A stretch of 64,000 nucleotides of DNA, taken from Bacteroidota bacterium (GTDB lineage: Bacteria > Bacteroidota > Bacteroidia > Chitinophagales > Chitinophagaceae). The stretch lies in NCBI GenBank assembly GCA_013286835.1, contig JABDEZ010000001.1, positions 2,916-66,915 on the forward strand. Direction: 5' to 3'. The notes beneath the pieces were generated by a model. It saw only the letters and a list, made by a program, of their open reading frames with translations. It had not been told where the DNA came from and did no database searches. Both the position numbers and the translations under genes were made by a program. Below, piece after piece: positions 1 through 64,000 of this stretch. Numbering within the stretch: the first letter of the stretch is position 1; each line of letters begins with the position of its first letter.

Positions 1-3000
1 AAACTGTTACCCGGCTTACCATTGGTGAGTTGTGGGCAATTCCCATCATGCTGCGGCTGGCGCTGATAGAAAATCTGCGACGTGTGGCTGCACGTATAGC
101 AATGGATAAGATAGACCAGGAGCTGGCAGACTATTGGGCAGGGCAGCTTATAGCCTCTGCTGAAAAGGATGCAAAGAACCTGATACTGATCATTGCAGAT
201 ATGGCGCGGTCTGCACCTCCATTAGCCAGCCCGTTTGTAGCTGAAATGACCAGGCAATTGCAAGGTAAAGGGCCGGTACTATCCCTGCCGCTTACCTGGA
301 TGGAACAGCAGTTGTCAGAAGCTGGCATCAGCAGCAATGAGTTGGTACATCTCGAAAACCAGAAACAAGCTGCAGACCAGGTATCTATAAGCAATAGTAT
401 AGGTAGTCTACGCTTCCTGGGCTCTACCGATTGGCGCGACTTTGTAGAAACCCTGAGCAGTATAGACGAAGCCCTGCGTGAAGATATTGATGGTGTTTAC
501 AGCCGCATGGATTTTTCAACGCGCGACCATTACCGGCACGTAGTGGAGTCGGTTGCTAAAAGAAGCGAATTGACTGAAATGCATGTGGCGCGCACTGCTA
601 TTGCGCTGGCCAAAACTGCAGCAAATGAAGGGGGACAACCACGTACTACCCATGTAGGTTACTACCTGGTAGATAAGGGCCTTGAGCAATTAGAACGTTC
701 GGTAAACATACAATTTAGCTCCCTTAATAAACTACAACGCTGGACTGCAAAACACCCGTTGACTTTTTACGTATGGCCTATTATCCTCATGGCGCTCATG
801 TTCAGCGCATACGCCATATTGGTGGCTGCTAAATATGGAATGGATACCTGGTTATTGCCCATAATAGGTCTGCTTACATTCGTTTCTTCCACCCACCTTG
901 CAGTATCGATAGTGAACTGGCTGGCAACATTGTTGGTAAAGCCGCAATTGCTGCCGCGTATGGACTTCGCCAAAGGCATACCGGCACCATTACGTACCCT
1001 TGTGGCGATACCCACTATGCTTACTAATAAAAGTGGGATAGCAGAACTTGCCGAGGCACTGGAAGTGCGCTACCTGGCTAATAGTGACCCACACCTGCAC
1101 TTTGCTTTAGTTACAGATTTTGCAGACGCATTGCAGGAAAAAATGCCTGACGACGATGAGTTACTTGCGGCAGCAAAGGAAGCAATAGAACTGCTGAACA
1201 ATAAATATAAGAGTAGTGGCCCGGATATTTTCTTCCAGTTTCACCGCCCACGCAGGTGGAATCCCCGTGAAGGTGTATGGATGGGGTATGAACGCAAAAG
1301 AGGCAAACTTTCTGAATTGAATGAATTATTACGTGGTGGTGCAGCAGGGTGTTTTTCTAACATTGTAGGTGACTATAGTGTGCTTTTGAATATCAGGTAT
1401 ATTATAACATTGGATACCGACACGCAACTACCACGTGATGCAGCCTGGAAGTTTGTTGCCACAATGGCACACCCGCTAAACCAGGCTGTTTATGATGAGC
1501 AGAAGCAAAGGGTGACGCAGGGTTATGGTATATTGCAGCCAAGGGTAGCCGTAAGCATGCCGGGCTCCGAAAATTCGTTTTATGCACAGATGCACCAGAA
1601 TGATTCCGGGCTTGATCCATATACCCGTGTTACGTCTGATGTTTACCAGGACTTATTTGGCGAAGGTTCCTTCATAGGGAAGGGTATATACGATGTAGAT
1701 ATTTTTGAAAAAGCACTCAATAACAGGTTTCCTGAAAACCGTATCCTGAGTCATGATCTGCTGGAAGGTTGCTACACACGTTGCGGACTGATCAGTGACG
1801 TGCAACTGTACGAAGAATATCCGTCAACTTATCGCGCTGATGTAAGTCGCCGTCATAGATGGGTACGTGGCGACTGGCAGATAGCATGGTGGATGCTGCC
1901 ATGGATACCAGATAAGAACAGGCACCTGGTACCCAATAAACTTTCGTGGCTGGCAAGATGGAAGATATTTGATAACATACGCCGCAGCCTTTCTCCAATA
2001 GCGCTTGTAACATTGTTGTTGCTGGGTTGGACCATATTGCCGATGCCTTGGTTATGGACACTCCTGGTAACAAGTATGCTTTTGCTCCAAACCGTTATGA
2101 CCTCTATTTGGCATGTGGTGCACAAGCCTAATGATCTTATTCTTAAAGAACATTTACTGGAAGCATCGCGGTCTGCTTTTTCCAGTTTGTCGCATATCAT
2201 TTTCGCTATTGCCTGTCTCCCTTATGAGGCATATTATAATACAGATGCCATCATTCGTACCAATTGGCGTATGCTGGTCACCAACAGGGGATTGCTGGAA
2301 TGGACCCCTTCGACCAGCCCTAAGGTAAAAGGGCGCAGCACCCTTCTACGCACGTACCGCCGTATGTGGGTAGCCCCTTTCCTCTCTATTATGATATTGG
2401 CTTACCTGTGCAGTTATGATCCTATGACCGTAATTGTAGCTGCGCCTATACTTATATTATGGGCTGCATCGCCTGCTATAAGCTGGTATATAAGTCTTCC
2501 GCTGAAGCGTAAGGCGGCTAACCTAAGCCTGGAGCAACGTATTTACCTGCAAAAGCTGGCACGCAAAACCTGGGCATTCTTCGATCGTTTTGTGGGTGCC
2601 GAAGATAACTGGTTACCTCCTGATAACTACCAGGAAAATCCTGTAGAAGTCATTGCCCATCGCACATCGCCTACCAACATAGGCCTCTCCATGTTGTCTG
2701 GCATTACTGCATACGATTTTGGGTACATCTCAAATAAGACTTTCCTGCAACGAACTTCTGGTACACTGGATACAATTGACAAGCTGGAAAAATATCGTGG
2801 ACATTTATATAACTGGTACGATACGTTAACCCTGCAACCTCTATTTCCAAGGTATGTATCTACGGTTGACAGTGGCAACTTTGCCGGGCACCTGATCACG
2901 CTGCGGCAGGGCCTCTTTGAAATATTGTGGGGTAAAATTATAAACCCACGCATTTTTGAAGGGATTTCAGATACACTATATATAGTTGCAGATTACATAA

Positions 3001-6000
3001 AGACGCGCCAGGACAAACTGGAGAAAATGCGCATTGAACTGGATGTGGTGCGTGCCCAATTGCCACATACATTGAAAAATGTAAAGGTGGTATTAGATAC
3101 TATGGCTGCATATATTTTGCCGGTATATAATGAGCAAACCCGAGAAGCAGATGAAGGCAGTGAGTGGATATATAAACTTTATGCACAGGTACAGGATATC
3201 TTAAATGATATAAATGAGCTTGCACCATGGCTTCACATCGACATGCCAGTTGGTTTCGCATTTCCTGAGCTGGATAATCCTTCATTGGCAGATCTGGCAA
3301 AGGCTGAAGTGACATTGCTGCCCATGCTGGATGAGATAGATAAAGGGAACAATGAAACCTTAAAGCCATGGTCCTCTGCTGCCCGCATGCACATTACTGC
3401 GGGGAGCCGCGCGGCTGCAAGTCGTGTTGCGCTGATTGAAATAATGGGCAGGCAATGTATGGAGACGGCAGACATGGAATACGAGTTCCTCTATGATCGT
3501 TCTAAAAAGCTTTACCGTATTGGATATAATGTAGAAGAACACCGTAATGACCCCAGCTATTACGATCTGCTGGCATCAGAAGCCCGTTTATGTGTGTTTG
3601 TGGGAATAGCCCAGGGCAAAATGGAGCAGGAAAGCTGGTTCTCATTGGGACGCCTGCTTACTAATGCCGGTGGCGACCCTATATTGTTGTCATGGAGCGG
3701 AAGTATGTTTGAGTACCTGATGCCATTGCTGGTAATGCCAACGTATGATAATACGTTATTGGACCAGACAAATAAAGCTTCAGTAGCACGGCAAATAGAA
3801 TATGGCCGTCAGCGTGGCGTACCATGGGGCATATCAGAGTCTGGATACAATACCGTTGATACCAATCTTAACTACCAGTATCGTGCATTTGGTGTGCCCG
3901 GCCTGGGCCTTAAAAGGGGGCTAGGGGACGACCTGGTAGTGGCACCTTATGCAACCATGCTTGCATTGATGGTAGCCCCGGAAGAGGCTTGCAGGAACCT
4001 GCAGGCCTTGACCAATGATGGCTTTGAAGGTAACTATGGTTTCTTTGAGGCAATTGACTATACGCCAATACGATTGCCAAGGGGAGCAAGCTGTGCAGTT
4101 ATAAAGTCTTATATGGCTCATCACCAGGGGATGGGGTTGCTTTCTTTGTCTTACCTGTTGTTGGATAAACCTATGCAGCGGAGGTTTGAGGCAGAGCCAC
4201 AAATACAGGCAACATTATTGTTGTTGCAGGAACGCCTGCCAAGAGCTACCATATTCTACTCCCACACTTCTGATATAGTAGATACCCACGCAGAAGCCAG
4301 TGAACCACAGATGCGTATTATGAGCACGCCAAATACACCGGTGCCTGAAGTACACTTGTTATCCAATAGCAGGTACCAGGTGGTGATCACAAATGCAGGT
4401 GGTGGCTACAGCTGCTGGAAAGATATTGCCGTGACCCGTTGGCGCGAAGATACCACGCGCGACAACTGGGGTATGTTCTGTTATATTAAAGATGCTGAAA
4501 CAGGTGAGTATTGGTCAAACACTTATCAACCTACACTAAAACCATATAAGAGTTATGAAGCGGTATTCTCTATGGGGCATGCGGAATTCCGCAGGCGCGA
4601 TGCAGGTATAGAAACATATACGGAGATCGTAGTATCGCCCGAGGATGATATTGAAATGCGCCGTTTACGCATCACTAACCGCACGGCTGTACGCAGGGTA
4701 ATTGAGGTGACCAGTTATGCAGAAGTGGTACTGGCTACAAATGCTGCAGACATGGCACATCCTGCCTTCAGCAATTTGTTTGTGCAAACAGAGATCATAC
4801 CTAATAACCCGGCTATAATATGTACCCGGCGTAAGCGTAACGAAGATGAAACACCGCCATGGATGTTTCACCTGATGACCGTGAATGGTGCTGACGTAGA
4901 AATGGTATCGTACGAGACAGATAGGATGAAATTCATAGGTCGAGGTAAAACTGTTGCCAACCCACAAGCTATGGATGACAATGCGCAGCTTTCGGGTAGT
5001 GAAGGTTCTGTACTTGATCCCATTGTTGCAATACGCTATCGTATTGTATTAAAACCTAACCAGGCCGTGACGGTTGATATGGTGTTGGGCATAGCCGATA
5101 CGCGAGAGGTATGTACAGGGCTGATGGAAAAATATAAAGACAGGCACCTGAAAAACAGGGCATTTGAACTTTCATGGACACACAGTCATGTGTTGCTGAG
5201 GCAGATAAATGCACTTGAGGTGGATGCCCAATTGTATAGCAGACTTGCAGGTTATATTATATATTCTAACCCAACATTGCGTACCGATGCGGCTATGATC
5301 AACCGCAACAACAGGGGACAATCGGGCTTGTGGAGTTATTCTATATCAGGAGATCTGCCTATAGTATTGCTTCGTGTTCAGGATACTGAAAATATAGAGA
5401 TCGTGAAGCAAATGGTGCAGGCGCATGCTTACTGGAGGCTGAAGGGTTTGTATGTGGACCTGGTGATATGGAATGAAGACCATGGATCTTACCGCCAATT
5501 GTTGCAGGACCAGATATTGGGACTCATAACAGCAACAAGTGGTGTTTATAATAATGACAGGCCGGGTAATATTTTTGTACGCTCTGTTGACCAGGTGTCT
5601 GAAGAGGATCGTGTTTTGTTCCAAACAGTTGCCCGTGTTATTATTAATGATAGCGATGGCACACTGGTGGAACAAATAAACAGGCGTATGATAGTGAAGG
5701 CTTTGCCGCCGCTGTTGCTGCCTTCTTTAAACTATGCGCCTGAACGTGTGCAACGTTCGGTATTACCATCCAATCTGTTGTTCTTTAACGGATATGGTGG
5801 ATTTACCCAGGATGGCAAAGAGTATATAATTGATGTTAAAGGCGCTAAAACAACACCTGCACCCTGGGCGAATGTAATAGCCAATGCCGACTTTGGTACT
5901 GTAATATCAGAAAGTGGTGGTGCCTATACGTGGGCAGAAAATGCACATGAATTTCGCCTTACCCCATGGAATAACGATCCGGTAAGTGATACTTGCGGAG

Positions 6001-8171
6001 AAGCCTATTACCTGCGCGATGAAGAAACAGGCCATTACTGGTCACCTACACCTGCCCCGGGTGGCACTACGGAGTACATCATACGTCATGGTTTTGGATA
6101 CAGCGTTTTTGAACATGTAGAACATGGCATTCGCACTGAGATGTGGGTGTATGTTGATCTTGAGGCAAGTATAAAGTTTGTGGTACTCAAGATCAAAAAC
6201 TTATCGGGAAGGGCCAGGAAGTTGAGCGCGACAGGATATGTAGAGTGGGTGCTGGGCGATCTGCGTGCAAAGAATATGATGCATGTGGTAACGGATACAG
6301 ACCCTGTTAGCGGAGCAATGTTCTCCCGTAACCGTTACAATACCATATTTGCAGACATGGTAGCCTTTTTTGATGTAGATGATAGTAGTAAACGCACTGT
6401 TACTACAGATCGTACTGAATTTATTGGTCGTAATGGTACGCTGCAAAATCCCGAAGCCATGGGCAGGACAAAATTGTCTAACCGTGTAAGTAGCGGCCTT
6501 GATCCTTGTACTGCATTACAGTTGCCTTTTGACTTGTATGAGGATCAGGAAAAAGAAGTGATCTTCAGGCTGGGTACAGGTAAAAATGAAGAAGATGCAA
6601 GACGCATTGCACTACAGTTTAAAGGTTCAGCTGCGGCTGGTGAGGCGCGCACAAAGGTGCATGACTACTGGAATGAAACACTGAATGCTATACAGGTGGA
6701 AACCCCTGATAAAGCCCTGAACCTGGTAGCTAATGGTTGGCTTACCTACCAAACATTGAGCAGCAGGATAGTAGCCCGTAGTGGGTTTTACCAGTCAGGT
6801 GGTGCATGGGGCTTCCGCGATCAGTTGCAGGATGTTATTTCTCTTGTACATGCAAAACCTCAACTGGCACGTGCACAGATATTGCTTTGTGCTTCACGCC
6901 AATTCAGGGAAGGCGATGTGCAGCATTGGTGGCATCCGCCTACAGGACGTGGTGTGCGCACTACTTGCTCTGACGACTTCTTGTGGCTCCCCTTTATTAC
7001 ATCACGATATGTAACAGCTACGGGGGACACTGGGGTGCTGGATGAGCAGGTGAATTATCTTGAAGGACGTTTATTGACTCATGGTGAAGAGTCTTATTAC
7101 GATCTGCCACTGAAATCGGCACATACAGATACATTGTATCAACATTGTGTAGCAGCCATACGTAACGGTTTTAAATATGGAGAACACGGCTTACCACTTA
7201 TAGGCTCTGGCGACTGGAACGATGGTATGGATAAAGTAGGCGAAGAAGGGAAGGGTGAAAGTGTATGGCTGGCATTTTTCCTATACACGGTACTCAACAG
7301 GTTTTCTGTAGTTGCTGAAGCTCATAGAGATGCAGCATTTGTAACAGAATGTAAGAATGAAGCAGAAAAATTGCGGGTAAATGTAGAACAGCATGCATGG
7401 GATGGAGAGTGGTACCGGAGGGCTTATTTTGACGATGGCACCCCGCTGGGGTCATCAACCAATACTGAATGTCGCATCGACTCTATATCGCAAAGCTGGT
7501 CTGTGCTTTCGGGTGCAGGTGAGGCTGTACATGCGAAAACGGCAATGGCATCGGTAGATAAATACCTGGTACGGAGGGATAAACAGCTAATACAATTACT
7601 GGATCCACCATTTGACAAGGTAGGAAAGAACCCCGGTTACATTAGGGGTTATGTGCCGGGCGTAAGGGAAAACGGTGGCCAATATACACACGCAGCCATA
7701 TGGACCATTATGGCTTTTGCCGCCTTGGGTGATAATGAAAAGGTGTGGGAGCTCTTCTCTATGATAAACCCTGTAAACCATGGTAACAACGCCGCCAAAA
7801 TAGAGATCTACAAAGTAGAACCGTATGTGGTAGCAGCAGATGTTTATGCGGTAGCACCGCACAATGGACGTGGGGGATGGACGTGGTACACAGGGTCTGC
7901 AGGTTGGATGTACCAGCTTATAGTAGAATCAGTTCTCGGTATAAAACTGGAGGCTGGCAAATTGAGTATAAACCCATGCATCCCGGCTGAATGGGATTCC
8001 TTTAAACTGCATTATAGGTTTGGCAACACGTATTACCATATTACGGTACTACAAAAGGTTGTCAATAGTTCTTTGTTATTAGTGGACAATAAAGCTATTG
8101 TGGGCAATGTAATAGTGCTGGCAGATGATGGGAAACATCATACTGTGGAATTAACCGTTGTTAAAAAATAA
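1..8171 (+). CDS. ndvB: cyclic beta-1,2-glucan synthase-like giant enzyme (GT84-type glycosyltransferase plus GH94 phosphorylase-like C-terminal region), 5' end cut by the window edge
   Basis: The 2713-aa ORF has no in-frame stop between nt 3 and the listed TTG at 30, so it continues upstream. It has multiple hydrophobic TM segments, a DxD-type motif LDTDTQLP and the processive-GT motif RRHRWVRGDWQ. A long C-terminal region resembles cellobiose-phosphorylase/GH94 proteins (GGWTWYTGSAGWMY). Size and layout match ChvB/NdvB/Cgs. Confidence 0.85.
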   Translation, partial: TVTRLTIGELWAIPIMLRLALIENLRRVAARIAMDKIDQELADYWAGQLIASAEKDAKNLILIIADMARSAPPLASPFVAEMTRQLQGKGPVLSLPLTWMEQQLSEAGISSNELVHLENQKQAADQVSISNSIGSLRFLGSTDWRDFVETLSSIDEALREDIDGVYSRMDFSTRDHYRHVVESVAKRSELTEMHVARTAIALAKTAANEGGQPRTTHVGYYLVDKGLEQLERSVNIQFSSLNKLQRWTAKHPLTFYVWPIILMALMFSAYAILVAAKYGMDTWLLPIIGLLTFVSSTHLAVSIVNWLATLLVKPQLLPRMDFAKGIPAPLRTLVAIPTMLTNKSGIAELAEALEVRYLANSDPHLHFALVTDFADALQEKMPDDDELLAAAKEAIELLNNKYKSSGPDIFFQFHRPRRWNPREGVWMGYERKRGKLSELNELLRGGAAGCFSNIVGDYSVLLNIRYIITLDTDTQLPRDAAWKFVATMAHPLNQAVYDEQKQRVTQGYGILQPRVAVSMPGSENSFYAQMHQNDSGLDPYTRVTSDVYQDLFGEGSFIGKGIYDVDIFEKALNNRFPENRILSHDLLEGCYTRCGLISDVQLYEEYPSTYRADVSRRHRWVRGDWQIAWWMLPWIPDKNRHLVPNKLSWLARWKIFDNIRRSLSPIALVTLLLLGWTILPMPWLWTLLVTSMLLLQTVMTSIWHVVHKPNDLILKEHLLEASRSAFSSLSHIIFAIACLPYEAYYNTDAIIRTNWRMLVTNRGLLEWTPSTSPKVKGRSTLLRTYRRMWVAPFLSIMILAYLCSYDPMTVIVAAPILILWAASPAISWYISLPLKRKAANLSLEQRIYLQKLARKTWAFFDRFVGAEDNWLPPDNYQENPVEVIAHRTSPTNIGLSMLSGITAYDFGYISNKTFLQRTSGTLDTIDKLEKYRGHLYNWYDTLTLQPLFPRYVSTVDSGNFAGHLITLRQGLFEILWGKIINPRIFEGISDTLYIVADYIKTRQDKLEKMRIELDVVRAQLPHTLKNVKVVLDTMAAYILPVYNEQTREADEGSEWIYKLYAQVQDILNDINELAPWLHIDMPVGFAFPELDNPSLADLAKAEVTLLPMLDEIDKGNNETLKPWSSAARMHITAGSRAAASRVALIEIMGRQCMETADMEYEFLYDRSKKLYRIGYNVEEHRNDPSYYDLLASEARLCVFVGIAQGKMEQESWFSLGRLLTNAGGDPILLSWSGSMFEYLMPLLVMPTYDNTLLDQTNKASVARQIEYGRQRGVPWGISESGYNTVDTNLNYQYRAFGVPGLGLKRGLGDDLVVAPYATMLALMVAPEEACRNLQALTNDGFEGNYGFFEAIDYTPIRLPRGASCAVIKSYMAHHQGMGLLSLSYLLLDKPMQRRFEAEPQIQATLLLLQERLPRATIFYSHTSDIVDTHAEASEPQMRIMSTPNTPVPEVHLLSNSRYQVVITNAGGGYSCWKDIAVTRWREDTTRDNWGMFCYIKDAETGEYWSNTYQPTLKPYKSYEAVFSMGHAEFRRRDAGIETYTEIVVSPEDDIEMRRLRITNRTAVRRVIEVTSYAEVVLATNAADMAHPAFSNLFVQTEIIPNNPAIICTRRKRNEDETPPWMFHLMTVNGADVEMVSYETDRMKFIGRGKTVANPQAMDDNAQLSGSEGSVLDPIVAIRYRIVLKPNQAVTVDMVLGIADTREVCTGLMEKYKDRHLKNRAFELSWTHSHVLLRQINALEVDAQLYSRLAGYIIYSNPTLRTDAAMINRNNRGQSGLWSYSISGDLPIVLLRVQDTENIEIVKQMVQAHAYWRLKGLYVDLVIWNEDHGSYRQLLQDQILGLITATSGVYNNDRPGNIFVRSVDQVSEEDRVLFQTVARVIINDSDGTLVEQINRRMIVKALPPLLLPSLNYAPERVQRSVLPSNLLFFNGYGGFTQDGKEYIIDVKGAKTTPAPWANVIANADFGTVISESGGAYTWAENAHEFRLTPWNNDPVSDTCGEAYYLRDEETGHYWSPTPAPGGTTEYIIRHGFGYSVFEHVEHGIRTEMWVYVDLEASIKFVVLKIKNLSGRARKLSATGYVEWVLGDLRAKNMMHVVTDTDPVSGAMFSRNRYNTIFADMVAFFDVDDSSKRTVTTDRTEFIGRNGTLQNPEAMGRTKLSNRVSSGLDPCTALQLPFDLYEDQEKEVIFRLGTGKNEEDARRIALQFKGSAAAGEARTKVHDYWNETLNAIQVETPDKALNLVANGWLTYQTLSSRIVARSGFYQSGGAWGFRDQLQDVISLVHAKPQLARAQILLCASRQFREGDVQHWWHPPTGRGVRTTCSDDFLWLPFITSRYVTATGDTGVLDEQVNYLEGRLLTHGEESYYDLPLKSAHTDTLYQHCVAAIRNGFKYGEHGLPLIGSGDWNDGMDKVGEEGKGESVWLAFFLYTVLNRFSVVAEAHRDAAFVTECKNEAEKLRVNVEQHAWDGEWYRRAYFDDGTPLGSSTNTECRIDSISQSWSVLSGAGEAVHAKTAMASVDKYLVRRDKQLIQLLDPPFDKVGKNPGYIRGYVPGVRENGGQYTHAAIWTIMAFAALGDNEKVWELFSMINPVNHGNNAAKIEIYKVEPYVVAADVYAVAPHNGRGGWTWYTGSAGWMYQLIVESVLGIKLEAGKLSINPCIPAEWDSFKLHYRFGNTYYHITVLQKVVNSSLLLVDNKAIVGNVIVLADDGKHHTVELTVVKK

Positions 8172-8212
8172 TAGAGGAATAACTGAGGTATTTTATATGT
8201 AATCTTTTGATT

Positions 8213-8250
8213 AAAAAAGCAATGTAATCAGCTATTACATTGCTTTTTTA
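8213..8250 (+). terminator. rho-independent terminator after the glucan synthase gene
   Basis: The stem gcaatgtaat (8219-8228) pairs with attacattgc (8234-8243) across the loop cagct, followed by tttttta. Confidence 0.75.
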
Positions 8251-8290
8251 TTATTTTAGCCGTTTCATACACTAACCGTTAGACGAACGC

Positions 8291-10297
8291 ATGGTAAGAC
8301 CTATACTCTGGAATACATTTTTCATAATTTTTATTTTTTGTTTTTCTGTAATAAGTACTACAGCAAAAGTATTCATCCCAGGACCAGACTTTATAAAGGA
8401 AAATATAAATAAAACGTCTTATCCTTTAGATACTTCTGCACGCGCTGTAGTACTTTATGAGAAAGTTTATTTTACGGTCTATTATTCAAATAAATATGGA
8501 TTGTGTCAACATAAAAATATTAGAAAGATAGTTAAAATTCTTACTGATGCAGGAAAGGGCTATGGCGATATTAAAGACGAGGCTTATTATAACGAGTTTG
8601 CTTTTGCTGAGTTTACGAAACCAGAAGGCACGACCTACAACTGGGAAGGGAATGAGATAAAGAAAACAAAATTTGATGAAGCGAGTTCTAAATTGGAGTC
8701 AGAAAGCGATTATTTAGTAGCTCTTAAATTTTCGATGCCTGAAGTTAAAGCTGGATCTATAATAGAATATGAATATAGTTTAGATGAGCCTATCAAATAT
8801 ATTTTTGGGTATTGGGCTTATCAGGAATATTTGCCAAAATTGTATTCAGAAGTTGAAGTGACCACAGACGATAGAATGAGATATACAGACTTTGCCCAAT
8901 CAACAATTCCATTTAAAAAAATTGATGACGAGTCTGAAATTATAGATTCATTACTTCCATCTGCATACTACACGAATTTTATAACAGCTATTACTTCAGT
9001 TCATAGAAGATGGGTACGCAAAAATATACAAGCAGTTAAGGAAGAACCCTTCTTGTCGAATATCAAGAATTACACTGAAAAAATTTTATTTCAATCTAAT
9101 ACTTATCCGGCATACGTTGGCCGATCGATTGTCTATTTAAATTATGATCACACCTGGAAAGGTATTAATTATGGATACATACACAACGATTATTTCTTAA
9201 AAGAATTGAATGATAAAAATATTGATCTTCTTAAACTGACCTACCGAGTTAATGCCAACGTTAAGGATTCGACCCAAATGGCAAAAAACATCTTTAAGTA
9301 TGTAAGAGATAATTTTACAAATAATACATCTGGAATTAAGTATAAGCAAAGCTTACAAAATATTCTTGATGAAAGAAGAGGAAATGCGATGAAAATCAAC
9401 CTTGTACTAATTGGTATGTTACGTATGGCAGGCATACAATGCGAGCCAGTAATAATAAGTACAACGGCAAATATGAAATTAAAAGAAGACCTGCCCATGG
9501 CTACTTCTTTAAACTACATGGTTACTAAAGTTTATGTATCGGGTAAAGAATATTTACTCGATCCTGCTACGAAATATACTCCCTTTGGGGTCTTGAATTC
9601 CAATTGTTATAATGGATATAGCCGGGTTGTAACAAAGGATAGCGGTTATGCAATAAACCTGACGCCTGATTTGCTTGTAGATAAAGATGTAACGATAGTA
9701 AATACGGTTAATGCCGATACTAATAATTATTTACTAAAATTCCGTCACTTCTATGGTAACGTGCATGGCCCTCACAATAGGCGGGAATGGATAAAAGACA
9801 CGACGGTAGTGCGGGACGAGATTATAAAAAGCTTATCTGCGGGTTTTGAACTAGTGGGGTATAATATTGTGAACCTACAGAACCCAGATACTGCACTGGT
9901 TGTAGAATATACAGTGAAGGTGCCTTGGGCTGGCAATACTATTTACATGCCATCGGTATTAACCCAATTTTATAATGGCAATCCTTTCAAAGCTGCCGAA
10001 CGACAGTACCCCATAGAGTTCCCGTATGCAAGAGAGGATATTTACTCACTTAACCTGCAATTACCTGTGGGATATACATTTGCAGATTCGACAAGTTCTG
10101 CAGAATACAGATATGACGATAAGACAAGCATGCGTTACACAGCGGCGTATGAACCCACCAACAACATGTTGCAGGTAAGCGCCAGGCTATCACGACGGGA
10201 AACATATTTTGGTAGAGAAGATTATAAGTCATTGAAAAAGTATTTTGATGATGTGATGAACGCACAACAAACTGTTTATGCTTTTAAGAAACAATAA
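8291..10297 (+). CDS. secreted DUF3857 / transglutaminase-like-fold / DUF3858-type protein, paralog 1 (catalytic Cys and His positions substituted)
   Basis: 668 aa with an N-terminal signal peptide (FIIFIFCFSVISTTA/KVF). The central segment RRGNAMKINLVLIGMLRMAGIQ...SLNYMVTKV...YLLDPAT aligns by eye with the Cys-His-Asp core of paralog 3. It has Ala366 (nt 9386-9388) for Cys and Tyr409 for His. Confidence 0.7.
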   Translation: MVRPILWNTFFIIFIFCFSVISTTAKVFIPGPDFIKENINKTSYPLDTSARAVVLYEKVYFTVYYSNKYGLCQHKNIRKIVKILTDAGKGYGDIKDEAYYNEFAFAEFTKPEGTTYNWEGNEIKKTKFDEASSKLESESDYLVALKFSMPEVKAGSIIEYEYSLDEPIKYIFGYWAYQEYLPKLYSEVEVTTDDRMRYTDFAQSTIPFKKIDDESEIIDSLLPSAYYTNFITAITSVHRRWVRKNIQAVKEEPFLSNIKNYTEKILFQSNTYPAYVGRSIVYLNYDHTWKGINYGYIHNDYFLKELNDKNIDLLKLTYRVNANVKDSTQMAKNIFKYVRDNFTNNTSGIKYKQSLQNILDERRGNAMKINLVLIGMLRMAGIQCEPVIISTTANMKLKEDLPMATSLNYMVTKVYVSGKEYLLDPATKYTPFGVLNSNCYNGYSRVVTKDSGYAINLTPDLLVDKDVTIVNTVNADTNNYLLKFRHFYGNVHGPHNRREWIKDTTVVRDEIIKSLSAGFELVGYNIVNLQNPDTALVVEYTVKVPWAGNTIYMPSVLTQFYNGNPFKAAERQYPIEFPYAREDIYSLNLQLPVGYTFADSTSSAEYRYDDKTSMRYTAAYEPTNNMLQVSARLSRRETYFGREDYKSLKKYFDDVMNAQQTVYAFKKQ

Positions 10298-12299
10298 GCC
10301 TTTGTTGTCTATACTACGGGTATGGCAGATATGTTTTTTTGCTTTTGCATGTTGCTTTGGTATGATGCAGAGTAGTGCCAAAATATTTACTCCTCATTAT
10401 CCTGATTTTTTTGAACAATACTTAAAACAAGATCGGTTTAGTATTGACACAGGTGCAGATGCGGTTATACTCTATGAAAAAGCTGACTTTGCTATAATAA
10501 TTGGGGGGAGCCAATACATGCTCCGTAAAAGGATAAGGAAGGTAATAAAAGTTTTAGCAGAAACAGGAAAGTATTATGGCGACATAAATGAAAGTGCATA
10601 TTATGATGACGAAAAAACAACAGATTTTTCAGAGCTGTCTGGCGTAACATATAATTGGCGCAATGGTACCATGACAGAAGACAAACTGGTGAAAGGAACA
10701 GCAACCTATGAGGTTACAAATGATTACCTCATCAACCTGAAGTTTTCTATGCCGGGGGTGCAAGTTGGTTCTATAATTGACTACCAATATACAATAGAAG
10801 AGCCACTATTTTATTCGCTAGGCACTGCCTATTTTCGCGAAAGGATACCAATAATGTATTGCGAAGTAAACCTGGATGTTCCTGCTAAATATGAGGTAAC
10901 CTGTATGTTGCATGGTACTATTGACTTTAAGGAATATGATGACAGCAAAAATAATGATGAGTTGTCTATACCACAGGCATATAGATACACTAAAAAAGCA
11001 AATGAGATTAGTACTTTGAGTCGATGGGTGGTAAGAGATGTACGTGGGTTACACGATGAGCCCTATGTAGCTAATATCAAAAATTATTTTGACGAGGTAT
11101 CTTTTCAGGTTGGTGGTTTTGCATCGGAATTTGGCAGCGGGTGGGACAAGTTTGATAGCTGGGAAAAATTAGATGCATTTTATGAGAATGATGAAAAGTT
11201 CATGAAAAAGATAAAGCCCAATGCGGGCTATATCCGGGATATATTACCAAAAATAGTTGGTAAAGATACCGGAAGGTTGCAACAGGCGAAACTTATATAT
11301 AAGTACGTGAGAGACAGCTTCCAGGTTGTGCAAAACAGTGCAACTAAACCTAGTCTTAAACAGGTGACAGAGCGTAAAAGCGGAAATGAAAAGGATCTGA
11401 ACCTTTTGTTCCAATCATTGCTTCAGGCGGCCAATATCCCATGCAAATCAATCGTGTTGAGTACGACGAAAAACGTAAAACTTACTAAGATATATCCTGT
11501 TATAGATAACATAAATTATTTGGCAACATTGGTACACATATATGACAGTGATTATGTTGCCGACCCATCTGAAAAATATAACCCTTTCGGCATACTTAAT
11601 CCAAACTGTTATAACGGATATACGCGCATTATTGATGCTGATGGCCCTTCTGCCATAATGCTGACAGCAGACCAGTTGGTTGATAGATGCCGGTACGTTG
11701 TATATACCATAAGTGCAGATGCAGACAACTACGTGATAGGGATAAAGCAATATTTCGGCGTTGCTTCAGGGGCATTGATGAGGAGGAATATTGCGGAGGA
11801 TACTGCTAACCTTAAAAAGATAATTTTGAAGGAATTACCTCCCCATGCCGATCTTATTGAATATAAAGCGGAGAATTTGAATGACATTGATGACCGGTTG
11901 GTATTTAAGTATAACGTAAAGATGCCGTGGAAAGAAGCAGCTGTTTATATGTGCCCCGAGATAGTCAATCAATTTTCTGAAAACCCATTTAAATCTATGG
12001 ACAGGCTCTTGCCTGTAGAATTACCTTTTGCTGTACAGACCGTATATGATGTGAATTTAAAATTGCCAGAAAGGTATAAATTAATGGATACGGTACGCTC
12101 TATACAGTACAATCTTGGTGATCAAAATAAGTACAGATACATTGCAGAACTTTTGGATAGCACTCATACTTTAAGAGTAAATACGATGCTGTTATTAAAA
12201 CAAACCTATTTCGACCCAACGGAATATGGTGCGCTAAAATCTTTCTTTGACAAAATGCTGGAACTTCAGCAAACACCATATTATTTTAAGAAACTGTAA
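10278..12299 (+). CDS. secreted DUF3857 / transglutaminase-like-fold protein, paralog 2 (catalytic Cys and His positions substituted)
   Basis: 673 aa, collinear with paralog 1 (AKIFTPH.., LYEKADF, NLKFSMPGVQVGSIIDYQY, NPFGILNPNCYNGYTRI). The ATG at 10278 overlaps the upstream stop by 20 nt. The core KSGNEKDLNLLFQSLLQAANIP...NINYLATLV...YVADPSE has Glu371 (nt 11388-11390) for Cys and Tyr414 for His. Confidence 0.7.
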   Translation: MLLRNNKPLLSILRVWQICFFAFACCFGMMQSSAKIFTPHYPDFFEQYLKQDRFSIDTGADAVILYEKADFAIIIGGSQYMLRKRIRKVIKVLAETGKYYGDINESAYYDDEKTTDFSELSGVTYNWRNGTMTEDKLVKGTATYEVTNDYLINLKFSMPGVQVGSIIDYQYTIEEPLFYSLGTAYFRERIPIMYCEVNLDVPAKYEVTCMLHGTIDFKEYDDSKNNDELSIPQAYRYTKKANEISTLSRWVVRDVRGLHDEPYVANIKNYFDEVSFQVGGFASEFGSGWDKFDSWEKLDAFYENDEKFMKKIKPNAGYIRDILPKIVGKDTGRLQQAKLIYKYVRDSFQVVQNSATKPSLKQVTERKSGNEKDLNLLFQSLLQAANIPCKSIVLSTTKNVKLTKIYPVIDNINYLATLVHIYDSDYVADPSEKYNPFGILNPNCYNGYTRIIDADGPSAIMLTADQLVDRCRYVVYTISADADNYVIGIKQYFGVASGALMRRNIAEDTANLKKIILKELPPHADLIEYKAENLNDIDDRLVFKYNVKMPWKEAAVYMCPEIVNQFSENPFKSMDRLLPVELPFAVQTVYDVNLKLPERYKLMDTVRSIQYNLGDQNKYRYIAELLDSTHTLRVNTMLLLKQTYFDPTEYGALKSFFDKMLELQQTPYYFKKL

Positions 12300-12301
12300 C
12301 T

Positions 12302-14221
12302 ATGTTTAAGTATCTGACCCTTTTATTTTTTATTGCGATATCTCCCTTTAGAAGTCTTGCAGCTAATGCTGATTATAGCGCTTCTTTAATTGATAAGGGT
12401 TTATTGAAAAATGCAGATGCAGTAATAAGAGAGTATAGTACAGAAGTAAATATTGAGTCGCCAACAAAAGTATATATAACAGAGCATACAGTTATTACGG
12501 TGTTGAATGAAAAAGGGAATCACTTCGTTAATAATTGCATTGAATATTCAGATATGTCTGATATAGAAAAAATAGAAGGGCATATATATGATAAGGATGG
12601 TAGCATTGTAAAAAAAATCAGATCCTCTGACTTTAGCAGGCGTTCCGCAAATGCAAATGCATATGCATTTGCGGAATACAGTGATGATATGCAACGTTAC
12701 TATTATGTAGATTACAGACAGTATCCTTATACCGTAGAATATACGGTGGTGACAAAACAAAAACATACATTTTACTTACCTAAATGGAAACCGCAATTAT
12801 CAGCAAATTGTGCGATAGAAAATGCAAGCTTGCATGTAACAGCCCCAGAGGATTTTAAATTAAGGTTTAAAAAAAATATGGTGCAAGATGTAACCCCGAG
12901 CACCACAAATTCAATAACTACATGGCAATGGAATGTGAAGAATGTAAATGCATATATTCCTGAACCACTAACCTATCCAGTACAGTTAGTAGGACCGAAT
13001 ATTATATTGGCTCCTGATAAATTTGAATGTGAGGGTTATGCTGGAAATATGGCAACCTGGAAAGACCATGGTCAATTTATTTATGAAATAAATAAAGGCA
13101 GGGATGTGCTACCTAATGAAACGATTGATAAAGTAAACGTATTGATACGTGGCCTTGATGATGACAAGAAAAAGATTAATGTACTGTATAACTACTTGCA
13201 GCGTACTACACGGTATGTCTATGTTGGCTATGGAATTGGAGGATGGCAAACTCAAGATGCAGCATTTGTAGATAAAAATAAATATGGTGACTGCAAAGCG
13301 CTTAGTAATTACATGAAGGCATTGCTTAAATCGGCGGGTATTGAATCCTATGTTGTTGAAATACATGCCCAACAAGATTTGCATTATTCACTACAAAAAG
13401 ATTTCCCACATGTTGAAAGCAATCATATAATCTTATGTATTCCTTCTGCAAAGGACACTATGTGGTTAGAATGTACCAGTTCCAATTTAACAATGAATTA
13501 TTTAGGTGATTTTACTGATGACAGGACAGCGCTTATGATAACCCCAGATGGAGGTGTGCTGGTACACACCCCGGTATATGATGCAAACGTGAGCTGGGAA
13601 TGTAGAAATGCTAAAATAGTATGTGGTGATGAAGGTGTACTGAAAGTAGAAATGAACAACCACTATAGTGGTTTACTGGCAGATGAACTGAACAATGAGA
13701 TAAAATTAAGCCAACCAAAAGAGTTGCAGGATTATGAGAATACAAAGTTTGGTATGCCCAGCTATAGTGTGGATAAATTTAGCCTGAAGCCTGTTGAAAA
13801 TGATGCTTACATGGCGGTGGATGAGCATGTGCTTATAACGGCAAACAGCATGTACAATAAAAGAGGGGCACGATATTTTGTAAACATGAATGTAGCGCCG
13901 GTTAAAAAAAGCTATACTACAATGACCACTGAGCGGAAAACTTCTTTTTTCATCAATCATTCATGTGCTATAAGAGATACCTTCATGTTGAGTATTCCTG
14001 CAAATACCACAGTTGAGTATATTCCAGAGCCTGTTAATGCCGCATATACTTTTGGGCGCTATCATTGCAATGTAACTAATGTAAATGGCCAGCTTTTACT
14101 TACGCGTGAATACATACAACATAGTGGCGTATATGATAAGACGTTGTACCACGATTATGAAAAATTTGCTGCACTTGTCAATAGTGGCAATCCGCTAAAC
14201 ATAGTGCTTACGCATAATTAG
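12302..14221 (+). CDS. secreted DUF3857 / transglutaminase-like cysteine-protease-fold protein, paralog 3 (Cys-His core retained)
   Basis: 639 aa with a signal peptide (LLFFIAISPFRSLA/ANA). It starts 2 nt after the stop of paralog 2. It carries the canonical TGase-like core KYGDCKALSNYMKALLKSAGIE (Cys331, nt 13292-13294), ESNHIILCI (His375, nt 13424-13426) and MWLECTS. Confidence 0.75.
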   Translation: MFKYLTLLFFIAISPFRSLAANADYSASLIDKGLLKNADAVIREYSTEVNIESPTKVYITEHTVITVLNEKGNHFVNNCIEYSDMSDIEKIEGHIYDKDGSIVKKIRSSDFSRRSANANAYAFAEYSDDMQRYYYVDYRQYPYTVEYTVVTKQKHTFYLPKWKPQLSANCAIENASLHVTAPEDFKLRFKKNMVQDVTPSTTNSITTWQWNVKNVNAYIPEPLTYPVQLVGPNIILAPDKFECEGYAGNMATWKDHGQFIYEINKGRDVLPNETIDKVNVLIRGLDDDKKKINVLYNYLQRTTRYVYVGYGIGGWQTQDAAFVDKNKYGDCKALSNYMKALLKSAGIESYVVEIHAQQDLHYSLQKDFPHVESNHIILCIPSAKDTMWLECTSSNLTMNYLGDFTDDRTALMITPDGGVLVHTPVYDANVSWECRNAKIVCGDEGVLKVEMNNHYSGLLADELNNEIKLSQPKELQDYENTKFGMPSYSVDKFSLKPVENDAYMAVDEHVLITANSMYNKRGARYFVNMNVAPVKKSYTTMTTERKTSFFINHSCAIRDTFMLSIPANTTVEYIPEPVNAAYTFGRYHCNVTNVNGQLLLTREYIQHSGVYDKTLYHDYEKFAALVNSGNPLNIVLTHN

Positions 14222-14251
14222 ATTTAGGATGATAATATATTTTAAAAACAA

Positions 14252-14259
14252 TATTTTTG
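14252..14259 (+). promoter_or_regulatory. candidate Bacteroidota -7 box (TAnnTTTG) upstream of the mechanosensitive channel gene
   Basis: TATTTTTG at 14252-14259 matches the -7 consensus. No convincing -33 TTTG was seen. Confidence 0.3.
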
Positions 14260-14272
14260 TAAGCAGTTTGAT

Positions 14273-16762
14273 ATGTTGTATTGTATGAAAAGAAGCTCCA
14301 AATATTTATCCTCGGTCATATTGATCTTGTGCGTGTTTGTGTTGCCGACGGCTGGCCAGGTAAAAGATAGTACTCATCATACTAAGGTACACTCTAGTGC
14401 TGAACATGCTATAAATCCACAGCGTGTAATAGCAAAATACAGCCAACGCCTTAAAGATACGATACGTTTTAGTCGTGTTGTTGCTGAATCACATGCGTTG
14501 GTGTTATCAGATAGCATGTTAAACGAAATAGGGATAGATAGCCTGTTGGATAAACTAGAGAATCTACACAATACGCTAACCGAGATCAACAATGTTACTT
14601 CTATAGGTTTTGATACTCATGACATAGATGAAAACATAGCTACCGTGGATAGTAATGTGGACATTATAGATGAGAACCTGACCATCTATACCAATGTGCT
14701 TGATGTAAAGAACCTGCAGATGTTTAATATACTACTAGCCGATATACAGGACCAGGTGGTAGTATGGCGGGAAACACTGTTTAAATACAACAAGAAACTT
14801 ATGGACATGAATGCGGAAATGACCGCATTTAAGAAAGATACTGTACTAAGATCTTTGTTTAAGGATAGTGCTTTTGTTGCTTTGTATGGCGGCGAACTAA
14901 ATGACCTGAGAGGTAAATGGAGGCAAGCCAAAAAGAATACCAACGCTGAGCTTACGCAAATAAGCCGATTACAGGCAAATGTGAGCAACTTGTACTTTGA
15001 GGATATAGATCTTAAGAATAGGATCAATGATCTTTTGAGAAAGGTTAGTGTTAAGAACCTGGGTAAGGAATATGAATACCTGTGGGATTTTAAAAGAATA
15101 CAACAAGATGATAATGTACAGGCCGATGTGTTGGTGCATAGGTCTTATCGTGCACGCAGAAAGGTACTTGGTTTTTATTTTCAGCGTAACTGGGACGATG
15201 AGGTGTGGTTGCTGATCACAGGATTTGTATTTATGTTCTGGGTATTCTGGAATTTCAGGAAAGTGAAAAGAGCCCCGGCTGACCCAGATGTAACACAACC
15301 AGCATACCAATACATAACGCGGTTTGCTGTTTTGCCTGCGTTAATTGTTATGTTCACTATTGCGCCTCTTTACGATCTGCATCCGCCCACTACTTATGTT
15401 GAGTTTGTAGAGCTTTTGCTAATAGTGTGCCTGACTATAATGATGCGCAAGATATGGCCCAAAAGGGTGTTTGGTTATTGGGTGGTTATTGCATTGCTGT
15501 ATGTAATTTTTATAGTTACAGGTACCTTGCTAACGCCAGCTTTGGGATCAAGATTATTACTGCTTGGATTAAACATAGGTTCTGTAGTTATTGGTGTGCT
15601 TTGGCTTAGGGCAATAGTAAAGTATGAAATGACCCCTGTCTGGATGGTTAAAACGGTTACTGTTATTTTTTTGGTGCTTAATATAGGCGCTATTTTATGT
15701 AATATTTTCGGTCGTCTTAGCCTTGCCAAAATATTTGGCGTGACGGCAATTTTCGGGCTCACACAAATTGTTGCGCTCTCTGTATTTATCAATGTTGTAA
15801 TGGAGACATTACAATTACAAACCCAGGTGAATAAAATGTCTGGGGGGCTTACTGCTAAGTTCAATTATGAGCGTATGTTAGTATTGTTCAGGCGTATATT
15901 GGTGCTCCTGTCTATGGTTATCTGGATTATTGTATTCACGGTAAGTCTTAATATTTATAATGTTCTTGATGAGGTATTGACAAACTTCCTTACCACCCCA
16001 AGAAAGATTGGTAATACCAGTTTTGAGATAGGAAGTATCCTTCTTTTTGCTGTGATCATTTATGTCTCGAACTTATTGCAACAAGGCGTGGGCTCATTGT
16101 ATGGCAGGCCAGATGATAAATGGGATCCTGAAGTAAAAAAGAATGGTTCACGATTGGCCATGACAAGGCTTGTGCTTATTGTGCTGGGCTTTCTTATAGC
16201 TGTGGCCGCATCTGGTTTGCCTATTGATAAAATAACAATAGTACTGGGCGCCTTAGGCGTGGGTATTGGCCTGGGCTTACAGAGTATTGTAAACAACTTG
16301 GTATCTGGTGTGATACTCATATTTGAACAGCCCTTCAGAATTGGGGATTATATAGAGCTTGGTGACAGTAAAGGCCGTGTGCTGGATATAGGCATACGCA
16401 GCAGCAAGCTGGTGAAGGAAGAAGGAGCTGAGATCATAATGCCTAATGCAGACCTATTATCGGGACGGGTGATCAACTGGACTTTACGTAACGAGAATAT
16501 GAGGGTGGAGCTTGTCTTTTCTGTGGCTGCAGGGCATACTTATGACGAGGTGCGACATGTGGTGATGGAGGTACTGGACAATAGTGATGAAGTACTGAAA
16601 ACAATGCCACCTGAACTTTTATTGCTGAGCTTGAATGATAAAGCGATGAACATGAAATCGTTCGTATGGATAACGGATGTGCAAAGGGCTCAGTCTATAA
16701 AAAGTAAATTGCTCAAAAAGATATACGATGCATTCTCAACACATGATATCCAGGTCGTGTAG
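14273..16762 (+). CDS. large mechanosensitive ion channel, MscS family (MscK/KefA-like architecture)
   Basis: 829 aa with a signal/TM segment, a long coiled-coil-like N-terminal region and about 10 hydrophobic helices. The MscS core is GLQSIVNNLVSGVILIFEQPFRIGDYIELGDSKGRVLDIGIRSSKL...MPNADLLSGRVINWT. An alternative start at ATG 14285 (MKRSSKYL..) is equally plausible. Confidence 0.85.
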   Translation: MLYCMKRSSKYLSSVILILCVFVLPTAGQVKDSTHHTKVHSSAEHAINPQRVIAKYSQRLKDTIRFSRVVAESHALVLSDSMLNEIGIDSLLDKLENLHNTLTEINNVTSIGFDTHDIDENIATVDSNVDIIDENLTIYTNVLDVKNLQMFNILLADIQDQVVVWRETLFKYNKKLMDMNAEMTAFKKDTVLRSLFKDSAFVALYGGELNDLRGKWRQAKKNTNAELTQISRLQANVSNLYFEDIDLKNRINDLLRKVSVKNLGKEYEYLWDFKRIQQDDNVQADVLVHRSYRARRKVLGFYFQRNWDDEVWLLITGFVFMFWVFWNFRKVKRAPADPDVTQPAYQYITRFAVLPALIVMFTIAPLYDLHPPTTYVEFVELLLIVCLTIMMRKIWPKRVFGYWVVIALLYVIFIVTGTLLTPALGSRLLLLGLNIGSVVIGVLWLRAIVKYEMTPVWMVKTVTVIFLVLNIGAILCNIFGRLSLAKIFGVTAIFGLTQIVALSVFINVVMETLQLQTQVNKMSGGLTAKFNYERMLVLFRRILVLLSMVIWIIVFTVSLNIYNVLDEVLTNFLTTPRKIGNTSFEIGSILLFAVIIYVSNLLQQGVGSLYGRPDDKWDPEVKKNGSRLAMTRLVLIVLGFLIAVAASGLPIDKITIVLGALGVGIGLGLQSIVNNLVSGVILIFEQPFRIGDYIELGDSKGRVLDIGIRSSKLVKEEGAEIIMPNADLLSGRVINWTLRNENMRVELVFSVAAGHTYDEVRHVVMEVLDNSDEVLKTMPPELLLLSLNDKAMNMKSFVWITDVQRAQSIKSKLLKKIYDAFSTHDIQVV

Positions 16763-16769
16763 GGGATCA

Positions 16770-17198
16770 TCATACTGATCCTTGTTTGATAGCATGGTAA
16801 TGAGGGTCGTAATGGACGAAGCAAGCTATCCAAACAGACCGGGCTATGCGCTGCATAGGCGGCTGTAATATTATGAGCAGTAATGCACTTACGCCCATGC
16901 ACCAGAAGATACTATTGTCTTGTAAGGATAAATGAAGTGTAAGGTGCCAGGCTACGAAAAAAATGATGATGAACAAAACAGACAAGGCATAACTTACATA
17001 CCCGGTGCCAAAATAAAAGCCGGTTTGTAACTCAAATTGCTGGCCGCAAACAGCGCACTTTTGGGGCATACGCATTGTGGTTTTTAAATGGTAAGGGTTA
17101 GGATCAATAAATAAGTTGCCCTTGCGGCAATGAGGGCATTTGTTGGTAATGATACTTTTCAAAAGCCCGGTCTCGTTATTTGATCGTTTAGCACACAT
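16770..17198 (-). CDS. DUF983-like small membrane protein with zinc-ribbon
   Basis: 142 aa with two CxxC pairs (CPHCRKG, CAVCGQ) followed by two hydrophobic helices. It is convergent with the channel gene. Confidence 0.55.
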   Translation of the reverse strand: MCAKRSNNETGLLKSIITNKCPHCRKGNLFIDPNPYHLKTTMRMPQKCAVCGQQFELQTGFYFGTGYVSYALSVLFIIIFFVAWHLTLHLSLQDNSIFWCMGVSALLLIILQPPMQRIARSVWIACFVHYDPHYHAIKQGSV

Positions 17199-17203
17199 AG
17201 TTG

Positions 17204-18106
17204 TTATTTTAAAGTTGTTCCTAAAGTTTGTTTCCTGAAGTCCTCAGGTGTACTGCCGGTGTATTTCCTGAAGAATTTTGTGAAGTATGAATTGTCAGGG
17301 AAATTCAATTGACCGGCTATTTCAGCAACTTGCAGATCTGCATTTACCAGCAGTCTTTTAGCCTGCAGCACTATTCTATCCCGTATTATTTCTCCGGCCG
17401 GTTTCCCCAATACATCATTGCACAAAGCATTGAGGTGGTTGGGTGTTATATACAGCATGGCAGCATACTCTTTGGGTAGCTTCATTTCTGTATAGTATTG
17501 TTCCACCAGTTTCCTGAAGTTGAGGAGCACCAACCTATTGTGTTGTGGCACTTGTTTGCCTGCAGTTTTTATAGTGGTACGGCTAAGGATAATGAATAAA
17601 GAAAGTAATAGCGAACAGATCATGTCTAATGCTCCGGAACTATCATTCTGTACTTCTTTAACTATAGTACTGAGTATCTCTTCAGCCTTTACAAATGTAT
17701 CAATGGCGGGCTGCAGGACACTTTCCTGTGCAATTCCACTAAAAAATCGGAATTGATCCAGGTAATGTATGTCTGATAAGAAAGTGGAGAACAGGCCAGG
17801 TGAAAAATTAACCACATATCCATCAGGCTGTGTGGCAAAGTTCCAGGTATGTACCTGGCCGGGTGCCATAAAATAGATCTGTCCTTTTTGTATGCTGAAC
17901 TGTTCAAAATCAATAATGTGAATCCCACTACCCTTGGTAAACAATACCATATGGTAGAAAGAATGCCGATGTGGTGCCAGAAAGTGAGGGTGTGCTTCCA
18001 GGTAGGGTGCAAAAGGGGCAGCATACACCTCTTTTTTCAACTTGCTATTATCGTTATTAAAAGGCCATAGGTCGTAAACTGGTAGTATGGTGTTTCCTTT
18101 TTTCAT
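17204..18106 (-). CDS. AraC family transcriptional regulator (cupin-like N-terminal domain plus C-terminal HTH)
   Basis: 300 aa. The C-terminal region has a typical AraC dual HTH (LNALCNDVLGKPAGEIIRDRIVLQAKRLL...AEIAGQLNFPDNSYFTKFFRKYTGSTPEDFRK). Confidence 0.85.
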   Translation of the reverse strand: MKKGNTILPVYDLWPFNNDNSKLKKEVYAAPFAPYLEAHPHFLAPHRHSFYHMVLFTKGSGIHIIDFEQFSIQKGQIYFMAPGQVHTWNFATQPDGYVVNFSPGLFSTFLSDIHYLDQFRFFSGIAQESVLQPAIDTFVKAEEILSTIVKEVQNDSSGALDMICSLLLSLFIILSRTTIKTAGKQVPQHNRLVLLNFRKLVEQYYTEMKLPKEYAAMLYITPNHLNALCNDVLGKPAGEIIRDRIVLQAKRLLVNADLQVAEIAGQLNFPDNSYFTKFFRKYTGSTPEDFRKQTLGTTLK

Positions 18107-18271
18107 CTAGTACAAAGTTACACGCTATACCAAGTAAATAGCAGTGCAATATAGGTGGATAATGGTACTTTTTACTGATTGTGCTATTTTATTACTTGGA
18201 GAGGTATGTGCCAAAATAAGATGCCAACAATTCTGTTGGTTGTTATGCTCAATATTAGTTAATATATTATA

Positions 18272-18300
18272 AATAAAGCGCTACTTGTTAGCGCTTTATT
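18272..18300 (-). terminator. hairpin terminator downstream of aspA
   Basis: ataaagcgcta / cttgt / tagcgctttat is a perfect 11-bp stem with A/T-rich flanks. It lies 31 nt beyond the aspA stop. Confidence 0.6.
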
Positions 18301-18330
18301 TATAAGTTGTACCCTAAGCATTTAATAATC

Positions 18331-19746
18331 TTATTGATTTATAAACTTCGGATTGATCAGATTCTCCAAAGAATAGATCTCATCCCATTTTTCTTGTGTT
18401 ATCAGTTTGCGTTCTTCTACAACAATATCGTGTATAGATTTGCTGGTGGCCAACGCTTCCTTGGCTATGCTGGCGCTCATTTCATATCCAAGTATTGGGT
18501 TTAGCGCGGTAACAATACCTATGCTATTCATAACCATATCGCGACAAACATCTGCATTGGCAGCTATGCCGTCTATGCATTTATCGGCAAGGGTGTGTAC
18601 TGCGTTGGTCATATATTCTAAGGATGTGAAGAGGCTAAAGCCTATTACCGGCTCCATTACGTTTAGCTGTAGCTGTCCTGCCTCCGCAGCCATGGTAATT
18701 GTAACATCTGCGCCTATTACATAAAAGGCAGTCTGGTTTACTACCTCGGGTATTACGGGGTTTACCTTGCCGGGCATAATGGATGAGCCGGGTTGCATTT
18801 TGGGCAGGCTTATCTCATTAAGTCCGCAGCGGGGACCTGATGACAGCAGTCTGAGGTCGTTGCAAATTTTGGATATTTTGATAACGCTGCGTTTTAGGGT
18901 GCCGGATATTTGGACGTAGGCACCGGTATCACTGGTAGCTTCAATCAAGTCTTCTGCAAGAGTAATGGGTATTCCAGATACTGCAGCGAGGTGATCTGTG
19001 CATATTTCAGGGTAGCCATCGGGGGCATTTATACGAGTGCCTATGGCGGTGGCTCCCATGTTGCATTCAGTCACCAAACTTTGGGCTTCACGCATACGCT
19101 TTACATCTTCGCCTATAGTTGTTGCAAAGCCTTTAAACTCTTGTCCGAGTGTCATAGGTACAGCATCTTGTAACTGGGTGCGCCCCATTTTCAATACATC
19201 TTTAAACTCAACCCCCTTTTTTGCAAAAGAAACGATGAGCTTTTCAATTGCCTCTATGTACGAGTCTATTTTGCGGTACAGCGCTACCCTGAAGGCTGTG
19301 GGGTAGGCATCGTTAGTACTTTGTGAGCAATTTACATGGTTGTTGGGGTGCAGGTATTGGTATTCACCTTTTTTGTGGCCCATGTATTCCAGGCCTATAT
19401 TGGCTATCACTTCGTTTGCATTCATATTTATAGACGTACCAGCCCCACCCTGTATCAGGTCGGTTAAAAACTGGTCGTGGTACTTGCCCGCAATAAGCTG
19501 ATCGCAAGCATATATAATAGCCTCGGCTATTTTAGGGTCTAGTACGCCACACTCCTGATTGGCTATAGCGGCTGCTTTTTTTACATAACCGAAAGCCTGT
19601 ATAAACAACGGTTCTTTGGCCATTGTAATGCCGGTAATGTTGAAATTTTCTACAGCCCTTAAAGTTTGAACACCATAGTAAGCGGTGTCTGGTATTTGTT
19701 TTTCGCCAAGGAAATCGTGTTCTGTTCTATATGATACTGCTGTCAT
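18331..19746 (-). CDS. aspA: aspartate ammonia-lyase
   Basis: 471 aa with the fumarate-lyase signature GSSIMPGKVNP. The N-terminus, TEHDFLGEKQIPDTAYYGVQTLRAVENF, is aspartase-like rather than FumC-like. Confidence 0.85.
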   Translation of the reverse strand: MTAVSYRTEHDFLGEKQIPDTAYYGVQTLRAVENFNITGITMAKEPLFIQAFGYVKKAAAIANQECGVLDPKIAEAIIYACDQLIAGKYHDQFLTDLIQGGAGTSINMNANEVIANIGLEYMGHKKGEYQYLHPNNHVNCSQSTNDAYPTAFRVALYRKIDSYIEAIEKLIVSFAKKGVEFKDVLKMGRTQLQDAVPMTLGQEFKGFATTIGEDVKRMREAQSLVTECNMGATAIGTRINAPDGYPEICTDHLAAVSGIPITLAEDLIEATSDTGAYVQISGTLKRSVIKISKICNDLRLLSSGPRCGLNEISLPKMQPGSSIMPGKVNPVIPEVVNQTAFYVIGADVTITMAAEAGQLQLNVMEPVIGFSLFTSLEYMTNAVHTLADKCIDGIAANADVCRDMVMNSIGIVTALNPILGYEMSASIAKEALATSKSIHDIVVEERKLITQEKWDEIYSLENLINPKFINQ

Positions 19747-19856
19747 TTAAAAGTAGTTAAGCCGTAAATATAAGACTCCTGCCGAAATGCGGTATAAGCT
19801 ATCGTTATAAATCATCCCTTATATTGTTTATAACTTTGCATGACAAGCGGTAACAG

Positions 19857-20741
19857 ATGAAAAGAATAGATTTTTTAAAAGCGTTTGCCGTTTTGCCACT
19901 TATGACCACAGCTATGAAATTGGATGCCCTGCAAAAGTTAACTCAACCACTAGGTAATACACCCCGGATGCCTGTTCTCTTTTTAGGCCATGGCAGCCCT
20001 ATGAATGCAATAGAGGATAACGAGTTTGTACATGGCTGGCAGCAGACAGGTAAAACCTTGCCTAAGCCCAATGCTATACTTTGCATATCAGCACATTGGG
20101 AAACGAACGGAACTTTTGTAACAGCTATGGAACGGCCAAAAACAATTCATGATTTTGGTGGTTTCCCTCAACAGCTTTTTGATGTGGAGTATCCGGCTCC
20201 CGGTAGCCCCCAACTTGCTGCAGAAACTAAAAGCATAATTACAAAAACCACAATTGGCCTTGACGATAAGTGGGGCCTTGACCATGGGGCCTGGAGTGTG
20301 ATAAAACACTTATATCCCGTTGCTGATGTGCCGGTGATACAGATGAGTCTTGATTACCGGAAACCTGCCTCTTATCATTATGAACTAGCCAAAGAATTGA
20401 TGGCGCTAAGGAATAAAGGTGTGTTGATAATAGGTAGTGGTAATATGGTGCACAATTTGGGTACTATAGCCTGGGATAAGATAAAAGAACCTGAATATGG
20501 GTATGACTGGGCGATTGACGCTAATGAACGGCTTAAGAGGCTTATACTAACAAATGACCATAAGCAGCTTATTAACTACCAGTCGCTAGGTAGAGAAGTA
20601 GCGCTGGCAGCACCTTCCCCAGATCACTTTCTGCCACTCATTTATGCATTGGCGTTAAAAAATGAGAATGAGTCCATTTCGTTGTTTAATGATAAACTGG
20701 TAATGGGGTCAATTTCTATGCTTTCATTTAAGATCTCCTAG
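19857..20741 (+). CDS. class III extradiol ring-cleavage dioxygenase (4,5-DOPA dioxygenase/YgiD-like) with an N-terminal signal-like extension
   Basis: 294 aa. The LFLGHGSPMNA motif and ISAHW, DHGAW and GSGNMVHNL are typical of the LigB/YgiD family. About 35 extra N-terminal residues (MKRIDFLKAFAVLPLMTTAM) precede the domain. Confidence 0.75.
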   Translation: MKRIDFLKAFAVLPLMTTAMKLDALQKLTQPLGNTPRMPVLFLGHGSPMNAIEDNEFVHGWQQTGKTLPKPNAILCISAHWETNGTFVTAMERPKTIHDFGGFPQQLFDVEYPAPGSPQLAAETKSIITKTTIGLDDKWGLDHGAWSVIKHLYPVADVPVIQMSLDYRKPASYHYELAKELMALRNKGVLIIGSGNMVHNLGTIAWDKIKEPEYGYDWAIDANERLKRLILTNDHKQLINYQSLGREVALAAPSPDHFLPLIYALALKNENESISLFNDKLVMGSISMLSFKIS

Positions 20742-20972
20742 CATTTATTTCAATCACCGTTTACTTAGATCGTTATATGCTAATAATATAATGCATGTTT
20801 TTTGTCAAAAGAGATGGTTTTATTTTCTTTATAATGTAAATAAAAAAACACATTTTTTATTTGCATTATAACTCATTTTATTGGCACAATATTTTTAAGT
20901 AATCAAGGCACGATATTCCCAGCTGTGAAGCGATTGTTATAAAATATTATTGATCCAATAAAAAATCAAAAA

Positions 20973-21491
20973 ATGAAACCTCAGCAAAATAAGGCAGAAC
21001 ATGTGGCAGAGATGCTAAACGATTTAGTAAAGATTAATACGGATAGGGTTGCACGATACCAGAAGGGTTTAGATATGGCTGCAAACCTGGATTCTGATCT
21101 TATTTGTGTTTTCGAAAACATAATTGCTGATAGTTATAAATATAAGAATGAGCTTACAGAGAAGATGAATGAGTTGGGGGTTAATCCGTATCCGGTTTTA
21201 GGTATATCCGGACAATTACATCGCGCATGGAGTGATCTAAGTGTTGCATTATCTACAAATACCCGTAAGGCTATTATGGCATCTTGCCAGTATAATGAAG
21301 ATATAGCCCAGCACGCATATACTGCCGCATTAAGTACAGACTTTACTCCTTTTGACGATATACGTCAGCTTGTTGAACTGCAACAAAAAGCTATGAAACA
21401 AACCTCTGAACGTATAAAAAAATGTAATGAGGAATATTATGTTATTAACACAGCTATGAGAAACTTTCAGTATAGCCCTATGATGCTTTAA
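20973..21491 (+). CDS. PA2169/DUF2383-like four-helix-bundle (ferritin-like) protein
   Basis: 172 aa, all-helical, with an N-terminal LNDLVKINTDRVARYQKG pattern typical of this family. The assignment is by eye only. Confidence 0.5.
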   Translation: MKPQQNKAEHVAEMLNDLVKINTDRVARYQKGLDMAANLDSDLICVFENIIADSYKYKNELTEKMNELGVNPYPVLGISGQLHRAWSDLSVALSTNTRKAIMASCQYNEDIAQHAYTAALSTDFTPFDDIRQLVELQQKAMKQTSERIKKCNEEYYVINTAMRNFQYSPMML

Positions 21492-21512
21492 AATATTTTT
21501 TGTTTTTTTACT

Positions 21513-21562
21513 TGTGGTGGGATTTCTACAGTAGTGGTAGTTTTATCCCACCACATTTTTTA
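21513..21562 (+). terminator. rho-independent terminator after the PA2169-like gene
   Basis: The stem tgtggtgggat (21513-21523) pairs with atcccaccaca (21545-21555), followed by tttttta. Confidence 0.65.
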
Positions 21563-21604
21563 TGCCATTAATAAACTGATCCACTTGCGTGCTAAAATTT
21601 TATC

Positions 21605-22831
21605 ATGAAGCATGAAAAAATACATGTTGCCTGTTGCATTTGTGGAGGTGGCCCTGCAGGTATCATGCTAGGTTATCTATTAGCCCGGGCAGGTATAAAA
21701 GTGGCTGTGCTAGAAAAACACAAAGATTTTTTCAGGGACTTTAGAGGTGATACTATCCACCCTTCTACCATCCAGCTCATGTATGAACTTGACCTGCTGG
21801 GAGCGTTTTTAAAAGTGCCGCACCAGGAAATAGATCATCTCACAGCCCAGTTTAATGGTGTTGATGTGCTGGTGGCAGATTTTAAGCATTTACCTGTTGC
21901 CAAGCCTATCCTGGCGCTCATGCCTCAATGGGATTTCCTTAATTTTATTACTGCCGCTGCTGAAAAATATTCCACCTTTAAACTATATCGGGAAACAATT
22001 GCAACTCAACTTGTAAAGGATAACAATGAAGTAAGAGGCATAATGGCAACAACCCCTGATGGTGAGCTGGAGATAACTGCCGATCTTGTAATAGGCGCTG
22101 ATGGAAGGAACTCAATTATCAGAAAATTAGCTGGGCTTCGGGTAATAGAAACAGGAGTACCTATTGATGTACTGTGGTTTAGGCTGGCGCGACAAAAAGG
22201 AGATCCGGGACAAACATTCGGGCGTTTTGAGAAAGGACGGATCATGGTATTGCTAGACCGCGATGAATACTGGCAGTGTGCGCTGGTAATAGCAAAAGGG
22301 GATTATGATAATATAAAAGCTGCAGGTCTTGATGCTTTTAGAACCGAAATTGAACAGATCACACCATTCCTGGCCCACCATACAGAGGTGTTAAAGAGCT
22401 GGGACGATATTAACTTGCTAAGTGTAGCAATAGACCACCTGGAAAAATGGTATGCGCCGGGTCTTTTATGTATTGGTGATGCTGCGCATGCCATGTCGCC
22501 CGTGGGTGGTGTAGGTATTAACCTTGCTATACAAGATGCGGTGGCCACAGCAAATATTTTATACAGATCGTTGGCTGCTGGCAAAACTATTACCCCAGCA
22601 CAATTGTATGCCGTGCAAAGAAGGCGACAACTACCTGCCAGGCTGATACAACGAGTGCAGGTGTATGTACAGAATGGCATGGTAAAAAGAAGGGCCGATA
22701 TTGCACTCAGTCAAAGAATGCCCTTAGCGTTAAAAATACTTAAGCGATTTCGCATACTCAGCAGGGTGCCCGCAAGAATAGTAGGTATGGGAGTCAGACC
22801 TGAACATATTCGCACGCCTGAAGTAAAATGA
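21605..22831 (+). CDS. FAD-dependent monooxygenase/oxidoreductase (UbiH/aromatic hydroxylase-like)
   Basis: 408 aa with the N-terminal Rossmann motif CICGGGPAGIMLGYLLARAGIKVAVLEK, plus GADGRNS and the GDAAHAMSPVGGVGINLAIQD motif. Confidence 0.75.
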   Translation: MKHEKIHVACCICGGGPAGIMLGYLLARAGIKVAVLEKHKDFFRDFRGDTIHPSTIQLMYELDLLGAFLKVPHQEIDHLTAQFNGVDVLVADFKHLPVAKPILALMPQWDFLNFITAAAEKYSTFKLYRETIATQLVKDNNEVRGIMATTPDGELEITADLVIGADGRNSIIRKLAGLRVIETGVPIDVLWFRLARQKGDPGQTFGRFEKGRIMVLLDRDEYWQCALVIAKGDYDNIKAAGLDAFRTEIEQITPFLAHHTEVLKSWDDINLLSVAIDHLEKWYAPGLLCIGDAAHAMSPVGGVGINLAIQDAVATANILYRSLAAGKTITPAQLYAVQRRRQLPARLIQRVQVYVQNGMVKRRADIALSQRMPLALKILKRFRILSRVPARIVGMGVRPEHIRTPEVK

Positions 22832-23226
22832 TGGGCTGAGCCTAATAATTATTTTGTTGCGATAGCATAATCACAGTTAATAAAAAGCATTTCTAGTTTC
22901 CAGTTACGTGTCCAATAGATCTAACAATCAGTGAATAATAGATAAATATGAATATAATGATTTGCCAGATGTTTTTGGGAATATACAATTCAATTGGTAG
23001 AAATAAATATTTATTCATTCACCACAGGTTTTATAATATTTATTACGTCTATAGTAGGTAGGAGGCCTGAAGAGGCTTTGCCTGAAGATAATGCATTGCA
23101 AATAATAACCTTGTTGAAGTAAAACCGGGGGCTGGAAGAAAATGTTTTTTAAAAAATTAACATTATTATTCTAATTTTGGGAGAATCAGCAGTGTATAAT
23201 AAAAAAAATAATAAATTCCTGAGAAA

Positions 23227-25614
23227 ATGATAAGAAAATTAATACTTTTTTCTGCCATCCTTGTAAGTTTTTCTATGGCAGTTAAAGCCCAGTATTGTGG
23301 TGTGGACCTTGCCACTAAACAGCTTTTATTGGAACATCCAGAGCTAGCGACAAAGCTTGCTAACAATCAGAAGTTATTTGAGCAACAAGTTGCTGATTTT
23401 ACAAAAAAGCAATTCACCGGTAGTAGTCTGGCAAAAACCACTCAAGCGGATACCGTTGGTGTAGATACTTTTGTGATTCCTGTTGTAGTGCATGTGATAC
23501 ATAATTATGGTCAGGCCCCACCATATACTGTTCCTAATTTCCAACCATACCAGGATGACGTTTCTGATGCGCAGATAGCATCAATGATCGACAACCTGAA
23601 CATTTATTATAATGAAAGGAACGATGTGTCAGGGGTGATTACACCATTTAAGAAGTATATAGGTAAAATGCGTATTGCATTCCATTTAGCTACTTTAGAT
23701 CCTACTGGCCAGCCAACCAGAGGCGTAACACGTGAAGCAACCTACCTTACCTGGGGGGCTGATAACTATGCAAAGCTAGACTTGTGGAACCCAACTAATT
23801 ACTTGAATATATGGATAGAGCACGTAATTGGACTTGGTGCTGATATTCAGGGTTCAGTTGTAGCGGCTTATTCCCAGCTTCCAGATGTTGGTGCATCAGA
23901 TCCTTTAATAGATGGTTTGATAACTGCTGCGCCGTATATTGCTGATGGTAGTTCTGCTTTCATTATATCGCATGAGGTAGGTCACTACCTGGGGTTATTA
24001 CATCCTTTTGGTAATAATAATACAGGTTGTGCTGCTGCGGGTTGCGGCGATGATGGCGTAGATGATACCCCGCCTACAACCGGTGAATTTTGTGTTTCAT
24101 GTGCAGTTGGTTTGTATGATACTATGTGTGCTACCGGATATTATAAAAAATACCCTGTTGATAGCATAAGCTACTCACCATCAGCTCACTTTACTGGTGT
24201 CATACGCGATTCTCTCGCTGACTATCCGGATACAGCGAATACACAAAATATCATGACTTACTCACAGTGCTCTCCTGAATTGATGTTTACGAAAGGCCAG
24301 GTAGCGCGTGTTTGGGGCGTATTACAATCTTCTCTTGCAAATAGAGATAGTCTTTCTACAGCTCATAACCTGGCTATAACAGGTGCATTAAATCCGTTGC
24401 CTGTATTACCACCTGTTGCAGACTTTAATATAAGCAGTCACTTTGTTTGCGAAGGTTCAAGCGTTACGTTTACAAACTTTACCTGGAATGATTCTGTGCA
24501 AACTGTATTATGGACTTTACCTTCATATGCATCTACACCTACTTCTACAAATACTGCATCTTTTACCTCTTCTTTCTCACAGCCAGGATGGGTAAATATT
24601 TCACTGATAGCTAATGGTAAAAACAGCAGCGGTTCAGATACACTGGTTCAAAATAATTCTCTATACGTAGCCGATCCTACAGCAATTTCTGCAGACGGGT
24701 ATGTTGAAGAATTTAATCCTGCTGCATCTAACAACGATGTTGCTAAGTATCCAATGTTCAACTACTATAATAATAATTTCAAGTGGATAATAAATAATAA
24801 CACTGGTTATTACGATAATTCTTGTTTGCAATATGTAGGTTTTGATAACCGCACTTATCCTACAAATAGTATCGGTATTGCTAAAGGTGACTATGACGAC
24901 ATGTTCACCCCTGCATTTGATCTTACTGGTCTTAATGGTGGGGCAGCTGCGCCATCCCTTAACTTTATGTATTCTGCAGCAAGCATTACTTCTACTCCAG
25001 GAGATATTAATGATACGCTTGAAATAGATTATAACACCACGTGTGGTAGCAGTAACCCAGGTAATGCATGGACACCAATGGCTTACCTTACTAAAGGCCA
25101 GTTAGTTAACTTTGGTCCTTATAAGGACCCTTATCGCCCGTTATGGCAAGGAGCATGGAGCCTGCAAAGCATACCGCTTGCAAAAAATGCAATAACCAAT
25201 CATACTATTTTCCGTTTCCGCTATAAACCAGGTGTTAATCTTGCGTACTATACACATAGCCCTAGTGCTTTGGGTTACTATTCTACAGGGAATAACTTCT
25301 ACATGGACCGTTTGAACTTTAGTAACTATCCTGCCGGACTTAATACCCTGATGCCTAATGACAAGTCTATAGTGGTAGCGCCAAACCCTACAAACAGCGA
25401 TGCTTTTGTAATGATCTCTACCAAGAACGATGTGAATGCACAAATACAGGTTACTGATATAGCCGGTAGAGTAGTTTACACTACTGCTCAGCAAACAACT
25501 GGTTCATTAACCCGCATCACAATACCTCGTTCTGCAATTACAGCAACAGGTATGTACCTGGTACATGTAACTGCCGGTGATCAATCGCAGACTGAAAAAT
25601 TGGTTGTGTATTAG
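23227..25614 (+). CDS. secreted zinc metalloprotease, M43 (pappalysin/cytophagalysin-like), with T9SS C-terminal sorting domain
   Basis: 795 aa with a signal peptide and the HExxHxxGxxH zinc site HEVGHYLGLLHPF. The last ~81 aa (nt 25369-25611) form a Por/T9SS type-A CTD (VAPNPTNSDAFV...MYLVHVTAGDQSQTEKLVVY). Confidence 0.8.
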   Translation: MIRKLILFSAILVSFSMAVKAQYCGVDLATKQLLLEHPELATKLANNQKLFEQQVADFTKKQFTGSSLAKTTQADTVGVDTFVIPVVVHVIHNYGQAPPYTVPNFQPYQDDVSDAQIASMIDNLNIYYNERNDVSGVITPFKKYIGKMRIAFHLATLDPTGQPTRGVTREATYLTWGADNYAKLDLWNPTNYLNIWIEHVIGLGADIQGSVVAAYSQLPDVGASDPLIDGLITAAPYIADGSSAFIISHEVGHYLGLLHPFGNNNTGCAAAGCGDDGVDDTPPTTGEFCVSCAVGLYDTMCATGYYKKYPVDSISYSPSAHFTGVIRDSLADYPDTANTQNIMTYSQCSPELMFTKGQVARVWGVLQSSLANRDSLSTAHNLAITGALNPLPVLPPVADFNISSHFVCEGSSVTFTNFTWNDSVQTVLWTLPSYASTPTSTNTASFTSSFSQPGWVNISLIANGKNSSGSDTLVQNNSLYVADPTAISADGYVEEFNPAASNNDVAKYPMFNYYNNNFKWIINNNTGYYDNSCLQYVGFDNRTYPTNSIGIAKGDYDDMFTPAFDLTGLNGGAAAPSLNFMYSAASITSTPGDINDTLEIDYNTTCGSSNPGNAWTPMAYLTKGQLVNFGPYKDPYRPLWQGAWSLQSIPLAKNAITNHTIFRFRYKPGVNLAYYTHSPSALGYYSTGNNFYMDRLNFSNYPAGLNTLMPNDKSIVVAPNPTNSDAFVMISTKNDVNAQIQVTDIAGRVVYTTAQQTTGSLTRITIPRSAITATGMYLVHVTAGDQSQTEKLVVY

Positions 25615-25634
25615 TTCTTAAAATTTATAATATC

Positions 25635-25672
25635 GAAATGGCTGTCTCCGATGGAGCAGCCATTTTTTTTGT
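25635..25672 (+). terminator. rho-independent terminator after the M43 protease gene
   Basis: gaaatggctgtctcc / gat / ggagcagccattt is followed by a run of T. Confidence 0.75.
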
Positions 25673-25767
25673 TTGAATTATCAGTGCTTAAAAGGACGGT
25701 CTTAATTGTAGCCATATTGTGATGGCTAGCCGTTGTAGTTGGTATGAAAGTATTAGTTATCGTTACT

Positions 25768-25775
25768 TATCTTTG
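25768..25775 (+). promoter_or_regulatory. candidate -7 box (TAnnTTTG) upstream of the dienelactone hydrolase gene
   Basis: TATCTTTG lies 46 nt upstream of ATG 25822. This is a motif match only. Confidence 0.3.
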
Positions 25776-25821
25776 AACAATCATTAACCTTGGGTTGTTA
25801 CCCACTAAACCATAAAACGAT

Positions 25822-26631
25822 ATGAGAATTTTACTTAAGACACTTTTTGTATTTTGTTTTCTTGTTGCAAGTATTACAGCTGTAAATGCACAGGCAAAAA
25901 AAACACACAAGATAGTGGGACAAGAAGTAACCTATACTGAAAACGGCGCTACTTTAAAGGGCTATGTAGCCTATGATGCTAACAAGACAGGAAAGCGTCC
26001 GGCAATAATAGTAGTACCTGAATGGTGGGGCGTTACAGAATATACCAAACGTCGTGCGCGTATGCTTGCAGAGCTTGGGTACATAGCCATTGCTGCCGAT
26101 ATTTACGGAGATGGTAAAGTTGCCACAGCCCCTAAGACAGCACAGGAGTATGCTACTCCTTTTTATACCGATCCTAACCTGGGCAAAAATCGTATAGTAG
26201 CTGCAATGGTTAAGGTAAGAGAATTCCCGGAGGCTGACCAGCATAAGGTGGCAGCAATAGGTTATTGCTTTGGTGGCAGCATGGTGCTGAATGCAGCCAA
26301 GATGGGTACCAACCTGGATGGGGTTATTAGCTTTCATGGTGGTTTGAAGACTGTACCTGCGGTGAAGGGTGCAGTAACTGGTAAGATGTTGATACTGAAT
26401 GGTGGCGCTGATAAGTTTGTATCTGCAGACGATATTGCTGCATTCAGAAAAAACCTTGATACCAGTGGTGTGTCTTATAAATTTATTAGCTATCCAGGAG
26501 CTTTGCATGCCTTTACCAATCCAGATGCTACGGCCAATGGTAAAAAGTTTAAAATGCCGATAGCTTATAATGCTGCAGCTGATAAGAAGTCGTGGGTTGA
26601 AATGAAAAGTTTTTTGAAGACGATATTTTAG
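25822..26631 (+). CDS. dienelactone hydrolase family protein (secreted)
   Basis: 269 aa with a signal peptide. It has the nucleophile motif IGYCFGGSM (G-x-C-x-G), and its length and order of motifs fit DLH. Confidence 0.8.
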   Translation: MRILLKTLFVFCFLVASITAVNAQAKKTHKIVGQEVTYTENGATLKGYVAYDANKTGKRPAIIVVPEWWGVTEYTKRRARMLAELGYIAIAADIYGDGKVATAPKTAQEYATPFYTDPNLGKNRIVAAMVKVREFPEADQHKVAAIGYCFGGSMVLNAAKMGTNLDGVISFHGGLKTVPAVKGAVTGKMLILNGGADKFVSADDIAAFRKNLDTSGVSYKFISYPGALHAFTNPDATANGKKFKMPIAYNAAADKKSWVEMKSFLKTIF

Positions 26632-26647
26632 ATAAATACAATATAGT

Positions 26648-26688
26648 AAAGCCTGTCAGGTTCTCGTAACCTGACAGGCTTTTTGTTT
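26648..26688 (+). terminator. rho-independent terminator after the dienelactone hydrolase gene
   Basis: aaagcctgtcaggtt / ctcgt / aacctgacaggcttt is a perfect 15-bp stem followed by ttttgttt. Confidence 0.85.
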
Positions 26689-26825
26689 ATAATACTTAGT
26701 GAACATGGTTCTTCTTTAGCACCATCAAATTAAATTGACCCATGCTGTCTGCGGTTGTCCGGGCTTAAACTTTAGCAATATTTTATAGTCAAAGTGCATT
26801 AGCTTGCTCCATATACAATACCAGA

Positions 26826-27662
26826 ATGACAATGCGTAAAATAATTATTCCATGCATTTTATTGATGCTTGCGCTGGGGTGCAGCACTGAAAAAAAATCG
26901 CATCAATCTTTAAAAAGATTGCCGGGAACATGGCAGGCATCACCCATAGTAATTGACGGCAAACGTAATGACTGGCCAGTACCTTACCCGTTTGAAAACA
27001 GCAAAGCATTGATCTCATATGCCATATCGAATGACAAGAACAACCTGTATATAACCGTTGAGACAGGGGACTTGGCGACAGAATTGAAAATATTGCGCAG
27101 AGGAATGGTGGTGTGGATAGACAAATCTGCAACAAAGACACAGAGCACTTCGGTTTGTTACCCTTCTGATAACGAACATGGGCGCACAAAGGTGGTACCG
27201 GGGCATGATATGGCAAAACAGGTAGATGATGCCATGGGCACAACAAACGAATTTTTCCTGAATGGATTTAAAGGCTGCCGTGGCAAATTCAAATTGGATG
27301 AAGGGGATAGTTGTGGCATAAAGTTGGGAGTAGGACTGGATGAATACGACCAGCTGGTATGGGAAGCCGTGATACCCTTTAAAACATTTTATCCTAAAGG
27401 TGAAATTGACCGGAGAGACCAAGGGAGGCCCCTGGATATATGCTTCGACATTTTGGGTATGGACAGGCCTGAAGGCATGAGTGGCAATGGGGGAGGTGGA
27501 GCCCCCCGGTTTAGCGTAGGCATGGGCGGTTTTGGAATGGGACCAGCAATGGGCGGTGGTATGGGTATGGGCAGACGAAATGGCGGAGGCGGACAGGGCA
27601 ACGATCAGTTATATAAAACTACATCTACATGGCAGGAGGTAGGTATTGCCTTCCAGGAATAG
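26826..27662 (+). CDS. lipoprotein of unknown function with Gly/Met-rich C-terminal tail
   Basis: 278 aa with the lipobox LMLALGC/S. The C-terminal low-complexity tract is GMSGNGGGGAPRFSVGMGGFGMGPAMGGGMGMGRRNGGGGQG (nt 27456-27605). Confidence 0.6.
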   Translation: MTMRKIIIPCILLMLALGCSTEKKSHQSLKRLPGTWQASPIVIDGKRNDWPVPYPFENSKALISYAISNDKNNLYITVETGDLATELKILRRGMVVWIDKSATKTQSTSVCYPSDNEHGRTKVVPGHDMAKQVDDAMGTTNEFFLNGFKGCRGKFKLDEGDSCGIKLGVGLDEYDQLVWEAVIPFKTFYPKGEIDRRDQGRPLDICFDILGMDRPEGMSGNGGGGAPRFSVGMGGFGMGPAMGGGMGMGRRNGGGGQGNDQLYKTTSTWQEVGIAFQE

Positions 27663-27757
27663 CGCGTTTGTAATTCCGATTGCATGTGTTACGTCAAAAA
27701 ATAATACAAGCGCAGGGTAAAATGAGTTCTTTATATAGACGATAACGTTTTAATCTG

Positions 27758-27765
27758 TAAATTTG
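27758..27765 (+). promoter_or_regulatory. candidate -7 box (TAnnTTTG) upstream of the CocE/NonD hydrolase gene
   Basis: TAAATTTG lies 62 nt upstream of ATG 27828. This is a motif match only. Confidence 0.3.
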
Positions 27766-27827
27766 ACTGTCCCATTTTATTTGGTAAATTAATTAGGCGT
27801 TGCGGCTCCTGTAATAGTTATGTGTAC

Positions 27828-29693
27828 ATGAAGTATTTCCTTCCAGTTTTTTTATTTATATGCTTTGTTACAATAGCGAAAAGCAATGCCCAGAATACTA
27901 CTTTAAAGCAGCCTATCCAATATGTAAAAAAGGAAATGATGGTGCCTATGAGGGATGGCATCAAACTATTCACACGTATATATACGCCGATTAATGGCAG
28001 TGACACGCTGCCTATACTCATCATGCGCTCGCCATATAGCGATTGGAACATAGGGGTTTTAAGTCCTGAAAAAGATAGTTACGTAAAGAACCTGGCGCAG
28101 GATGGATATATTTTTGTTTACCAGAACATCAGAGGTAAACAAAAAAGTGAGGGTGACTTTGTAATGGAAGGCCCTTTTGATAGGAAAAACTGCAAAGCCA
28201 TTGACGAAGCATCAGATACTTATGATCTTATAGACTGGTTAGTAAAAAACATACCCAGCAATGGTAAAGTAGGCCAATTAGGCATTTCATATCCTGGTGA
28301 GCTAGCGCTGATAAGTGCTGCCAAAAATCCTCATCCAGCCCTCAAAGCTGTATCGCCACAAGGAACTGTGGGCGATTTTTTTATGGGCGATGATTACTTT
28401 CACAACGGCGCTTTCAGATTGTCATTTGCATTTGAATATTCCTATGGAGAAGAAGCTACGAGGGGTGACACAACTTTTCCTTTTATGCAATATGATCTTT
28501 ATGACTGGTACCTGAACCTGGGATCGCTGGCCAATGTGAACAAGAAGTATTTTCATAACCAGATACCCACTTGGAATGGGTTCGTTGCTCATCCAAACTA
28601 CGACAAGTTCTGGGCTAATAAAGCTCCTGTGAATTATACCGATACCCCCAATATACCGATACTGCACGTGGGGGGATTCTGGGATCAGGAAAACATGAAC
28701 GGGCCGGAAATGCTTTATGCAAAAATGGAAAGGTACGACCGCAATAATTATAACCATATAATACTAGGCCCATGGTGTCATGGACAATGGTCTGATAATG
28801 ATGCAACTGTTATAGGAGACTATAACATGGGACGCAATACTGCCGATGATTTCAGAGCATTACAAACAGAATGGTTTGACTATTATTTGAAAGGCAAAGG
28901 TGATGGTGCATTCCCGGAAGCTATATGTTTTCAGACCGGTTCTAATACATGGAAACGTTATGCACACTGGCCTGATCACAGTACAAAAAATACAAAGCTC
29001 TATCTAAACGATAACAATAAGCTGTCTTTCCAGAAACCTACAGATGGTGACAAAGGCTTTGATACCTATATTAGTGACCCGGAAAACCCGATACCTTACA
29101 GGAGAAGACCTATAGAGGTCACCTATTCAGATAGTTCCAGCTGGGATACGTGGCTGACCGAAGATCAGCGCCAGGTTGATCACAGGCCAGATATGATCAG
29201 CTATAAGACAGAACCATTGGATACTGACGTGACCATAACAGGAAATGTAGTTGCAAACCTATTTGCAAGTACCACCGGAAGTGATGCGGACTGGGTGGTA
29301 AAAGTGATTGACCAATACCCGGAATACTATAAACCCAAACCTGAAATGAGCCAATATGAACTCATCATAGCAACAGATATTTTCAGGGGGCGGTTCCGGA
29401 CCAGCTTTACTTCGCCACAGGCTATAGTGCCCGGTAAGGTAGAAGAATATAAGATCAAGCTGCATGAAGTGAACCATGTGTTTAAAAAGGGCCACCGTAT
29501 TATGGTGCAGATACAAAGCTCGTGGTTCCCTTTGTACGATCGTAATCCGCAAAGATATGTGCCTAACATATTTGCAGCCACAGAAAAAGATTTTATTAAA
29601 ACCACGCAAAGCATATACAGGAGCAAGCATTTTGCAACCTGTATAGAACTGCCTATAGTGCGCGATAATTCGGTACGACTAACAGCTAAGTAA
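27828..29693 (+). CDS. CocE/NonD family hydrolase (S15 X-Pro dipeptidyl-peptidase-like)
   Basis: About 621 aa from ATG 27828 (the track starts at GTG 27822). It has a signal peptide, the nucleophile-elbow motif GISYPGE and the C-terminal beta-sandwich typical of the family (HVFKKGHRIMVQIQSSWFPLYDRNPQ). Confidence 0.8.
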   Translation: MKYFLPVFLFICFVTIAKSNAQNTTLKQPIQYVKKEMMVPMRDGIKLFTRIYTPINGSDTLPILIMRSPYSDWNIGVLSPEKDSYVKNLAQDGYIFVYQNIRGKQKSEGDFVMEGPFDRKNCKAIDEASDTYDLIDWLVKNIPSNGKVGQLGISYPGELALISAAKNPHPALKAVSPQGTVGDFFMGDDYFHNGAFRLSFAFEYSYGEEATRGDTTFPFMQYDLYDWYLNLGSLANVNKKYFHNQIPTWNGFVAHPNYDKFWANKAPVNYTDTPNIPILHVGGFWDQENMNGPEMLYAKMERYDRNNYNHIILGPWCHGQWSDNDATVIGDYNMGRNTADDFRALQTEWFDYYLKGKGDGAFPEAICFQTGSNTWKRYAHWPDHSTKNTKLYLNDNNKLSFQKPTDGDKGFDTYISDPENPIPYRRRPIEVTYSDSSSWDTWLTEDQRQVDHRPDMISYKTEPLDTDVTITGNVVANLFASTTGSDADWVVKVIDQYPEYYKPKPEMSQYELIIATDIFRGRFRTSFTSPQAIVPGKVEEYKIKLHEVNHVFKKGHRIMVQIQSSWFPLYDRNPQRYVPNIFAATEKDFIKTTQSIYRSKHFATCIELPIVRDNSVRLTAK

Positions 29694-29702
29694 GGTAAGT
29701 GA

Positions 29703-31118
29703 TCAGGCTGGTGTTATTAGTGCAGGCCCCGGAGGTATTTCACCAACGTCGTTCTTATTATTAGGGTCTTTGTGTTTATCGTCTTCCGCCAGTTCCATTA
29801 TATACTGATGTTTTAGGTAATCGTAAAACGAATGTTTACTTACCAGTGTAGCTGCCAGGCTGGCTATGGTACCCGCCAGCATGAGATGAAAAATAACATT
29901 GTGGCGATCCGTCATTTCGAGTACCAGTATGGCTGATGTAAATGGAGAACGTGTAACCCCTGTAAGAAAAGCTACCATACCTGCCAGTACCAACATATTT
30001 GTATTAGCGGCAGCAAGGTGCATAAGTCCTGCTATAAAGGATCCAATAGTGGCACCGGCACCCAGTGCAGGCGCAAAAATGCCACCCGCAGCTCCTGTAC
30101 TAAATGCAATTATGGGCCCAATGATCCGGAGCAATGGCAATTGCCAGCCGGCATACTTATCACTTGTAAAAAGTATGTGTGTCATCTGTTCCTTACCAGA
30201 CCCTAATATACCTTCGTTTAAAAAGTAAGCAGTTAAACTAACTACTGTGGCACATCCTAGTACAAAAAGAATATCGGCATACCTGCCCTTCAGGCTTTTT
30301 TTCCAGGCCATGAGGCCAAGTATCAGTTTGCTCATATAAGCACCTGCGAGGCCTGCTATTATTGCCACAAAAGCAACGGCAAAGAAGATGTAGCCAGAAA
30401 GATTATTTACATCAGGATAACCCAGGTAGAGGTAAGGGCCGAGCAACGCCTGGGCAGTGAGCCCGGCAATAATTACAGCCGTAAAGATGGCAGTTTTGAA
30501 AAAGCTGATGTGTGTTTTTGCGAGTTCCTCTACGGCAAAAACAATACCGCCCAAGGGAGTATTAAAAGCTGCGGCCAGACCCGCAGCAGCACCGGTCAGT
30601 ATCATATTCCTTTTAGATACTTTGGGCCAGGAAGCAGGTAGCCATTCATTGATTTTTCTAAATACAGTTCCCGCTATTTGTATGGTTGGTCCCTCACGAC
30701 CAACGGCCCCGCCACCAAAGATCATAAGCATACTGGACATTACCTTAATGACAATGACCTTAATATTGAGCAGCTTTTTTACCTTTTCGTTTTCTTTTGG
30801 ATTTGCCAGTTCTATAGCTGCCATAACCTGCGGTATGCCGCTGCCACGGGCATAGGGGCTAAAACGTTGTACCAAAAGCCTTGCAATAACGAAGCATACA
30901 GGAGTAACAATAAATATAAGCCACTTGTGTATGTGTAAAATAGATACCCCTAAATTTTCGGACCAGGCAAAAAGACGTGCATAGAATACTGCAAGAAGCC
31001 CGGTAACAAGGGAGGCGATCCAATATGGAAAAGCTTGCAACACGTGCATACGAAGCTTTTCATTTTTAAATTTGCCCGAAAGGTTCTTTAGCGCAGTAGT
31101 AACATTTTCCACATCCAT
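29703..31118 (-). CDS. ClC family chloride channel/antiporter
   Basis: 471 aa, polytopic, with the selectivity motifs GSGIPQ, GREGPTIQIAG and GGIFAPAL. There is no CBS domain. Confidence 0.85.
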   Translation of the reverse strand: MDVENVTTALKNLSGKFKNEKLRMHVLQAFPYWIASLVTGLLAVFYARLFAWSENLGVSILHIHKWLIFIVTPVCFVIARLLVQRFSPYARGSGIPQVMAAIELANPKENEKVKKLLNIKVIVIKVMSSMLMIFGGGAVGREGPTIQIAGTVFRKINEWLPASWPKVSKRNMILTGAAAGLAAAFNTPLGGIVFAVEELAKTHISFFKTAIFTAVIIAGLTAQALLGPYLYLGYPDVNNLSGYIFFAVAFVAIIAGLAGAYMSKLILGLMAWKKSLKGRYADILFVLGCATVVSLTAYFLNEGILGSGKEQMTHILFTSDKYAGWQLPLLRIIGPIIAFSTGAAGGIFAPALGAGATIGSFIAGLMHLAAANTNMLVLAGMVAFLTGVTRSPFTSAILVLEMTDRHNVIFHLMLAGTIASLAATLVSKHSFYDYLKHQYIMELAEDDKHKDPNNKNDVGEIPPGPALITPA

Positions 31119-31267
31119 TAAGATATCGGTATGCTTGTGACCATACCTGGAATTTTTGCAAAGTTACTATGCTAACATTGCCGAGCGATATTGTGTTTGT
31201 GAAATTTAACAGATATTATAAATCACGGGCATTAACTATTGCTAGTTAATAGATTGCGTAACCTTAT

Positions 31268-31303
31268 AAAAAATGGACACTCCGAATGGGTGTCCATTTT
31301 TGT
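31268..31303 (-). terminator. rho-independent terminator after the 2393-aa gene (symmetric A/T flanks, could act bidirectionally)
   Basis: aaatggacac (31271-31280) pairs with gtgtccattt (31290-31299). There is an A-run on the left and a T-run on the right. Confidence 0.75.
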
Positions 31304-31343
31304 ATCTGTATTATTTTATGAAATTTACCTGATCCGCATCATT

Positions 31344-34300
31344 CTACCATCCTGTCTTTACCAGTTTTTCTATTTTAATTGTTGTATTATTCTTGTCGTA
31401 AACCTTTAGCAAATAAATGGCATTGGGTAAAGAACTGATGTCTATTGTTTTTGCGTCTTCAACATAGATGAGTTGCTTACCATCCATACTGCTTAGCGAT
31501 ACATTTACTTTTTGAGGTGAACTTACATTTACAAATTGTATTGCAGGGTTAGGATATAATTTTACCTGCTCTGCCACGATGTTGTTGACTCCTGTATTTA
31601 AGTCATAAACAGGACTTGTTGCGGCGCAACCTGCCACATTGGTAACAGCTACGGTGTAGCCGCCACCTTCAAGTGGATTGATGCATGCGCCACTAGCACC
31701 CAATATTGGAACGCCATTTAAAAACCATTCGTAGGTGGTATAACCTAAAGCGCATAACTGATTACCTGTTGCAGTAATAACTGGGGTTGGTGTTGCAGCG
31801 GTAGCTACCCCAACCGGCGCTGTTGTGATACTACAGCCTGCAGCAGTTGTTATTTTTACATCATAGTAACCGCCCACAGTTGCACTGTAATAGGCAGCGG
31901 TGGCACCGTTGATGTTATTACTATCTAATTGCCATTGGTACAAGTAGCTAGGGTTCAGCGCTCCACGCATCAGTAATGAGCCCCCTGTACAGATCACTTT
32001 TGGCCCAAATACAACCATTGAATCTACAGGTAATAGGTTCACAGCCACAGGTATGGTTAAAGATGATATGGCACAACTACCATTAGATACTTTTACACTA
32101 TAGTTTCCACTGGCGTTTGCTGTATATGCTGCTGCTATGGCGCCAGTTATTTCAGTTCCGTTTTGCTGCCACTGGTAAGTATAGTTATTGCCAGTAGCAG
32201 CATTCAATAATACATTGCCAGGTTCACAAACTGTTGTTGGTCCAGCTGCTGTTGCTGTAGCAGTTGGTCCTGGCGTTAAGGTTACGGCAACTGCAGTATT
32301 GGTAGTAGAGCAGCCATTTAACGCAGTTACTTTAACTGCGTAGTTGCCTGCGGTAGTTGCAGTATAGGTTATGGCGGTGGCACCCGGTATTGGGGTTCCA
32401 TTTTGTTGCCATTGGAAAGAATATCCGCTGCCCGGGTTTGCATTAAATACAATGCTGTCGCCAATGCATATGGCTGGGTTTCCGCTGTATGTTACCAGTG
32501 CTGAAGGCGCTGGCAAGGTGCTTACCGGGAAAAGAGATGAAGTATTGCTGCAGCCTGCAGTATTGGTCACTTTTACAGAATAGTTGCCAACAAGCATTGC
32601 GGTATAGGTTTGGGTATTGCCAGCAAGTACCGCACCATTTAGTGAGTATTGGTAAGCGTAATTTGCAATAGTGCCTGAATCGGCAGTAAGTGTTACACTG
32701 CTTCCGGGACAGAAATATGCTGGCCCGCCACTACTGATAACTGCAGGGGGATACGGGTTTACAGTGACGTTTAGTACTGGTGTAGTGGCATTGCAAGTGC
32801 CATCTGATTCATATACAGTATAGGCACCAGCCAGGCGTGCTGTGTAGGATGTAGAATGGGCATTACTGATGAAGACACCATTCAACTTCCATGTATAGGT
32901 AACCCCCTGAGAAACGTTGGTATTAAGCAATACAGAATCGCCAATGCAGAGATTGGTTGATCCTGCAGGTGTGATGAGTGCAGCGGGTGCAGGCAGGTGG
33001 GTAACTACTACAGTGTTGGATGTAGTGGGACAATTGTAAATATTGGTGACCACGGCATTGTAGTTCCCTGCAGGATTGGCAAAGAACGTATCCATTATAG
33101 CACTTGGGATATTACTATTATTGAACTGCCACTGATATGTGAGCCCAGCGCCGGTATTAGCAATTATGCGTACTGAATCGGTAGGGCAGAACAATGGATT
33201 GGCAGCCGCAATAATAGATGCAAGCGGTGTAGGCCTTACTGTAATTGTATCTACCTGTGTCACCCCGGCACAACCATTTGCTGTTGGCGTTACTGAAATG
33301 AATGCACTAACAGGGACAGGATTTGTATTTGTTGCTATGAAACTGATGTTATTATTGCCAGCGCTGTTGAGGCCTATTGTAGTAGTATTATTGCCCCATG
33401 TGTAAGTGGTGCCGCTTACTGCGCTGTTAAATGTAATGGCTGCAGTAGTTGCGTTACATACAGACTGCGATACAGGTGCAGAAACGATTATAGGAGTAGG
33501 GTTTGCGGTTATGGTAGCTATCACCTTTGCGCCCGGACAACCATTTGCAATAGGTATAACACTAAGCGTATCCAGTATAGGTACGGTGCCATTGTTGATA
33601 GCGTTGACTGAGGCAATATTACCTGAGCCACTTGCTGCCAGGCCTATTGCTCTGTTATTGGTCCATGAATAGGTAGTGTTGTTAACACCGCCTGTAATAG
33701 TGATTGCACCAATTGGTGCGCCATTGCATACGGGTTGGCTGGCTGGTGTTACAATTGCATTAGGGGTAGGATTAACTGTTATAGTTGCGGTTTGTACAGC
33801 GCCACTACATCCATTTGCTATAGGTATCACTGCAATAGTAGCAATGACGGGTGTACTGCCTGTATTGGTGCCGGTGAATGTATTGATGTTGGTTGTGCCA
33901 CTTGCCGCCAACCCTATAGATGGTGCACTGTTTGTCCAGCTATAAGCGGTGCCGGATACTAATGAGCCACCGAAGGGAATTGGATTAACCGTTCCTCCGT
34001 TGCAAAGTACTTGCGGGTTGATTGCGTTTGCGAATGGAGTAGGATTTATAAGGATGGTATCAAGTTTAGCATTTCCGGTACAGCCATTAGCCGTTGGTGT
34101 AACTGTTATTATTGCAGTGGCCGGCACACTGCCACTATTACTGGCGGTAAATGCAGGTATGCTGCTACTGGTGCTGCTTGCTGCCAAGCCTGCAGACAGC
34201 AGGCTGTTGGTCCATGCGAATGCTGCACCACTAACATTGCTGGTAAATAATATAGTTTGGGTTGCAGTGTTGTTACATACTATTTGGTTGCTGGGGGTAG

Positions 34301-37300
34301 CAGTAACTGTAGGTATCGGGTTAACGGTGATGGTATCCGTTTGTACAGTACCACTGCATCCATTTGCAGTAGGTGTAACAGAAATGATTGAAGTAACAGG
34401 AGCATTGCCTGTATTGGTGCCTGTAAATGTATAAGTGTTGCCGGTTCCTGATGCTGCTAACCCTGTAGCGGTTGTATTGTTTGTCCATGCAATGTTGGCG
34501 TTGCTTACATTACTTGTAAATACGATAGCGCTTGCAGCAGAGCCATTACATACAGCCTGCTTTGTGGGCGTTGCTGTAACATTTGGTGTGGGGTTAACTG
34601 TAATGACAGCATTTTGCGATAGTCCTGTGCAACCATTAGCAACGGGGCTTACTGTAATAGTAGAAATGATAGGGACATTTGATGTATTGACAGCATTAAA
34701 AGCAGCGATGGGGTTATTGGTACCACTTGCTGCAAGGTTGATTGAAGGTTGGTTGTTGACCCAGTTGAAAAGAGTATTTGTTACGTTGCTTGTAAAGCTA
34801 ATGGGCAAGGTAGGCATGCCATTACATACTGGCTGACTTGGTTGGGATACAACAACTGTAGGAGTTGGATTCACAGTTATAGTTAGCGTGTAGGGTGTGC
34901 CCATGCATGAACCTGATATAGGGTTTACTGTAACAATGGATGTGATAGGACTGTTGCCAGTGTTGGTTCCCATAAAAGGTTGTATCGTATTGGTACCTGA
35001 TGCAGCAAGGTTGGTTGCTGTATTATTGTTCGTCCACAGGAACGTTGTTACTCCAATAGTGCTGGTAAAAGTAATTTGTTGGCTCATATTGCCATTGCAT
35101 ACTGGTTGAACAGGTGGCGATGCTGTTACAGTTGGCGATGGATTTACAGTTATAGTGTCATACTGAGTTGGACCAATACATCCACCCGCAGTAGGTATCA
35201 CCGTAATAACGGATGATATAGGTACAATGCCTGTATTTACAGCAGGAAAAGATCCAATGCTGGTGGTTCCTGTTGCTGCAAGTCCTGTGCTGGTATTGTT
35301 GTTAGTCCAGTTATAAGAAGTGTTGGTTATTGTGCTTGCGAAATTTATCGGTATTACTGCTGCTGTATTACATATTGTTTGAGAAGTGGGAGTTAGCGTA
35401 ATTCCCGGAGCTGGATTTACAGTAATAGTTGTTGATTGGTTTGCACCTGTGCATCCATTAGCTACGGGTGTTACTGTTATGGTTGCGGTTACAGGTGTAC
35501 TGCCGGTGTTGGCAGTAGTAAAAGCATTTATATTAGTTGCACCGCTTGCACCGAGGTTTATAGATGTGTTATTATTTACCCAGTTGTAAGCTGTTCCTGT
35601 TACCGGTCCTGTAAAGCTTATAGGTTGTGTAGTTGAGCCGACACACAACAATTGTGGTGCGGGGCTTATTGTAACTGCAGGCGTGGGTTTAACTATTATT
35701 TGTGCAGGCATTGCAGTACCTGGGCAGCCGTTGGCCGTTGGTGTTACGGTTATAGTTGCAGTATCTGCAGTTGTACCTGTATTAAGAGCGGTAAAGGTTG
35801 CTATAGGTAATGTTCCGTTAGCTGCAAGGCCTATGGAAGTTGTATTGTTTGCCCAGGCATAGGTAGTGCCGGCAACAGTAGGTGTAAAAGTTATTGCCGT
35901 TATGGGGTTGTTGTTGCAAATAGTTTGCGTTGCCGGATTTACTGTTACTGTTGGTATAGGGTTTACTGTTATGGTAGCTATTTGCACTGTGCCTGTGCAG
36001 CCATTAGCAGTAGGAACTACTGTGATGGTATCAAGTATAGGTGCGCTGGTAGGATTGAGTGCAGTAAATGAGTTGATATTAGTAGTGCCTGTTGCGCCGA
36101 GGCTAATACTTGTATTGTTATTTGTCCAGGCATAGTTGGTATTGATTATTGAGCTGGTAAAGTTGATGGGGATTGTTGTTCCGTTGGCGCAAACTGGCTG
36201 GCTGGTAGTAGAAATAGTTACCACAGGCGTTGGGTTAACCACAAAAGATGCAGCAGAGGTAACGGTACTATCTTTAGTTATTACTACTGCAGTGTATGTG
36301 CCTGCGGCAGATGGAGCCAGGGTGGTGCTGATGGTGTTTGTAAATTCCTGTACACGATTATTGCTTTGATCTACAACAAACAAATTGCCTGCAGCATCAA
36401 TAAACATGCCGGCGGGATGCGTCACCTGGGTAGGGCTTGCTACCGTAACACCTGTAGTAGATCCCGGTGCAAATTTCTGTATGCGGTTATTGAATTGGTC
36501 ACTCACATATAGGTTACCCAGGCCATCTACAAAAACCCCTACAGGGAAGTTGAGTTGTGTAGCCCCGGAACCGTTGCCCCCGGTACCAGCCACCGTTACC
36601 CCAGTCGTAGAGCCTGGTGCGAATTTCTGTACACGGCTATTGCTGGCATCGGCAACAAACAGATTGCCTGCATTGTCTATAAACAGATCAAACGGATTGG
36701 ATAATTGTGTAGCGCCTGCACCTGAGCCCCCTGTGCCCGCCACAGTTACACCTGTAGTGGATCCCCAGGAGAATTTTTGTACACGGTTATTATTTTGATC
36801 GGCAACGTATAGATTTCCAGCAGCATCTACAACTGCTGTTTGGGGGAAAGACAACTCTGTAGCTCCTGATCCTGCACTGCCTGTACCTGCTACGGTAACA
36901 CCGGTTGTTGATCCTGGTGCAAATTTCTGTATGCGGTTGTTTGCAGCATCTGCTACATATAGATTTCCCATACCATCTACGCAAATACCCGCAGGGTTAT
37001 AAAGTTGTGTGGCGCCAGAACCTGCAACACCTGTACCTGCAATAGTAACCCCGGTTGTAGAACCTGGTGCATATTTCAGTATGCGTTGGTTCGATTGGTC
37101 GCTAACGTACAGGTTCCCGCTCACATCGGTAAATGTAAATCTTGGCAGATAAAGCTGTGTAGCGCCCAGTCCGCTTCCGCCGGTTCCTGCAACTGTTATT
37201 GCGCTAGTGCTGTAGGAATTAGTGCTGGTCTGTACAGCAGTGCCGTTAAGGCTCCATATTATTTCTACTGGGTTAAATGTGCTGTTTAATGTAAGTGTGC

Positions 37301-38525
37301 TGCCGGAGCATGCTATTCCGGTAATAGTGGGTGTGATAGCAACATGTAAGGTGTTTGCTGTTGTAGTCACGGCACCGCATGTGCCGGTAACCACGCATTG
37401 GTAAGTATATCCATTCATGGCAGCCGTGGCTCCTGTTATGGATAGTGTATTGCTGGTTGTGCCACTATATGGGGCTGATGCAGGAACATTAGTATAGGCT
37501 CCCCCGGTGCTGTATTGCCATTGGTAGGTAAGTCCAAGGCCTATTGCATTGACAAAGAACGAGGTGTTATTCCCAACCCATATGTTTTTGTCGTATGATT
37601 GGTTAATCAATGTTGTGGAAGGGTTTACAATTATTGTATCTGTTTTGGCTGTACCACTTACCGACCCGGCAACCGGTGTAACTGTAATGATAGCTGTTAT
37701 TGGTGCGGTGGTAGTATTGGTAGCTGTAAATGAAATATTGCCAGAGCCGCTTGCCGCTAACCCAATGGCTGTGTTATTGTTTGTCCAGTTATAAACTGTA
37801 CCTGATGCGGGGGACCCGGAAAATGTTATCTGCGCTATAGGGGCATTATTACATACGGTTTGGCTGGTGGGCGATTCGGTGACGGTGGGATTGCTTACCG
37901 ATACGGCTGTACTTCCGTTAAACACTAAGCTTTTTACATACACATTTCTGCTGTTGGAATTTCCTCCTGACCCTGCGTATATGAACATCCTTATTTTCAT
38001 GGTGTGGCCACTACCACATGAAATAGATGTAAAAGTTATTGCTGGAGAGATAGTTGTTGTGCCACCACTGTTTATGCCTAACGCAGAACCAAAAGGAGTG
38101 AAGGTTGTGCCACCATCAAGCGCATATGAGAAGCTGATCATCGATTGATTACTACTTCCGCTTGTTTTTATTATTGCGGAATAAGAGGATAAGGTGAGAT
38201 CATAACCAGATGTGGGCGAAACTGGAAAATCCAGGTAATAACCACCTGCCTGATCTGCTGCTGTTGGCCAGGTTACTGTGCTTTGACATTCATAGCCGCT
38301 TGAACTGTAGTTGCCAGATGAAAATTCGGTGCCTGTAGTCATCGTTCCCACACTTATTGTACTCGCCCCCGCACCTCCTGCAGCGCCGTTCCCATTACTC
38401 GTCAATGCCCAAGTGGCGGTTATTGCTCCCTGTCCGTTGACATGTATAGCGCCGAACAAGAGTAAAATAGATATGGTGATGAACTTCAGTTTTGATAAGG
38501 GTGGAGTTTGTAATTTTTTGTTCAT
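31344..38525 (-). CDS. giant secreted surface protein: N-terminal domain, 6-bladed NHL propeller, 12 PKD-like repeats, 8 Ig-like repeats, T9SS C-terminal sorting domain
   Basis: 2393-aa ORF with a signal peptide (ISILLLFGAIHVNG/Q). It has six GNL[YF]V.D..N.R[IV]QKF blades. Twelve repeats have the pattern C..(N)..I.F....Y.W.NN.T.IGLAASG...F.A.N.G..P..A.ITV.P.ANGC.G. Eight repeats have the pattern Y.WQ.NG......Y.A...G.Y.V.V.N..GC. The terminal 75 aa (nt 31347-31571), KLYPNPA...LLKVYDKNNTTIKIEKLVKTGW, are T9SS CTD-like. Confidence 0.85.
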   Translation of the reverse strand: MNKKLQTPPLSKLKFITISILLLFGAIHVNGQGAITATWALTSNGNGAAGGAGASTISVGTMTTGTEFSSGNYSSSGYECQSTVTWPTAADQAGGYYLDFPVSPTSGYDLTLSSYSAIIKTSGSSNQSMISFSYALDGGTTFTPFGSALGINSGGTTTISPAITFTSISCGSGHTMKIRMFIYAGSGGNSNSRNVYVKSLVFNGSTAVSVSNPTVTESPTSQTVCNNAPIAQITFSGSPASGTVYNWTNNNTAIGLAASGSGNISFTATNTTTAPITAIITVTPVAGSVSGTAKTDTIIVNPSTTLINQSYDKNIWVGNNTSFFVNAIGLGLTYQWQYSTGGAYTNVPASAPYSGTTSNTLSITGATAAMNGYTYQCVVTGTCGAVTTTANTLHVAITPTITGIACSGSTLTLNSTFNPVEIIWSLNGTAVQTSTNSYSTSAITVAGTGGSGLGATQLYLPRFTFTDVSGNLYVSDQSNQRILKYAPGSTTGVTIAGTGVAGSGATQLYNPAGICVDGMGNLYVADAANNRIQKFAPGSTTGVTVAGTGSAGSGATELSFPQTAVVDAAGNLYVADQNNNRVQKFSWGSTTGVTVAGTGGSGAGATQLSNPFDLFIDNAGNLFVADASNSRVQKFAPGSTTGVTVAGTGGNGSGATQLNFPVGVFVDGLGNLYVSDQFNNRIQKFAPGSTTGVTVASPTQVTHPAGMFIDAAGNLFVVDQSNNRVQEFTNTISTTLAPSAAGTYTAVVITKDSTVTSAASFVVNPTPVVTISTTSQPVCANGTTIPINFTSSIINTNYAWTNNNTSISLGATGTTNINSFTALNPTSAPILDTITVVPTANGCTGTVQIATITVNPIPTVTVNPATQTICNNNPITAITFTPTVAGTTYAWANNTTSIGLAANGTLPIATFTALNTGTTADTATITVTPTANGCPGTAMPAQIIVKPTPAVTISPAPQLLCVGSTTQPISFTGPVTGTAYNWVNNNTSINLGASGATNINAFTTANTGSTPVTATITVTPVANGCTGANQSTTITVNPAPGITLTPTSQTICNTAAVIPINFASTITNTSYNWTNNNTSTGLAATGTTSIGSFPAVNTGIVPISSVITVIPTAGGCIGPTQYDTITVNPSPTVTASPPVQPVCNGNMSQQITFTSTIGVTTFLWTNNNTATNLAASGTNTIQPFMGTNTGNSPITSIVTVNPISGSCMGTPYTLTITVNPTPTVVVSQPSQPVCNGMPTLPISFTSNVTNTLFNWVNNQPSINLAASGTNNPIAAFNAVNTSNVPIISTITVSPVANGCTGLSQNAVITVNPTPNVTATPTKQAVCNGSAASAIVFTSNVSNANIAWTNNTTATGLAASGTGNTYTFTGTNTGNAPVTSIISVTPTANGCSGTVQTDTITVNPIPTVTATPSNQIVCNNTATQTILFTSNVSGAAFAWTNSLLSAGLAASSTSSSIPAFTASNSGSVPATAIITVTPTANGCTGNAKLDTILINPTPFANAINPQVLCNGGTVNPIPFGGSLVSGTAYSWTNSAPSIGLAASGTTNINTFTGTNTGSTPVIATIAVIPIANGCSGAVQTATITVNPTPNAIVTPASQPVCNGAPIGAITITGGVNNTTYSWTNNRAIGLAASGSGNIASVNAINNGTVPILDTLSVIPIANGCPGAKVIATITANPTPIIVSAPVSQSVCNATTAAITFNSAVSGTTYTWGNNTTTIGLNSAGNNNISFIATNTNPVPVSAFISVTPTANGCAGVTQVDTITVRPTPLASIIAAANPLFCPTDSVRIIANTGAGLTYQWQFNNSNIPSAIMDTFFANPAGNYNAVVTNIYNCPTTSNTVVVTHLPAPAALITPAGSTNLCIGDSVLLNTNVSQGVTYTWKLNGVFISNAHSTSYTARLAGAYTVYESDGTCNATTPVLNVTVNPYPPAVISSGGPAYFCPGSSVTLTADSGTIANYAYQYSLNGAVLAGNTQTYTAMLVGNYSVKVTNTAGCSNTSSLFPVSTLPAPSALVTYSGNPAICIGDSIVFNANPGSGYSFQWQQNGTPIPGATAITYTATTAGNYAVKVTALNGCSTTNTAVAVTLTPGPTATATAAGPTTVCEPGNVLLNAATGNNYTYQWQQNGTEITGAIAAAYTANASGNYSVKVSNGSCAISSLTIPVAVNLLPVDSMVVFGPKVICTGGSLLMRGALNPSYLYQWQLDSNNINGATAAYYSATVGGYYDVKITTAAGCSITTAPVGVATAATPTPVITATGNQLCALGYTTYEWFLNGVPILGASGACINPLEGGGYTVAVTNVAGCAATSPVYDLNTGVNNIVAEQVKLYPNPAIQFVNVSSPQKVNVSLSSMDGKQLIYVEDAKTIDISSLPNAIYLLKVYDKNNTTIKIEKLVKTGW
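33231..36239 (-). repeat. 11 tandem PKD-like repeats, period about 91 aa (273 bp), within the giant CDS
   Basis: The W(T/A/V/G)NN motif recurs at aa 800, 891, 982, 1073, 1164, 1255, 1347, 1438, 1530, 1621 and 1710. One more copy lies at aa 246, upstream of the NHL region. Confidence 0.8.
36339..37199 (-). repeat. six NHL-type beta-propeller blades (about 47 aa each) within the giant CDS
   Basis: aa 443-729. The repeated unit is APGSTTGVTVAGTG..GSGATQL..P.G...D..GNLYVADQ.NNR[IV]QKF. Confidence 0.8.
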
Positions 38526-38815
38526 AACTTCTTATTTGATAGATAGCGTACTGTTAATTATTTTCTATGTGTATGAATTTAATTTAAACAATCAGTTGGG
38601 TGAGTGATTACTCACTATTGCAAACGCAATAATAATTTTTTTTAATATAGAAATCGTTTTAGTGCACCTTATTATTTGTGCACACGTTGCCGATAACGAT
38701 TGCAAAGCTGGTTGATTTTTTGATGTATTTTAGTTGATGGCCAATATTGGATTGAAATAAACTATGTATATTTTTATTGTGCTTTTTAAGTGATCTAAAA
38801 ATTATAGAAGCTTAT

Positions 38816-39268
38816 ATGAACGAAAAAATAATGAGTGCCCGAAAGCGCATTGCAATAATAGCACATGATAAGAAAAAAGCTGAGCTTATAAAATGGGCAG
38901 TTGATAATAAGGGCATCTTAAGTGAACATATATTGTACGCTACAGGTACTACTGGCAAGTTGCTGGAGGATGCTTTGGAAATTGAAGTAACAAAACTGTT
39001 GAGTGGCCCATTGGGAGGAGATCAGCAGGTGGGCAGCCTTATAGCCCAGGGACAAATAGATATGATGATATTTTTCTGGGACCCTATGGAAAGCCAGGCA
39101 CATGACACAGATGTAAAAGCTCTGCTAAGGGTAGGAGCAGTGTGGAATATTCCAATTGCCTGCGATAGGTCAACAGCTGATTTTTTAGTTACTTCACCAT
39201 ATATGAAATCAAAGTATGTAAATGTATTGCCAGACTATGGCTCATATTTGAACAGAAAAATAAATTAA
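38816..39268 (+). CDS. mgsA: methylglyoxal synthase
   Basis: IAIIAHDKKK, ATGTTGKLL, LSGPLGGDQQVG and FFWDP...HDTDVKALLR are the conserved MgsA motifs. I prefer ATG 38816 over the listed upstream TTG 38777. ATG 38831 is also possible. Confidence 0.9.
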   Translation: MNEKIMSARKRIAIIAHDKKKAELIKWAVDNKGILSEHILYATGTTGKLLEDALEIEVTKLLSGPLGGDQQVGSLIAQGQIDMMIFFWDPMESQAHDTDVKALLRVGAVWNIPIACDRSTADFLVTSPYMKSKYVNVLPDYGSYLNRKIN

Positions 39269-39386
39269 TATCATTTTATTTTCCTAAATTCTTTTTTTTT
39301 TGTTGATTAAAATAAAAATTGGCTACATGTTTTTATTTAATTATGTATTGTTATATTTACATTGAATAAGATGAAAATATAATAAT

Positions 39387-40724
39387 ATGGCACCTGAACG
39401 AAAGAAACTAATCGGTAATATTGCTTTTGTCATCCTAATATGTATCAGCCTGCTGGCTTGCTTTTACCCTGTAGTACACCCGGAGTCGAACGATAAGGAT
39501 TTTAATTCGGGTGATATAGCCTGGATGCTCACTGCATCGGCCATGGTGCTTATAATGACCCCTGGGCTCTCTTTCTTTTATGGGGGTATGGTGCGTCCTA
39601 AAAATATACTTAGCACTATGCTGCAGAGCTTTATGGCTTTGGGCATTATCAGCTTCATTTGGTATGTTGTAGGGTTTAGCCTGGCTTTTGGCGATGATAT
39701 TGGTGGTGTTATAGGCAATCCCGCTACTTACTTTATGATGAATCATGTGGGAACCGCAGTTCACCCGATAATGAGCCCCACCGTTCCTTTTATTTTGTTC
39801 GCAGCGTTTCAGATGAAGTTTGCCATAATTACCCCGGCACTTATTACTGGTTCTTTTGCAGAGCGCGTTCGGTTTTGGGGCTACATAGTTTTTATGTGCC
39901 TGTTCTCCATATTCATATATTGCCCAATAGCACATTGGACCTGGCATCCCGATGGTTTCCTGCATAAATGGGGAGTACTCGATTTTGCCGGTGGTACTGT
40001 TGTGCATATTTCAGCAGGTGTTGCAGCGCTTGCGGGCGCCATGTTCATGGGTAAAAGAAAGGACCACAAGGCGCATTTTAACTCACCCAATATACCTTAT
40101 GTATTATTGGGTACAGGTTTGCTTTGGTTTGGCTGGTTTGGTTTCAATGCGGGGTCTGCGCTTTCTGCTAATCCGCAAGCAGTGCTTGCTTTTGTAAATA
40201 CCAACCTGGCATCAGCATCTGCTATGGTAACATGGGTGCTGTACGAAGTGGTGAAGGGTAACAAACCATCGGCCATGGGCGCATGTATAGGCGCTGTAGT
40301 AGGCCTGGTAGCCATTACCCCGGCAGCAGGTTTTGTAGATTATGGTCCTGCACTTTTTATCGGTGTGCTGGCAAGTATTGTTTCTAACTGGGCAGTGCAT
40401 TTGAAAACCAAGTCGGAAATTGATGATACGCTGGATGTGTTCCCATGCCATGGTGTGGGCGGCATTGTAGGCATGATAGCCACTGGCGCTTTTGCTAAAG
40501 GTGTTGGTCTTACAAGTGGCCATACTGCCACATTCTTATATCATTTGCTAGGGCTGGCAATAGTTGTTGTGTTCACTTTTGTGGGAAGCATGCTCATGTA
40601 CTGGATCACTAATAAGATCACTCCGCTGCGTGTAAGCACTACTGATGAGGAAGCGGGGCTCGACCTTTCACAGCATGGCGAGTCTGTATATGAAGAAGAG
40701 GCTGAGCCTGCCTTCCAGTTATAG
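39387..40724 (+). CDS. amt: ammonium transporter (Amt family)
   Basis: 445 aa with about 11 TM helices. Conserved motifs are DFAGGTVVHISAGVAALAGA, LLWFGWFGFNAGS and FPCHGVGGIVGMI. Confidence 0.9.
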   Translation: MAPERKKLIGNIAFVILICISLLACFYPVVHPESNDKDFNSGDIAWMLTASAMVLIMTPGLSFFYGGMVRPKNILSTMLQSFMALGIISFIWYVVGFSLAFGDDIGGVIGNPATYFMMNHVGTAVHPIMSPTVPFILFAAFQMKFAIITPALITGSFAERVRFWGYIVFMCLFSIFIYCPIAHWTWHPDGFLHKWGVLDFAGGTVVHISAGVAALAGAMFMGKRKDHKAHFNSPNIPYVLLGTGLLWFGWFGFNAGSALSANPQAVLAFVNTNLASASAMVTWVLYEVVKGNKPSAMGACIGAVVGLVAITPAAGFVDYGPALFIGVLASIVSNWAVHLKTKSEIDDTLDVFPCHGVGGIVGMIATGAFAKGVGLTSGHTATFLYHLLGLAIVVVFTFVGSMLMYWITNKITPLRVSTTDEEAGLDLSQHGESVYEEEAEPAFQL

Positions 40725-40834
40725 TCTTATACCATAATGGTATTTTTACGAAAGTTTCATTTCCGTACCTTTAGACCTGCTTCGCTATTGTTCATAACGT
40801 AGTTACAGTGTGTATTTAAAACTCCTCGCAAATT

Positions 40835-43408
40835 ATGCAAAACACCGGCGACAATGCCTTAATGCAATTCAATAATTTTGTCGGCATAAAGTTCCAGTTA
40901 TACAATAGCCTTTTTACCTCCTTACCATTTCACAAAATAGAGAAGACAGGTATACTGCTGTCACTCTTCCAGATGGATTGTGAAGAAAGCTTTGAGCAAA
41001 GTAAGAACCCTATAGAGATAGTGGATGGTTTTGTGCAACAGAATACGGCATATACAACGGAGCAAGAGAAAATAGAATTACTGTTTCGTTTTACACAATA
41101 TGCTGAAAGACAAGTAGTGCTGTTTGATGCCCTTGAAGATGCTGCTTTTAGCAAGATACATGATATGAATGGCCAAGGCTCACTAAAGCAATTGGAACTG
41201 GAAGTGAATAGCCGGCATAAGGAAGAGGAGCTGAAACAAAAACTTGAAGATTATGCAATAAGGCTCGTGTTGACAGCACACCCAACGCAGTTTTATCCTG
41301 ATGAAGTATTGGGTATCATAACCGACCTGTCTAACGCGGTAAAGGACGATAATGTAGGCGACGTGAACATGTACCTGCAACAATTGGGAAAGACGCCATT
41401 TTTAAAAAAGCAGAAGCCTACACCATACGATGAAGCAGTGAGCCTGATGTGGTATATGGAGCATGTATTCTACACATCGGCTGGCAATATTATGAGCACG
41501 CTTAAAAGCAGGTTCCCAAATGCTGTGCACGATGACAATCCGGTTATCAATATGGGCTTCTGGCCTGGGGGCGACCGTGATGGCAATCCTTTCGTGACCA
41601 CCGAAACTACGCTGCACGTTGCGGCAACGCTAAATAACCGCATTATTAAATGCTACCATAAAGATCTTAAGAAACTGCGCCATAGGCTTACTTTTAAAGG
41701 GGTACTTACATTGGTGACCAACCTGGAAGAGAAGCTCTTTAATGCATTGTATTATAAGCCGGAAGTGCCGATTACAACTCATGAAATCATAGATGCACTG
41801 GAGGAAATAAAGCAGACCATTATAAATGACCATGATAGTTTGTTTCTTTCGCAGGTAGATGAGATGCTGATGAAGGTGCGCATTTTCGGGCTGTACTTTG
41901 CATCGCTGGATATACGGCAGAATAGCACGGTGCATACAAAGACCCTGAAAGCAATAGATGACCAGAAAAAAATATTGCCCGCAGGTTATTACGAACTGGA
42001 TGAAAAAGGAAAAATAGATGTACTGCTGCAGTTGCACCAACAGCCTGATATAGTACTGGAAGACTGGCTGCTGCAAGACACGCTAGACGTAATGAAGGCC
42101 ATTAAGATCATACAGCGCAATAATGGAGAAAAAGGATGCCATAGGTATATTATAAGCCACAACACTTGTGCGCTTAATGTGATAGAAGTGTACGCTTTGT
42201 TGCAATTAGTAAATGATGGAAGCGAACTCGCTGTGGATATTGTGCCTCTGTTTGAAATGATAGAAGACCTACAAGAAGCAGGCGCCAGCATGAAAGTGCT
42301 TTACGAAAATGAAACATACCGCGCCCACCTGAAAAAGAGGGGCGACATACAGCATGTGATGCTTGGCTTTAGCGATGGCACCAAGGATGGTGGCTACCTG
42401 ATGGCCAACTGGAGCATATACAAGGCTAAGGAGAACCTGACAACTGTGGCTCGGGAGCATGGCATAGAGGTAGTCTTCTTTGATGGCCGTGGTGGACCAC
42501 CTGCAAGAGGTGGTGGTAAGACCCACCAATTCTATGCATCGCTGGGGAGTAATATTGCTGGTAAGGAAATACAGATCACTATACAGGGGCAGACCATAAG
42601 CAGCAGCTTTGGTAATGTAGATGCTGCGGGTTTTAATATGGAAAAACTGCTGCATGCCGGCATATACAATAGTGTACTTGCAGAGCAGAAGCCAACACTT
42701 ACTCACGACCAGGAGGCCTTGATGCTGGAACTTTCAGAAGAGGGCTATAAAGCCTATGTGGCATTGAAGAATGAACCTGAGTTTGTGCCTTATCTTGAAA
42801 ATGTGAGCCCGCTGCGCTTTTATGCAGATGCCAATATAGGGAGCAGACCAGCCAAGCGTAATGAAGGTGAGAAACTGAATCTTGATGACTTGCGTGCCAT
42901 CCCGTTTGTGGGGGCATGGAGCCAGCTAAAACAAAACCTGACGGGCTATTATGGTGTAGGAAGAGCACTGCAGAAAATGGAGGCAGAAGGAAGGTGGCAG
43001 GAAGTAAAAGACCTTTATGAAAACTCGTTGCTGTTCAAAACCATGATAGATAACTGCGAGATGGCCATGATGAAAAGCTTCTTCCCGCTTACTGCTCACC
43101 TGGCTACACACCCGCAATATGGGGCTATATGGAACATGATATATGACGAGTATGAATTGTCTAAAACCATGACCATGAAGTTAGGTGGAACTACTGAGCT
43201 GATGGAAAAGTATCCTGTTGATCGCCTTTCTGTGAGTATGCGCGAAAGGATAGTATTGCCACTTACAACTATACAGCAATATGCACTGAGCCGGGTACGT
43301 GAAATGGAAGAAAATAAACAAACCGATGTGGAGCTGCGGAAAACACTGGAGAAGCTGATCATGCGCTGCTCGTTCGGGATAATTAATGCGGGTAGAAATT
43401 CGGCTTAA
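40835..43408 (+). CDS. ppc: phosphoenolpyruvate carboxylase
   Basis: 857 aa with VLTAHPTQF, GFWPGGDRDGNPFVT, MLGFSDGTKDGG and FFDGRGGPPARGGG, which are the PEPC signatures. Confidence 0.9.
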   Translation: MQNTGDNALMQFNNFVGIKFQLYNSLFTSLPFHKIEKTGILLSLFQMDCEESFEQSKNPIEIVDGFVQQNTAYTTEQEKIELLFRFTQYAERQVVLFDALEDAAFSKIHDMNGQGSLKQLELEVNSRHKEEELKQKLEDYAIRLVLTAHPTQFYPDEVLGIITDLSNAVKDDNVGDVNMYLQQLGKTPFLKKQKPTPYDEAVSLMWYMEHVFYTSAGNIMSTLKSRFPNAVHDDNPVINMGFWPGGDRDGNPFVTTETTLHVAATLNNRIIKCYHKDLKKLRHRLTFKGVLTLVTNLEEKLFNALYYKPEVPITTHEIIDALEEIKQTIINDHDSLFLSQVDEMLMKVRIFGLYFASLDIRQNSTVHTKTLKAIDDQKKILPAGYYELDEKGKIDVLLQLHQQPDIVLEDWLLQDTLDVMKAIKIIQRNNGEKGCHRYIISHNTCALNVIEVYALLQLVNDGSELAVDIVPLFEMIEDLQEAGASMKVLYENETYRAHLKKRGDIQHVMLGFSDGTKDGGYLMANWSIYKAKENLTTVAREHGIEVVFFDGRGGPPARGGGKTHQFYASLGSNIAGKEIQITIQGQTISSSFGNVDAAGFNMEKLLHAGIYNSVLAEQKPTLTHDQEALMLELSEEGYKAYVALKNEPEFVPYLENVSPLRFYADANIGSRPAKRNEGEKLNLDDLRAIPFVGAWSQLKQNLTGYYGVGRALQKMEAEGRWQEVKDLYENSLLFKTMIDNCEMAMMKSFFPLTAHLATHPQYGAIWNMIYDEYELSKTMTMKLGGTTELMEKYPVDRLSVSMRERIVLPLTTIQQYALSRVREMEENKQTDVELRKTLEKLIMRCSFGIINAGRNSA

Positions 43409-43452
43409 AATAGATAGAGCGGTGATCATCGCTCTATCTATTTGTTCTTTTG
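43409..43452. terminator. bidirectional hairpin terminator between convergent ppc and the DUF1684 gene
   Basis: aatagatagagcg (43409-43421) pairs with cgctctatctatt (43430-43442), a 13-bp stem, followed by tgttctttt. Confidence 0.7.
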
Positions 43453-43474
43453 CTGTGGCTGGATAAGCAATAGT

Positions 43475-44095
43475 TTACTCCTTTACTTCCTTTCCAAATA
43501 GCTTTTCTCCGGCTTCAATACCAATAGAAAGATCGTTTTCTTTGGGTGGTATCGGGCACGCGTAGCCGCCTTTAAATGCGCAATAAGGATTGTAGCATTT
43601 GTTGAAATCGATGACCAGTTCATCCCCATGTATCTCCTTGGTTGAAAGGTCTAAATAGCGGCCACCACCAAAAGTTTCTTTATAGTTTGTTTCGTCTGTA
43701 AAGGGTATGAAGAGGTAGTCGTTGTACTTGCTGTCTTTTTTGATGAGGTCTATGGCCTGGTATATATGCAGGGTGCAGGGAGTGCCTTTAATTTTAAACG
43801 TTGCATAGCCATACTCACTATAGTTTTTACGCGCGCCACTATGCGTGAGCATGGTAAATGGTTTGCTATCGGGTGTGCGGGTGAAATGGGTAGTAATGCT
43901 ATAGGCCGCATTGGTAGGGTAGAAGCGCAGGTAGGCAGTATCTTCAGCCGTTAACGGGCTGTGTGCATCCGTGAGGAAATCGTTCTTGTACTGTTGCCAG
44001 TAACGGGCTATACTGTCGTTATAATTGTACGACTGGCCATAAGCGCACAGTGGCAAAGTTGCAAGCAAGAAAATTATTAACCCAGAGGTTCTCAT
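43475..44095 (-). CDS. DUF1684 domain protein (secreted)
   Basis: 206 aa with a signal peptide. The FGGGRYLDL, DFNKCYNPYCAF and ACPIPPKEN motifs are characteristic of DUF1684. Confidence 0.7.
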   Translation of the reverse strand: MRTSGLIIFLLATLPLCAYGQSYNYNDSIARYWQQYKNDFLTDAHSPLTAEDTAYLRFYPTNAAYSITTHFTRTPDSKPFTMLTHSGARKNYSEYGYATFKIKGTPCTLHIYQAIDLIKKDSKYNDYLFIPFTDETNYKETFGGGRYLDLSTKEIHGDELVIDFNKCYNPYCAFKGGYACPIPPKENDLSIGIEAGEKLFGKEVKE

Positions 44096-44275
44096 TGTGA
44101 TGATTTTTGTTTGTGATGAACCAAGAATACCCTTACTTTTTGTTATCTGACTTTTTTGTTATTCTATATTTAAAACGTACTCCCGAGTTGGCATCTGTTC
44201 CTTGATTATGCGGATTTCTCTCTTCGCTGAAGGGCTACGTTCGAAATGACGGATGTTTTTTGAGCGGCGTTTTTG

Positions 44276-45295
44276 TTAAGACAACATTTTCTCTAGTCTC
44301 AGAAATATTTCTGAGGGGTTCATGTTTTCCCAGAGCATTTTATAGATCATATCGGCTATAGGTATTTCTATCTCCAGTTTTTTTGATATAGCCTGCATAC
44401 CACGGGCAGCATAGTAGCCTTCGGCCACCATGTTCATTTCGAGCATAGCTGCCTTTACGCTGTAGCCCTTGCCCAGCATTGCGCCAAATGTGCGGTTACG
44501 GCTGTGCAGCGAGTAGCAGGTTACCAACAGATCGCCCAGGTAGGCACTGGTATGGAAGTCGGGATGGTCGTTGGACGGATGTACTTTTATAAAGTGTGCA
44601 TCCAGGTAATGATACATTTCGCGGTAGCAGTTGGTAATATATACACTCAGAAAGTTATCGCCATAATCTAGCGCCCGGGCGGTACCGGCACCTATGGCAT
44701 ATATGTTCTTCAGTACAGCGGCAAACTGTGCACCCCACAAGTCGTGGTTGAAGGTGGTGTTGATATAGGTGTTGTTGAATGCTTTGGAAGCGCTACATGT
44801 CAGTGAATCATTAAGTCCTGAAAAGGTAAGGTATGACAAGCGCTCATCGGCAACTTCTTCTGCATGACAGGGACCAGTTAATGCAACATAGTTTTCAAGG
44901 TCTAGTTGCATGTATTGTTCCAAATAGTCATTTAGCAACAGGTTGGTATCGGGCAGTATGCCTTTAATAGCAGAAATGATCTTCTTACCCTGCCACAGGC
45001 TTTTATCTACACTTTCTATTACGCTTTGTGCATAAGCGCTGGGTACGCAAACTATTATTGTATCGCAGGCTTTGAGCACCGCTTCAAGGTCGTGTGTGGG
45101 TATTATGGTTTCCGGTAAAAAAGTTACCGAAGAAAGGTAGTGTGGGTTGTGGTGACGTGTGAGCAGGTACTTAATACTGTCTTTATTGCGTACCCACCAA
45201 TATATCTGCTGGCCGTTGTCCGTAAGCATTTTAGCCAGGGCGGTACCCCAGCTACCATTGCCAATGATGCCTATTTTACCTAAAGTATGCTGCAA
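44276..45295 (-). CDS. gpsA: NAD(P)H-dependent glycerol-3-phosphate dehydrogenase
   Basis: 339 aa with the N-terminal IGIIGNGSWGTALAKML Rossmann motif. The internal LTGPCHAEEV and C-terminal GMQAISKKLEIEIPI regions are typical of GpsA. Confidence 0.85.
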   Translation of the reverse strand: MQHTLGKIGIIGNGSWGTALAKMLTDNGQQIYWWVRNKDSIKYLLTRHHNPHYLSSVTFLPETIIPTHDLEAVLKACDTIIVCVPSAYAQSVIESVDKSLWQGKKIISAIKGILPDTNLLLNDYLEQYMQLDLENYVALTGPCHAEEVADERLSYLTFSGLNDSLTCSASKAFNNTYINTTFNHDLWGAQFAAVLKNIYAIGAGTARALDYGDNFLSVYITNCYREMYHYLDAHFIKVHPSNDHPDFHTSAYLGDLLVTCYSLHSRNRTFGAMLGKGYSVKAAMLEMNMVAEGYYAARGMQAISKKLEIEIPIADMIYKMLWENMNPSEIFLRLEKMLS

Positions 45296-45320
45296 TGCGA
45301 GAGATGTTTAAGTTAAAAAT

Positions 45321-46655
45321 TTAGTTACCCGTTTTTACTTCAAAAAGTTTTTCCTTGGGTACTACGGTCACTTTTGTGTTGTTTGCCAGGGTGCGTGCTA
45401 TGGCGCCATATGGTGCAGAAACGATCTGTTCGCCGCTGTCCAAACCTTTGGTTACCTGGATATACATGTTATCCTGTATGCCGGTCTGCACATCTTTTAA
45501 TATTACTTTTTTGGTTTTGCTGTCATATACAAACACCACCTGGCGTATGTCATTGTTATCGGCAGTAGCGTTCTTTTTGTTTTTTATGCTATCTGGCCAG
45601 TCGCGCGTTGTAACAGCATTTACAGGGACTGATAATATATTGTATTCCCTGTTGGTCTGTATCTCTACCGATGCCGACATACCAGGCTTGAACACAAACT
45701 TACCTTTAGGTAATTGTGCAGCCAATTCAGCATAGCTGCTGGGTAGTATGAGAATGTGTACGGTGTAGTTGGTTACCTGGTCGGTACTGGTAGATTGTGT
45801 AGTGCCTGATTTGCTGCTGGATACCCCTATCTTGGATACGATACCTATGAACTTCCTGTTCCTGTATGCGTCGGCATCTATAATGGTGGTATCACCAATT
45901 TTCACTTTTGCAATATCAGTCTCACTCACATCTACCCGTACTTCAATACGGCTCATGTCTGCAATGGTGAGCATTTCGGTTCCGGCCATTTGTGCGGTAC
46001 CTACCACACGCTCTCCTTTCTTCACGCTCAGCAAAGATATGATGCCTGCTGTTGGCGCTATAATGGTCGTCTTCTGTAAGTTCTCGTGCGCCTGGCTCAG
46101 GTTGGCCTGCGCGCCTTTGATGCCGTATTGCCCGCCTGTAGTGCTCGCTTTAGAAGCATCGTAAGCAGCCTTGGCACTTTTGTAATTTGCCTCTCCCTGC
46201 TCAAACTCCAGTTGCGATATTACTTTGTCCTGGAAGAGTTTCTGGTTTCGTTTGTAAGTAGCCAAAGCCAGGTTCATCTGCGATTCTGCCTGCGCCATCA
46301 TTTCTTTACTATTACCTGCACTGGCCCGCGACTGCTCTACCGATGCACTTGCCTGATCTACCATTGAATTGTAGATGGCAGGATTGATCTTTACTAATAC
46401 ATCGCCCTTGCGCACGCTATCGCCTTCCTGTATATTCAGTTGGGTTATTTCGCCGCTTACTTCAGGGGCTATTTTTACTTCAGTTTCCGGGTATATTTTG
46501 CCACTGGCAGTTACCGTTTCGGTAATGGTATGGCTGGCTGCTTTTTCAACAGCTACCTTAATGCCGTCATCGCCCGTAGTTTTTGCTACTACAATGAGTA
46601 CGATCAGCAATACTATACTACCGCCTATTATCCACCAAAGGGTTCGCTTTTTCAT
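45321..46655 (-). CDS. efflux transporter periplasmic adaptor subunit (HlyD/MacA-like membrane fusion protein)
   Basis: 444 aa with an N-terminal TM anchor, a biotinyl-lipoyl-like segment (GEITQLNIQEGDSVRKGDVLVKI), a long coiled-coil hairpin and a beta-barrel region (IIAPTAGIISLLSVKKGERV). Confidence 0.8.
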   Translation of the reverse strand: MKKRTLWWIIGGSIVLLIVLIVVAKTTGDDGIKVAVEKAASHTITETVTASGKIYPETEVKIAPEVSGEITQLNIQEGDSVRKGDVLVKINPAIYNSMVDQASASVEQSRASAGNSKEMMAQAESQMNLALATYKRNQKLFQDKVISQLEFEQGEANYKSAKAAYDASKASTTGGQYGIKGAQANLSQAHENLQKTTIIAPTAGIISLLSVKKGERVVGTAQMAGTEMLTIADMSRIEVRVDVSETDIAKVKIGDTTIIDADAYRNRKFIGIVSKIGVSSSKSGTTQSTSTDQVTNYTVHILILPSSYAELAAQLPKGKFVFKPGMSASVEIQTNREYNILSVPVNAVTTRDWPDSIKNKKNATADNNDIRQVVFVYDSKTKKVILKDVQTGIQDNMYIQVTKGLDSGEQIVSAPYGAIARTLANNTKVTVVPKEKLFEVKTGN

Positions 46656-46690
46656 TTTGAAAGCTAAATTAATTCAAATATTTGGGTTCG

Positions 46691-48796
46691 TTATTTTACT
46701 TCGCTTCCTGCATCTGTATGCTCTGCCGGTGATACAAATATCAGCTTGCCGGCAGCATTTTCAGCCATTAGTATCATGCCCTGGCTTTCTATACCACGCA
46801 TCTTCCTGGGTGCAAGGTTGGCAACTACTGTAACCTGCTTGCCCACTATATCTTCTGGTGCAAAGTGCATGGCTATACCACTTACTATGGTACGGTGTTC
46901 TGTACCCATATCTACGGTTAGCTTTAGCAACTTGTCTGCTTTCTCCACTTTCTCGGCAGTTAATATGGTACCTGCGCGCAGGTCTATCTTCGCAAAATCA
47001 TCAAATGTAATGGTGTCTTTGGCTGGTGCAGCAGGTTTGGTTTCTGCCAGTGCCGCTACTTCTTTTTCTGGTGTTGGTTCCACGTCTTGTGTTGGTTTTA
47101 TAGCCCTGCCTTTTAATTTTTCTACTTGCAATGCTATCTCAGCATCTTCTATTTTCCTGAACAGCAGCTCAGGGGCGCGTAACGGATAGCCTGCATTTAA
47201 CAGGTTCATTCTGCCGGCGTTTTCCCAATCGAGCATGCGCTCTACTACCTTCATCATATAGATCATCTTCTGAGCCGTAAATGGTAAGAAGGGATTGATG
47301 AGTATAGACAGGTTAGCAGTAAGCTGAAGGCATATGTGCAGGCAGTTATCTATCTGCATTTGATTCTCTACCTGTAGCTCCGGCGTTTTAGCCAGGCTCC
47401 AGGGTGCGCAGTCCTGCAGGTATTTATTCCCTTTGCGGGCCAGGTCTATTACTTCAAATAGCCCATCGCGGAACTTGTAGTTCTCGATGTTGCTTTCCAC
47501 CAATGTTTTGGCATTGCCTATGGCTGCTATTAGTTCTTTGTCCCTGTCGGTAAGCAATTCGTTGTGCAGGCGGGGCACCTTGCCCTTACATAGCTTGTGC
47601 ATGAGCACAAATGCCCTGTTCACAAAATTGCCGAATATAGATACCAATTCACCATTCACCCTATCCTGGAAATCCTTCCAGGTAAAGTCGTTGTCCTTGG
47701 TTTCTGGTGCATTGGCGCAAAGCACATAACGCAATAGGTCTTGCTGCTCAGGAAAATCTTCCAGGTACTCGTGCACCCACACCGCCCAGTTGCGGCTAGT
47801 GGATACTTTTTCACCTTCTATATTCAGGAACTCGTTGGCAGGCACATTATCGGGTAGCACAAAACCACCATGGGCTTTGAGCATGGCTGGGAATATGATG
47901 CAATGGAATACAATATTATCCTTACCTATAAAGTGTACAAGTTTGGTATCTTCTTTGCACCAGTAGTCGGCCCACTGGTTGGTCAGTTCTTTGGTAGCAC
48001 TGATGTAGCCAATGGGGGCATCGAACCATACATACAGCACCTTGCCTTTTGCATCGGGCAGGGGTACGGGCACGCCCCAGTTGCTATCGCGCGTCATAGC
48101 GCGGGGTTGCAGGCCGCTATCCAGCCAGCTTTTGCACTGACCATATACGTTAGGTTTCCATTCGTTCTTCTTGCCTTCAACAATCCATTCCTTCAGCCAG
48201 TCCTCATATTTATTGAGCGGAAAGTACCAGTGCTTGGTTAGCTTTTTCACCAATTTTGAGTGGCTCAATGCGCTATGCGGATTGATCAGTATTTCGGGCG
48301 ACAGGGTAGAACCACACCGCTCGCACTGATCGCCATAGGCATTGGGATTGCCACAAACCGGGCAGGTACCTATTATATAACGATCGGCCAGGAACACATC
48401 GTGCTCCTCATCATAATATTGTTCACTTTCCTTTTCCTCAAATACACCATCGTTATATAGCTTGGAGAAGAACGCCTGCGATGTATCGCGATGTGTAACA
48501 GATGAGGTGCGGGAATATATATCGAAGGAGATGCCCATTTTGGCAAAGCTGTCCTTCATCATTTCGTGGTACTTGTCAACCACCTGCTGCGGGGTTATAC
48601 CCTCGCGCATGGCGCGTATGGTGATAGGCACACCGTGCTCATCGCTGCCACTAATAAACTTTACATCTCTTTTCTGCGCGCGCAGGTACCGTACATAAAT
48701 ATCTGCCGGCAGGTAGCCCCCGGCCAGGTGCCCGATGTGTATGGGGCCATTGGCGTAAGGCAGTGCTGACGTAATCAGGTATCTCTTAAAATCCAT
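46691..48796 (-). CDS. metG: methionine--tRNA ligase with C-terminal tRNA-binding domain
   Basis: 701 aa with the HIGH motif PIHIGHLAG, zinc knuckles CPVCG...CERCG and the KMSKS variant KVSTSRN. The C-terminal region is Trbp111/EMAP-like ([27 protein letters not shown]). Confidence 0.92.
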
Positions 48797-49245
48797 TCTA
48801 AATATTAATAAGGGTGCAAGATAATCATAAGTTAGTTAGGGGAGGCAAGGGGAACGCTTCCTAGTATTGGTGGAGCTGTCCGGTCCGGTTTTAAAAAGGA
48901 AAACCGGACACTTGGTGTGTGATGTCGGGCTGAAATGCTTTGTGGTAGCTTATATGTGAATCATTTAAACTGTCTGGTCTGTCCGGTATCGGACAGGGTG
49001 GCCGTCTTGAACACGATTACGGGATTGAAAGATTATAGGATAGTGTTACGTGCATCGAGACAAGAGCAAAAAAAATATATTCCGTATTCCTGCTGTTGGT
49101 TTACAGGTTTGTAATGGGTGCAAGGTAAGATGGGCGTGGATATTAGCCTGAACAAGATATGCACAGTTCCACGGAGTGTTGTGTTCCACAGGGGGAATGA
49201 AAAAGGGTGTGTTGGCATAATGCCTCCTTATCATTTACGTTACAA

Positions 49246-49322
49246 GTCCTTGTAGAGGGCTCCGCTTTGTAGCAAGATACCGTAAACGTTGTTGCACCCT
49301 GTAGGGGTGCCCCGCACAAAAT
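49246..49322 (-). repeat. REP-like composite module (diverged copy, inverted orientation) with three GTAG-loop hairpins
   Basis: The three hairpins are gtccTTGTAGagggc (49246-49260), gctTTGTAGcaa, and gcacccTGTAGgggtgc (49294-49310). They are in the same order as the module at 50276-50358. Confidence 0.7.
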
Positions 49323-49385
49323 ATATGGAGGTAACCATTTCCCAGCCTGTCAATAAATCATATATTGCTATCCAATTATTGCAAC

Positions 49386-49850
49386 ATGGCTAATAATTAT
49401 ACCCAACTATATATTCATTTTGTTTTTGCGGTACAGTATAGGGCGGCAATGCTCAATAGTGCCTGGGATGATAGGCTTCGGTTATATATTTCCGCTATTG
49501 TTCAAAACAATGGACATAAAATGTTGGCCATAAATAATATGCCTGATCACCTTCATTGCCTGGTAGGATTAAATCCCAGTCAATCTATTTCAGATCTTAT
49601 GAATGTGGTTAAGGGTGATTCTGCAGAGTGGATCAATAAAGAAAATTTGGTCTCTCATAAATTTCAATGGCAGAAGGGTTACGGAGCTTTCAGTCATTCA
49701 AAATCGCAGGTGAACACCGTTGTTCAGTATATTCATAACCAGCAGGAGCATCATCGTAAGGTGGTTTTTATTGAAGAATATAAAAAGATATTGACCGATT
49801 TTGGAATCGAATACGATGAACGTTATATTTTCACGTTACCTGCTGAATAA
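49386..49850 (+). CDS. IS200/Y1-type HUH transposase homolog, REP-associated tyrosine transposase (RAYT)-like
   Basis: 154 aa from ATG 49386 (the track lists TTG 49365). It has the HUH motif PDHLHCLVG, the Tyr motif FQWQKGYGAFSHS and C-terminal YIHNQQEHHRK, typical of COG1943-like proteins. It is a single gene flanked by palindromic repeat modules rather than IS ends. Confidence 0.75.
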   Translation: MANNYTQLYIHFVFAVQYRAAMLNSAWDDRLRLYISAIVQNNGHKMLAINNMPDHLHCLVGLNPSQSISDLMNVVKGDSAEWINKENLVSHKFQWQKGYGAFSHSKSQVNTVVQYIHNQQEHHRKVVFIEEYKKILTDFGIEYDERYIFTLPAE

Positions 49851-50205
49851 TTGGTGCGGGGCGGCCCTACAGGCCGCATGATACTCCTTGTTTGTTATTG
49901 CTACAAAGCTGGGCCCTCTACAAGGGCACTGTTATGTGGAAGTGTTTAGAGTGGGTGTTGTATTAACCCCACATTGCGAGTGTAATTGGTACGGGGGCGG
50001 CCCTACAGGCCGCATGATATTCCTTGTTTGTTATTGCTACAAAGCTGGGCCCTCTACAAGGGCACTGTTATGTGGAAGTGTTTGGAGTGGGTGTTGTATT
50101 AACCCCACATTGCCGAGTGTAATTGGTACGGGGGGGCACTACAGGCCGCATATTATAGTACGGCCTTGTATCCTACAAAGCGGTGCCCTCTACAAGGGCA
50201 TGACA
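49851..50205 (+). repeat. tandem 136-bp REP-like composite modules (2 full plus 1 diverged partial)
   Basis: Hairpin gcggccCTACAggccgc occurs at 49861-49877 and 49997-50013, with a degenerate copy at 50133-50149. Hairpin gccctCTACAagggc occurs at 49913-49927, 50049-50063 and 50185-50199. All spacings are exactly 136 bp. Confidence 0.85.
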
Positions 50206-50275
50206 TATTGATTCATTTCGGTTAGGGATCTACTGAAAATATCTGTCTATCTTAATTGTCTTTTGTTTGCGCTAA

Positions 50276-50358
50276 CAGTGCCCTTGTAGAGGGCCCAGCT
50301 TTGTAGCAATAACAAACAAGGAGTATCATGCGGCCTGTAGGGCCGCCCTGCACAAAAT
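50276..50358 (-). repeat. REP-like composite module, inverted copy
   Basis: 50276-50348 is the exact reverse complement of the core of unit 1 (gggcggccctacaggccgcatgatactccttgtttgttattgctacaaagctgggccctctacaagggcactg). Confidence 0.85.
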
Positions 50359-50417
50359 GATTACAATAATTAAGCTGATTTCGCTGAACGGCATTGTTGA
50401 AAATGGCGTTTGTTAAG

Positions 50418-51968
50418 TTACTTATGCTTCACCTGCTCTAAATAATTCCTCCTGATCACATCCTGTACAGGTGTGCGTTCGATCTTGCTTTCCAGCCAAG
50501 ATATAATATCGAGGTAGGTAAAAGCGCGGGTTTTTTTGTGCACTTCTTTTTGCTGGCGCAGGGTTGCGAGCAGGATGCGGAACTCATTTTCGAGCTGGCG
50601 GGGCGGTATGTGGAAGGCCCGTTTCAGGAAGTTGAATATTTCCTCTTCCACTACACTTAGGTTCTCCATCTTGCCCATAAGGCGGTAAACTGATTTAGAT
50701 AAATATTCCAACAGTTCATCGTTGCCCAGCTCGTAGTGGGCTATAAGGTGCAGCAGGCGGGCGTAGCATTGCAGGTCTATCCGCAAATCGGTTTTCCAGT
50801 TGATGATCTTTTGCAGGTAGTCGATGCAGGTTTCAGAGTCGCCGCTGCCAAAGTACAGGCTGGCTATTTTGTAGTAGAATATAAGTACCCGGTGGCTATC
50901 CATGTACAGGCTGTATTCCTGTAGTTGGCTCATGATACCCGGCACTATTTTAAGCCCCTGGGTAAACGTGCCCTGCATGAAATGCTTGTTGATGCGCGCT
51001 GTAGTGAGATACACAAAGCCCTGTATCAGGTTGTTCTCGTTGTTCTTTATGGAGTCTAGTTCGCAGAGATCTTCCAGTTTTTGTAGTGTTTCGTCGAGGC
51101 CACGGTGGTTGCTGAGGTAGAAGTGAGATTCCAGCAGGTTGTGCAACCCTTTTAGGTAGTGGGTGCTTTCCACTTCTATCATATGCGGAAAGCTATCGAA
51201 CAGGTTGACCCATTTTTGGGTGTAACGGTAGTACAGGAAAAAATCTTGCAGTATAAAGGCATACCAGCAATAGCTTTGGTAGAGGTACAGGTTCTCATAA
51301 AAGTCATCGTTGTGGGCCTTTTTTTGTGAAAGGGCCTGGGCGAAAAAGTTTTTAATTTCTTCCTCATCTTTCAGGTTACGGGCATGGCCATTTTGTATGT
51401 ACCTGCTGTATAGCTGTAAGGAAAGGTTGGACAAGTGGCTGATGGTAGACAGGCGTTCATTGACGTCGTCAGACTCTGCAGCGAGTTGGTCGGCGCGATT
51501 GTGGATGCTGCGGGTAATGTGGAGACCCTCTATTTTCTTTTCAAAAAAAAGTGCTTGTTGGAGGTAACTAAGCTGGCCGTAATTTTTTGCGAACCCCTTC
51601 AGGGTATCGAGTATTTTAAGACTTTGCAGGTATAATCCTTTGTTGTATAGTATACGTGCATGGTCCATTTGCTCGTGCAGCTGTATATCTATATTGCCTT
51701 CATCTTTTATGAGCCTGAGGCTAAGCAGCACCTGGCGGTAGAGCCGGGTCTTTATATTATATAGCTGTTGCTTTGGGAGGTCGCTGAATTTTTTCAGCAA
51801 TAGGGTCTCGTCATACTCATTCATTTTTTCCAAAACATCAAATAACGCAACTGTGCGCAATTCTGTTTTGCTGGAATTGCGGGTGGCATATAGTTTAAAA
51901 TTCTTCTTTTCAGACTTGGTTAGGGACTTTATCAGTTGAAAAAGGCTGTCGGATGTTTTGTTGAGCAT
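50418..51968 (-). CDS. hypothetical all-helical (TPR-like?) protein, function unknown
   Basis: The 516-aa ORF has protein-like composition and repeated amphipathic helical segments. I recognise no catalytic motif. Confidence 0.6.
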   Translation of the reverse strand: MLNKTSDSLFQLIKSLTKSEKKNFKLYATRNSSKTELRTVALFDVLEKMNEYDETLLLKKFSDLPKQQLYNIKTRLYRQVLLSLRLIKDEGNIDIQLHEQMDHARILYNKGLYLQSLKILDTLKGFAKNYGQLSYLQQALFFEKKIEGLHITRSIHNRADQLAAESDDVNERLSTISHLSNLSLQLYSRYIQNGHARNLKDEEEIKNFFAQALSQKKAHNDDFYENLYLYQSYCWYAFILQDFFLYYRYTQKWVNLFDSFPHMIEVESTHYLKGLHNLLESHFYLSNHRGLDETLQKLEDLCELDSIKNNENNLIQGFVYLTTARINKHFMQGTFTQGLKIVPGIMSQLQEYSLYMDSHRVLIFYYKIASLYFGSGDSETCIDYLQKIINWKTDLRIDLQCYARLLHLIAHYELGNDELLEYLSKSVYRLMGKMENLSVVEEEIFNFLKRAFHIPPRQLENEFRILLATLRQQKEVHKKTRAFTYLDIISWLESKIERTPVQDVIRRNYLEQVKHK

Positions 51969-52183
51969 GATATTTTTGAAACAGGTAAAACGCAGTACAG
52001 TAAAGCATTTCCAACAATTTTATCACTTTCAGATGTGTTTGAAAATGGAAATCTTGTTTTGATACGGTTGTCATTCAGCAATACTTTTCCAAACCGGCTG
52101 ACATAGTGTAGTGCCTGTATGTACGGTACAGGCCTACTAAGTTATAAAAATGTTCAGCTAATTATTACAAGCATACTACAGCA

Positions 52184-53347
52184 ATGGACAAAATATTGAT
52201 ATTTGATACTACCCTTCGTGATGGTGAACAGGTACCGGGTTGCAGGCTGAATACAAAAGAAAAAGTAGCGGCCGCCCTGGAGCTGGAAGCATTGGGTGTG
52301 GATATTATAGAGGCCGGCTTCCCCATCTCATCTCCCGGCGATTTTGAAAGCGTAAGCGCGATAGCACGTGTTATAAAAGATGCAGTAGTATGCGGCCTTA
52401 CCCGCGCTGTGCTGAAAGACATAGAAGTGGCTGCTGAAGCGCTAAAAGATGCAAGAAGACCGCGTATCCACACAGGCATAGGCACATCTGACTACCATAT
52501 AAAATCAAAATTCCGCAGCACGCAGGATGAGATATTGAAGCAAGCTGTACAGTGTGTGAAATGGGCAAAAAACTTTGCAGATGATGTGGAGTTTTACGCT
52601 GAAGATGCAGGCCGTACTGGCAATGAATACCTGGCCCGTGTAATAGAGGCGGTAATAAAGGCTGGTGCTACTACGGTAAATATTCCCGATACCACGGGCT
52701 ACTGCCTGCCGCATCAGTATGGCGAGAAAATTGCCTTCCTGGTGAACAATGTATCTAATATAGATAGGGCAGTTATTTCATGCCATTGCCATAATGATCT
52801 TGGGTTGGCTACTGCAAACTCAATAGCCGGTATCATAGCCGGTGCGAGGCAGGTAGAATGCACCATCAATGGCATAGGAGAGCGCGCAGGGAACACCTCT
52901 CTTGAAGAAGTGGCTGTGATCATCAGGCAGCATAAATCGTTGAATTTTTATACTGATGTACAGGCTACAAAACTTACACCGATCAGTAATTATATATCGG
53001 ACCTTATGCGTATGCCGGTGCAGCCTAATAAGGCTATAGTGGGTGGTAATGCATTCTCTCACTCATCGGGCATACATCAGGATGGATTTTTGAAAGACGC
53101 AGCCACCTATGAAAGCATTGACCCTAAAGATGTTGGTGCAGCGGGCTCCAGCATAAGGCTTACCGCCCGTAGCGGACGATCGGCACTTGCGTACCGGTTG
53201 CTGAAGCTTGGCTATACTTATAACAGGGATGACATTGATGTTTTATACACAAGGTTTGTGCAGATAGCAGATGCCCAAAGGGAAGTAGTAGATACCGATC
53301 TGCACCACCTGGCAAAAGAATATGCAAATACAGCAGTTTTAGCATAA
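52184..53347 (+). CDS. leuA: 2-isopropylmalate synthase, short form lacking the C-terminal regulatory (LeuA_dimer) domain
   Basis: 387 aa with the N-terminal [11 protein letters not shown], plus [13 protein letters not shown] and [11 protein letters not shown], the HMGL-like/DRE-TIM motifs. It is followed by leuC, leuD and leuB. Confidence 0.8.
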
Positions 53348-53377
53348 AAATATTTTTCACTTTTCGGTTTATATAGT

Positions 53378-54778
53378 ATGGCAAAGACACTTTTTGAAAA
53401 GATTTGGGAAAAACACATTGTAAAAACGATACCTGATGGTCCTGATGTTTTATATATTGATACGCACTTTGTACACGAAGTTACTTCTCCCCAGGCGTTT
53501 AAGTCGCTTGAAGACCGAGGTGTAAGCGTATTGCGCCCCAAACAAGTAGTAGCAACAGCCGACCATAATATACCTACCATTAATCAGCACCTGCCGATCA
53601 CCGATAAATTATCGGCAACACAGGTGCAGCAGCTTACCGATAATTGCAAAAAGCATAACATAGAACTGTATGGCCTGGGCCATGCCTACAATGGCATAGT
53701 GCATGTTATAGGGCCGGAATTGGGTATAACCCAACCCGGTATGACCATTGTGTGCGGCGACAGCCATACCAGTACCCATGGTGCGTTTGGCACCATAGCA
53801 TTTGGTATAGGCACCAGCGAGGTGGAAATGGTACTGGCTACCCAATGCCTGTTGCAGAACAAGCCCAGGCTGATGCGGATACATGTAGATGGTATGCTGG
53901 GCAAAGGGGTTACTGCAAAGGATGTGATACTGCATATCATTTCAAAAATATCGTTCAATGGCGCTACGGGTTACTTTGTAGAGTTTGCAGGCAGCACCAT
54001 CAGGGCTATGTCTATGGAGGCACGGATGACGGTGTGCAATATGAGTATTGAAATGGGTGCACGCGGCGGACTCATTGCTCCGGACGAAGTAACCTTTTCT
54101 TATATGAAAGGCCGGAAGCATACACCTGTGCGCGACGCGTGGCCGGAAAAAATTGCAGAATGGCGCCGATTGCAAAGCGATAAGAACGCCGTTTTTGATA
54201 AAGAAATATACATACTGGCCAAGGATATACAACCCATGATCACGTATGGTACCAACCCGGGGATGGGCATTAGCATAAAAGGCAAAATACCTACCAGCGC
54301 CGGAATGGATGATAATGGCCGCAAGGTGTATTACCAATGTTTAGCTTACATGGATTTTGCTGAAGAGGAGACATTGTTGGGCAAGAAGGTGGACTACATA
54401 TTTATAGGAAGCTGCACCAACAGCCGTATTGAAGACCTGCGCCAGGTGGCGTCTTTTATAAAAGGAAAGAAGAAGGCGGATGACGTGGAAGTATGGATAG
54501 TGCCGGGCAGCCGGCAGGTGGAAAAACAAGCGATCGAAGAAGGTATACAGCAAATATTTGAGGATGCGGGTTTTAAACTGCGGCAACCAGGCTGTAGTGC
54601 TTGCCTGGCTATGAATGATGATAAGATACCGGCAGGGAAATATTGCATATCGACCAGTAACAGAAATTTTGAAGGCAGGCAGGGAGCAGGCGCCCGTACG
54701 TTGCTGGCTAGCCCGCTGACAGCGGCTGCGAGCGCGATAACGGGGTATATAACTGATGTGAGGGAGTATATAAACTAA
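53378..54778 (+). CDS. leuC: 3-isopropylmalate dehydratase large subunit
   Basis: 466 aa with the aconitase-family motifs [26 protein letters not shown] and [10 protein letters not shown]. Confidence 0.92.
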
Positions 54779-54787
54779 TAAGAACGA

Positions 54788-55402
54788 ATGAACAGCAGGG
54801 TAATAAAAATAATTACGAGTACAGCAGTGCCACTGAACGTGCAGAATATAGACACGGATCAGATAATACCCGCACGGTTTTTAAAATCGACAACACGTGA
54901 TGGGTTTGGACAAAACCTGTTTCGCGACTGGCGGTATGAAAACGATGACCCGGGGCAGCCGAAAGCCGACTTTACTTTGAACAACCCGTTATATGATGGG
55001 AGGATACTTGTGGCAGGTAAGAACTTTGGCTGCGGCAGCAGCAGGGAACATGCCGCCTGGGCATTGAAGGACTATGGGTTTGACGTTGTGGTGAGCAGTT
55101 TTTTTGCAGACATCTTCCAGAATAATGCCCTTAATAATTTTCTGCTGCCTGTGAAGGTGAGCGATGCATTTTTAGAAAAAATATTTACAGTAATAGAGGC
55201 AGCCCCTGAAACAACCCTCACTGTGAACCTGCAGGAGGAAACAATAACCCTGGCAGGTACTGGTGATCATGAACACTTCTCTTTCCATCCATACAAGAAA
55301 ACATGTTTGCTCAATGGGTTTGACGATATAGACTACCTGTTGAGTATTCGCGATGAAATAACAGCCTTTGAAGAACGTAAAAAAGCATTGGTCTTGCAGT
55401 AG
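54788..55402 (+). CDS. leuD: 3-isopropylmalate dehydratase small subunit
   Basis: 204 aa with [14 protein letters not shown] and [17 protein letters not shown], the LeuD motifs. Confidence 0.92.
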
Positions 55403-55416
55403 GCCTTATAAATGAC

Positions 55417-56562
55417 ATGAAAAAGAACATCACAATAATTGCGGGGGACGGAATTGGTCCTGAAGTGACCAGGCAGGGGATAGCCGTATTGGAGGCTATA
55501 GCTAAGAAGTATGGCCATACCTTTCAGTATAAACATTGCCTGATGGGTGGGGTAGCCATAGAGGAAACCGGTAGCCCCTTGCCGGAAGAAACAATAACAG
55601 CATGTCTAGCTGGAGATGCAGTATTGTTGGGCGCTATTGGGCACCCTAAGTACGATAATGACCCTGGGGCAAAAGTACGTCCTGAACAAGGGTTGCTGCA
55701 ACTGAGAAAAGCACTGGAGTTATTTATTAATATACGCCCGGTAACCATGTACCCCTCTATAGCACACCTGTCGCCGCTTAAAGACAGCAGGCTTAAGGAT
55801 GTGGACTTTATAATATATAGGGAACTTACCGGGGGCATTTACTTTGGCAAGAAGGAAACAAGCGCTGATGGGAATACTGCCACAGACGAATGCGCCTATT
55901 CAGTAAATGAAATACTGCGCATAGCGCGGCCCGCATTTGCGGAGGCTCAGAAACGCCGGGGTAAGCTAACCCTGGTAGATAAAGCCAATGTACTTGAAAC
56001 ATCGAGGCTATGGCGGAAGGTAGTGCGTGAGCTGTCAATAATTCATCCTGATGTAGTGGTAGACTATATGTATGTGGACAATGCTGCCATGCAGGTGATA
56101 CTGAACCCTGGTCAGTTTGATGTGATACTTACTGAAAATATGTTTGGTGATATCATTAGCGATGAAGCGAGTGTGCTTTGTGGATCGCTGGGCATGTTGC
56201 CATCGGCCTCTATAGGTAGTAAGGTGCCTATGTTTGAGCCTATACATGGCTCTTACCCGCAGGCAACCGGTAAAAATATTGCTAATCCCATGGGTACTAT
56301 ATTATCGGTAGCTATGATGCTGCAATATTTTGGCATGCACGAAGAAGCCAATGATGTAAAACAAGCTGTGCAAGCTGCTTTGGAGCATGGCGTTACTACA
56401 CAGGATATAAATACAACTAATGGCTATACCACCACGCAAGTTGGTGCATTTATTTGCGAACGAATATTGGATGCGGTAACACAGGAGGCTGATAATTATG
56501 AAGAACAGGTACAGAATACCTATACCTACAATATAGATCTTGGCCAATCGACAATAATATAA
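55417..56562 (+). CDS. leuB: 3-isopropylmalate dehydrogenase
   Basis: 381 aa with ITIIAGDGIGPEV, VDKANVLE and NMFGDIISDEASVLCGSLGMLPSAS. It carries about 25 extra C-terminal residues compared with typical LeuB. Confidence 0.9.
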   Translation: MKKNITIIAGDGIGPEVTRQGIAVLEAIAKKYGHTFQYKHCLMGGVAIEETGSPLPEETITACLAGDAVLLGAIGHPKYDNDPGAKVRPEQGLLQLRKALELFINIRPVTMYPSIAHLSPLKDSRLKDVDFIIYRELTGGIYFGKKETSADGNTATDECAYSVNEILRIARPAFAEAQKRRGKLTLVDKANVLETSRLWRKVVRELSIIHPDVVVDYMYVDNAAMQVILNPGQFDVILTENMFGDIISDEASVLCGSLGMLPSASIGSKVPMFEPIHGSYPQATGKNIANPMGTILSVAMMLQYFGMHEEANDVKQAVQAALEHGVTTQDINTTNGYTTTQVGAFICERILDAVTQEADNYEEQVQNTYTYNIDLGQSTII

Positions 56563-56683
56563 TGTCTGTCTAGTATGTTATTGTCTAATGTGAATCGATG
56601 TTTAGCTACTGAATAAATGGCTTTTATAACTCTATTTAACAATGATGGTCAATGAATCTAAAAATAATCTTTGTTTTTTCAAT

Positions 56684-56691
56684 TAAATTTG
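56684..56691 (+). promoter_or_regulatory. candidate -7 box (TAnnTTTG) upstream of the aminotransferase gene
   Basis: TAAATTTG lies 36 nt upstream of ATG 56728. This is a motif match only. Confidence 0.3.
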
Positions 56692-56727
56692 CAGTTTAAC
56701 CTTTAAAATAAATATTAAGATAAGGAA

Positions 56728-58002
56728 ATGAGTAAACTAAGCCAGCTTGCAGAAACACTGATAGGATCAGAAATTGTGCGTTTAGGTAACGACATTAGTA
56801 ATCGTATCAGTCGTGGGGAGAAGATATATAATTACACGATCGGTGATTTTAATCCTGATATTTTTCCGATCCCCAAAGATCTGGAAGACTGCATAGTTAA
56901 GGCATACCGTGATAAACGTACCAACTATCCGCCTGCCGATGGTATATTGAAACTACGTACAGGTGTTGCTGACTTTATTAAAGAGGCAGAAGGAATAGAA
57001 TATGCACCTAATGAAATATTAATAGCCAGTGGTGGCAGACCCCTGATTTATGCATTGTTCCGCACTATTGTTGACAGGGGCGATAAAGTGATATATGCCG
57101 TGCCATCGTGGAACAACAACCACTACGTACATATAAATGAAGGGACGCATTGTGTAATAAAGACCAGTCCTGAAAATGATTTCATGCCTACTGCGGAAGA
57201 TATAGCACCACACCTTGCAGGCGCCACATTACTTTGCCTCTGTACCCCGCAAAACCCTACCGGGACAACACTGGGCAGGGAAGAGATGGAAAAGATATGT
57301 GACCTTGTACTGGCAGAAAATGCAAGCCGGAAGCCAGAAGAAAGGAAGCTGTATGTGATGTTTGACCAAATGTACTTTAAGCTTACATACGGTACTACGG
57401 TACACCATAACCCTGTAGCGCTACGCCCTGCTATGAAGGAGTACAGCATTCTTGTGGATGGTATATCTAAAGTATTTGCAGCTACCGGTGTGCGTATAGG
57501 CTGGGCTTTGGGTCCTGTGAATGTGATTGCTAAAATGAAGTCGTTATTGAGCCACGTAGGCGCCTGGGCACCTATGGCAGAGCAGGTTGGTGTAGCAGAG
57601 TTCTTTCAAAATAAGGAAGGTATTAAAACATTCCTCAACCACTTTAAAGCAGAGCTTGAAGAGCGTTTGTGGAGTATATATAATGGTTTTAAAGCACTGA
57701 AAGAAAAAGGATATATGGTTGATGCCATAGCCCCGCAAGCTGCCATATACCTAACCATAAAATTTGATCTGAAAGGCAATACCACTGGGGATACACAGCT
57801 GGCTACACAAGCTGATGTAACGCAATACCTGTTGGATAAAGCAAAGCTTGCGGTAGTACCATTCTATGCTTTTGGTGCGCCACATGATTCGCCATGGTAT
57901 CGCCTTAGCATCGGCACCTGCAGAAAAGAGGATATTCCTGAAATGCTGGGCAGCCTGGAGCATGCGCTGGAACAATTAAATGTATCCGTAACAGTATCAT
58001 AG
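56728..58002 (+). CDS. pyridoxal-phosphate-dependent aminotransferase, class I/II fold
   Basis: 424 aa with the PLP-lysine context DGISKVFAATGVRIGW, plus TPQNPTG and the YPPADG motif. Confidence 0.8.
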   Translation: MSKLSQLAETLIGSEIVRLGNDISNRISRGEKIYNYTIGDFNPDIFPIPKDLEDCIVKAYRDKRTNYPPADGILKLRTGVADFIKEAEGIEYAPNEILIASGGRPLIYALFRTIVDRGDKVIYAVPSWNNNHYVHINEGTHCVIKTSPENDFMPTAEDIAPHLAGATLLCLCTPQNPTGTTLGREEMEKICDLVLAENASRKPEERKLYVMFDQMYFKLTYGTTVHHNPVALRPAMKEYSILVDGISKVFAATGVRIGWALGPVNVIAKMKSLLSHVGAWAPMAEQVGVAEFFQNKEGIKTFLNHFKAELEERLWSIYNGFKALKEKGYMVDAIAPQAAIYLTIKFDLKGNTTGDTQLATQADVTQYLLDKAKLAVVPFYAFGAPHDSPWYRLSIGTCRKEDIPEMLGSLEHALEQLNVSVTVS

Positions 58003-58024
58003 CCACAATTTAAATACACAAAGC

Positions 58025-58061
58025 AAAACGCCCCAGGAGCAATCCTGGGGCGTTTTGTTTT
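58025..58061 (+). terminator. rho-independent terminator after the aminotransferase gene
   Basis: aaaacgccccagga / gcaa / tcctggggcgtttt is a 14-bp stem followed by gtttt. Confidence 0.85.
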
Positions 58062-58344
58062 GGGGGTATATCTGATGGATTTTAATGACTATTTGTAATT
58101 GCAATGCTATAGCGCCGATTTTCCGTCGACTATTTTATTAGCTACACTGCCTCCTCTAAGGCCCCATAAAAAGATGGTCATAAAGTTGTTCTATTCAATG
58201 CGGCATATGCTTTGCCGAAGATATTTTCCACAATAAAGGAAGTTGCAGTAGCAATGATTGACCCATAGCTTTCATTTTATATTTCAATTTGAATATAACT
58301 GCCTTTCAGTGTTTTATGGATAAATTGAATATTTATGTATTAAA

Positions 58345-58564
58345 TGCTGGTTAATAACTTGTTTTGGGATTGTTAATCAAATCTTTATTGGCGGTTAATG
58401 GTATGTAAGCTATCGGTTAACAATTTTTAAACTGCTGGTTAAACATTGCCAAATAACTCGTTATCAATTTCTAAGCAGATGGTTAATGATTTCTAAATAG
58501 CAGGTTAACAGCTTACAAATTAGTGGTTAACGCATATAGAAGTTTTCTGTTAAGATGAAAAGAT
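58345..58564. repeat. ten phased 22-bp degenerate tandem repeats, each with a (G)GTTAA core; candidate regulatory array upstream of the giant gene at 58607
   Basis: Hexamer starts are 58349 GGTTAA, 58371 TGTTAA, 58393 GGTTAA, 58415 GGTTAA, 58437 GGTTAA, 58459 CGTTAT, 58481 GGTTAA, 58503 GGTTAA, 58525 GGTTAA and 58548 TGTTAA. The spacing is 22 bp eight times, then 23 bp. Confidence 0.8.
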
Positions 58565-58606
58565 GTTGAGATTTGCCCTAAATCTTAACATCATAAATCG
58601 CTGTTT

Positions 58607-61600
58607 ATGCGCAGATTGCTATCTCTTTTTATTGTCTTATTAGTTGCGGCTGCTCCCCTGCGAGCCTGCAACATTAATATAAGCGCCAATGTAACGTCGA
58701 TCTGCGCAGGAAGCCAGATCACCTTCACGGGAGTCATTACAAATGCTTCAAATGCAACCACATTCCAATGGGAAAAGAATGGCGTTGCAATGACTGGAAC
58801 AGGAAATAGTGGTGGGCTTTCCTCTCCTGGCAATGGCACTTTTACATACACCGCCGGTGGATTCAGCAATGGAGATGTTATTACCTGTTACATAACTGAA
58901 CCAGCTTCGAGTTTCACTACAACGAGTTCCGGAATTACTGTATCAGTAAATAACCAGGCGCCCATCACTTCCAGTTTTAACGGAACCTCTATCTCCTCTG
59001 GAAATGTTATCTGGTTTAATTCTGTAGTTAGTGTGACTGGTTCTCAGAGTTACCCAATGACCATATATTATACGAACCAAACTATATCAAGTTCCGGATT
59101 TTCAATTTCAGCACCGGATGCAGAACTAATTCTGGACAATACATATTCTATAGCTACCACTACGTATAACGGAACAATGTGGGTTACAACTGCCCCTCCC
59201 AATCAATCAGGCAATTACTTTTTAGCAGGTTACGGTTATACCGCGCCATCTACAATATCTGGTTCTCCAAACATTACATGGAATGGTACTTTTCTTTGTT
59301 CACAAGCCGGTGTTACTTTGAACTGGCAATGGGCAGCGGCAGTTTATACATCTTTTAATTCTAATCTCGCGAATCTGGGTGTGAAAGCCTCTTATTGTTC
59401 TTCTTGTTCTGTCTATTCAAATTCTGATCATGCAGGTACACCTGAAAGCTATAAAGCGAGTGTGATAGGCGGAGCACGTGGTGGTGGTGGTTCTAACTAT
59501 ACCGGAAGTTATTCTGGTACTGGTTCTGTAACCACTTGCGGAGCGGTTACACCTTCGGTTATTATTTCCGGTACTTCTTCTATCTGTTCAGGAGCATCGG
59601 TGACTTTTACTGCTACCCCAACCAATGGCGGTTCTTCTCCGGCTTATCAATGGAAAAAGAACGGTAATAATGTAGGCACTAATAGTGCTACTTATACCGA
59701 TGCATCTTTGGCTAATAGTGACGCTATCACATGTGTTTTGACCAGCAGCCTTACTTCTGCAGCCCCTACTACTGCAACCAGCAATACTATTACAGAAACG
59801 GTGAATAGTAATGTTACCCCTTCGGTATCAATAGCAGCAAGTCCAGGTTCATCAATATGCTCAGGTACATCCGTAACATTTACGGCTACCCCAACAAACG
59901 GCGGTACCCCCAGCTATCAATGGAAAAAGAACGGTACTAATGTTGGTACCAACAGTACTACTTATACGGATGCAGCACTTAATAATAATGATGTTATCAC
60001 TTGCGTGATGACCAGTACTGCAGCATGTGCAACAACAAGTACAGCAACCAGCAATGGAGTAACAATGACGGTTACCCCAACTGTAACACCTTCTGTATCC
60101 ATTTCTGGTAATTCGTCAATATGTGCTGGTACATCCGTAACATTTACGGCTACCCCTACAAATGGTGGTACACCAAGCTACCAATGGAAAAAGAATGGCA
60201 CTACCGTAGGCACTAATAGCGCTACATATACAGATGCGGGCTTAACAAATGGCAATACGATCACTTGTGTGATGACAAGCACTGCATCATGTGCCAGTAC
60301 AACTACAGCGACAAGTAATACCATTACTGAAGTTGTAACCAGCAATGTTACGCCATCTGTATCAATAGCCGCTAGTCCTGGGTCATCAATATGTTCAGGC
60401 ACATCAGTAACGTTTACCGCTACGCCAACGAATGGTGGTACACCAAGCTATCAATGGAAGAAGAACGGTACTAATGTTGGAACGAATAGCACTACTTATA
60501 CAGACGCTTCTTTGAACAATAATGATGCGATCACTTGCGTAATGACCAGTACAGCGTCATGTGCAACTACTACAACAGCAATAAGTAATACGATCACTGA
60601 GACTGTAACAAATAATGTCACTCCATCAGTATCCATTTCGAGCAATTCATCTATTTGTGCAGGCACATCGGTAACTTTTACTGCTACACCAACCAACGGA
60701 GGTACTCCAAGCTACCAGTGGAAAAAGAATGGTACAAATGTAGGTACGAACAGTACCACATATACCGATGCCGCTTTAAATAATAATGATACGATCACTT
60801 GTGTGATGACCAGTACTGCAGCTTGTGCAACTACTACAACCGCTACAAGTAACACGATCACGGAGACTGTAACAAATAATGTTACGCCATCTGTATCAAT
60901 AGCCGCTAGTCCTGGATCATCAATATGTTCTGGTACCTCAGTAACGTTTACAGCTACACCAACCAACGGAGGTACACCAAGCTACCAATGGAAAAAGAAC
61001 GGCACAAATGTAGGTACGAACAGCGCTACCTATACCGATGCCGCTTTAAATAATAATGATGCGATCACTTGTGTAATGACGAGCACCGCAAACTGTGTTA
61101 CAACAACAACTGCAACAAGCGGTACTATTACAATGACTGTAACAAATAATGTTACCCCTTCCATATCTATTTCAGGTAATTCATCTATATGTGCAGGTAC
61201 TTCAGTGACTTTTACAGCTACGCCAACCAACGGAGGTACACCAAGCTATCAGTGGAAGAAGAATGGTAGCAATGTAGGAACGAACAGCGCTACTTATACA
61301 GATGCATCTTTAAATAACAATGATGCGATCACTTGTATTATGACTAGTACAGCGTCATGTGCAACTACTACAACAGCAACAAGTAATACGATCACTGAGA
61401 CCGTAACAAATAATGCCACTCCATCAGTATCAATAGCAGCTAACCCCGGTTCTGCAATTTGCGCTGGCACATCAGTAACGTTTACTGCTACCCCAACAAA
61501 CGGTGGTACTCCAAGCTACCAGTGGAAGAAGAACGGCAGCAATGCAGGTACAAACAGCGCTACTTATACAGATGCGAGCCTTAATAATAACGATGTTATT

Positions 61601-64000
61601 ACTTGTGTGATGACCAGCACGGCAACTTGTGCAAGCACTACAACTGCTACGAGCAACGCTGTAACGATGACCATAACGAATAATGTTACTCCTTCTGTTT
61701 CAATTTCAGGTAATTCATCTATATGTGCAGGTGCTTCAGTAACCTTTACTGCTACCCCAACCAACGGCGGTACGCCAAGCTATCAGTGGAAAAAGAACGG
61801 TAGTAATGTAGGCGCTAATGCTGCAACTTATACAGATGCGGGCTTAACAAATGGCAATACGATCACTTGTGTGATAACAAGCACTGCATCATGTGCCAGT
61901 ACAACTACAGCGACAAGTAATACTATTACTGAGACCGTAACAAACAATGTTACCCCATCTGTATCAATAGCTGCAAACCCCGGTTCTGCAATTTGCTCTG
62001 GCACTTCGGTAACATTTACTGCTACACCTACCAACGGCGGTACACCAAGCTACCAATGGAAAAAGAACGGTACTAACGTAGGTACTAATAGTGCTACCTA
62101 CACAGATGTTTCTTTAAACAATAATGATGCGATTATGTGTGTAATGACCAGCACAGCTGCGTGCGCTACAACAACCACAGCTACCAGCAGTACCATTACT
62201 ATGAATATAACTAATGCAGTTACTCCATCAGTATCAATAACGGCTAACCCGGGTAACAATATCTGCTCAGGTTCACCAGTAACATTTACAGCTACCCCAA
62301 CCAACGGCGGTACGCCAAGCTACCAATGGAAGAAGAACGGCACTAATGTAGGTACGAACAGTAATACATATACAGACAATGGTCTTAATAACAATGATGT
62401 GATCACTTGTGTGATGACCAGCACTGCATCGTGTGCCAGCACTACAACCGTTACAAGCAATGCGATCACCATGAATGTGAGCAACACTACTGCTACACAG
62501 CCAGGCAACTTCACGGTATCATCTGGTACAACTTATGATGGCCAGACAGGCGTTGTTTATACTGTGCCTAATATACCAGGCACTACCTATACCTGGAGCT
62601 ACAGTGGTACAGGCGCAACGATAAATGGAACAGGCAACAGTGTTACAGTAGATTTTAGTACTGCAGCTACAAGCGGCACACTAAGTGTAACAGCTACAAC
62701 AGGATCATGCAGCAGCCCATCGGCAGCCCGTACAATACCTGTAACAGTAAAACCCTACCTGACATGGACATGTGGTACAAACAACGACTGGAATACAGCA
62801 AGCAACTGGGATGGTGGTTTTGTACCATATAGCACAATAAGTGTGCTGGTACCTGCAAACACATCTTGCCAGCCCAATATATGCAGTGGTTCAGCTAATG
62901 TGAATAACATGACCGTTAATAATGGCGCTACGGTAAACATATGCTGCCCTAACAGCCTTACAGTAAATGGAGATATGACCATCAATGGTTCAATACTGGG
63001 ATGTGGTGAGGTTATTGTACCAGGCAGTGTATGCCACGTAATATATGGTAACGGGCGTATAGACAATTTTGAACTGAACAACAGTTGTGGTGGCATCATC
63101 AATGCAGGTGATACGCTGCACATAGGGGATACCTATACACCTACTCTTGGTGTAATGACTGTAAATGGTGAGCTGGAACTTTTGTCAGACTCAACAGTAA
63201 CAGCATCGATACTTACTCATCCTGGTGTATGTAATACATACATAGTGGGTGATGTGATCTGCGATAAATTTATACATGGCGGCCGCAGGGCGTTCCGTTT
63301 CCTGGGTCATCCATTCAGCACGTCAATACCGCTAAGCCAACTGGAATACACAGTGGATATAACAGGCCAGGGTGGTGCTGCTAATGGATTTACAACAACA
63401 GTTACCGACAATCCTTCAGCCTTCTGGTACAATACACTTACCGGTAACGGATCTACAGTAGATGACAGCACCGGCTGGATACCATTTACAAGTACCAATG
63501 GTGTTGGTGCTAATGCATGGAATGCATTTGAAGGGATCAGGTTGTTTATGCGTGGCAGCAAAGGTCAGGGACTGGGATGTGGTGTTTGCGTGCCAGATGC
63601 AATAACCATAAAAATGCACAGCACTATTAATGAGTGCGACCAGACAGTAACACTTGGTGTGAACAATAATGTTGGTTTCAATTTTATAGCCAATCCTTAT
63701 CCATCATCAATAGACCTGAGCAAGATAACAACAGGCAGCTCTATAGGTGCTAACTTCAATGTGTGGGATCCTAATCAGGGCCTGGTAGGCGCGTATGTGG
63801 AACAGCCATTTAACATATCATACATCTTACCAGCTTACAGTGCTTTCTTTACCACTTGTAACAGTAATACAGGCAACACCCTTACATTCCACGAAACAGA
63901 TAAAACCGTTGCAGCGCCTACAGGCAATCTGTTCAAGACAACAGGCATGGGTAATGACATAGTACAACTGCGCATACTAAGCAACAACGACTCATTATCG
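58607..64000 (+). CDS. giant secreted repeat (Ig-like) surface protein, 3' end beyond the window; not present in the supplied ORF track
   Basis: From ATG 58607 I translated 58607-60460 (start through the fourth repeat) and 62480-64000 by eye and found no in-frame stop. The window holds exactly 1798 codons of this frame. The six repeat units between 60460 and 62480 were checked through the regular in-frame spacing of the QWKKNG motif rather than codon by codon. The signal peptide is MRRLLSLFIVLLVAAAPLRA. Eleven tandem units fit VTPSVSI..(N/S)..SIC.GTSVTFTATPTNGGTPSYQWKKNGTNVGTNS.TYTD..LNNND.ITCVMTSTA.CATTTTATSN.IT. The C-terminal part continues past 64000. Confidence 0.85.
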   Translation, partial: MRRLLSLFIVLLVAAAPLRACNINISANVTSICAGSQITFTGVITNASNATTFQWEKNGVAMTGTGNSGGLSSPGNGTFTYTAGGFSNGDVITCYITEPASSFTTTSSGITVSVNNQAPITSSFNGTSISSGNVIWFNSVVSVTGSQSYPMTIYYTNQTISSSGFSISAPDAELILDNTYSIATTTYNGTMWVTTAPPNQSGNYFLAGYGYTAPSTISGSPNITWNGTFLCSQAGVTLNWQWAAAVYTSFNSNLANLGVKASYCSSCSVYSNSDHAGTPESYKASVIGGARGGGGSNYTGSYSGTGSVTTCGAVTPSVIISGTSSICSGASVTFTATPTNGGSSPAYQWKKNGNNVGTNSATYTDASLANSDAITCVLTSSLTSAAPTTATSNTITETVNSNVTPSVSIAASPGSSICSGTSVTFTATPTNGGTPSYQWKKNGTNVGTNSTTYTDAALNNNDVITCVMTSTAACATTSTATSNGVTMTVTPTVTPSVSISGNSSICAGTSVTFTATPTNGGTPSYQWKKNGTTVGTNSATYTDAGLTNGNTITCVMTSTASCASTTTATSNTITEVVTSNVTPSVSIAASPGSSICSGTSVTFTATPTNGGTPSYQWKKNGTNVGTNSTTYTDASLNNNDAITCVMTSTASCATTTTAISNTITETVTNNVTPSVSISSNSSICAGTSVTFTATPTNGGTPSYQWKKNGTNVGTNSTTYTDAALNNNDTITCVMTSTAACATTTTATSNTITETVTNNVTPSVSIAASPGSSICSGTSVTFTATPTNGGTPSYQWKKNGTNVGTNSATYTDAALNNNDAITCVMTSTANCVTTTTATSGTITMTVTNNVTPSISISGNSSICAGTSVTFTATPTNGGTPSYQWKKNGSNVGTNSATYTDASLNNNDAITCIMTSTASCATTTTATSNTITETVTNNATPSVSIAANPGSAICAGTSVTFTATPTNGGTPSYQWKKNGSNAGTNSATYTDASLNNNDVITCVMTSTATCASTTTATSNAVTMTITNNVTPSVSISGNSSICAGASVTFTATPTNGGTPSYQWKKNGSNVGANAATYTDAGLTNGNTITCVITSTASCASTTTATSNTITETVTNNVTPSVSIAANPGSAICSGTSVTFTATPTNGGTPSYQWKKNGTNVGTNSATYTDVSLNNNDAIMCVMTSTAACATTTTATSSTITMNITNAVTPSVSITANPGNNICSGSPVTFTATPTNGGTPSYQWKKNGTNVGTNSNTYTDNGLNNNDVITCVMTSTASCASTTTVTSNAITMNVSNTTATQPGNFTVSSGTTYDGQTGVVYTVPNIPGTTYTWSYSGTGATINGTGNSVTVDFSTAATSGTLSVTATTGSCSSPSAARTIPVTVKPYLTWTCGTNNDWNTASNWDGGFVPYSTISVLVPANTSCQPNICSGSANVNNMTVNNGATVNICCPNSLTVNGDMTINGSILGCGEVIVPGSVCHVIYGNGRIDNFELNNSCGGIINAGDTLHIGDTYTPTLGVMTVNGELELLSDSTVTASILTHPGVCNTYIVGDVICDKFIHGGRRAFRFLGHPFSTSIPLSQLEYTVDITGQGGAANGFTTTVTDNPSAFWYNTLTGNGSTVDDSTGWIPFTSTNGVGANAWNAFEGIRLFMRGSKGQGLGCGVCVPDAITIKMHSTINECDQTVTLGVNNNVGFNFIANPYPSSIDLSKITTGSSIGANFNVWDPNQGLVGAYVEQPFNISYILPAYSAFFTTCNSNTGNTLTFHETDKTVAAPTGNLFKTTGMGNDIVQLRILSNNDSLS
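59546..62485 (+). repeat. 11 tandem coding repeats of 264/270 bp arranged as a 534-bp two-unit super-repeat
   Basis: The QW(K/E)KNG codon block starts at 59648, 59918, 60182, 60452, 60716, 60986, 61250, 61520, 61784, 62054 and 62324. The spacings are 270, 264, 270, 264, 270, 264, 270, 264, 270, 270. Confidence 0.9.

Follow-up and report, generated by a model that had tools for sequence, protein, structure and literature searches.

Among transposases that have been domesticated along with non-autonomous repeats, the pairing of REP sequences with RAYT proteins is the textbook case. To our knowledge, such pairs have so far been linked to Y1 proteins of class 2, chiefly from Proteobacteria. The survey of Quentin, Siguier, Chandler and Fichant (2018, PMC6006769) gives Y---Q--HH as the Y motif of class 1 and Y---NP as that of class 2 (RAYT), and describes a class 3 (Planctomycetes/Acidobacteria) that resembles both insertion sequences and REPtrons. 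Subclass 1.2 is tabulated there as non-IS and REP-less; the automatic search used in that work called for a stem of at least 7 bp with GTAG or GTGG 0–2 nt to its 5′ side.

The locus described here lies in a 64-kb stretch of DNA, all of which was analysed (the window). It consists of a gene for a 154-aa Y1/HUH protein bracketed by inverted palindromic modules, with a 136-bp tandem array and another inverted copy downstream. With the E. coli REPtron (4ER8) and the REPIN–RAYT systems of Pseudomonas it shares a single-copy Y1 gene between inverted palindromic repeats, REPIN-like inverted doublets, BIME-like tandem clusters, vertical inheritance and gene-less intergenic copies; it differs from both in having a class 1, IS200-like protein instead of a class 2 one. 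Unlike in either of these systems, the conserved tetranucleotide is found inside a 9-mer 2–4 nt from a hairpin (hairpin B) instead of at the 5′ foot, two hairpins and a core make up a composite module of ~95 nt, and the copy number is apparently a handful and not hundreds. IS200, IS608 and ISDra2 have the closest enzymes by HMM, sequence and fold, as well as small subterminal hairpins near whose foot lies a short conserved sequence (compare the guide and cleavage sites of IS608); in contrast to IS200/IS605 elements, the ends here are inverted and not co-oriented on one strand, and there is one syntenic locus with no tnpB and no multiple identical copies. The class 3 proteins of PMC6006769 are alike in a Y----Q type motif akin to that of class 1 and in atypical flanking structures that also occur elsewhere in the genome, but they form another protein class with another core profile, a CnGA foot and up to ~600 copies (Solibacter), whereas the present family has a CTACAAAGC core and a low observed copy number. 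We consider it probable, though far from settled, that the locus pairs a resident gene, present in single copy and vertically inherited, with its cognate DNA module, the gene product being an IS200-like HUH/Y1 ssDNA endonuclease; the locus is best read as a REPtron-like enzyme/module pair within the IS200-like class.

The gene, its product and its inheritance

The gene extends on the plus strand from the ATG at 49386 to the stop codon at 49850, and its neighbours are housekeeping genes (metG, a leuA-like gene, gpsA and the gene for PEP carboxylase). As the preliminary description of this DNA had proposed, the product is a 154-aa HUH protein with an HLH motif: it matches Pfam Y1_Tnp (E=4.5e-31) and carries D54-H55-L-H57, the third position of this DHLH motif being L, I, V or M among family members. 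Residues D54, H55, H57, W95, Y115, Q119, H122 and H123 are invariant in the family. The catalytic tyrosine, earlier placed in QKGYGAFS, is on conservation grounds Y115 in YIHNQQEHH, since Y99 of the former motif is replaced by F in 2 of 32 family members; the Y115 motif fits the Y---Q--HH signature described in PMC6006769.

The protein had also been called RAYT-type. Against the NCBIfam models it scores 82 bits for IS200 (NF033573, cut-off 55 bits) and 41.1 bits for REP_Tyr_transpos (NF047646, cut-off 80 bits). In both sequence and fold searches of the PDB, E. coli TnpA-REP ranks well behind the TnpA proteins of IS608, ISDra2 and IS200. By fold, the first 29 places are all taken by IS200-family TnpA structures (IS608 and ISDra2 at E of ~1e-7), with TnpA-REP (4ER8) in 30th place (E=7.6e-4); the latter is unmatched in the sequence search at E≤1. 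Judged by motifs, HMM scores and fold, the protein is IS200-like and not a canonical RAYT, so that of the ‘REPtron-like locus’ first proposed the architecture (one gene, inverted palindromic flanks) is kept and the protein class is not. That proposal was to fall if the protein clustered with canonical IS200/IS605 TnpA and identical copies with defined IS ends existed; as the protein is IS200-like by HMM, sequence and fold, the first half of this clause holds, and identical gene copies bearing IS ends did not turn up.

Within the scheme of Quentin et al. (PMC6006769) the protein matches TnpA-Y1 subclass 1.2, an assignment made from the published motifs and not from placement in the authors' tree. 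Features of the subclass that are present comprise DH[IV]H (DH[IVL]H here), WQ (W95-Q96), Y---Q--HH, a length of about 150 aa (about 148 aa in the survey, 154 aa here), a C-terminal domain or tail (with conserved F128, E131, Y132, L136 and F149), low copy number, non-IS status and occurrence in Bacteroidetes (the subclass is given there for Bacteroidetes and Cyanobacteria). What differs is that here and at 10 other family loci the gene is flanked by a conserved module of two hairpins and an invariant 9-mer. The family has a wide distribution in Bacteroidota; in a library clustered at 50%, 116 representatives match at E≤1e-30, and the named homologues are from Mucilaginibacter and Chitinophagaceae. 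Several homologues bear the JGI annotation ‘REP element-mobilizing transposase RayT’.

Three synteny groups within the family are each conserved across species; one protein present on 24 contigs has an identical context in all 24, and most 90% clusters occur on a single contig. The values of dN/dS (0.03–0.08, with dS saturated) imply long-term purifying selection in place, and about 70% amino-acid identity is kept across families of Bacteroidota. By these estimates the gene is under strong purifying selection. It is single-copy and vertically inherited as far as contigs tell, and a search for plasmid homologues at ≥60% identity gave none.

The same data bear on the reading of the locus as a decaying or immobilised insertion sequence of the IS200 family, in which the modules are the ends, the gene-less copies are MITE-like (PATE-like) or solo ends and there is no host role. 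The protein does score above the IS200/IS605 equivalog cut-off and has the IS608/ISDra2 fold, the subterminal hairpins at fixed distance from the gene look like IS ends, and the genomic context of the family varies from genus to genus. We regard this reading as improbable: inverted ends are unusable as a left-end/right-end pair by the strand-specific IS200/IS605 mechanism, a single locus is syntenic across species in three separate groups, and the low dN/dS at saturated dS, the identity kept across Bacteroidota families and the lack both of tnpB and of near-identical additional gene copies all speak against it.

The modules and their association with the gene

In the lineage of the window a module of ~95 nt is made of ATTTTGTGCGGGG, hairpin A (6-bp stem, CTACA loop), 21–23 nt, the 9-mer CTACAAAGC, 3 nt, hairpin B (5–6 bp, CTACA loop) and a further ~15 nt. 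The left module is inverted (minus strand, 49228–49326; 86.9 bits and E=5e-22 with covariance model R1; repeat arms 49243–49324 in the inverted-repeat search), with its hairpin-A end towards the gene. It contains hairpin B′ (49246–49260, GTCCT-TGTAG-AGGGC with one T.G pair), the core complement GCTTTGTAG (49264–49272), hairpin A′ (49294–49310, GCACCC-TGTAG-GGGTGC) and a CCCCGCACAAAAT tail (49310–49322). On the other side of the gene, right module 1 (plus strand, 49845–49945, R1 101.8 bits) overlaps the stop codon and has hairpin A at 49861–49877, the core CTACAAAGC at 49901–49909 and hairpin B at 49913–49927, both hairpins being present in the DNA fold. It is followed on the plus strand by right module 2 (49980–50081, 94.9 bits; hairpin A 49997–50013, core 50037–50045, hairpin B 50049–50063) and by right module 3 (50117–50217, 83.9 bits; core 50173–50181, hairpin B 50184–50200), an older, diverged copy whose hairpin A is degenerate. 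The far module is again inverted (minus strand, 50262–50362, 102.8 bits; repeat arms 50273–50356) and has hairpin B′ at 50280–50294, the core complement at 50298–50306 and hairpin A′ at 50330–50346.

The repeat search and the covariance model both bear out the orientations first described (left minus, right plus, far copy minus). The modules on the two sides of the gene are reverse complements of each other, and the locus has neither tnpB nor IS ends on the same strand, also in line with that description. Unit 1 and the far copy do match perfectly as reverse complements, over 76 nt (49859–49934 and 50273–50348) and not the 73 nt reported. Tandem Repeats Finder delimits the array as 49848–50200, with a period of 136 and 2.6 copies; unit 1 shares 98% identity with unit 2 across 120 nt. 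The spacing of 136 is as reported, but the period is not strictly exact (1–3% indels). The most apt description of the array is of three modules parted by two copies of a spacer of about 50 nt (plus strand, 49946–49979 and again about 50082–50116, from the tandem-unit consensus) which holds a small hairpin of its own, GTGGG...CCCAC.

Within the window, a 25-nt probe had five matches and a 22-nt probe four, all at the gene locus, with 0.00 expected from shuffles. The 64 kb contain eight hairpins that combine a CTACA/TGTAG loop with a stem of ≥5 bp, 8/8 of them at the gene locus, and a filter-free scan with the covariance model revealed no further module in the remaining ~63 kb.

The argument for the module structure rests on covariation; thermodynamic z-scores of single modules are modest (−0.6 to −3.8). 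The hairpin stems covary. For hairpin A, standard pairs fill 83% of cells (61.5% in shuffles) and the covariation score is 0.455 as against 0.143 shuffled, a value reached by 0/500 shuffles, while slid controls give ≤0.126; its columns show no G-U intermediates. At the two fixed positions, 89% and 86% of the modules have stems of ≥5 bp (9.5% and 7.7% when shuffled), with 17 and 19 distinct stem sequences, respectively.

The association of module and gene is observed directly across the family. An exact CTACAAAGC is found within ~400 nt of the gene in 11/11 independent loci (window, L003, L004, L016, L017, L018, L020, L024, L025, L027 and L029), usually at −81..−122 (minus strand) and +42..+67 (plus strand) relative to the gene, and nowhere else in these 11 loci. 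In every other lineage, a model trained on the window lineage alone finds modules beside the gene (E=1e-9 to 0.03), with essentially no matches away from the gene there. The inverted arrangement around the gene, with hairpin-A ends inward, recurs in L003, L004, L018, L027 and L029; at some loci the modules are one-sided (downstream only in Mucilaginibacter, upstream only in L017 and L024), and L016 has a long array (~900 bp).

The modules at 11/11 loci contradict the published REP-less description and not the membership in subclass 1.2. The hairpins of 5–7 bp do not match the search pattern of PMC6006769, which explains why they were missed by motif-based REP finders; the supplement of that paper does not mention the genera involved. 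In the window lineage GTAG occurs within the hairpin loops and inside the invariant GCTTTGTAG, 2–4 nt from hairpin B on the other side of that hairpin; a conserved GTAG or GTGG guide tetranucleotide 0–2 nt 5′ of the hairpin foot, as expected of a REPtron, is absent. In some other lineages (L016 and L018) GGTAG is present at hairpin feet.

Array changes and gene-less copies

Among strains with 96–99% identical flanks, 3/3 arrays differ in unit number. The array at the gene locus has 2.6, at least 3.6 and 4.6 units in different strains, the array of L007/L010 has 2 vs 3 units of 101 bp and that of L012/L013 has 3 vs 2 units of 307 bp. In a three-strain alignment, a clustered patch of 11 differences over ~45 nt sets the far module apart from its counterpart in two sister strains and renders the far copy identical to module 1 in the window strain only; this patch is a recent conversion carried by one module.

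The module occurs without the gene at ≥3 intergenic loci (L007/L010, L012/L013 and L014), assigned to the genome of the window by composition and sample series and not by a closed assembly: the tetranucleotide correlation with the window is 0.92–0.96 and the loci come from the same metagenome sample series. These copies are in unrelated intergenic regions and in both orientations; inverted module doublets without the gene are seen in L012 and L020. The module is thus not confined to this locus, and of the genome-wide dispersal suggested in the preliminary description the gene-less intergenic copies bear out the dispersal as such, at a copy number that looks low, given none elsewhere in ~63 kb of the window. 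The metagenome scan returned nine loci and missed L001 in spite of its exact matches; the metagenome counts are therefore lower bounds. Two of the loci (L008 and L009) were set aside as chance matches (GC 0.51, tetranucleotide r<0). A scan for CTACAAAGCNNNGCCCTCTACA in 185,579 GTDB species representatives, the source species not being among them, gave one real match, a Flavipsychrobacter MAG with a module at the contig start; a second match was rejected as a GC-rich chance match. A doublet from Bernardetia had only self matches among plasmids and no second near-identical copy on its 601-kb replicon, in a search where diverged copies would escape at that database size. What could be measured suggests a low module density.

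The gene-less copies weigh on a reading in which the modules are cis-regulatory or structural elements (operator, terminator, attenuator or protein-binding palindromes) and not cleavage substrates, the arrays and dispersed copies being due to slippage and recombination. Such a role would suit the constant spacing between the modules and the start and stop codons, as well as the T-rich stretch after hairpin B, flagged as weakly terminator-like; end hairpins are used in expression control by IS200 (PMC4513863), and the lack of G-U pairs suits a dimer-bound double-stranded palindrome equally with ssDNA hairpins. It is nonetheless quite unlikely, because it leaves unexplained the copies in unrelated intergenic regions in both orientations, the gene-less inverted doublets and the ~900-bp array of L016. 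Rfam has no family matching 48800–50500 on either strand at E≤1, promoter and terminator scans give counts not above shuffles (3 terminator-like structures vs 2.0 ± 1.6), and the placing of an invariant 9-mer next to a hairpin is that of HUH nick sites.

A canonical REP/RAYT system, with a RAYT-clade enzyme keeping a high-copy genome-wide REP/BIME family, is very unlikely, for although the single gene with inverted palindromic flanks, the BIME-like arrays, inverted doublets and gene-less intergenic copies and the RayT annotation of several homologues would all fit, the protein has 41 bits vs 80 for the REP tyrosine transposase but 82 vs 55 for IS200, the E. coli TnpA-REP has no sequence match at E≤1 and is 30th by fold, the Y motif is of class 1 and not class 2 (PMC6006769), no GTAG marks the 5′ foot of a ≥7-bp stem and the measured module density is low.

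Possible action of the enzyme on the modules

For the resident IS200-like gene with its cognate module, the analogy with IS608/ISDra2 TnpA and E. coli TnpA-REP suggests that the protein, probably a dimer, would bind the hairpins in single-stranded DNA, and would cut and rejoin at or beside the invariant 9-mer via Y115 and the HUH metal site. In the proposed mechanism the gene itself would not be mobilised, because the two modules flanking it are on opposite strands. Cleavage and joining between module copies would add or remove array units, may yield inverted copies and sequence patches and may occasionally seed a module at another intergenic site. We infer the binding, the position of cleavage and the role of the enzyme, in place of host recombination, as driver of the rearrangements; gain and loss of units and conversion of patches can also come from replication slippage and homologous recombination without a dedicated enzyme.

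A more far-reaching version, which we put forward tentatively and would not bet on, is that REPtron-style domestication arose within the IS200-like class 1 separately from the class-2 RAYTs, that the module is equivalent to an abutted right-end/left-end junction of an IS200/IS605 element and that the mobile unit runs from core to core. The order would then be hairpin A, about 20 nt, cleavage core and hairpin B, and the mobile units would be cargo-less mini-elements of 101–307 bp moved and amplified in trans by a resident, immobile TnpA. If so, the family would be a living intermediate between insertion sequences and REP/RAYT, with a 9-nt nick site conserved across Bacteroidota.

On the enzyme/module reading, an IS200-like class-1 lineage that the one survey found lists as REP-less (PMC6006769) would have its own conserved cognate module. 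CTACAAAGC between covarying hairpins is a concrete candidate substrate for an uncharacterised HUH enzyme family, and the visible strain-level dynamics offer a system for studying the conversion of transposases into resident enzymes of genome maintenance or genome editing. Short HUH enzymes with sequence specificity for ssDNA serve as DNA–protein conjugation tags, so a new specificity would be of practical interest.

A literature search for the 10-mer gave unrelated primer sequences only. At the core there is a possible third mini-hairpin, TTTG-CTA-CAAA, which is paired in 63% of cases as compared with 36–55% for slid positions; covariation is impossible here because the 3′ half is invariant. 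By comparison with the arrangement in IS608, AAAG by hairpin B and TTACGT, distal to that hairpin on the other strand, are a candidate guide/cleavage pairing.

The locus and its enzyme

The gene and its modules (49228-50362) are flanked on the left by metG (46691-48796) and on the right by an ORF of 516 aa that matches no Pfam family (50418-51968), both on the minus strand; leuA-like, gpsA and PEP carboxylase genes are located further out, and tnpB is absent. The gene (ATG at 49386, as set by homologues, to 49850) encodes a protein of 154 aa that matches Pfam Y1_Tnp (E = 4.5e-31). Upstream is an inverted module (49243-49324, from repeat pairs); downstream are a tandem array of 2.6 copies with a 136-bp period (49848-50200), whose first two units share 98% identity across 120 nt, and a further inverted copy (50273-50356) matching unit 1 perfectly over 76 nt. 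The preliminary description had recorded gene, inverted modules, array and far copy accurately, and was right that inverted modules around a single gene make a REPtron-like architecture. Two module probes gave 5 and 4 matches, all at this locus (0.00 expected from shuffles); likewise, a scan of the 64 kb for hairpins that have a CTACA/TGTAG loop and ≥5 bp of stem found them here only. A 107-aa ORF wholly inside the array (49888-50211, plus strand) was rejected as a gene, being a repeat artefact.

Taking the right-hand copies as the forward orientation, the module consists of ATTTTGTGCGGGG, hairpin A (GCGGCC-CTACA-GGCCGC or GCACCC-CTACA-GGGTGC), 21-23 nt, the 9-mer core CTACAAAGC, 3 nt, hairpin B (GCCCT-CTACA-AGGGC) and ∼15 nt frequently ending in ACGTAA. 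The hairpin-A ends of both gene-flanking modules face the gene. The array is made of three modules, the last one the most diverged, with two ∼50-nt spacer copies between them.

The protein is IS200-like and not a classical REP-associated tyrosine transposase (RAYT), the class first proposed for it: it scores 82 bits against the NCBIfam IS200/IS605 equivalog (cut-off 55) and 41 bits, below the cut-off of 80, against the REP-associated tyrosine transposase model. A PDB sequence search was topped by ISDra2 (1.8e-9) and returned other IS200-family TnpA proteins, IS608 (3.6e-7) among them, with no match to E. coli TnpA-REP at E ≤ 1. When the AlphaFold model (mean pLDDT 72.7) was used in a fold search, 29 IS200-family chains (∼1e-7) ranked ahead of the E. 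coli TnpA-REP structure 4ER8 (7.6e-4). In the 32-member family alignment D54, H55 and H57 (the HUH motif), W95, Y115, Q119, H122 and H123 are invariant. Y99, within the QKGYGAFS motif earlier thought to hold the catalytic tyrosine, is replaced by F in two members and is therefore not that residue.

In its DH[ILVM]H, WQ and Y---Q--HH motifs, its length (∼150 aa) and its conserved C-terminal tail, the family matches the subclass 1.2 that Quentin et al. 2018 (PMC6006769) describe as near IS200 TnpA yet without insertion sequence properties, low in copy number and restricted to Bacteroidetes and Cyanobacteria. More than twenty proteins of ∼290 aa (P0121, P0122, P0124, P0130 and ∼20 others) carry two Y1 domain copies in tandem, each protein with two matched stretches at 29-36% identity; by analogy with IS200/IS608 TnpA, such natural fused 'dimers' would fit a dimeric working unit.

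The module in the gene family

Ten further independent family loci (L003, L004, L016 from Mucilaginibacter sp. PAMC 26640, L017 from Chitinophagaceae IBVUCB1, L018, L020, L024, L025, L027 and L029) encode proteins with 69-86% identity to the window protein. In all 10 an exact copy of the 9-mer lies no more than ∼400 nt from the gene, usually at −81 to −122 on the minus strand and +42 to +67 on the plus strand, and none has it elsewhere in the fetched sequence. A covariance model trained on the window's lineage alone finds gene-adjacent modules in all other lineages, its sole match off gene-adjacent or known module sites being marginal (E = 0.23). Upstream of a Bernardetia homologue (50% identity) there is an inverted doublet of a diverged module (CTACAAATATTGC with GTTGC-TCT-GCAAC hairpins). 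The module goes with the gene family, beyond the window's genome alone.

Between lineages the hairpin sequences vary while their positions are constant. At the expected positions 89% and 86% of modules have stems of 5 bp or more (9.5% and 7.7% after shuffling), with 17 and 19 distinct stem sequences. In a 29-sequence alignment, pairing in hairpin A holds in 83% of cells (61.5% shuffled); the hairpin covaries with a score of 0.455, a value that 0 of 500 shuffled alignments reach (0.143), and slid controls give ≤0.126. All hairpin A changes are double, with no G-U intermediates; this lack of wobble pairs points to selection acting on the hairpins as DNA, not RNA.

In L016 (CP014773) the homologous gene is followed by an array of ∼900 bp (2963-3870), which starts with about five units of 107 bp, continues with about four of 52 bp that retain core and hairpin B alone, and ends in an inverted module. 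On the upstream side, where the gene directly adjoins the ORF before it, no module is present.

Dispersal, array change and residence of the gene

Copies without the gene support the earlier suggestion that the module is dispersed beyond this locus. A GTDB scan, in which the source species is not among the representatives, gave one real match, at a contig start in a Flavipsychrobacter MAG; this match hints that the window comes from a chitinophagaceous organism. A metagenome scan (not exhaustive, as it missed the strain relative L001) gave three gene-less loci, all intergenic, from a sample series shared with near-identical gene contigs: L007/L010, with 2 versus 3 units of 101 bp between 99% identical flanks; L012/L013, with 3 versus 2 units of 307 bp and 97.8% identical flanks; and L014, a single module. 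The 307-bp unit is an inverted module doublet with A ends facing, resembling the gene locus minus the gene. Tetranucleotide correlations of these loci with the window (0.92-0.96) equal those of window chunks with its remainder; chance matches gave r < 0. The genome-wide copy number implied earlier is not supported: a filter-free model scan found no other module in the window (next best 12.9 bits, E = 0.16), nor did the model find extra ones in ∼48 kb of flanks at other loci. On present evidence the family is dispersed yet low-copy.

Among strains with 96-97.5% identical flanks, the 136-bp unit number is 4.6 in L001, at least 3.6 in L002 and 2.6 in the window; L011, of the same group, also differs from the window. 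The far inverted module is identical to module 1 in the window strain; in L001 and L011 this position has 11 differences clustered in ∼45 nt, flanked by 55 and 60 nt identical across all three, and the cluster is a conversion patch. The enzyme may be behind the array changes; host slippage and recombination could also have made these polymorphisms.

The gene itself is resident and under selection. Its dN/dS is 0.03-0.08 (dS is saturated across species), and the window and L004 proteins share 86% amino-acid identity, the flanking genes 72-80% nucleotide identity. The right-hand neighbour is common to both loci, and the left neighbour in L004 is orthologous to the PEP carboxylase gene of the window. 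Likewise, fmt and an aminotransferase are neighbours common to L016, L020 and L025, an HMGL-like gene and panB to L017 and L024, and one family protein has a constant pair of neighbouring genes on 24 contigs from many samples. No plasmid homologue at ≥60% identity was found. The low dN/dS, synteny, plasmid absence and the inverted ends, which are unusable as a left/right pair in the strand-specific IS200/IS605 reaction, speak against an insertion sequence that is active or has decayed recently.

Reading of the locus and other features of the window

The short invariant sequence lies 2-4 nt from one hairpin of conserved structure and ∼20 nt from another, the layout of HUH nick sites, and the immobile single gene between inverted repeats, the inverted doublets and the arrays are REPtron features; our reading is therefore that enzyme and module form a REPtron-like pair within the IS200-like class. 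The enzyme would most likely bind the module hairpins on single-stranded DNA, and cut and rejoin at the 9-mer through Y115. Literature searches found no published description of module or core. The automatic REP search of Quentin et al. (PMC6006769) required a stem of 7 bp or more with GTAG or GTGG 0-2 nt to its 5′ side; the module hairpins (5-7 bp) fall outside it, which would explain the 'REP: no' tabulated for subclass 1.2. The locus is of moderate interest to researchers of HUH transposases and bacterial repeats.

A repeated element of ∼125 nt, 'X', occurs at 48877-48999 in the window and, as a copy of 76% identity, at the L012/L013 locus (237-357 in L012, 930-1050 in L013), at both sites ∼180-250 nt from a minus-strand module. 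It has two strong hairpins (DNA fold z = −4.4), GTCCGGTTTT-N7-AAAACCGGAC and CTGTCCG-GTAT-CGGACAG, and no Rfam match; it could represent another repeat family or belong, together with the modules, to a larger composite.

A 270-bp tandem repeat (59570-62436; 10.7 copies, 74% matches) is apparently coding, for a repeated protein domain, and a similar unit is present in L013 (2785-2846). The window has two giant ORFs, 30-8171 (plus strand, 2713 aa) and 31344-38525 (minus strand, 2393 aa), the latter with diverged internal repeats at ∼33500-37800. Four near-perfect palindromes of 34-44 nt (8212-8250, 12643-12676, 43408-43443 and 58019-58062; 86-95% self-complementary) bear no sequence relation to the modules; all except 12643-12676 lie directly beyond ORF ends and are probably terminators.

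Follow-up and report, generated by a model that had tools for sequence, protein, structure and literature searches.

Tandem direct-repeat operators beside a weak promoter are a well-known kind of device. Sites of LytTR regulators, which are abundant in Bacteroidota, consist of 9-bp direct repeats with a 12–13-bp spacer, giving a period of 21–22 bp. Their consensus is [TA][AC][CA]GTTN[AG][TG], and their cores contain GTT-A-A, as in ACAGTTAAG and TACGTTAAT. AraC-type half-sites repeat at ~21 bp, and 22-bp iterons are classic elements of plasmids. Cognate two-component genes are often adjacent to operators of the OmpR/PhoB type, although such adjacency is not obligatory. The promoter consensus of Bacteroidota is TTTG-N19-21-TAnnTTTG, in which TTTG is the -33 element and TAnnTTTG the -7 element. 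To our knowledge, very little is known about how environmental Bacteroidota control the transcription of their adhesins and T9SS cargo, and the cis-regulatory motifs of the abundant response regulators of this phylum are, as far as we know, almost unmapped.

Several described regulators read direct repeats. SaeR of S. aureus, a member of the OmpR family, binds GTTAAN6GTTAA, and many of its half-site pairs combine a strong and a weak half-site (PMC5083920). PhoP of Streptomyces recognizes 11-nt direct-repeat units; its operators contain up to six units, with up to eight reported in another Streptomyces, and a cooperative spread from core units to poorly conserved ones was proposed (PMC2275107). 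AgrA, a LytTR protein, binds direct repeats that immediately precede promoters whose elements are suboptimal (PMC4227749). BldC binds a variable number of direct repeats and forms head-to-tail filaments on them (PMC5859096).

Here, we analyze a tract of 22-bp units in a 64-kb stretch of DNA (the window), which was first noticed in a reading of the sequence (the original prediction). The tract is a conserved, directional, phase-locked and promoter-registered cis-regulatory array of a type that we found at four transcription units.

Organization of the array and its repeat unit

Positions 58345–58566 of the window are composed of nine strictly 22-bp-phased units and a tenth unit that is shifted by +1 (Table 1). 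In the phased units, GTTA starts at 58350, 58372, 58394, 58416, 58438, 58460, 58482, 58504 and 58526. Seven cores read GGTTAA (starting at 58349, 58393, 58415, 58437, 58481, 58503 and 58525), two read TGTTAA (58371 and 58548) and one reads CGTTAT (58459), and three are extended to GTTAAC (58416, 58504 and 58526). The step from core to core is 22 bp eight times and 23 bp the last time, and the array ends 43 bp before the ATG at 58607. The coordinates, core sequences, 22/23-bp spacing and 43-bp gap given in the original prediction were all correct on re-check, and its description of the tract as non-coding and strictly phased was borne out by a coding check and by phase tests. Identity between units of the window array is 54% overall and 41% outside the hexamer, and Tandem Repeats Finder reported merely 1.9 copies (58467–58508).

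Table 1. Features of the array locus in the window and further arrays of the adhesin island
Feature	Position	Strand	Details
Nine phased 22-bp units, head to tail	58345–58542	+	Phase, logo, orthologue conservation
Tenth unit, promoter-internal	58543–58566	+	TGTTAA at 58548; +23 step; between -33-like and -7 elements
-33-like element TTTC, weak	58544–58547	+	20 bp upstream of -7 box; starts 18 bp after start of last in-phase GTTA
Putative -7 box GAGATTTG	58568–58575	+	7/8 match to TAnnTTTG; 42 bp after start of last in-phase GTTA (58526)
13-bp inverted repeat GATGTTGAGATTT / AAATCTTAACATC	58562–58592		Spans -7 box; strain-specific; membership in the system uncertain
Intrinsic terminator hairpin of aminotransferase gene	58024–58057	+	15-pair stem, 9 GC pairs, T run
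Gene predicted to be regulated, 5' part	58607–64000	+	Secreted Ig/PKD-repeat adhesin-like protein, 2013 aa
Arrays of pAdhesive_15/PKD T9SS adhesin			5 units in L121, 5 in L213, 4 in L124, 4 in L212
Arrays of PID-CTERM mini-protein gene			5, 5, 4 and 4 units in L209, L212, L213 and L217
Arrays of 212–229-aa secreted protein + 1285-aa Ig-repeat T9SS protein			4, 4, 3 and 4 units in L209, L212, L213 and L217

The 22-bp phasing is far above chance expectation. GGTTAA occurs 20 times in the 64-kb window, and seven of these copies fall inside one 180-bp stretch of the array. Eight GTTAA were found in exact phase, whereas the maximum was three in 200 simulated sequences of 64 kb each that had the dinucleotide content of the array region itself. 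In a k-mer-agnostic scan for periodic 5-mers (periods 15–33), this array was the sole match in the window, and the same scan of ~650 kb from 80 related Chitinophagaceae loci returned only the orthologous array and one unrelated repeat with a 25-bp period. GTTA chains of at least four in ~720 kb of control DNA were restricted to the arrays of this study; three chance chains were present, each of length 3 and at least two of them within coding sequence. The comparison with shuffled DNA that had been suggested along with the original prediction thus came out in its favor, with at most three in-phase cores in simulated and real control DNA versus eight GTTAA here.

A sequence logo of the unit (37 orthologous units; 84 units of all array types) gave the consensus t-K-G-T-T-A-A-Y-R-a-n-T-T-n-Y-W-A-A-n, in which a strong element, K-GTTA-A-Y (positions 5–11), is followed 11 bp later by a weak element, T-T-n-Y-W-A-A. 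GTTA was invariant in 37/37 orthologous units from four lineages, an unselected set. The hexamer cores of the original prediction were placed correctly, but their truly invariant part is GTTA, preceded by K (-1) and followed by A (+1). Among the 84 units, the position after GTTA is A in 65 and the one after that is T in 41 and C in 31, and the three positions 5' of GTT are n-T-K. Resemblance to TGTTAA within the unit peaked at offset +11 (3.4 of 6), a value reached by none of 2000 within-unit permutations, although P-values of this kind are optimistic because orthologous arrays and units are not independent samples. The second element, which begins 11 bp further on, appears to be a direct but degenerate copy of the first. 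Just 17 of the 84 second elements have the G that is invariant in the first, and across these units the two elements are systematically unlike each other.

Conservation in related genomes

Three independent assemblies of the same strain had identical intergenic DNA at this locus. In three diverged relatives, whose aminotransferases are 94, 90 and 83% identical to that of the window, we found orthologous arrays of 9, 10 and 8 units (9 in L124, 10 in L128 and 7 + 1 in L127), all with 22-bp steps throughout and with the final +23 step kept. The order of the aminotransferase and giant adhesin genes is kept in all three relatives, and the PID-CTERM gene comes next where the contig extends that far. 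The original prediction had pointed to the orthologous intergenic region as a place to look for conservation and for variation in unit number. The array is indeed conserved upstream of the orthologous giant gene in the three relatives; the number of units varies between species (8–10) but is identical in the three same-strain assemblies.

The changes in unit number between species are insertions or deletions of whole units; for example, L124 is short of exactly one 22-bp unit in a multiple alignment. The arrays could be aligned unit by unit, while the intergenic DNA upstream of them was barely alignable. Over the orthologous units, identity was 100% at GTTA, 93% at the adjacent A, 74% in the second element and about 52% at the ten spacer positions with the lowest conservation. 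When the adhesin of the window is compared with that of L124, its N-terminus is 43% identical and its C-terminal 400 aa are 91% identical. Because conservation concentrates in the 4–6-bp core and in the phase, despite the divergence of the adhesin N-terminus, it appears that selection on core and phase maintains the array. No array, giant gene or PID-CTERM gene was found downstream of the aminotransferase in 80 metagenome loci in which this enzyme is at most 74% identical, and the element at this locus appears to be limited to a narrow Flavipsychrobacter-like subclade.

Genomic context

Judging from the names of the closest aminotransferase homologues, the window stems from a Flavipsychrobacter-like member of the Chitinophagaceae. 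The array is preceded by leuA-leuC-leuD-leuB and a class I/II aminotransferase gene (56728–58002). The upstream transcription unit ends at the strong terminator hairpin of the latter, and an equivalent hairpin was found in the orthologues. Near the array there are no rep or par genes, and the surroundings are chromosomal housekeeping genes. The giant adhesin gene downstream contains 270-bp internal repeats (59570–62436) and encodes a C-terminal T9SS type A sorting domain, which lies past the window end and was read from a contig of the same strain (L121). The protein had been described as a secreted repeat protein of more than 1798 aa, a description that can now be completed with its full length and its sorting domain. 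The giant gene is followed by a gene for a 76-aa PID-CTERM mini-protein and then by the gene of a second T9SS adhesin, which has pAdhesive_15 and PKD domains. No array accompanies the other T9SS cargo genes of the window (23227–25614 and 31344–38525); therefore, the array is not a general T9SS signal.

Neither the 64-kb window nor any fetched island locus yielded a response regulator or histidine kinase gene (Trans_reg_C, Response_reg, HisKA). The sole regulator gene in the window is of the AraC type (17204–18106); it is located 40 kb from the array and its product has a cupin ligand domain. No regulator gene adjoined any array in the window and the fetched loci, and a screen of small unannotated ORFs near the arrays detected no DNA-binding protein.

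Arrays at other genes of the adhesin island

Additional arrays came to light at loci that encode paralogues of either the PID-CTERM protein or the C-terminal module of the adhesin. A search with the C-terminal 600 aa of the adhesin returned mostly shorter paralogues that share this module. Altogether, 16 arrays were found at eight loci, upstream of four different transcription units, and every array is on the strand of the downstream gene. The array of the pAdhesive_15/PKD adhesin in L121 is located ~1.1 kb past the window end. In the ERZ26273096 genome, the giant-gene array is on one contig and the other three arrays are on another; therefore, the reader of these arrays would act in trans. 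It is possible that the four array types partly share ancestry as duplicated promoter modules. At one paralogue locus (L210), we observed just three GTTAAC sites with irregular spacing. A scan of a genome collection for four GTTAA at 22-bp spacing returned at least 120 loci, which among the matches listed were mostly ordinary tandem repeats and unrelated Bacteroidales arrays with palindromic cores.

Register of the arrays with the predicted promoter

All 16 arrays advance in steps of 22 bp, with an occasional 23 but no 21, and in every one of them the last unit keeps a constant distance to the promoter. Counted from where the last in-phase GTTA starts, an 8-mer matching [TG]AnnTTT[GA] begins at exactly +42 bp in 16/16 arrays. 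These +42 boxes are GAGATTTG (the window), GACATTTG, GACTTTTG, GAAGTTTG, TACTTTTG and TACTTTTA; the orthologues carry the box of the window as GACATTTG, and the box of the PID-CTERM arrays, TACTTTTG, is a perfect TAnnTTTG. The +42 box is an independent observation because the -7 box played no part in finding the arrays. A box at this position was found in none of 161 unrelated GTTA/22-bp arrays from other bacteria among the matches listed. It had been stated that no TAnnTTTG -7 box lies between the array and the start codon, and this statement has to be withdrawn: GAGATTTG differs from this box by one mismatch, is conserved and is located at a fixed offset. A scan with the sigma-70 consensus is uninformative for Bacteroidota promoters.

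Ten of the 16 arrays have TTTC, TTTA, TTGT or TTTG at +18 to +21, and another three have a T-rich tetramer that nearly matches (ATTC, TTAT or CTTC). The last unit ends 1–2 bp before this -33-like tetramer, which, like the -7 box, is a predicted promoter element. Judging from the TTTG-N19-21-TAnnTTTG consensus, TTTC may serve as the -33 element in the window. The arrangement of TTTC, a 20-bp spacer, GAGATTTG and an ATG 31 bp beyond the box fits the sigma-A promoter pattern of Bacteroidota, and the transcription start of this predicted promoter is expected near 58579–58583. The tenth unit, with its core directly after TTTC, lies within the core promoter. Such a promoter-internal unit is present in the four giant-gene arrays (TGTTAA in three and GGTTAG in one) and was not found in the three other array types.

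Two other features of this region were considered. The inverted repeat over the -7 box has a score of 13 in the window versus at most 5.5 in three orthologues; it was rejected as a second operator since it is not kept in the orthologues. A structured RNA was also rejected, given that the whole window has no Rfam match and that the predicted promoter lies downstream of the array. A fold z-score of -3.2 is due to the partly palindromic GTTAAC cores and to the strain-specific inverted repeat (58562–58592).

Proposed mechanism and alternative explanations

We think it probable, with moderate confidence, that the arrays are multi-site operators, arranged head to tail and common to the whole regulon, for an activator that binds direct repeats, such as a response regulator of the LytTR or OmpR/PhoB type. 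Binding, regulatory sign and regulator identity are inferred here from sequence. A single trans-acting reader of direct repeats would occupy one unit each, head to tail, and the bound protein might spread cooperatively along the array. The promoter-proximal protomer, which would abut the poor -33 element, could then recruit or stabilize the sigma-A RNA polymerase. The number of units (8–10 for the giant adhesin and 3–5 for the other genes) may set, gene by gene, the threshold at which induction begins or how steep it is. Since 22 bp exceeds two helical turns by ~1 bp, successive proteins would wind slowly round the helix, with approximately one turn per ten units, which is suggestive of a wrapped or filament-like complex. 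Activation would be the most economical reading because the array ends against a weak -33 element, and it is this position together with the weak element that leads us to favor an activating sign.

The idea of a multi-site operator was already part of the original prediction and has gained support from conservation in orthologues, from selection on core and phase, from the three further transcription units and from the register observed in 16/16 arrays. With regard to the family of the regulator, a LytTR protein and a protein of the AraC or another type appear possible to roughly the same degree, and an OmpR/PhoB protein only slightly less so, each of them being a tentative assignment. It is also conceivable, although we would suggest it with considerable reserve, that the arrays represent a hitherto undescribed head-to-tail filament system of Bacteroidota, possibly based on an uncharacterized protein family, which would wind slowly over up to ~220 bp and end exactly in the -33/-7 register, with unit number (3–10) as an evolvable dial for the induction threshold of each gene in the T9SS adhesin/PID-CTERM island.

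The main rival, which we regard as unlikely, is that the same array is a silencer, i.e., that a repressor polymerizes over the upstream region and the tenth unit, as a filament or a wrapped complex, and thereby keeps the costly adhesin off until repression is relieved. A protein bound to the conserved extra core between the -33 and -7 elements of the giant-gene arrays would clash with RNA polymerase, a long array with a period slightly over two helical turns would suit wrapping, and variable surface adhesins are often silenced. However, the three other array types, whose architecture is otherwise shared, have no promoter-internal unit; moreover, every array ends right before a poor -33 element, which is the classic position of an activator, and 3–10 sites upstream of a promoter are rarely needed by repressors. 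The systematically different elements within each unit would be expected of two different reading heads, and this observation bears on a regulator of another fold, either an AraC/XylS monomer whose two helix-turn-helix motifs read GGTTAA and YnAAA ~11–12 bp apart, or a small BldC/Xis-like oligomerizer. The AraC-type gene in the window could be such a candidate, but it is 40 kb away and a cupin ligand domain is typical of local metabolic regulators. BldC does form head-to-tail filaments on variable numbers of direct repeats (PMC5859096), but its units are ~9 bp and not 22 bp, and a small DNA-binding protein was not detected near the arrays. On balance, a regulator of this kind seems rather improbable.

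The repeats themselves could also be explained without an operator protein of this sort. TTAA and TnAAA blocks alternate at ~11 bp, and promoters can be stimulated by upstream curvature; thus, the tract might be a curved or UP-like DNA element made of AT-rich blocks phased every 11 bp, with no dedicated protein involved. This is very unlikely, as the invariant G (37/37 units) and the fixed order of GTTA point to base-specific readout, and a period of 22 bp that is never 21 drifts from helical phase. The original prediction had further mentioned a repeat-number-variable switch, in which frequent changes in unit number toggle the gene, as in phase variation at contingency loci. The number of units does differ by lineage (giant gene: 10, 9, 10 and 8; second adhesin: 5 versus 4), and the changes are clean whole-unit indels. 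However, units of 54% identity (41% outside the core; 1.9 copies by Tandem Repeats Finder) are much too unlike one another for slipped-strand mispairing, the same-strain assemblies are identical and unit number varies only between species. In addition, the last unit stands at an unvarying distance from the promoter, so that gain or loss of units leaves the promoter spacing unaltered. We therefore no longer retain the switch, whose probability is very small indeed. Finally, many bacteria have GTTAA-containing 22-bp tandem repeats (among the matches listed), and the tract might be a decaying minisatellite, a chance feature, or the iterons or partition site of an integrated replicon. But conservation centered on 4–6 of 22 positions across species is not a product of neutral decay, four arrays are located at promoters in a fixed register, and the leuA-leuC-leuD-leuB-aminotransferase setting is chromosomal and has no rep or par genes. 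The register, the conservation of the core and the control of 161 arrays among the matches listed effectively refute these possibilities, which we consider the least probable of all.

Significance of the arrays

The mechanism of the arrays is probably conventional. What is new is their scale (up to ten 22-bp units), their strict +42 register with a -33/-7 promoter of Bacteroidota and the definition of a regulon. The original prediction knew of no Bacteroidota element with this architecture, and our searches of the literature likewise turned up no account of one in this phylum, nor of how PID-CTERM or T9SS adhesin islands are regulated in Chitinophagaceae. The arrays tie the giant Ig-repeat adhesin, the second adhesin, the PID-CTERM mini-proteins and further Ig-repeat proteins into one putative regulon. 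As a sharply defined and tractable element, the array offers a direct bait for the regulator, and the natural series of 3, 4, 5, 8, 9 and 10 units provides a test of how the number of sites relates to cooperativity and threshold. Ten tandem units would rank among the longest regular operator arrays known at a bacterial promoter.

Comparison with known systems

Proteins bind cooperatively to plasmid iterons (e.g., the 22-bp iterons of the R6K gamma ori) and to ParR/parC centromere arrays, which comprise ~7–10 direct repeats at a period of ~22 or 11 bp. In contrast, the array has no replicon or partition context, occurs in four promoter copies in a fixed register and is made of much more degenerate units. 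With the filaments of BldC/Xis, the arrays share directional, head-to-tail repeats whose number varies by promoter, a feature that would imply cooperative oligomerization. BldC, however, is a 68-aa protein with a ~9-bp repeat, AATTnnnnC, whereas the array has a 22-bp unit with another motif, and the search near the arrays detected no protein of this kind.

Neither LytTR nor OmpR/PhoB proteins appear to agree with the array in every property of the family. Operators of the OmpR/PhoB family (E. coli pho boxes, PhoP, SaeR and OmpR F1-F2-F3) have head-to-tail repeats in common with the array and may share its 11-bp sub-period. The half-site of SaeR, GTTAA, is identical to the array core, strong core repeats and weak extension repeats alternate in PhoP operators as they do in the array, and operators of this family, like the array, abut or replace the upstream promoter element. 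The array differs in that it has up to 9–10 units (18–20 half-sites), compared with the 2–8 direct-repeat units cited for this family, and in that its second half-site is systematically degenerate, with G in 17/84, which would be odd if one domain read both. Its promoter is also of the Bacteroidota -33/-7 type, and there are no nearby cognate two-component genes.

For LytTR sites (AgrA P2/P3, PlnC/D and ComE), the period of 21–22 bp agrees with the array steps of 22 bp, although the range of the array, 22–23 bp, lies slightly higher. The array fits the GTT-A-A-Y part of the LytTR consensus, but the 5' triplet is n-T-K instead of W-M-M. Known LytTR sites are pairs that accommodate one dimer, whereas the arrays have 3–10 units, including the odd numbers 3, 5 and 9, and the array has a weak conserved element in what would be the spacer. 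Both the sites of AgrA and the array, however, are located immediately upstream of a suboptimal promoter.

Divergence of the giant adhesin and PID-CTERM mini-proteins

The size of the giant adhesin differed by lineage, with 2013 aa in the same-strain contig L121, 2096 and 2110 aa in the diverged relatives L124 and L127, and 2462 aa in L213, a locus found through paralogues of the adhesin C-terminal module and of the PID-CTERM protein. Between the window and L124, identity was 43% over the N-terminal ~127 aa, compared with 91% over the C-terminal 400 aa and 94% for the adjoining aminotransferase, which suggests that the exposed end of the protein is under diversifying selection or recombination. 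The predicted promoter of the gene carries a 13-bp inverted repeat, which was found only in the window strain and was absent from the three orthologous promoters.

T9SS proteins sharing a ~600-aa C-terminal module were recurrently followed by genes for PID-CTERM mini-proteins of 76–83 aa, each made up, with little else, of a signal peptide, a glycine-rich segment and the PID-CTERM sorting domain (NF046080). Within the literature collection searched, no publication on PID-CTERM was found. Array-driven PID-CTERM genes in L209, L212, L213 and L217 share a conserved hairpin, TGATAAC-N8-GTTATCA, in their predicted 5' leaders. Its L217 version has a compensatory change (TGATAG...CTATCA), hinting that the hairpin may be a functional RNA stem.

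Coordinates of the features discussed (c, last in-phase GTTA core)
Feature	Sequence	Position	Details
Giant adhesin gene, 5' part	Window	58607-64000	Internal repeats 59570-62436, 270 bp (90 aa) each
Inverted repeat, 13 bp	Window	58562-58592	GATGTTGAGATTT / AAATCTTAACATC; across predicted -7 box and transcription start
PID-CTERM gene	L121	17972-18202	
PID-CTERM genes	L209	2781-3011, 3490-3729	
PID-CTERM gene	L210	9222-9473	
PID-CTERM gene	L212	10001-10240	
PID-CTERM genes	L213	4845-5075, 9460-9693, 10001-10231	
PID-CTERM leader hairpin	L209	3433-3454	c+55..c+77 of PID-CTERM arrays; equivalent sites in L212, L213, L217
IS200-like Y1 transposase gene and adjoining tandem repeat	Window	49365-50200	Transposase of 161 aa
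Three tandem paralogous genes	Window	8291-14221	668, 673, 639 aa; each DUF3857 + transglutaminase-like core

Other GTTAAC sites and 22-bp arrays

In L210 (GCA_031292525.1), three GTTAAC palindromes, 19 and 21 bp apart, were observed at 5709-5760. About 250 bp separate them from a downstream NHL-type T9SS paralogue, itself followed by a PID-CTERM gene. The palindromes share the core motif of the arrays, but their spacing is irregular.

Intergenic 22-bp arrays of 4–7 units also occurred, at several loci per genome, in MAGs that mostly belong to the Bacteroidales, among them Prevotella and Bacteroidaceae. These fell into four groups of scan matches (L001, L002, L005, L031, L033, L099, L105; L009, L012, L017, L019, L022, L029, L044, L049, L074, L087, L110; L042, L106, L109, L115; and L025, L090, L117). 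Most have a palindromic core (AATGGTTAACCATT, GAGTTAACTC or TGAGGTTAACCTCA), one family has the core ACACGTTAAGTTTGCCAAC, and convergent genes often flank them. The -7-like box located 42 bp after the last in-phase GTTA start was sought at these arrays and was absent. They seem to be a repeat-element family different from the adhesin-island arrays.

Other features of the window

The Y1 transposase gene is directly followed by 2.2–2.6 copies of a 136-bp unit. L124 lacks this whole block: at its orthologous position, only 95 bp separate the MetRS gene from the 515-aa gene. By this sequence comparison, the block is thus a strain-specific insertion, and possibly a RAYT/REP-like element. The DUF3857/transglutaminase trio is located downstream of a 2713-aa GH94/glycosyltransferase protein (30-8171), which is similar to cyclic beta-1,2-glucan synthases.
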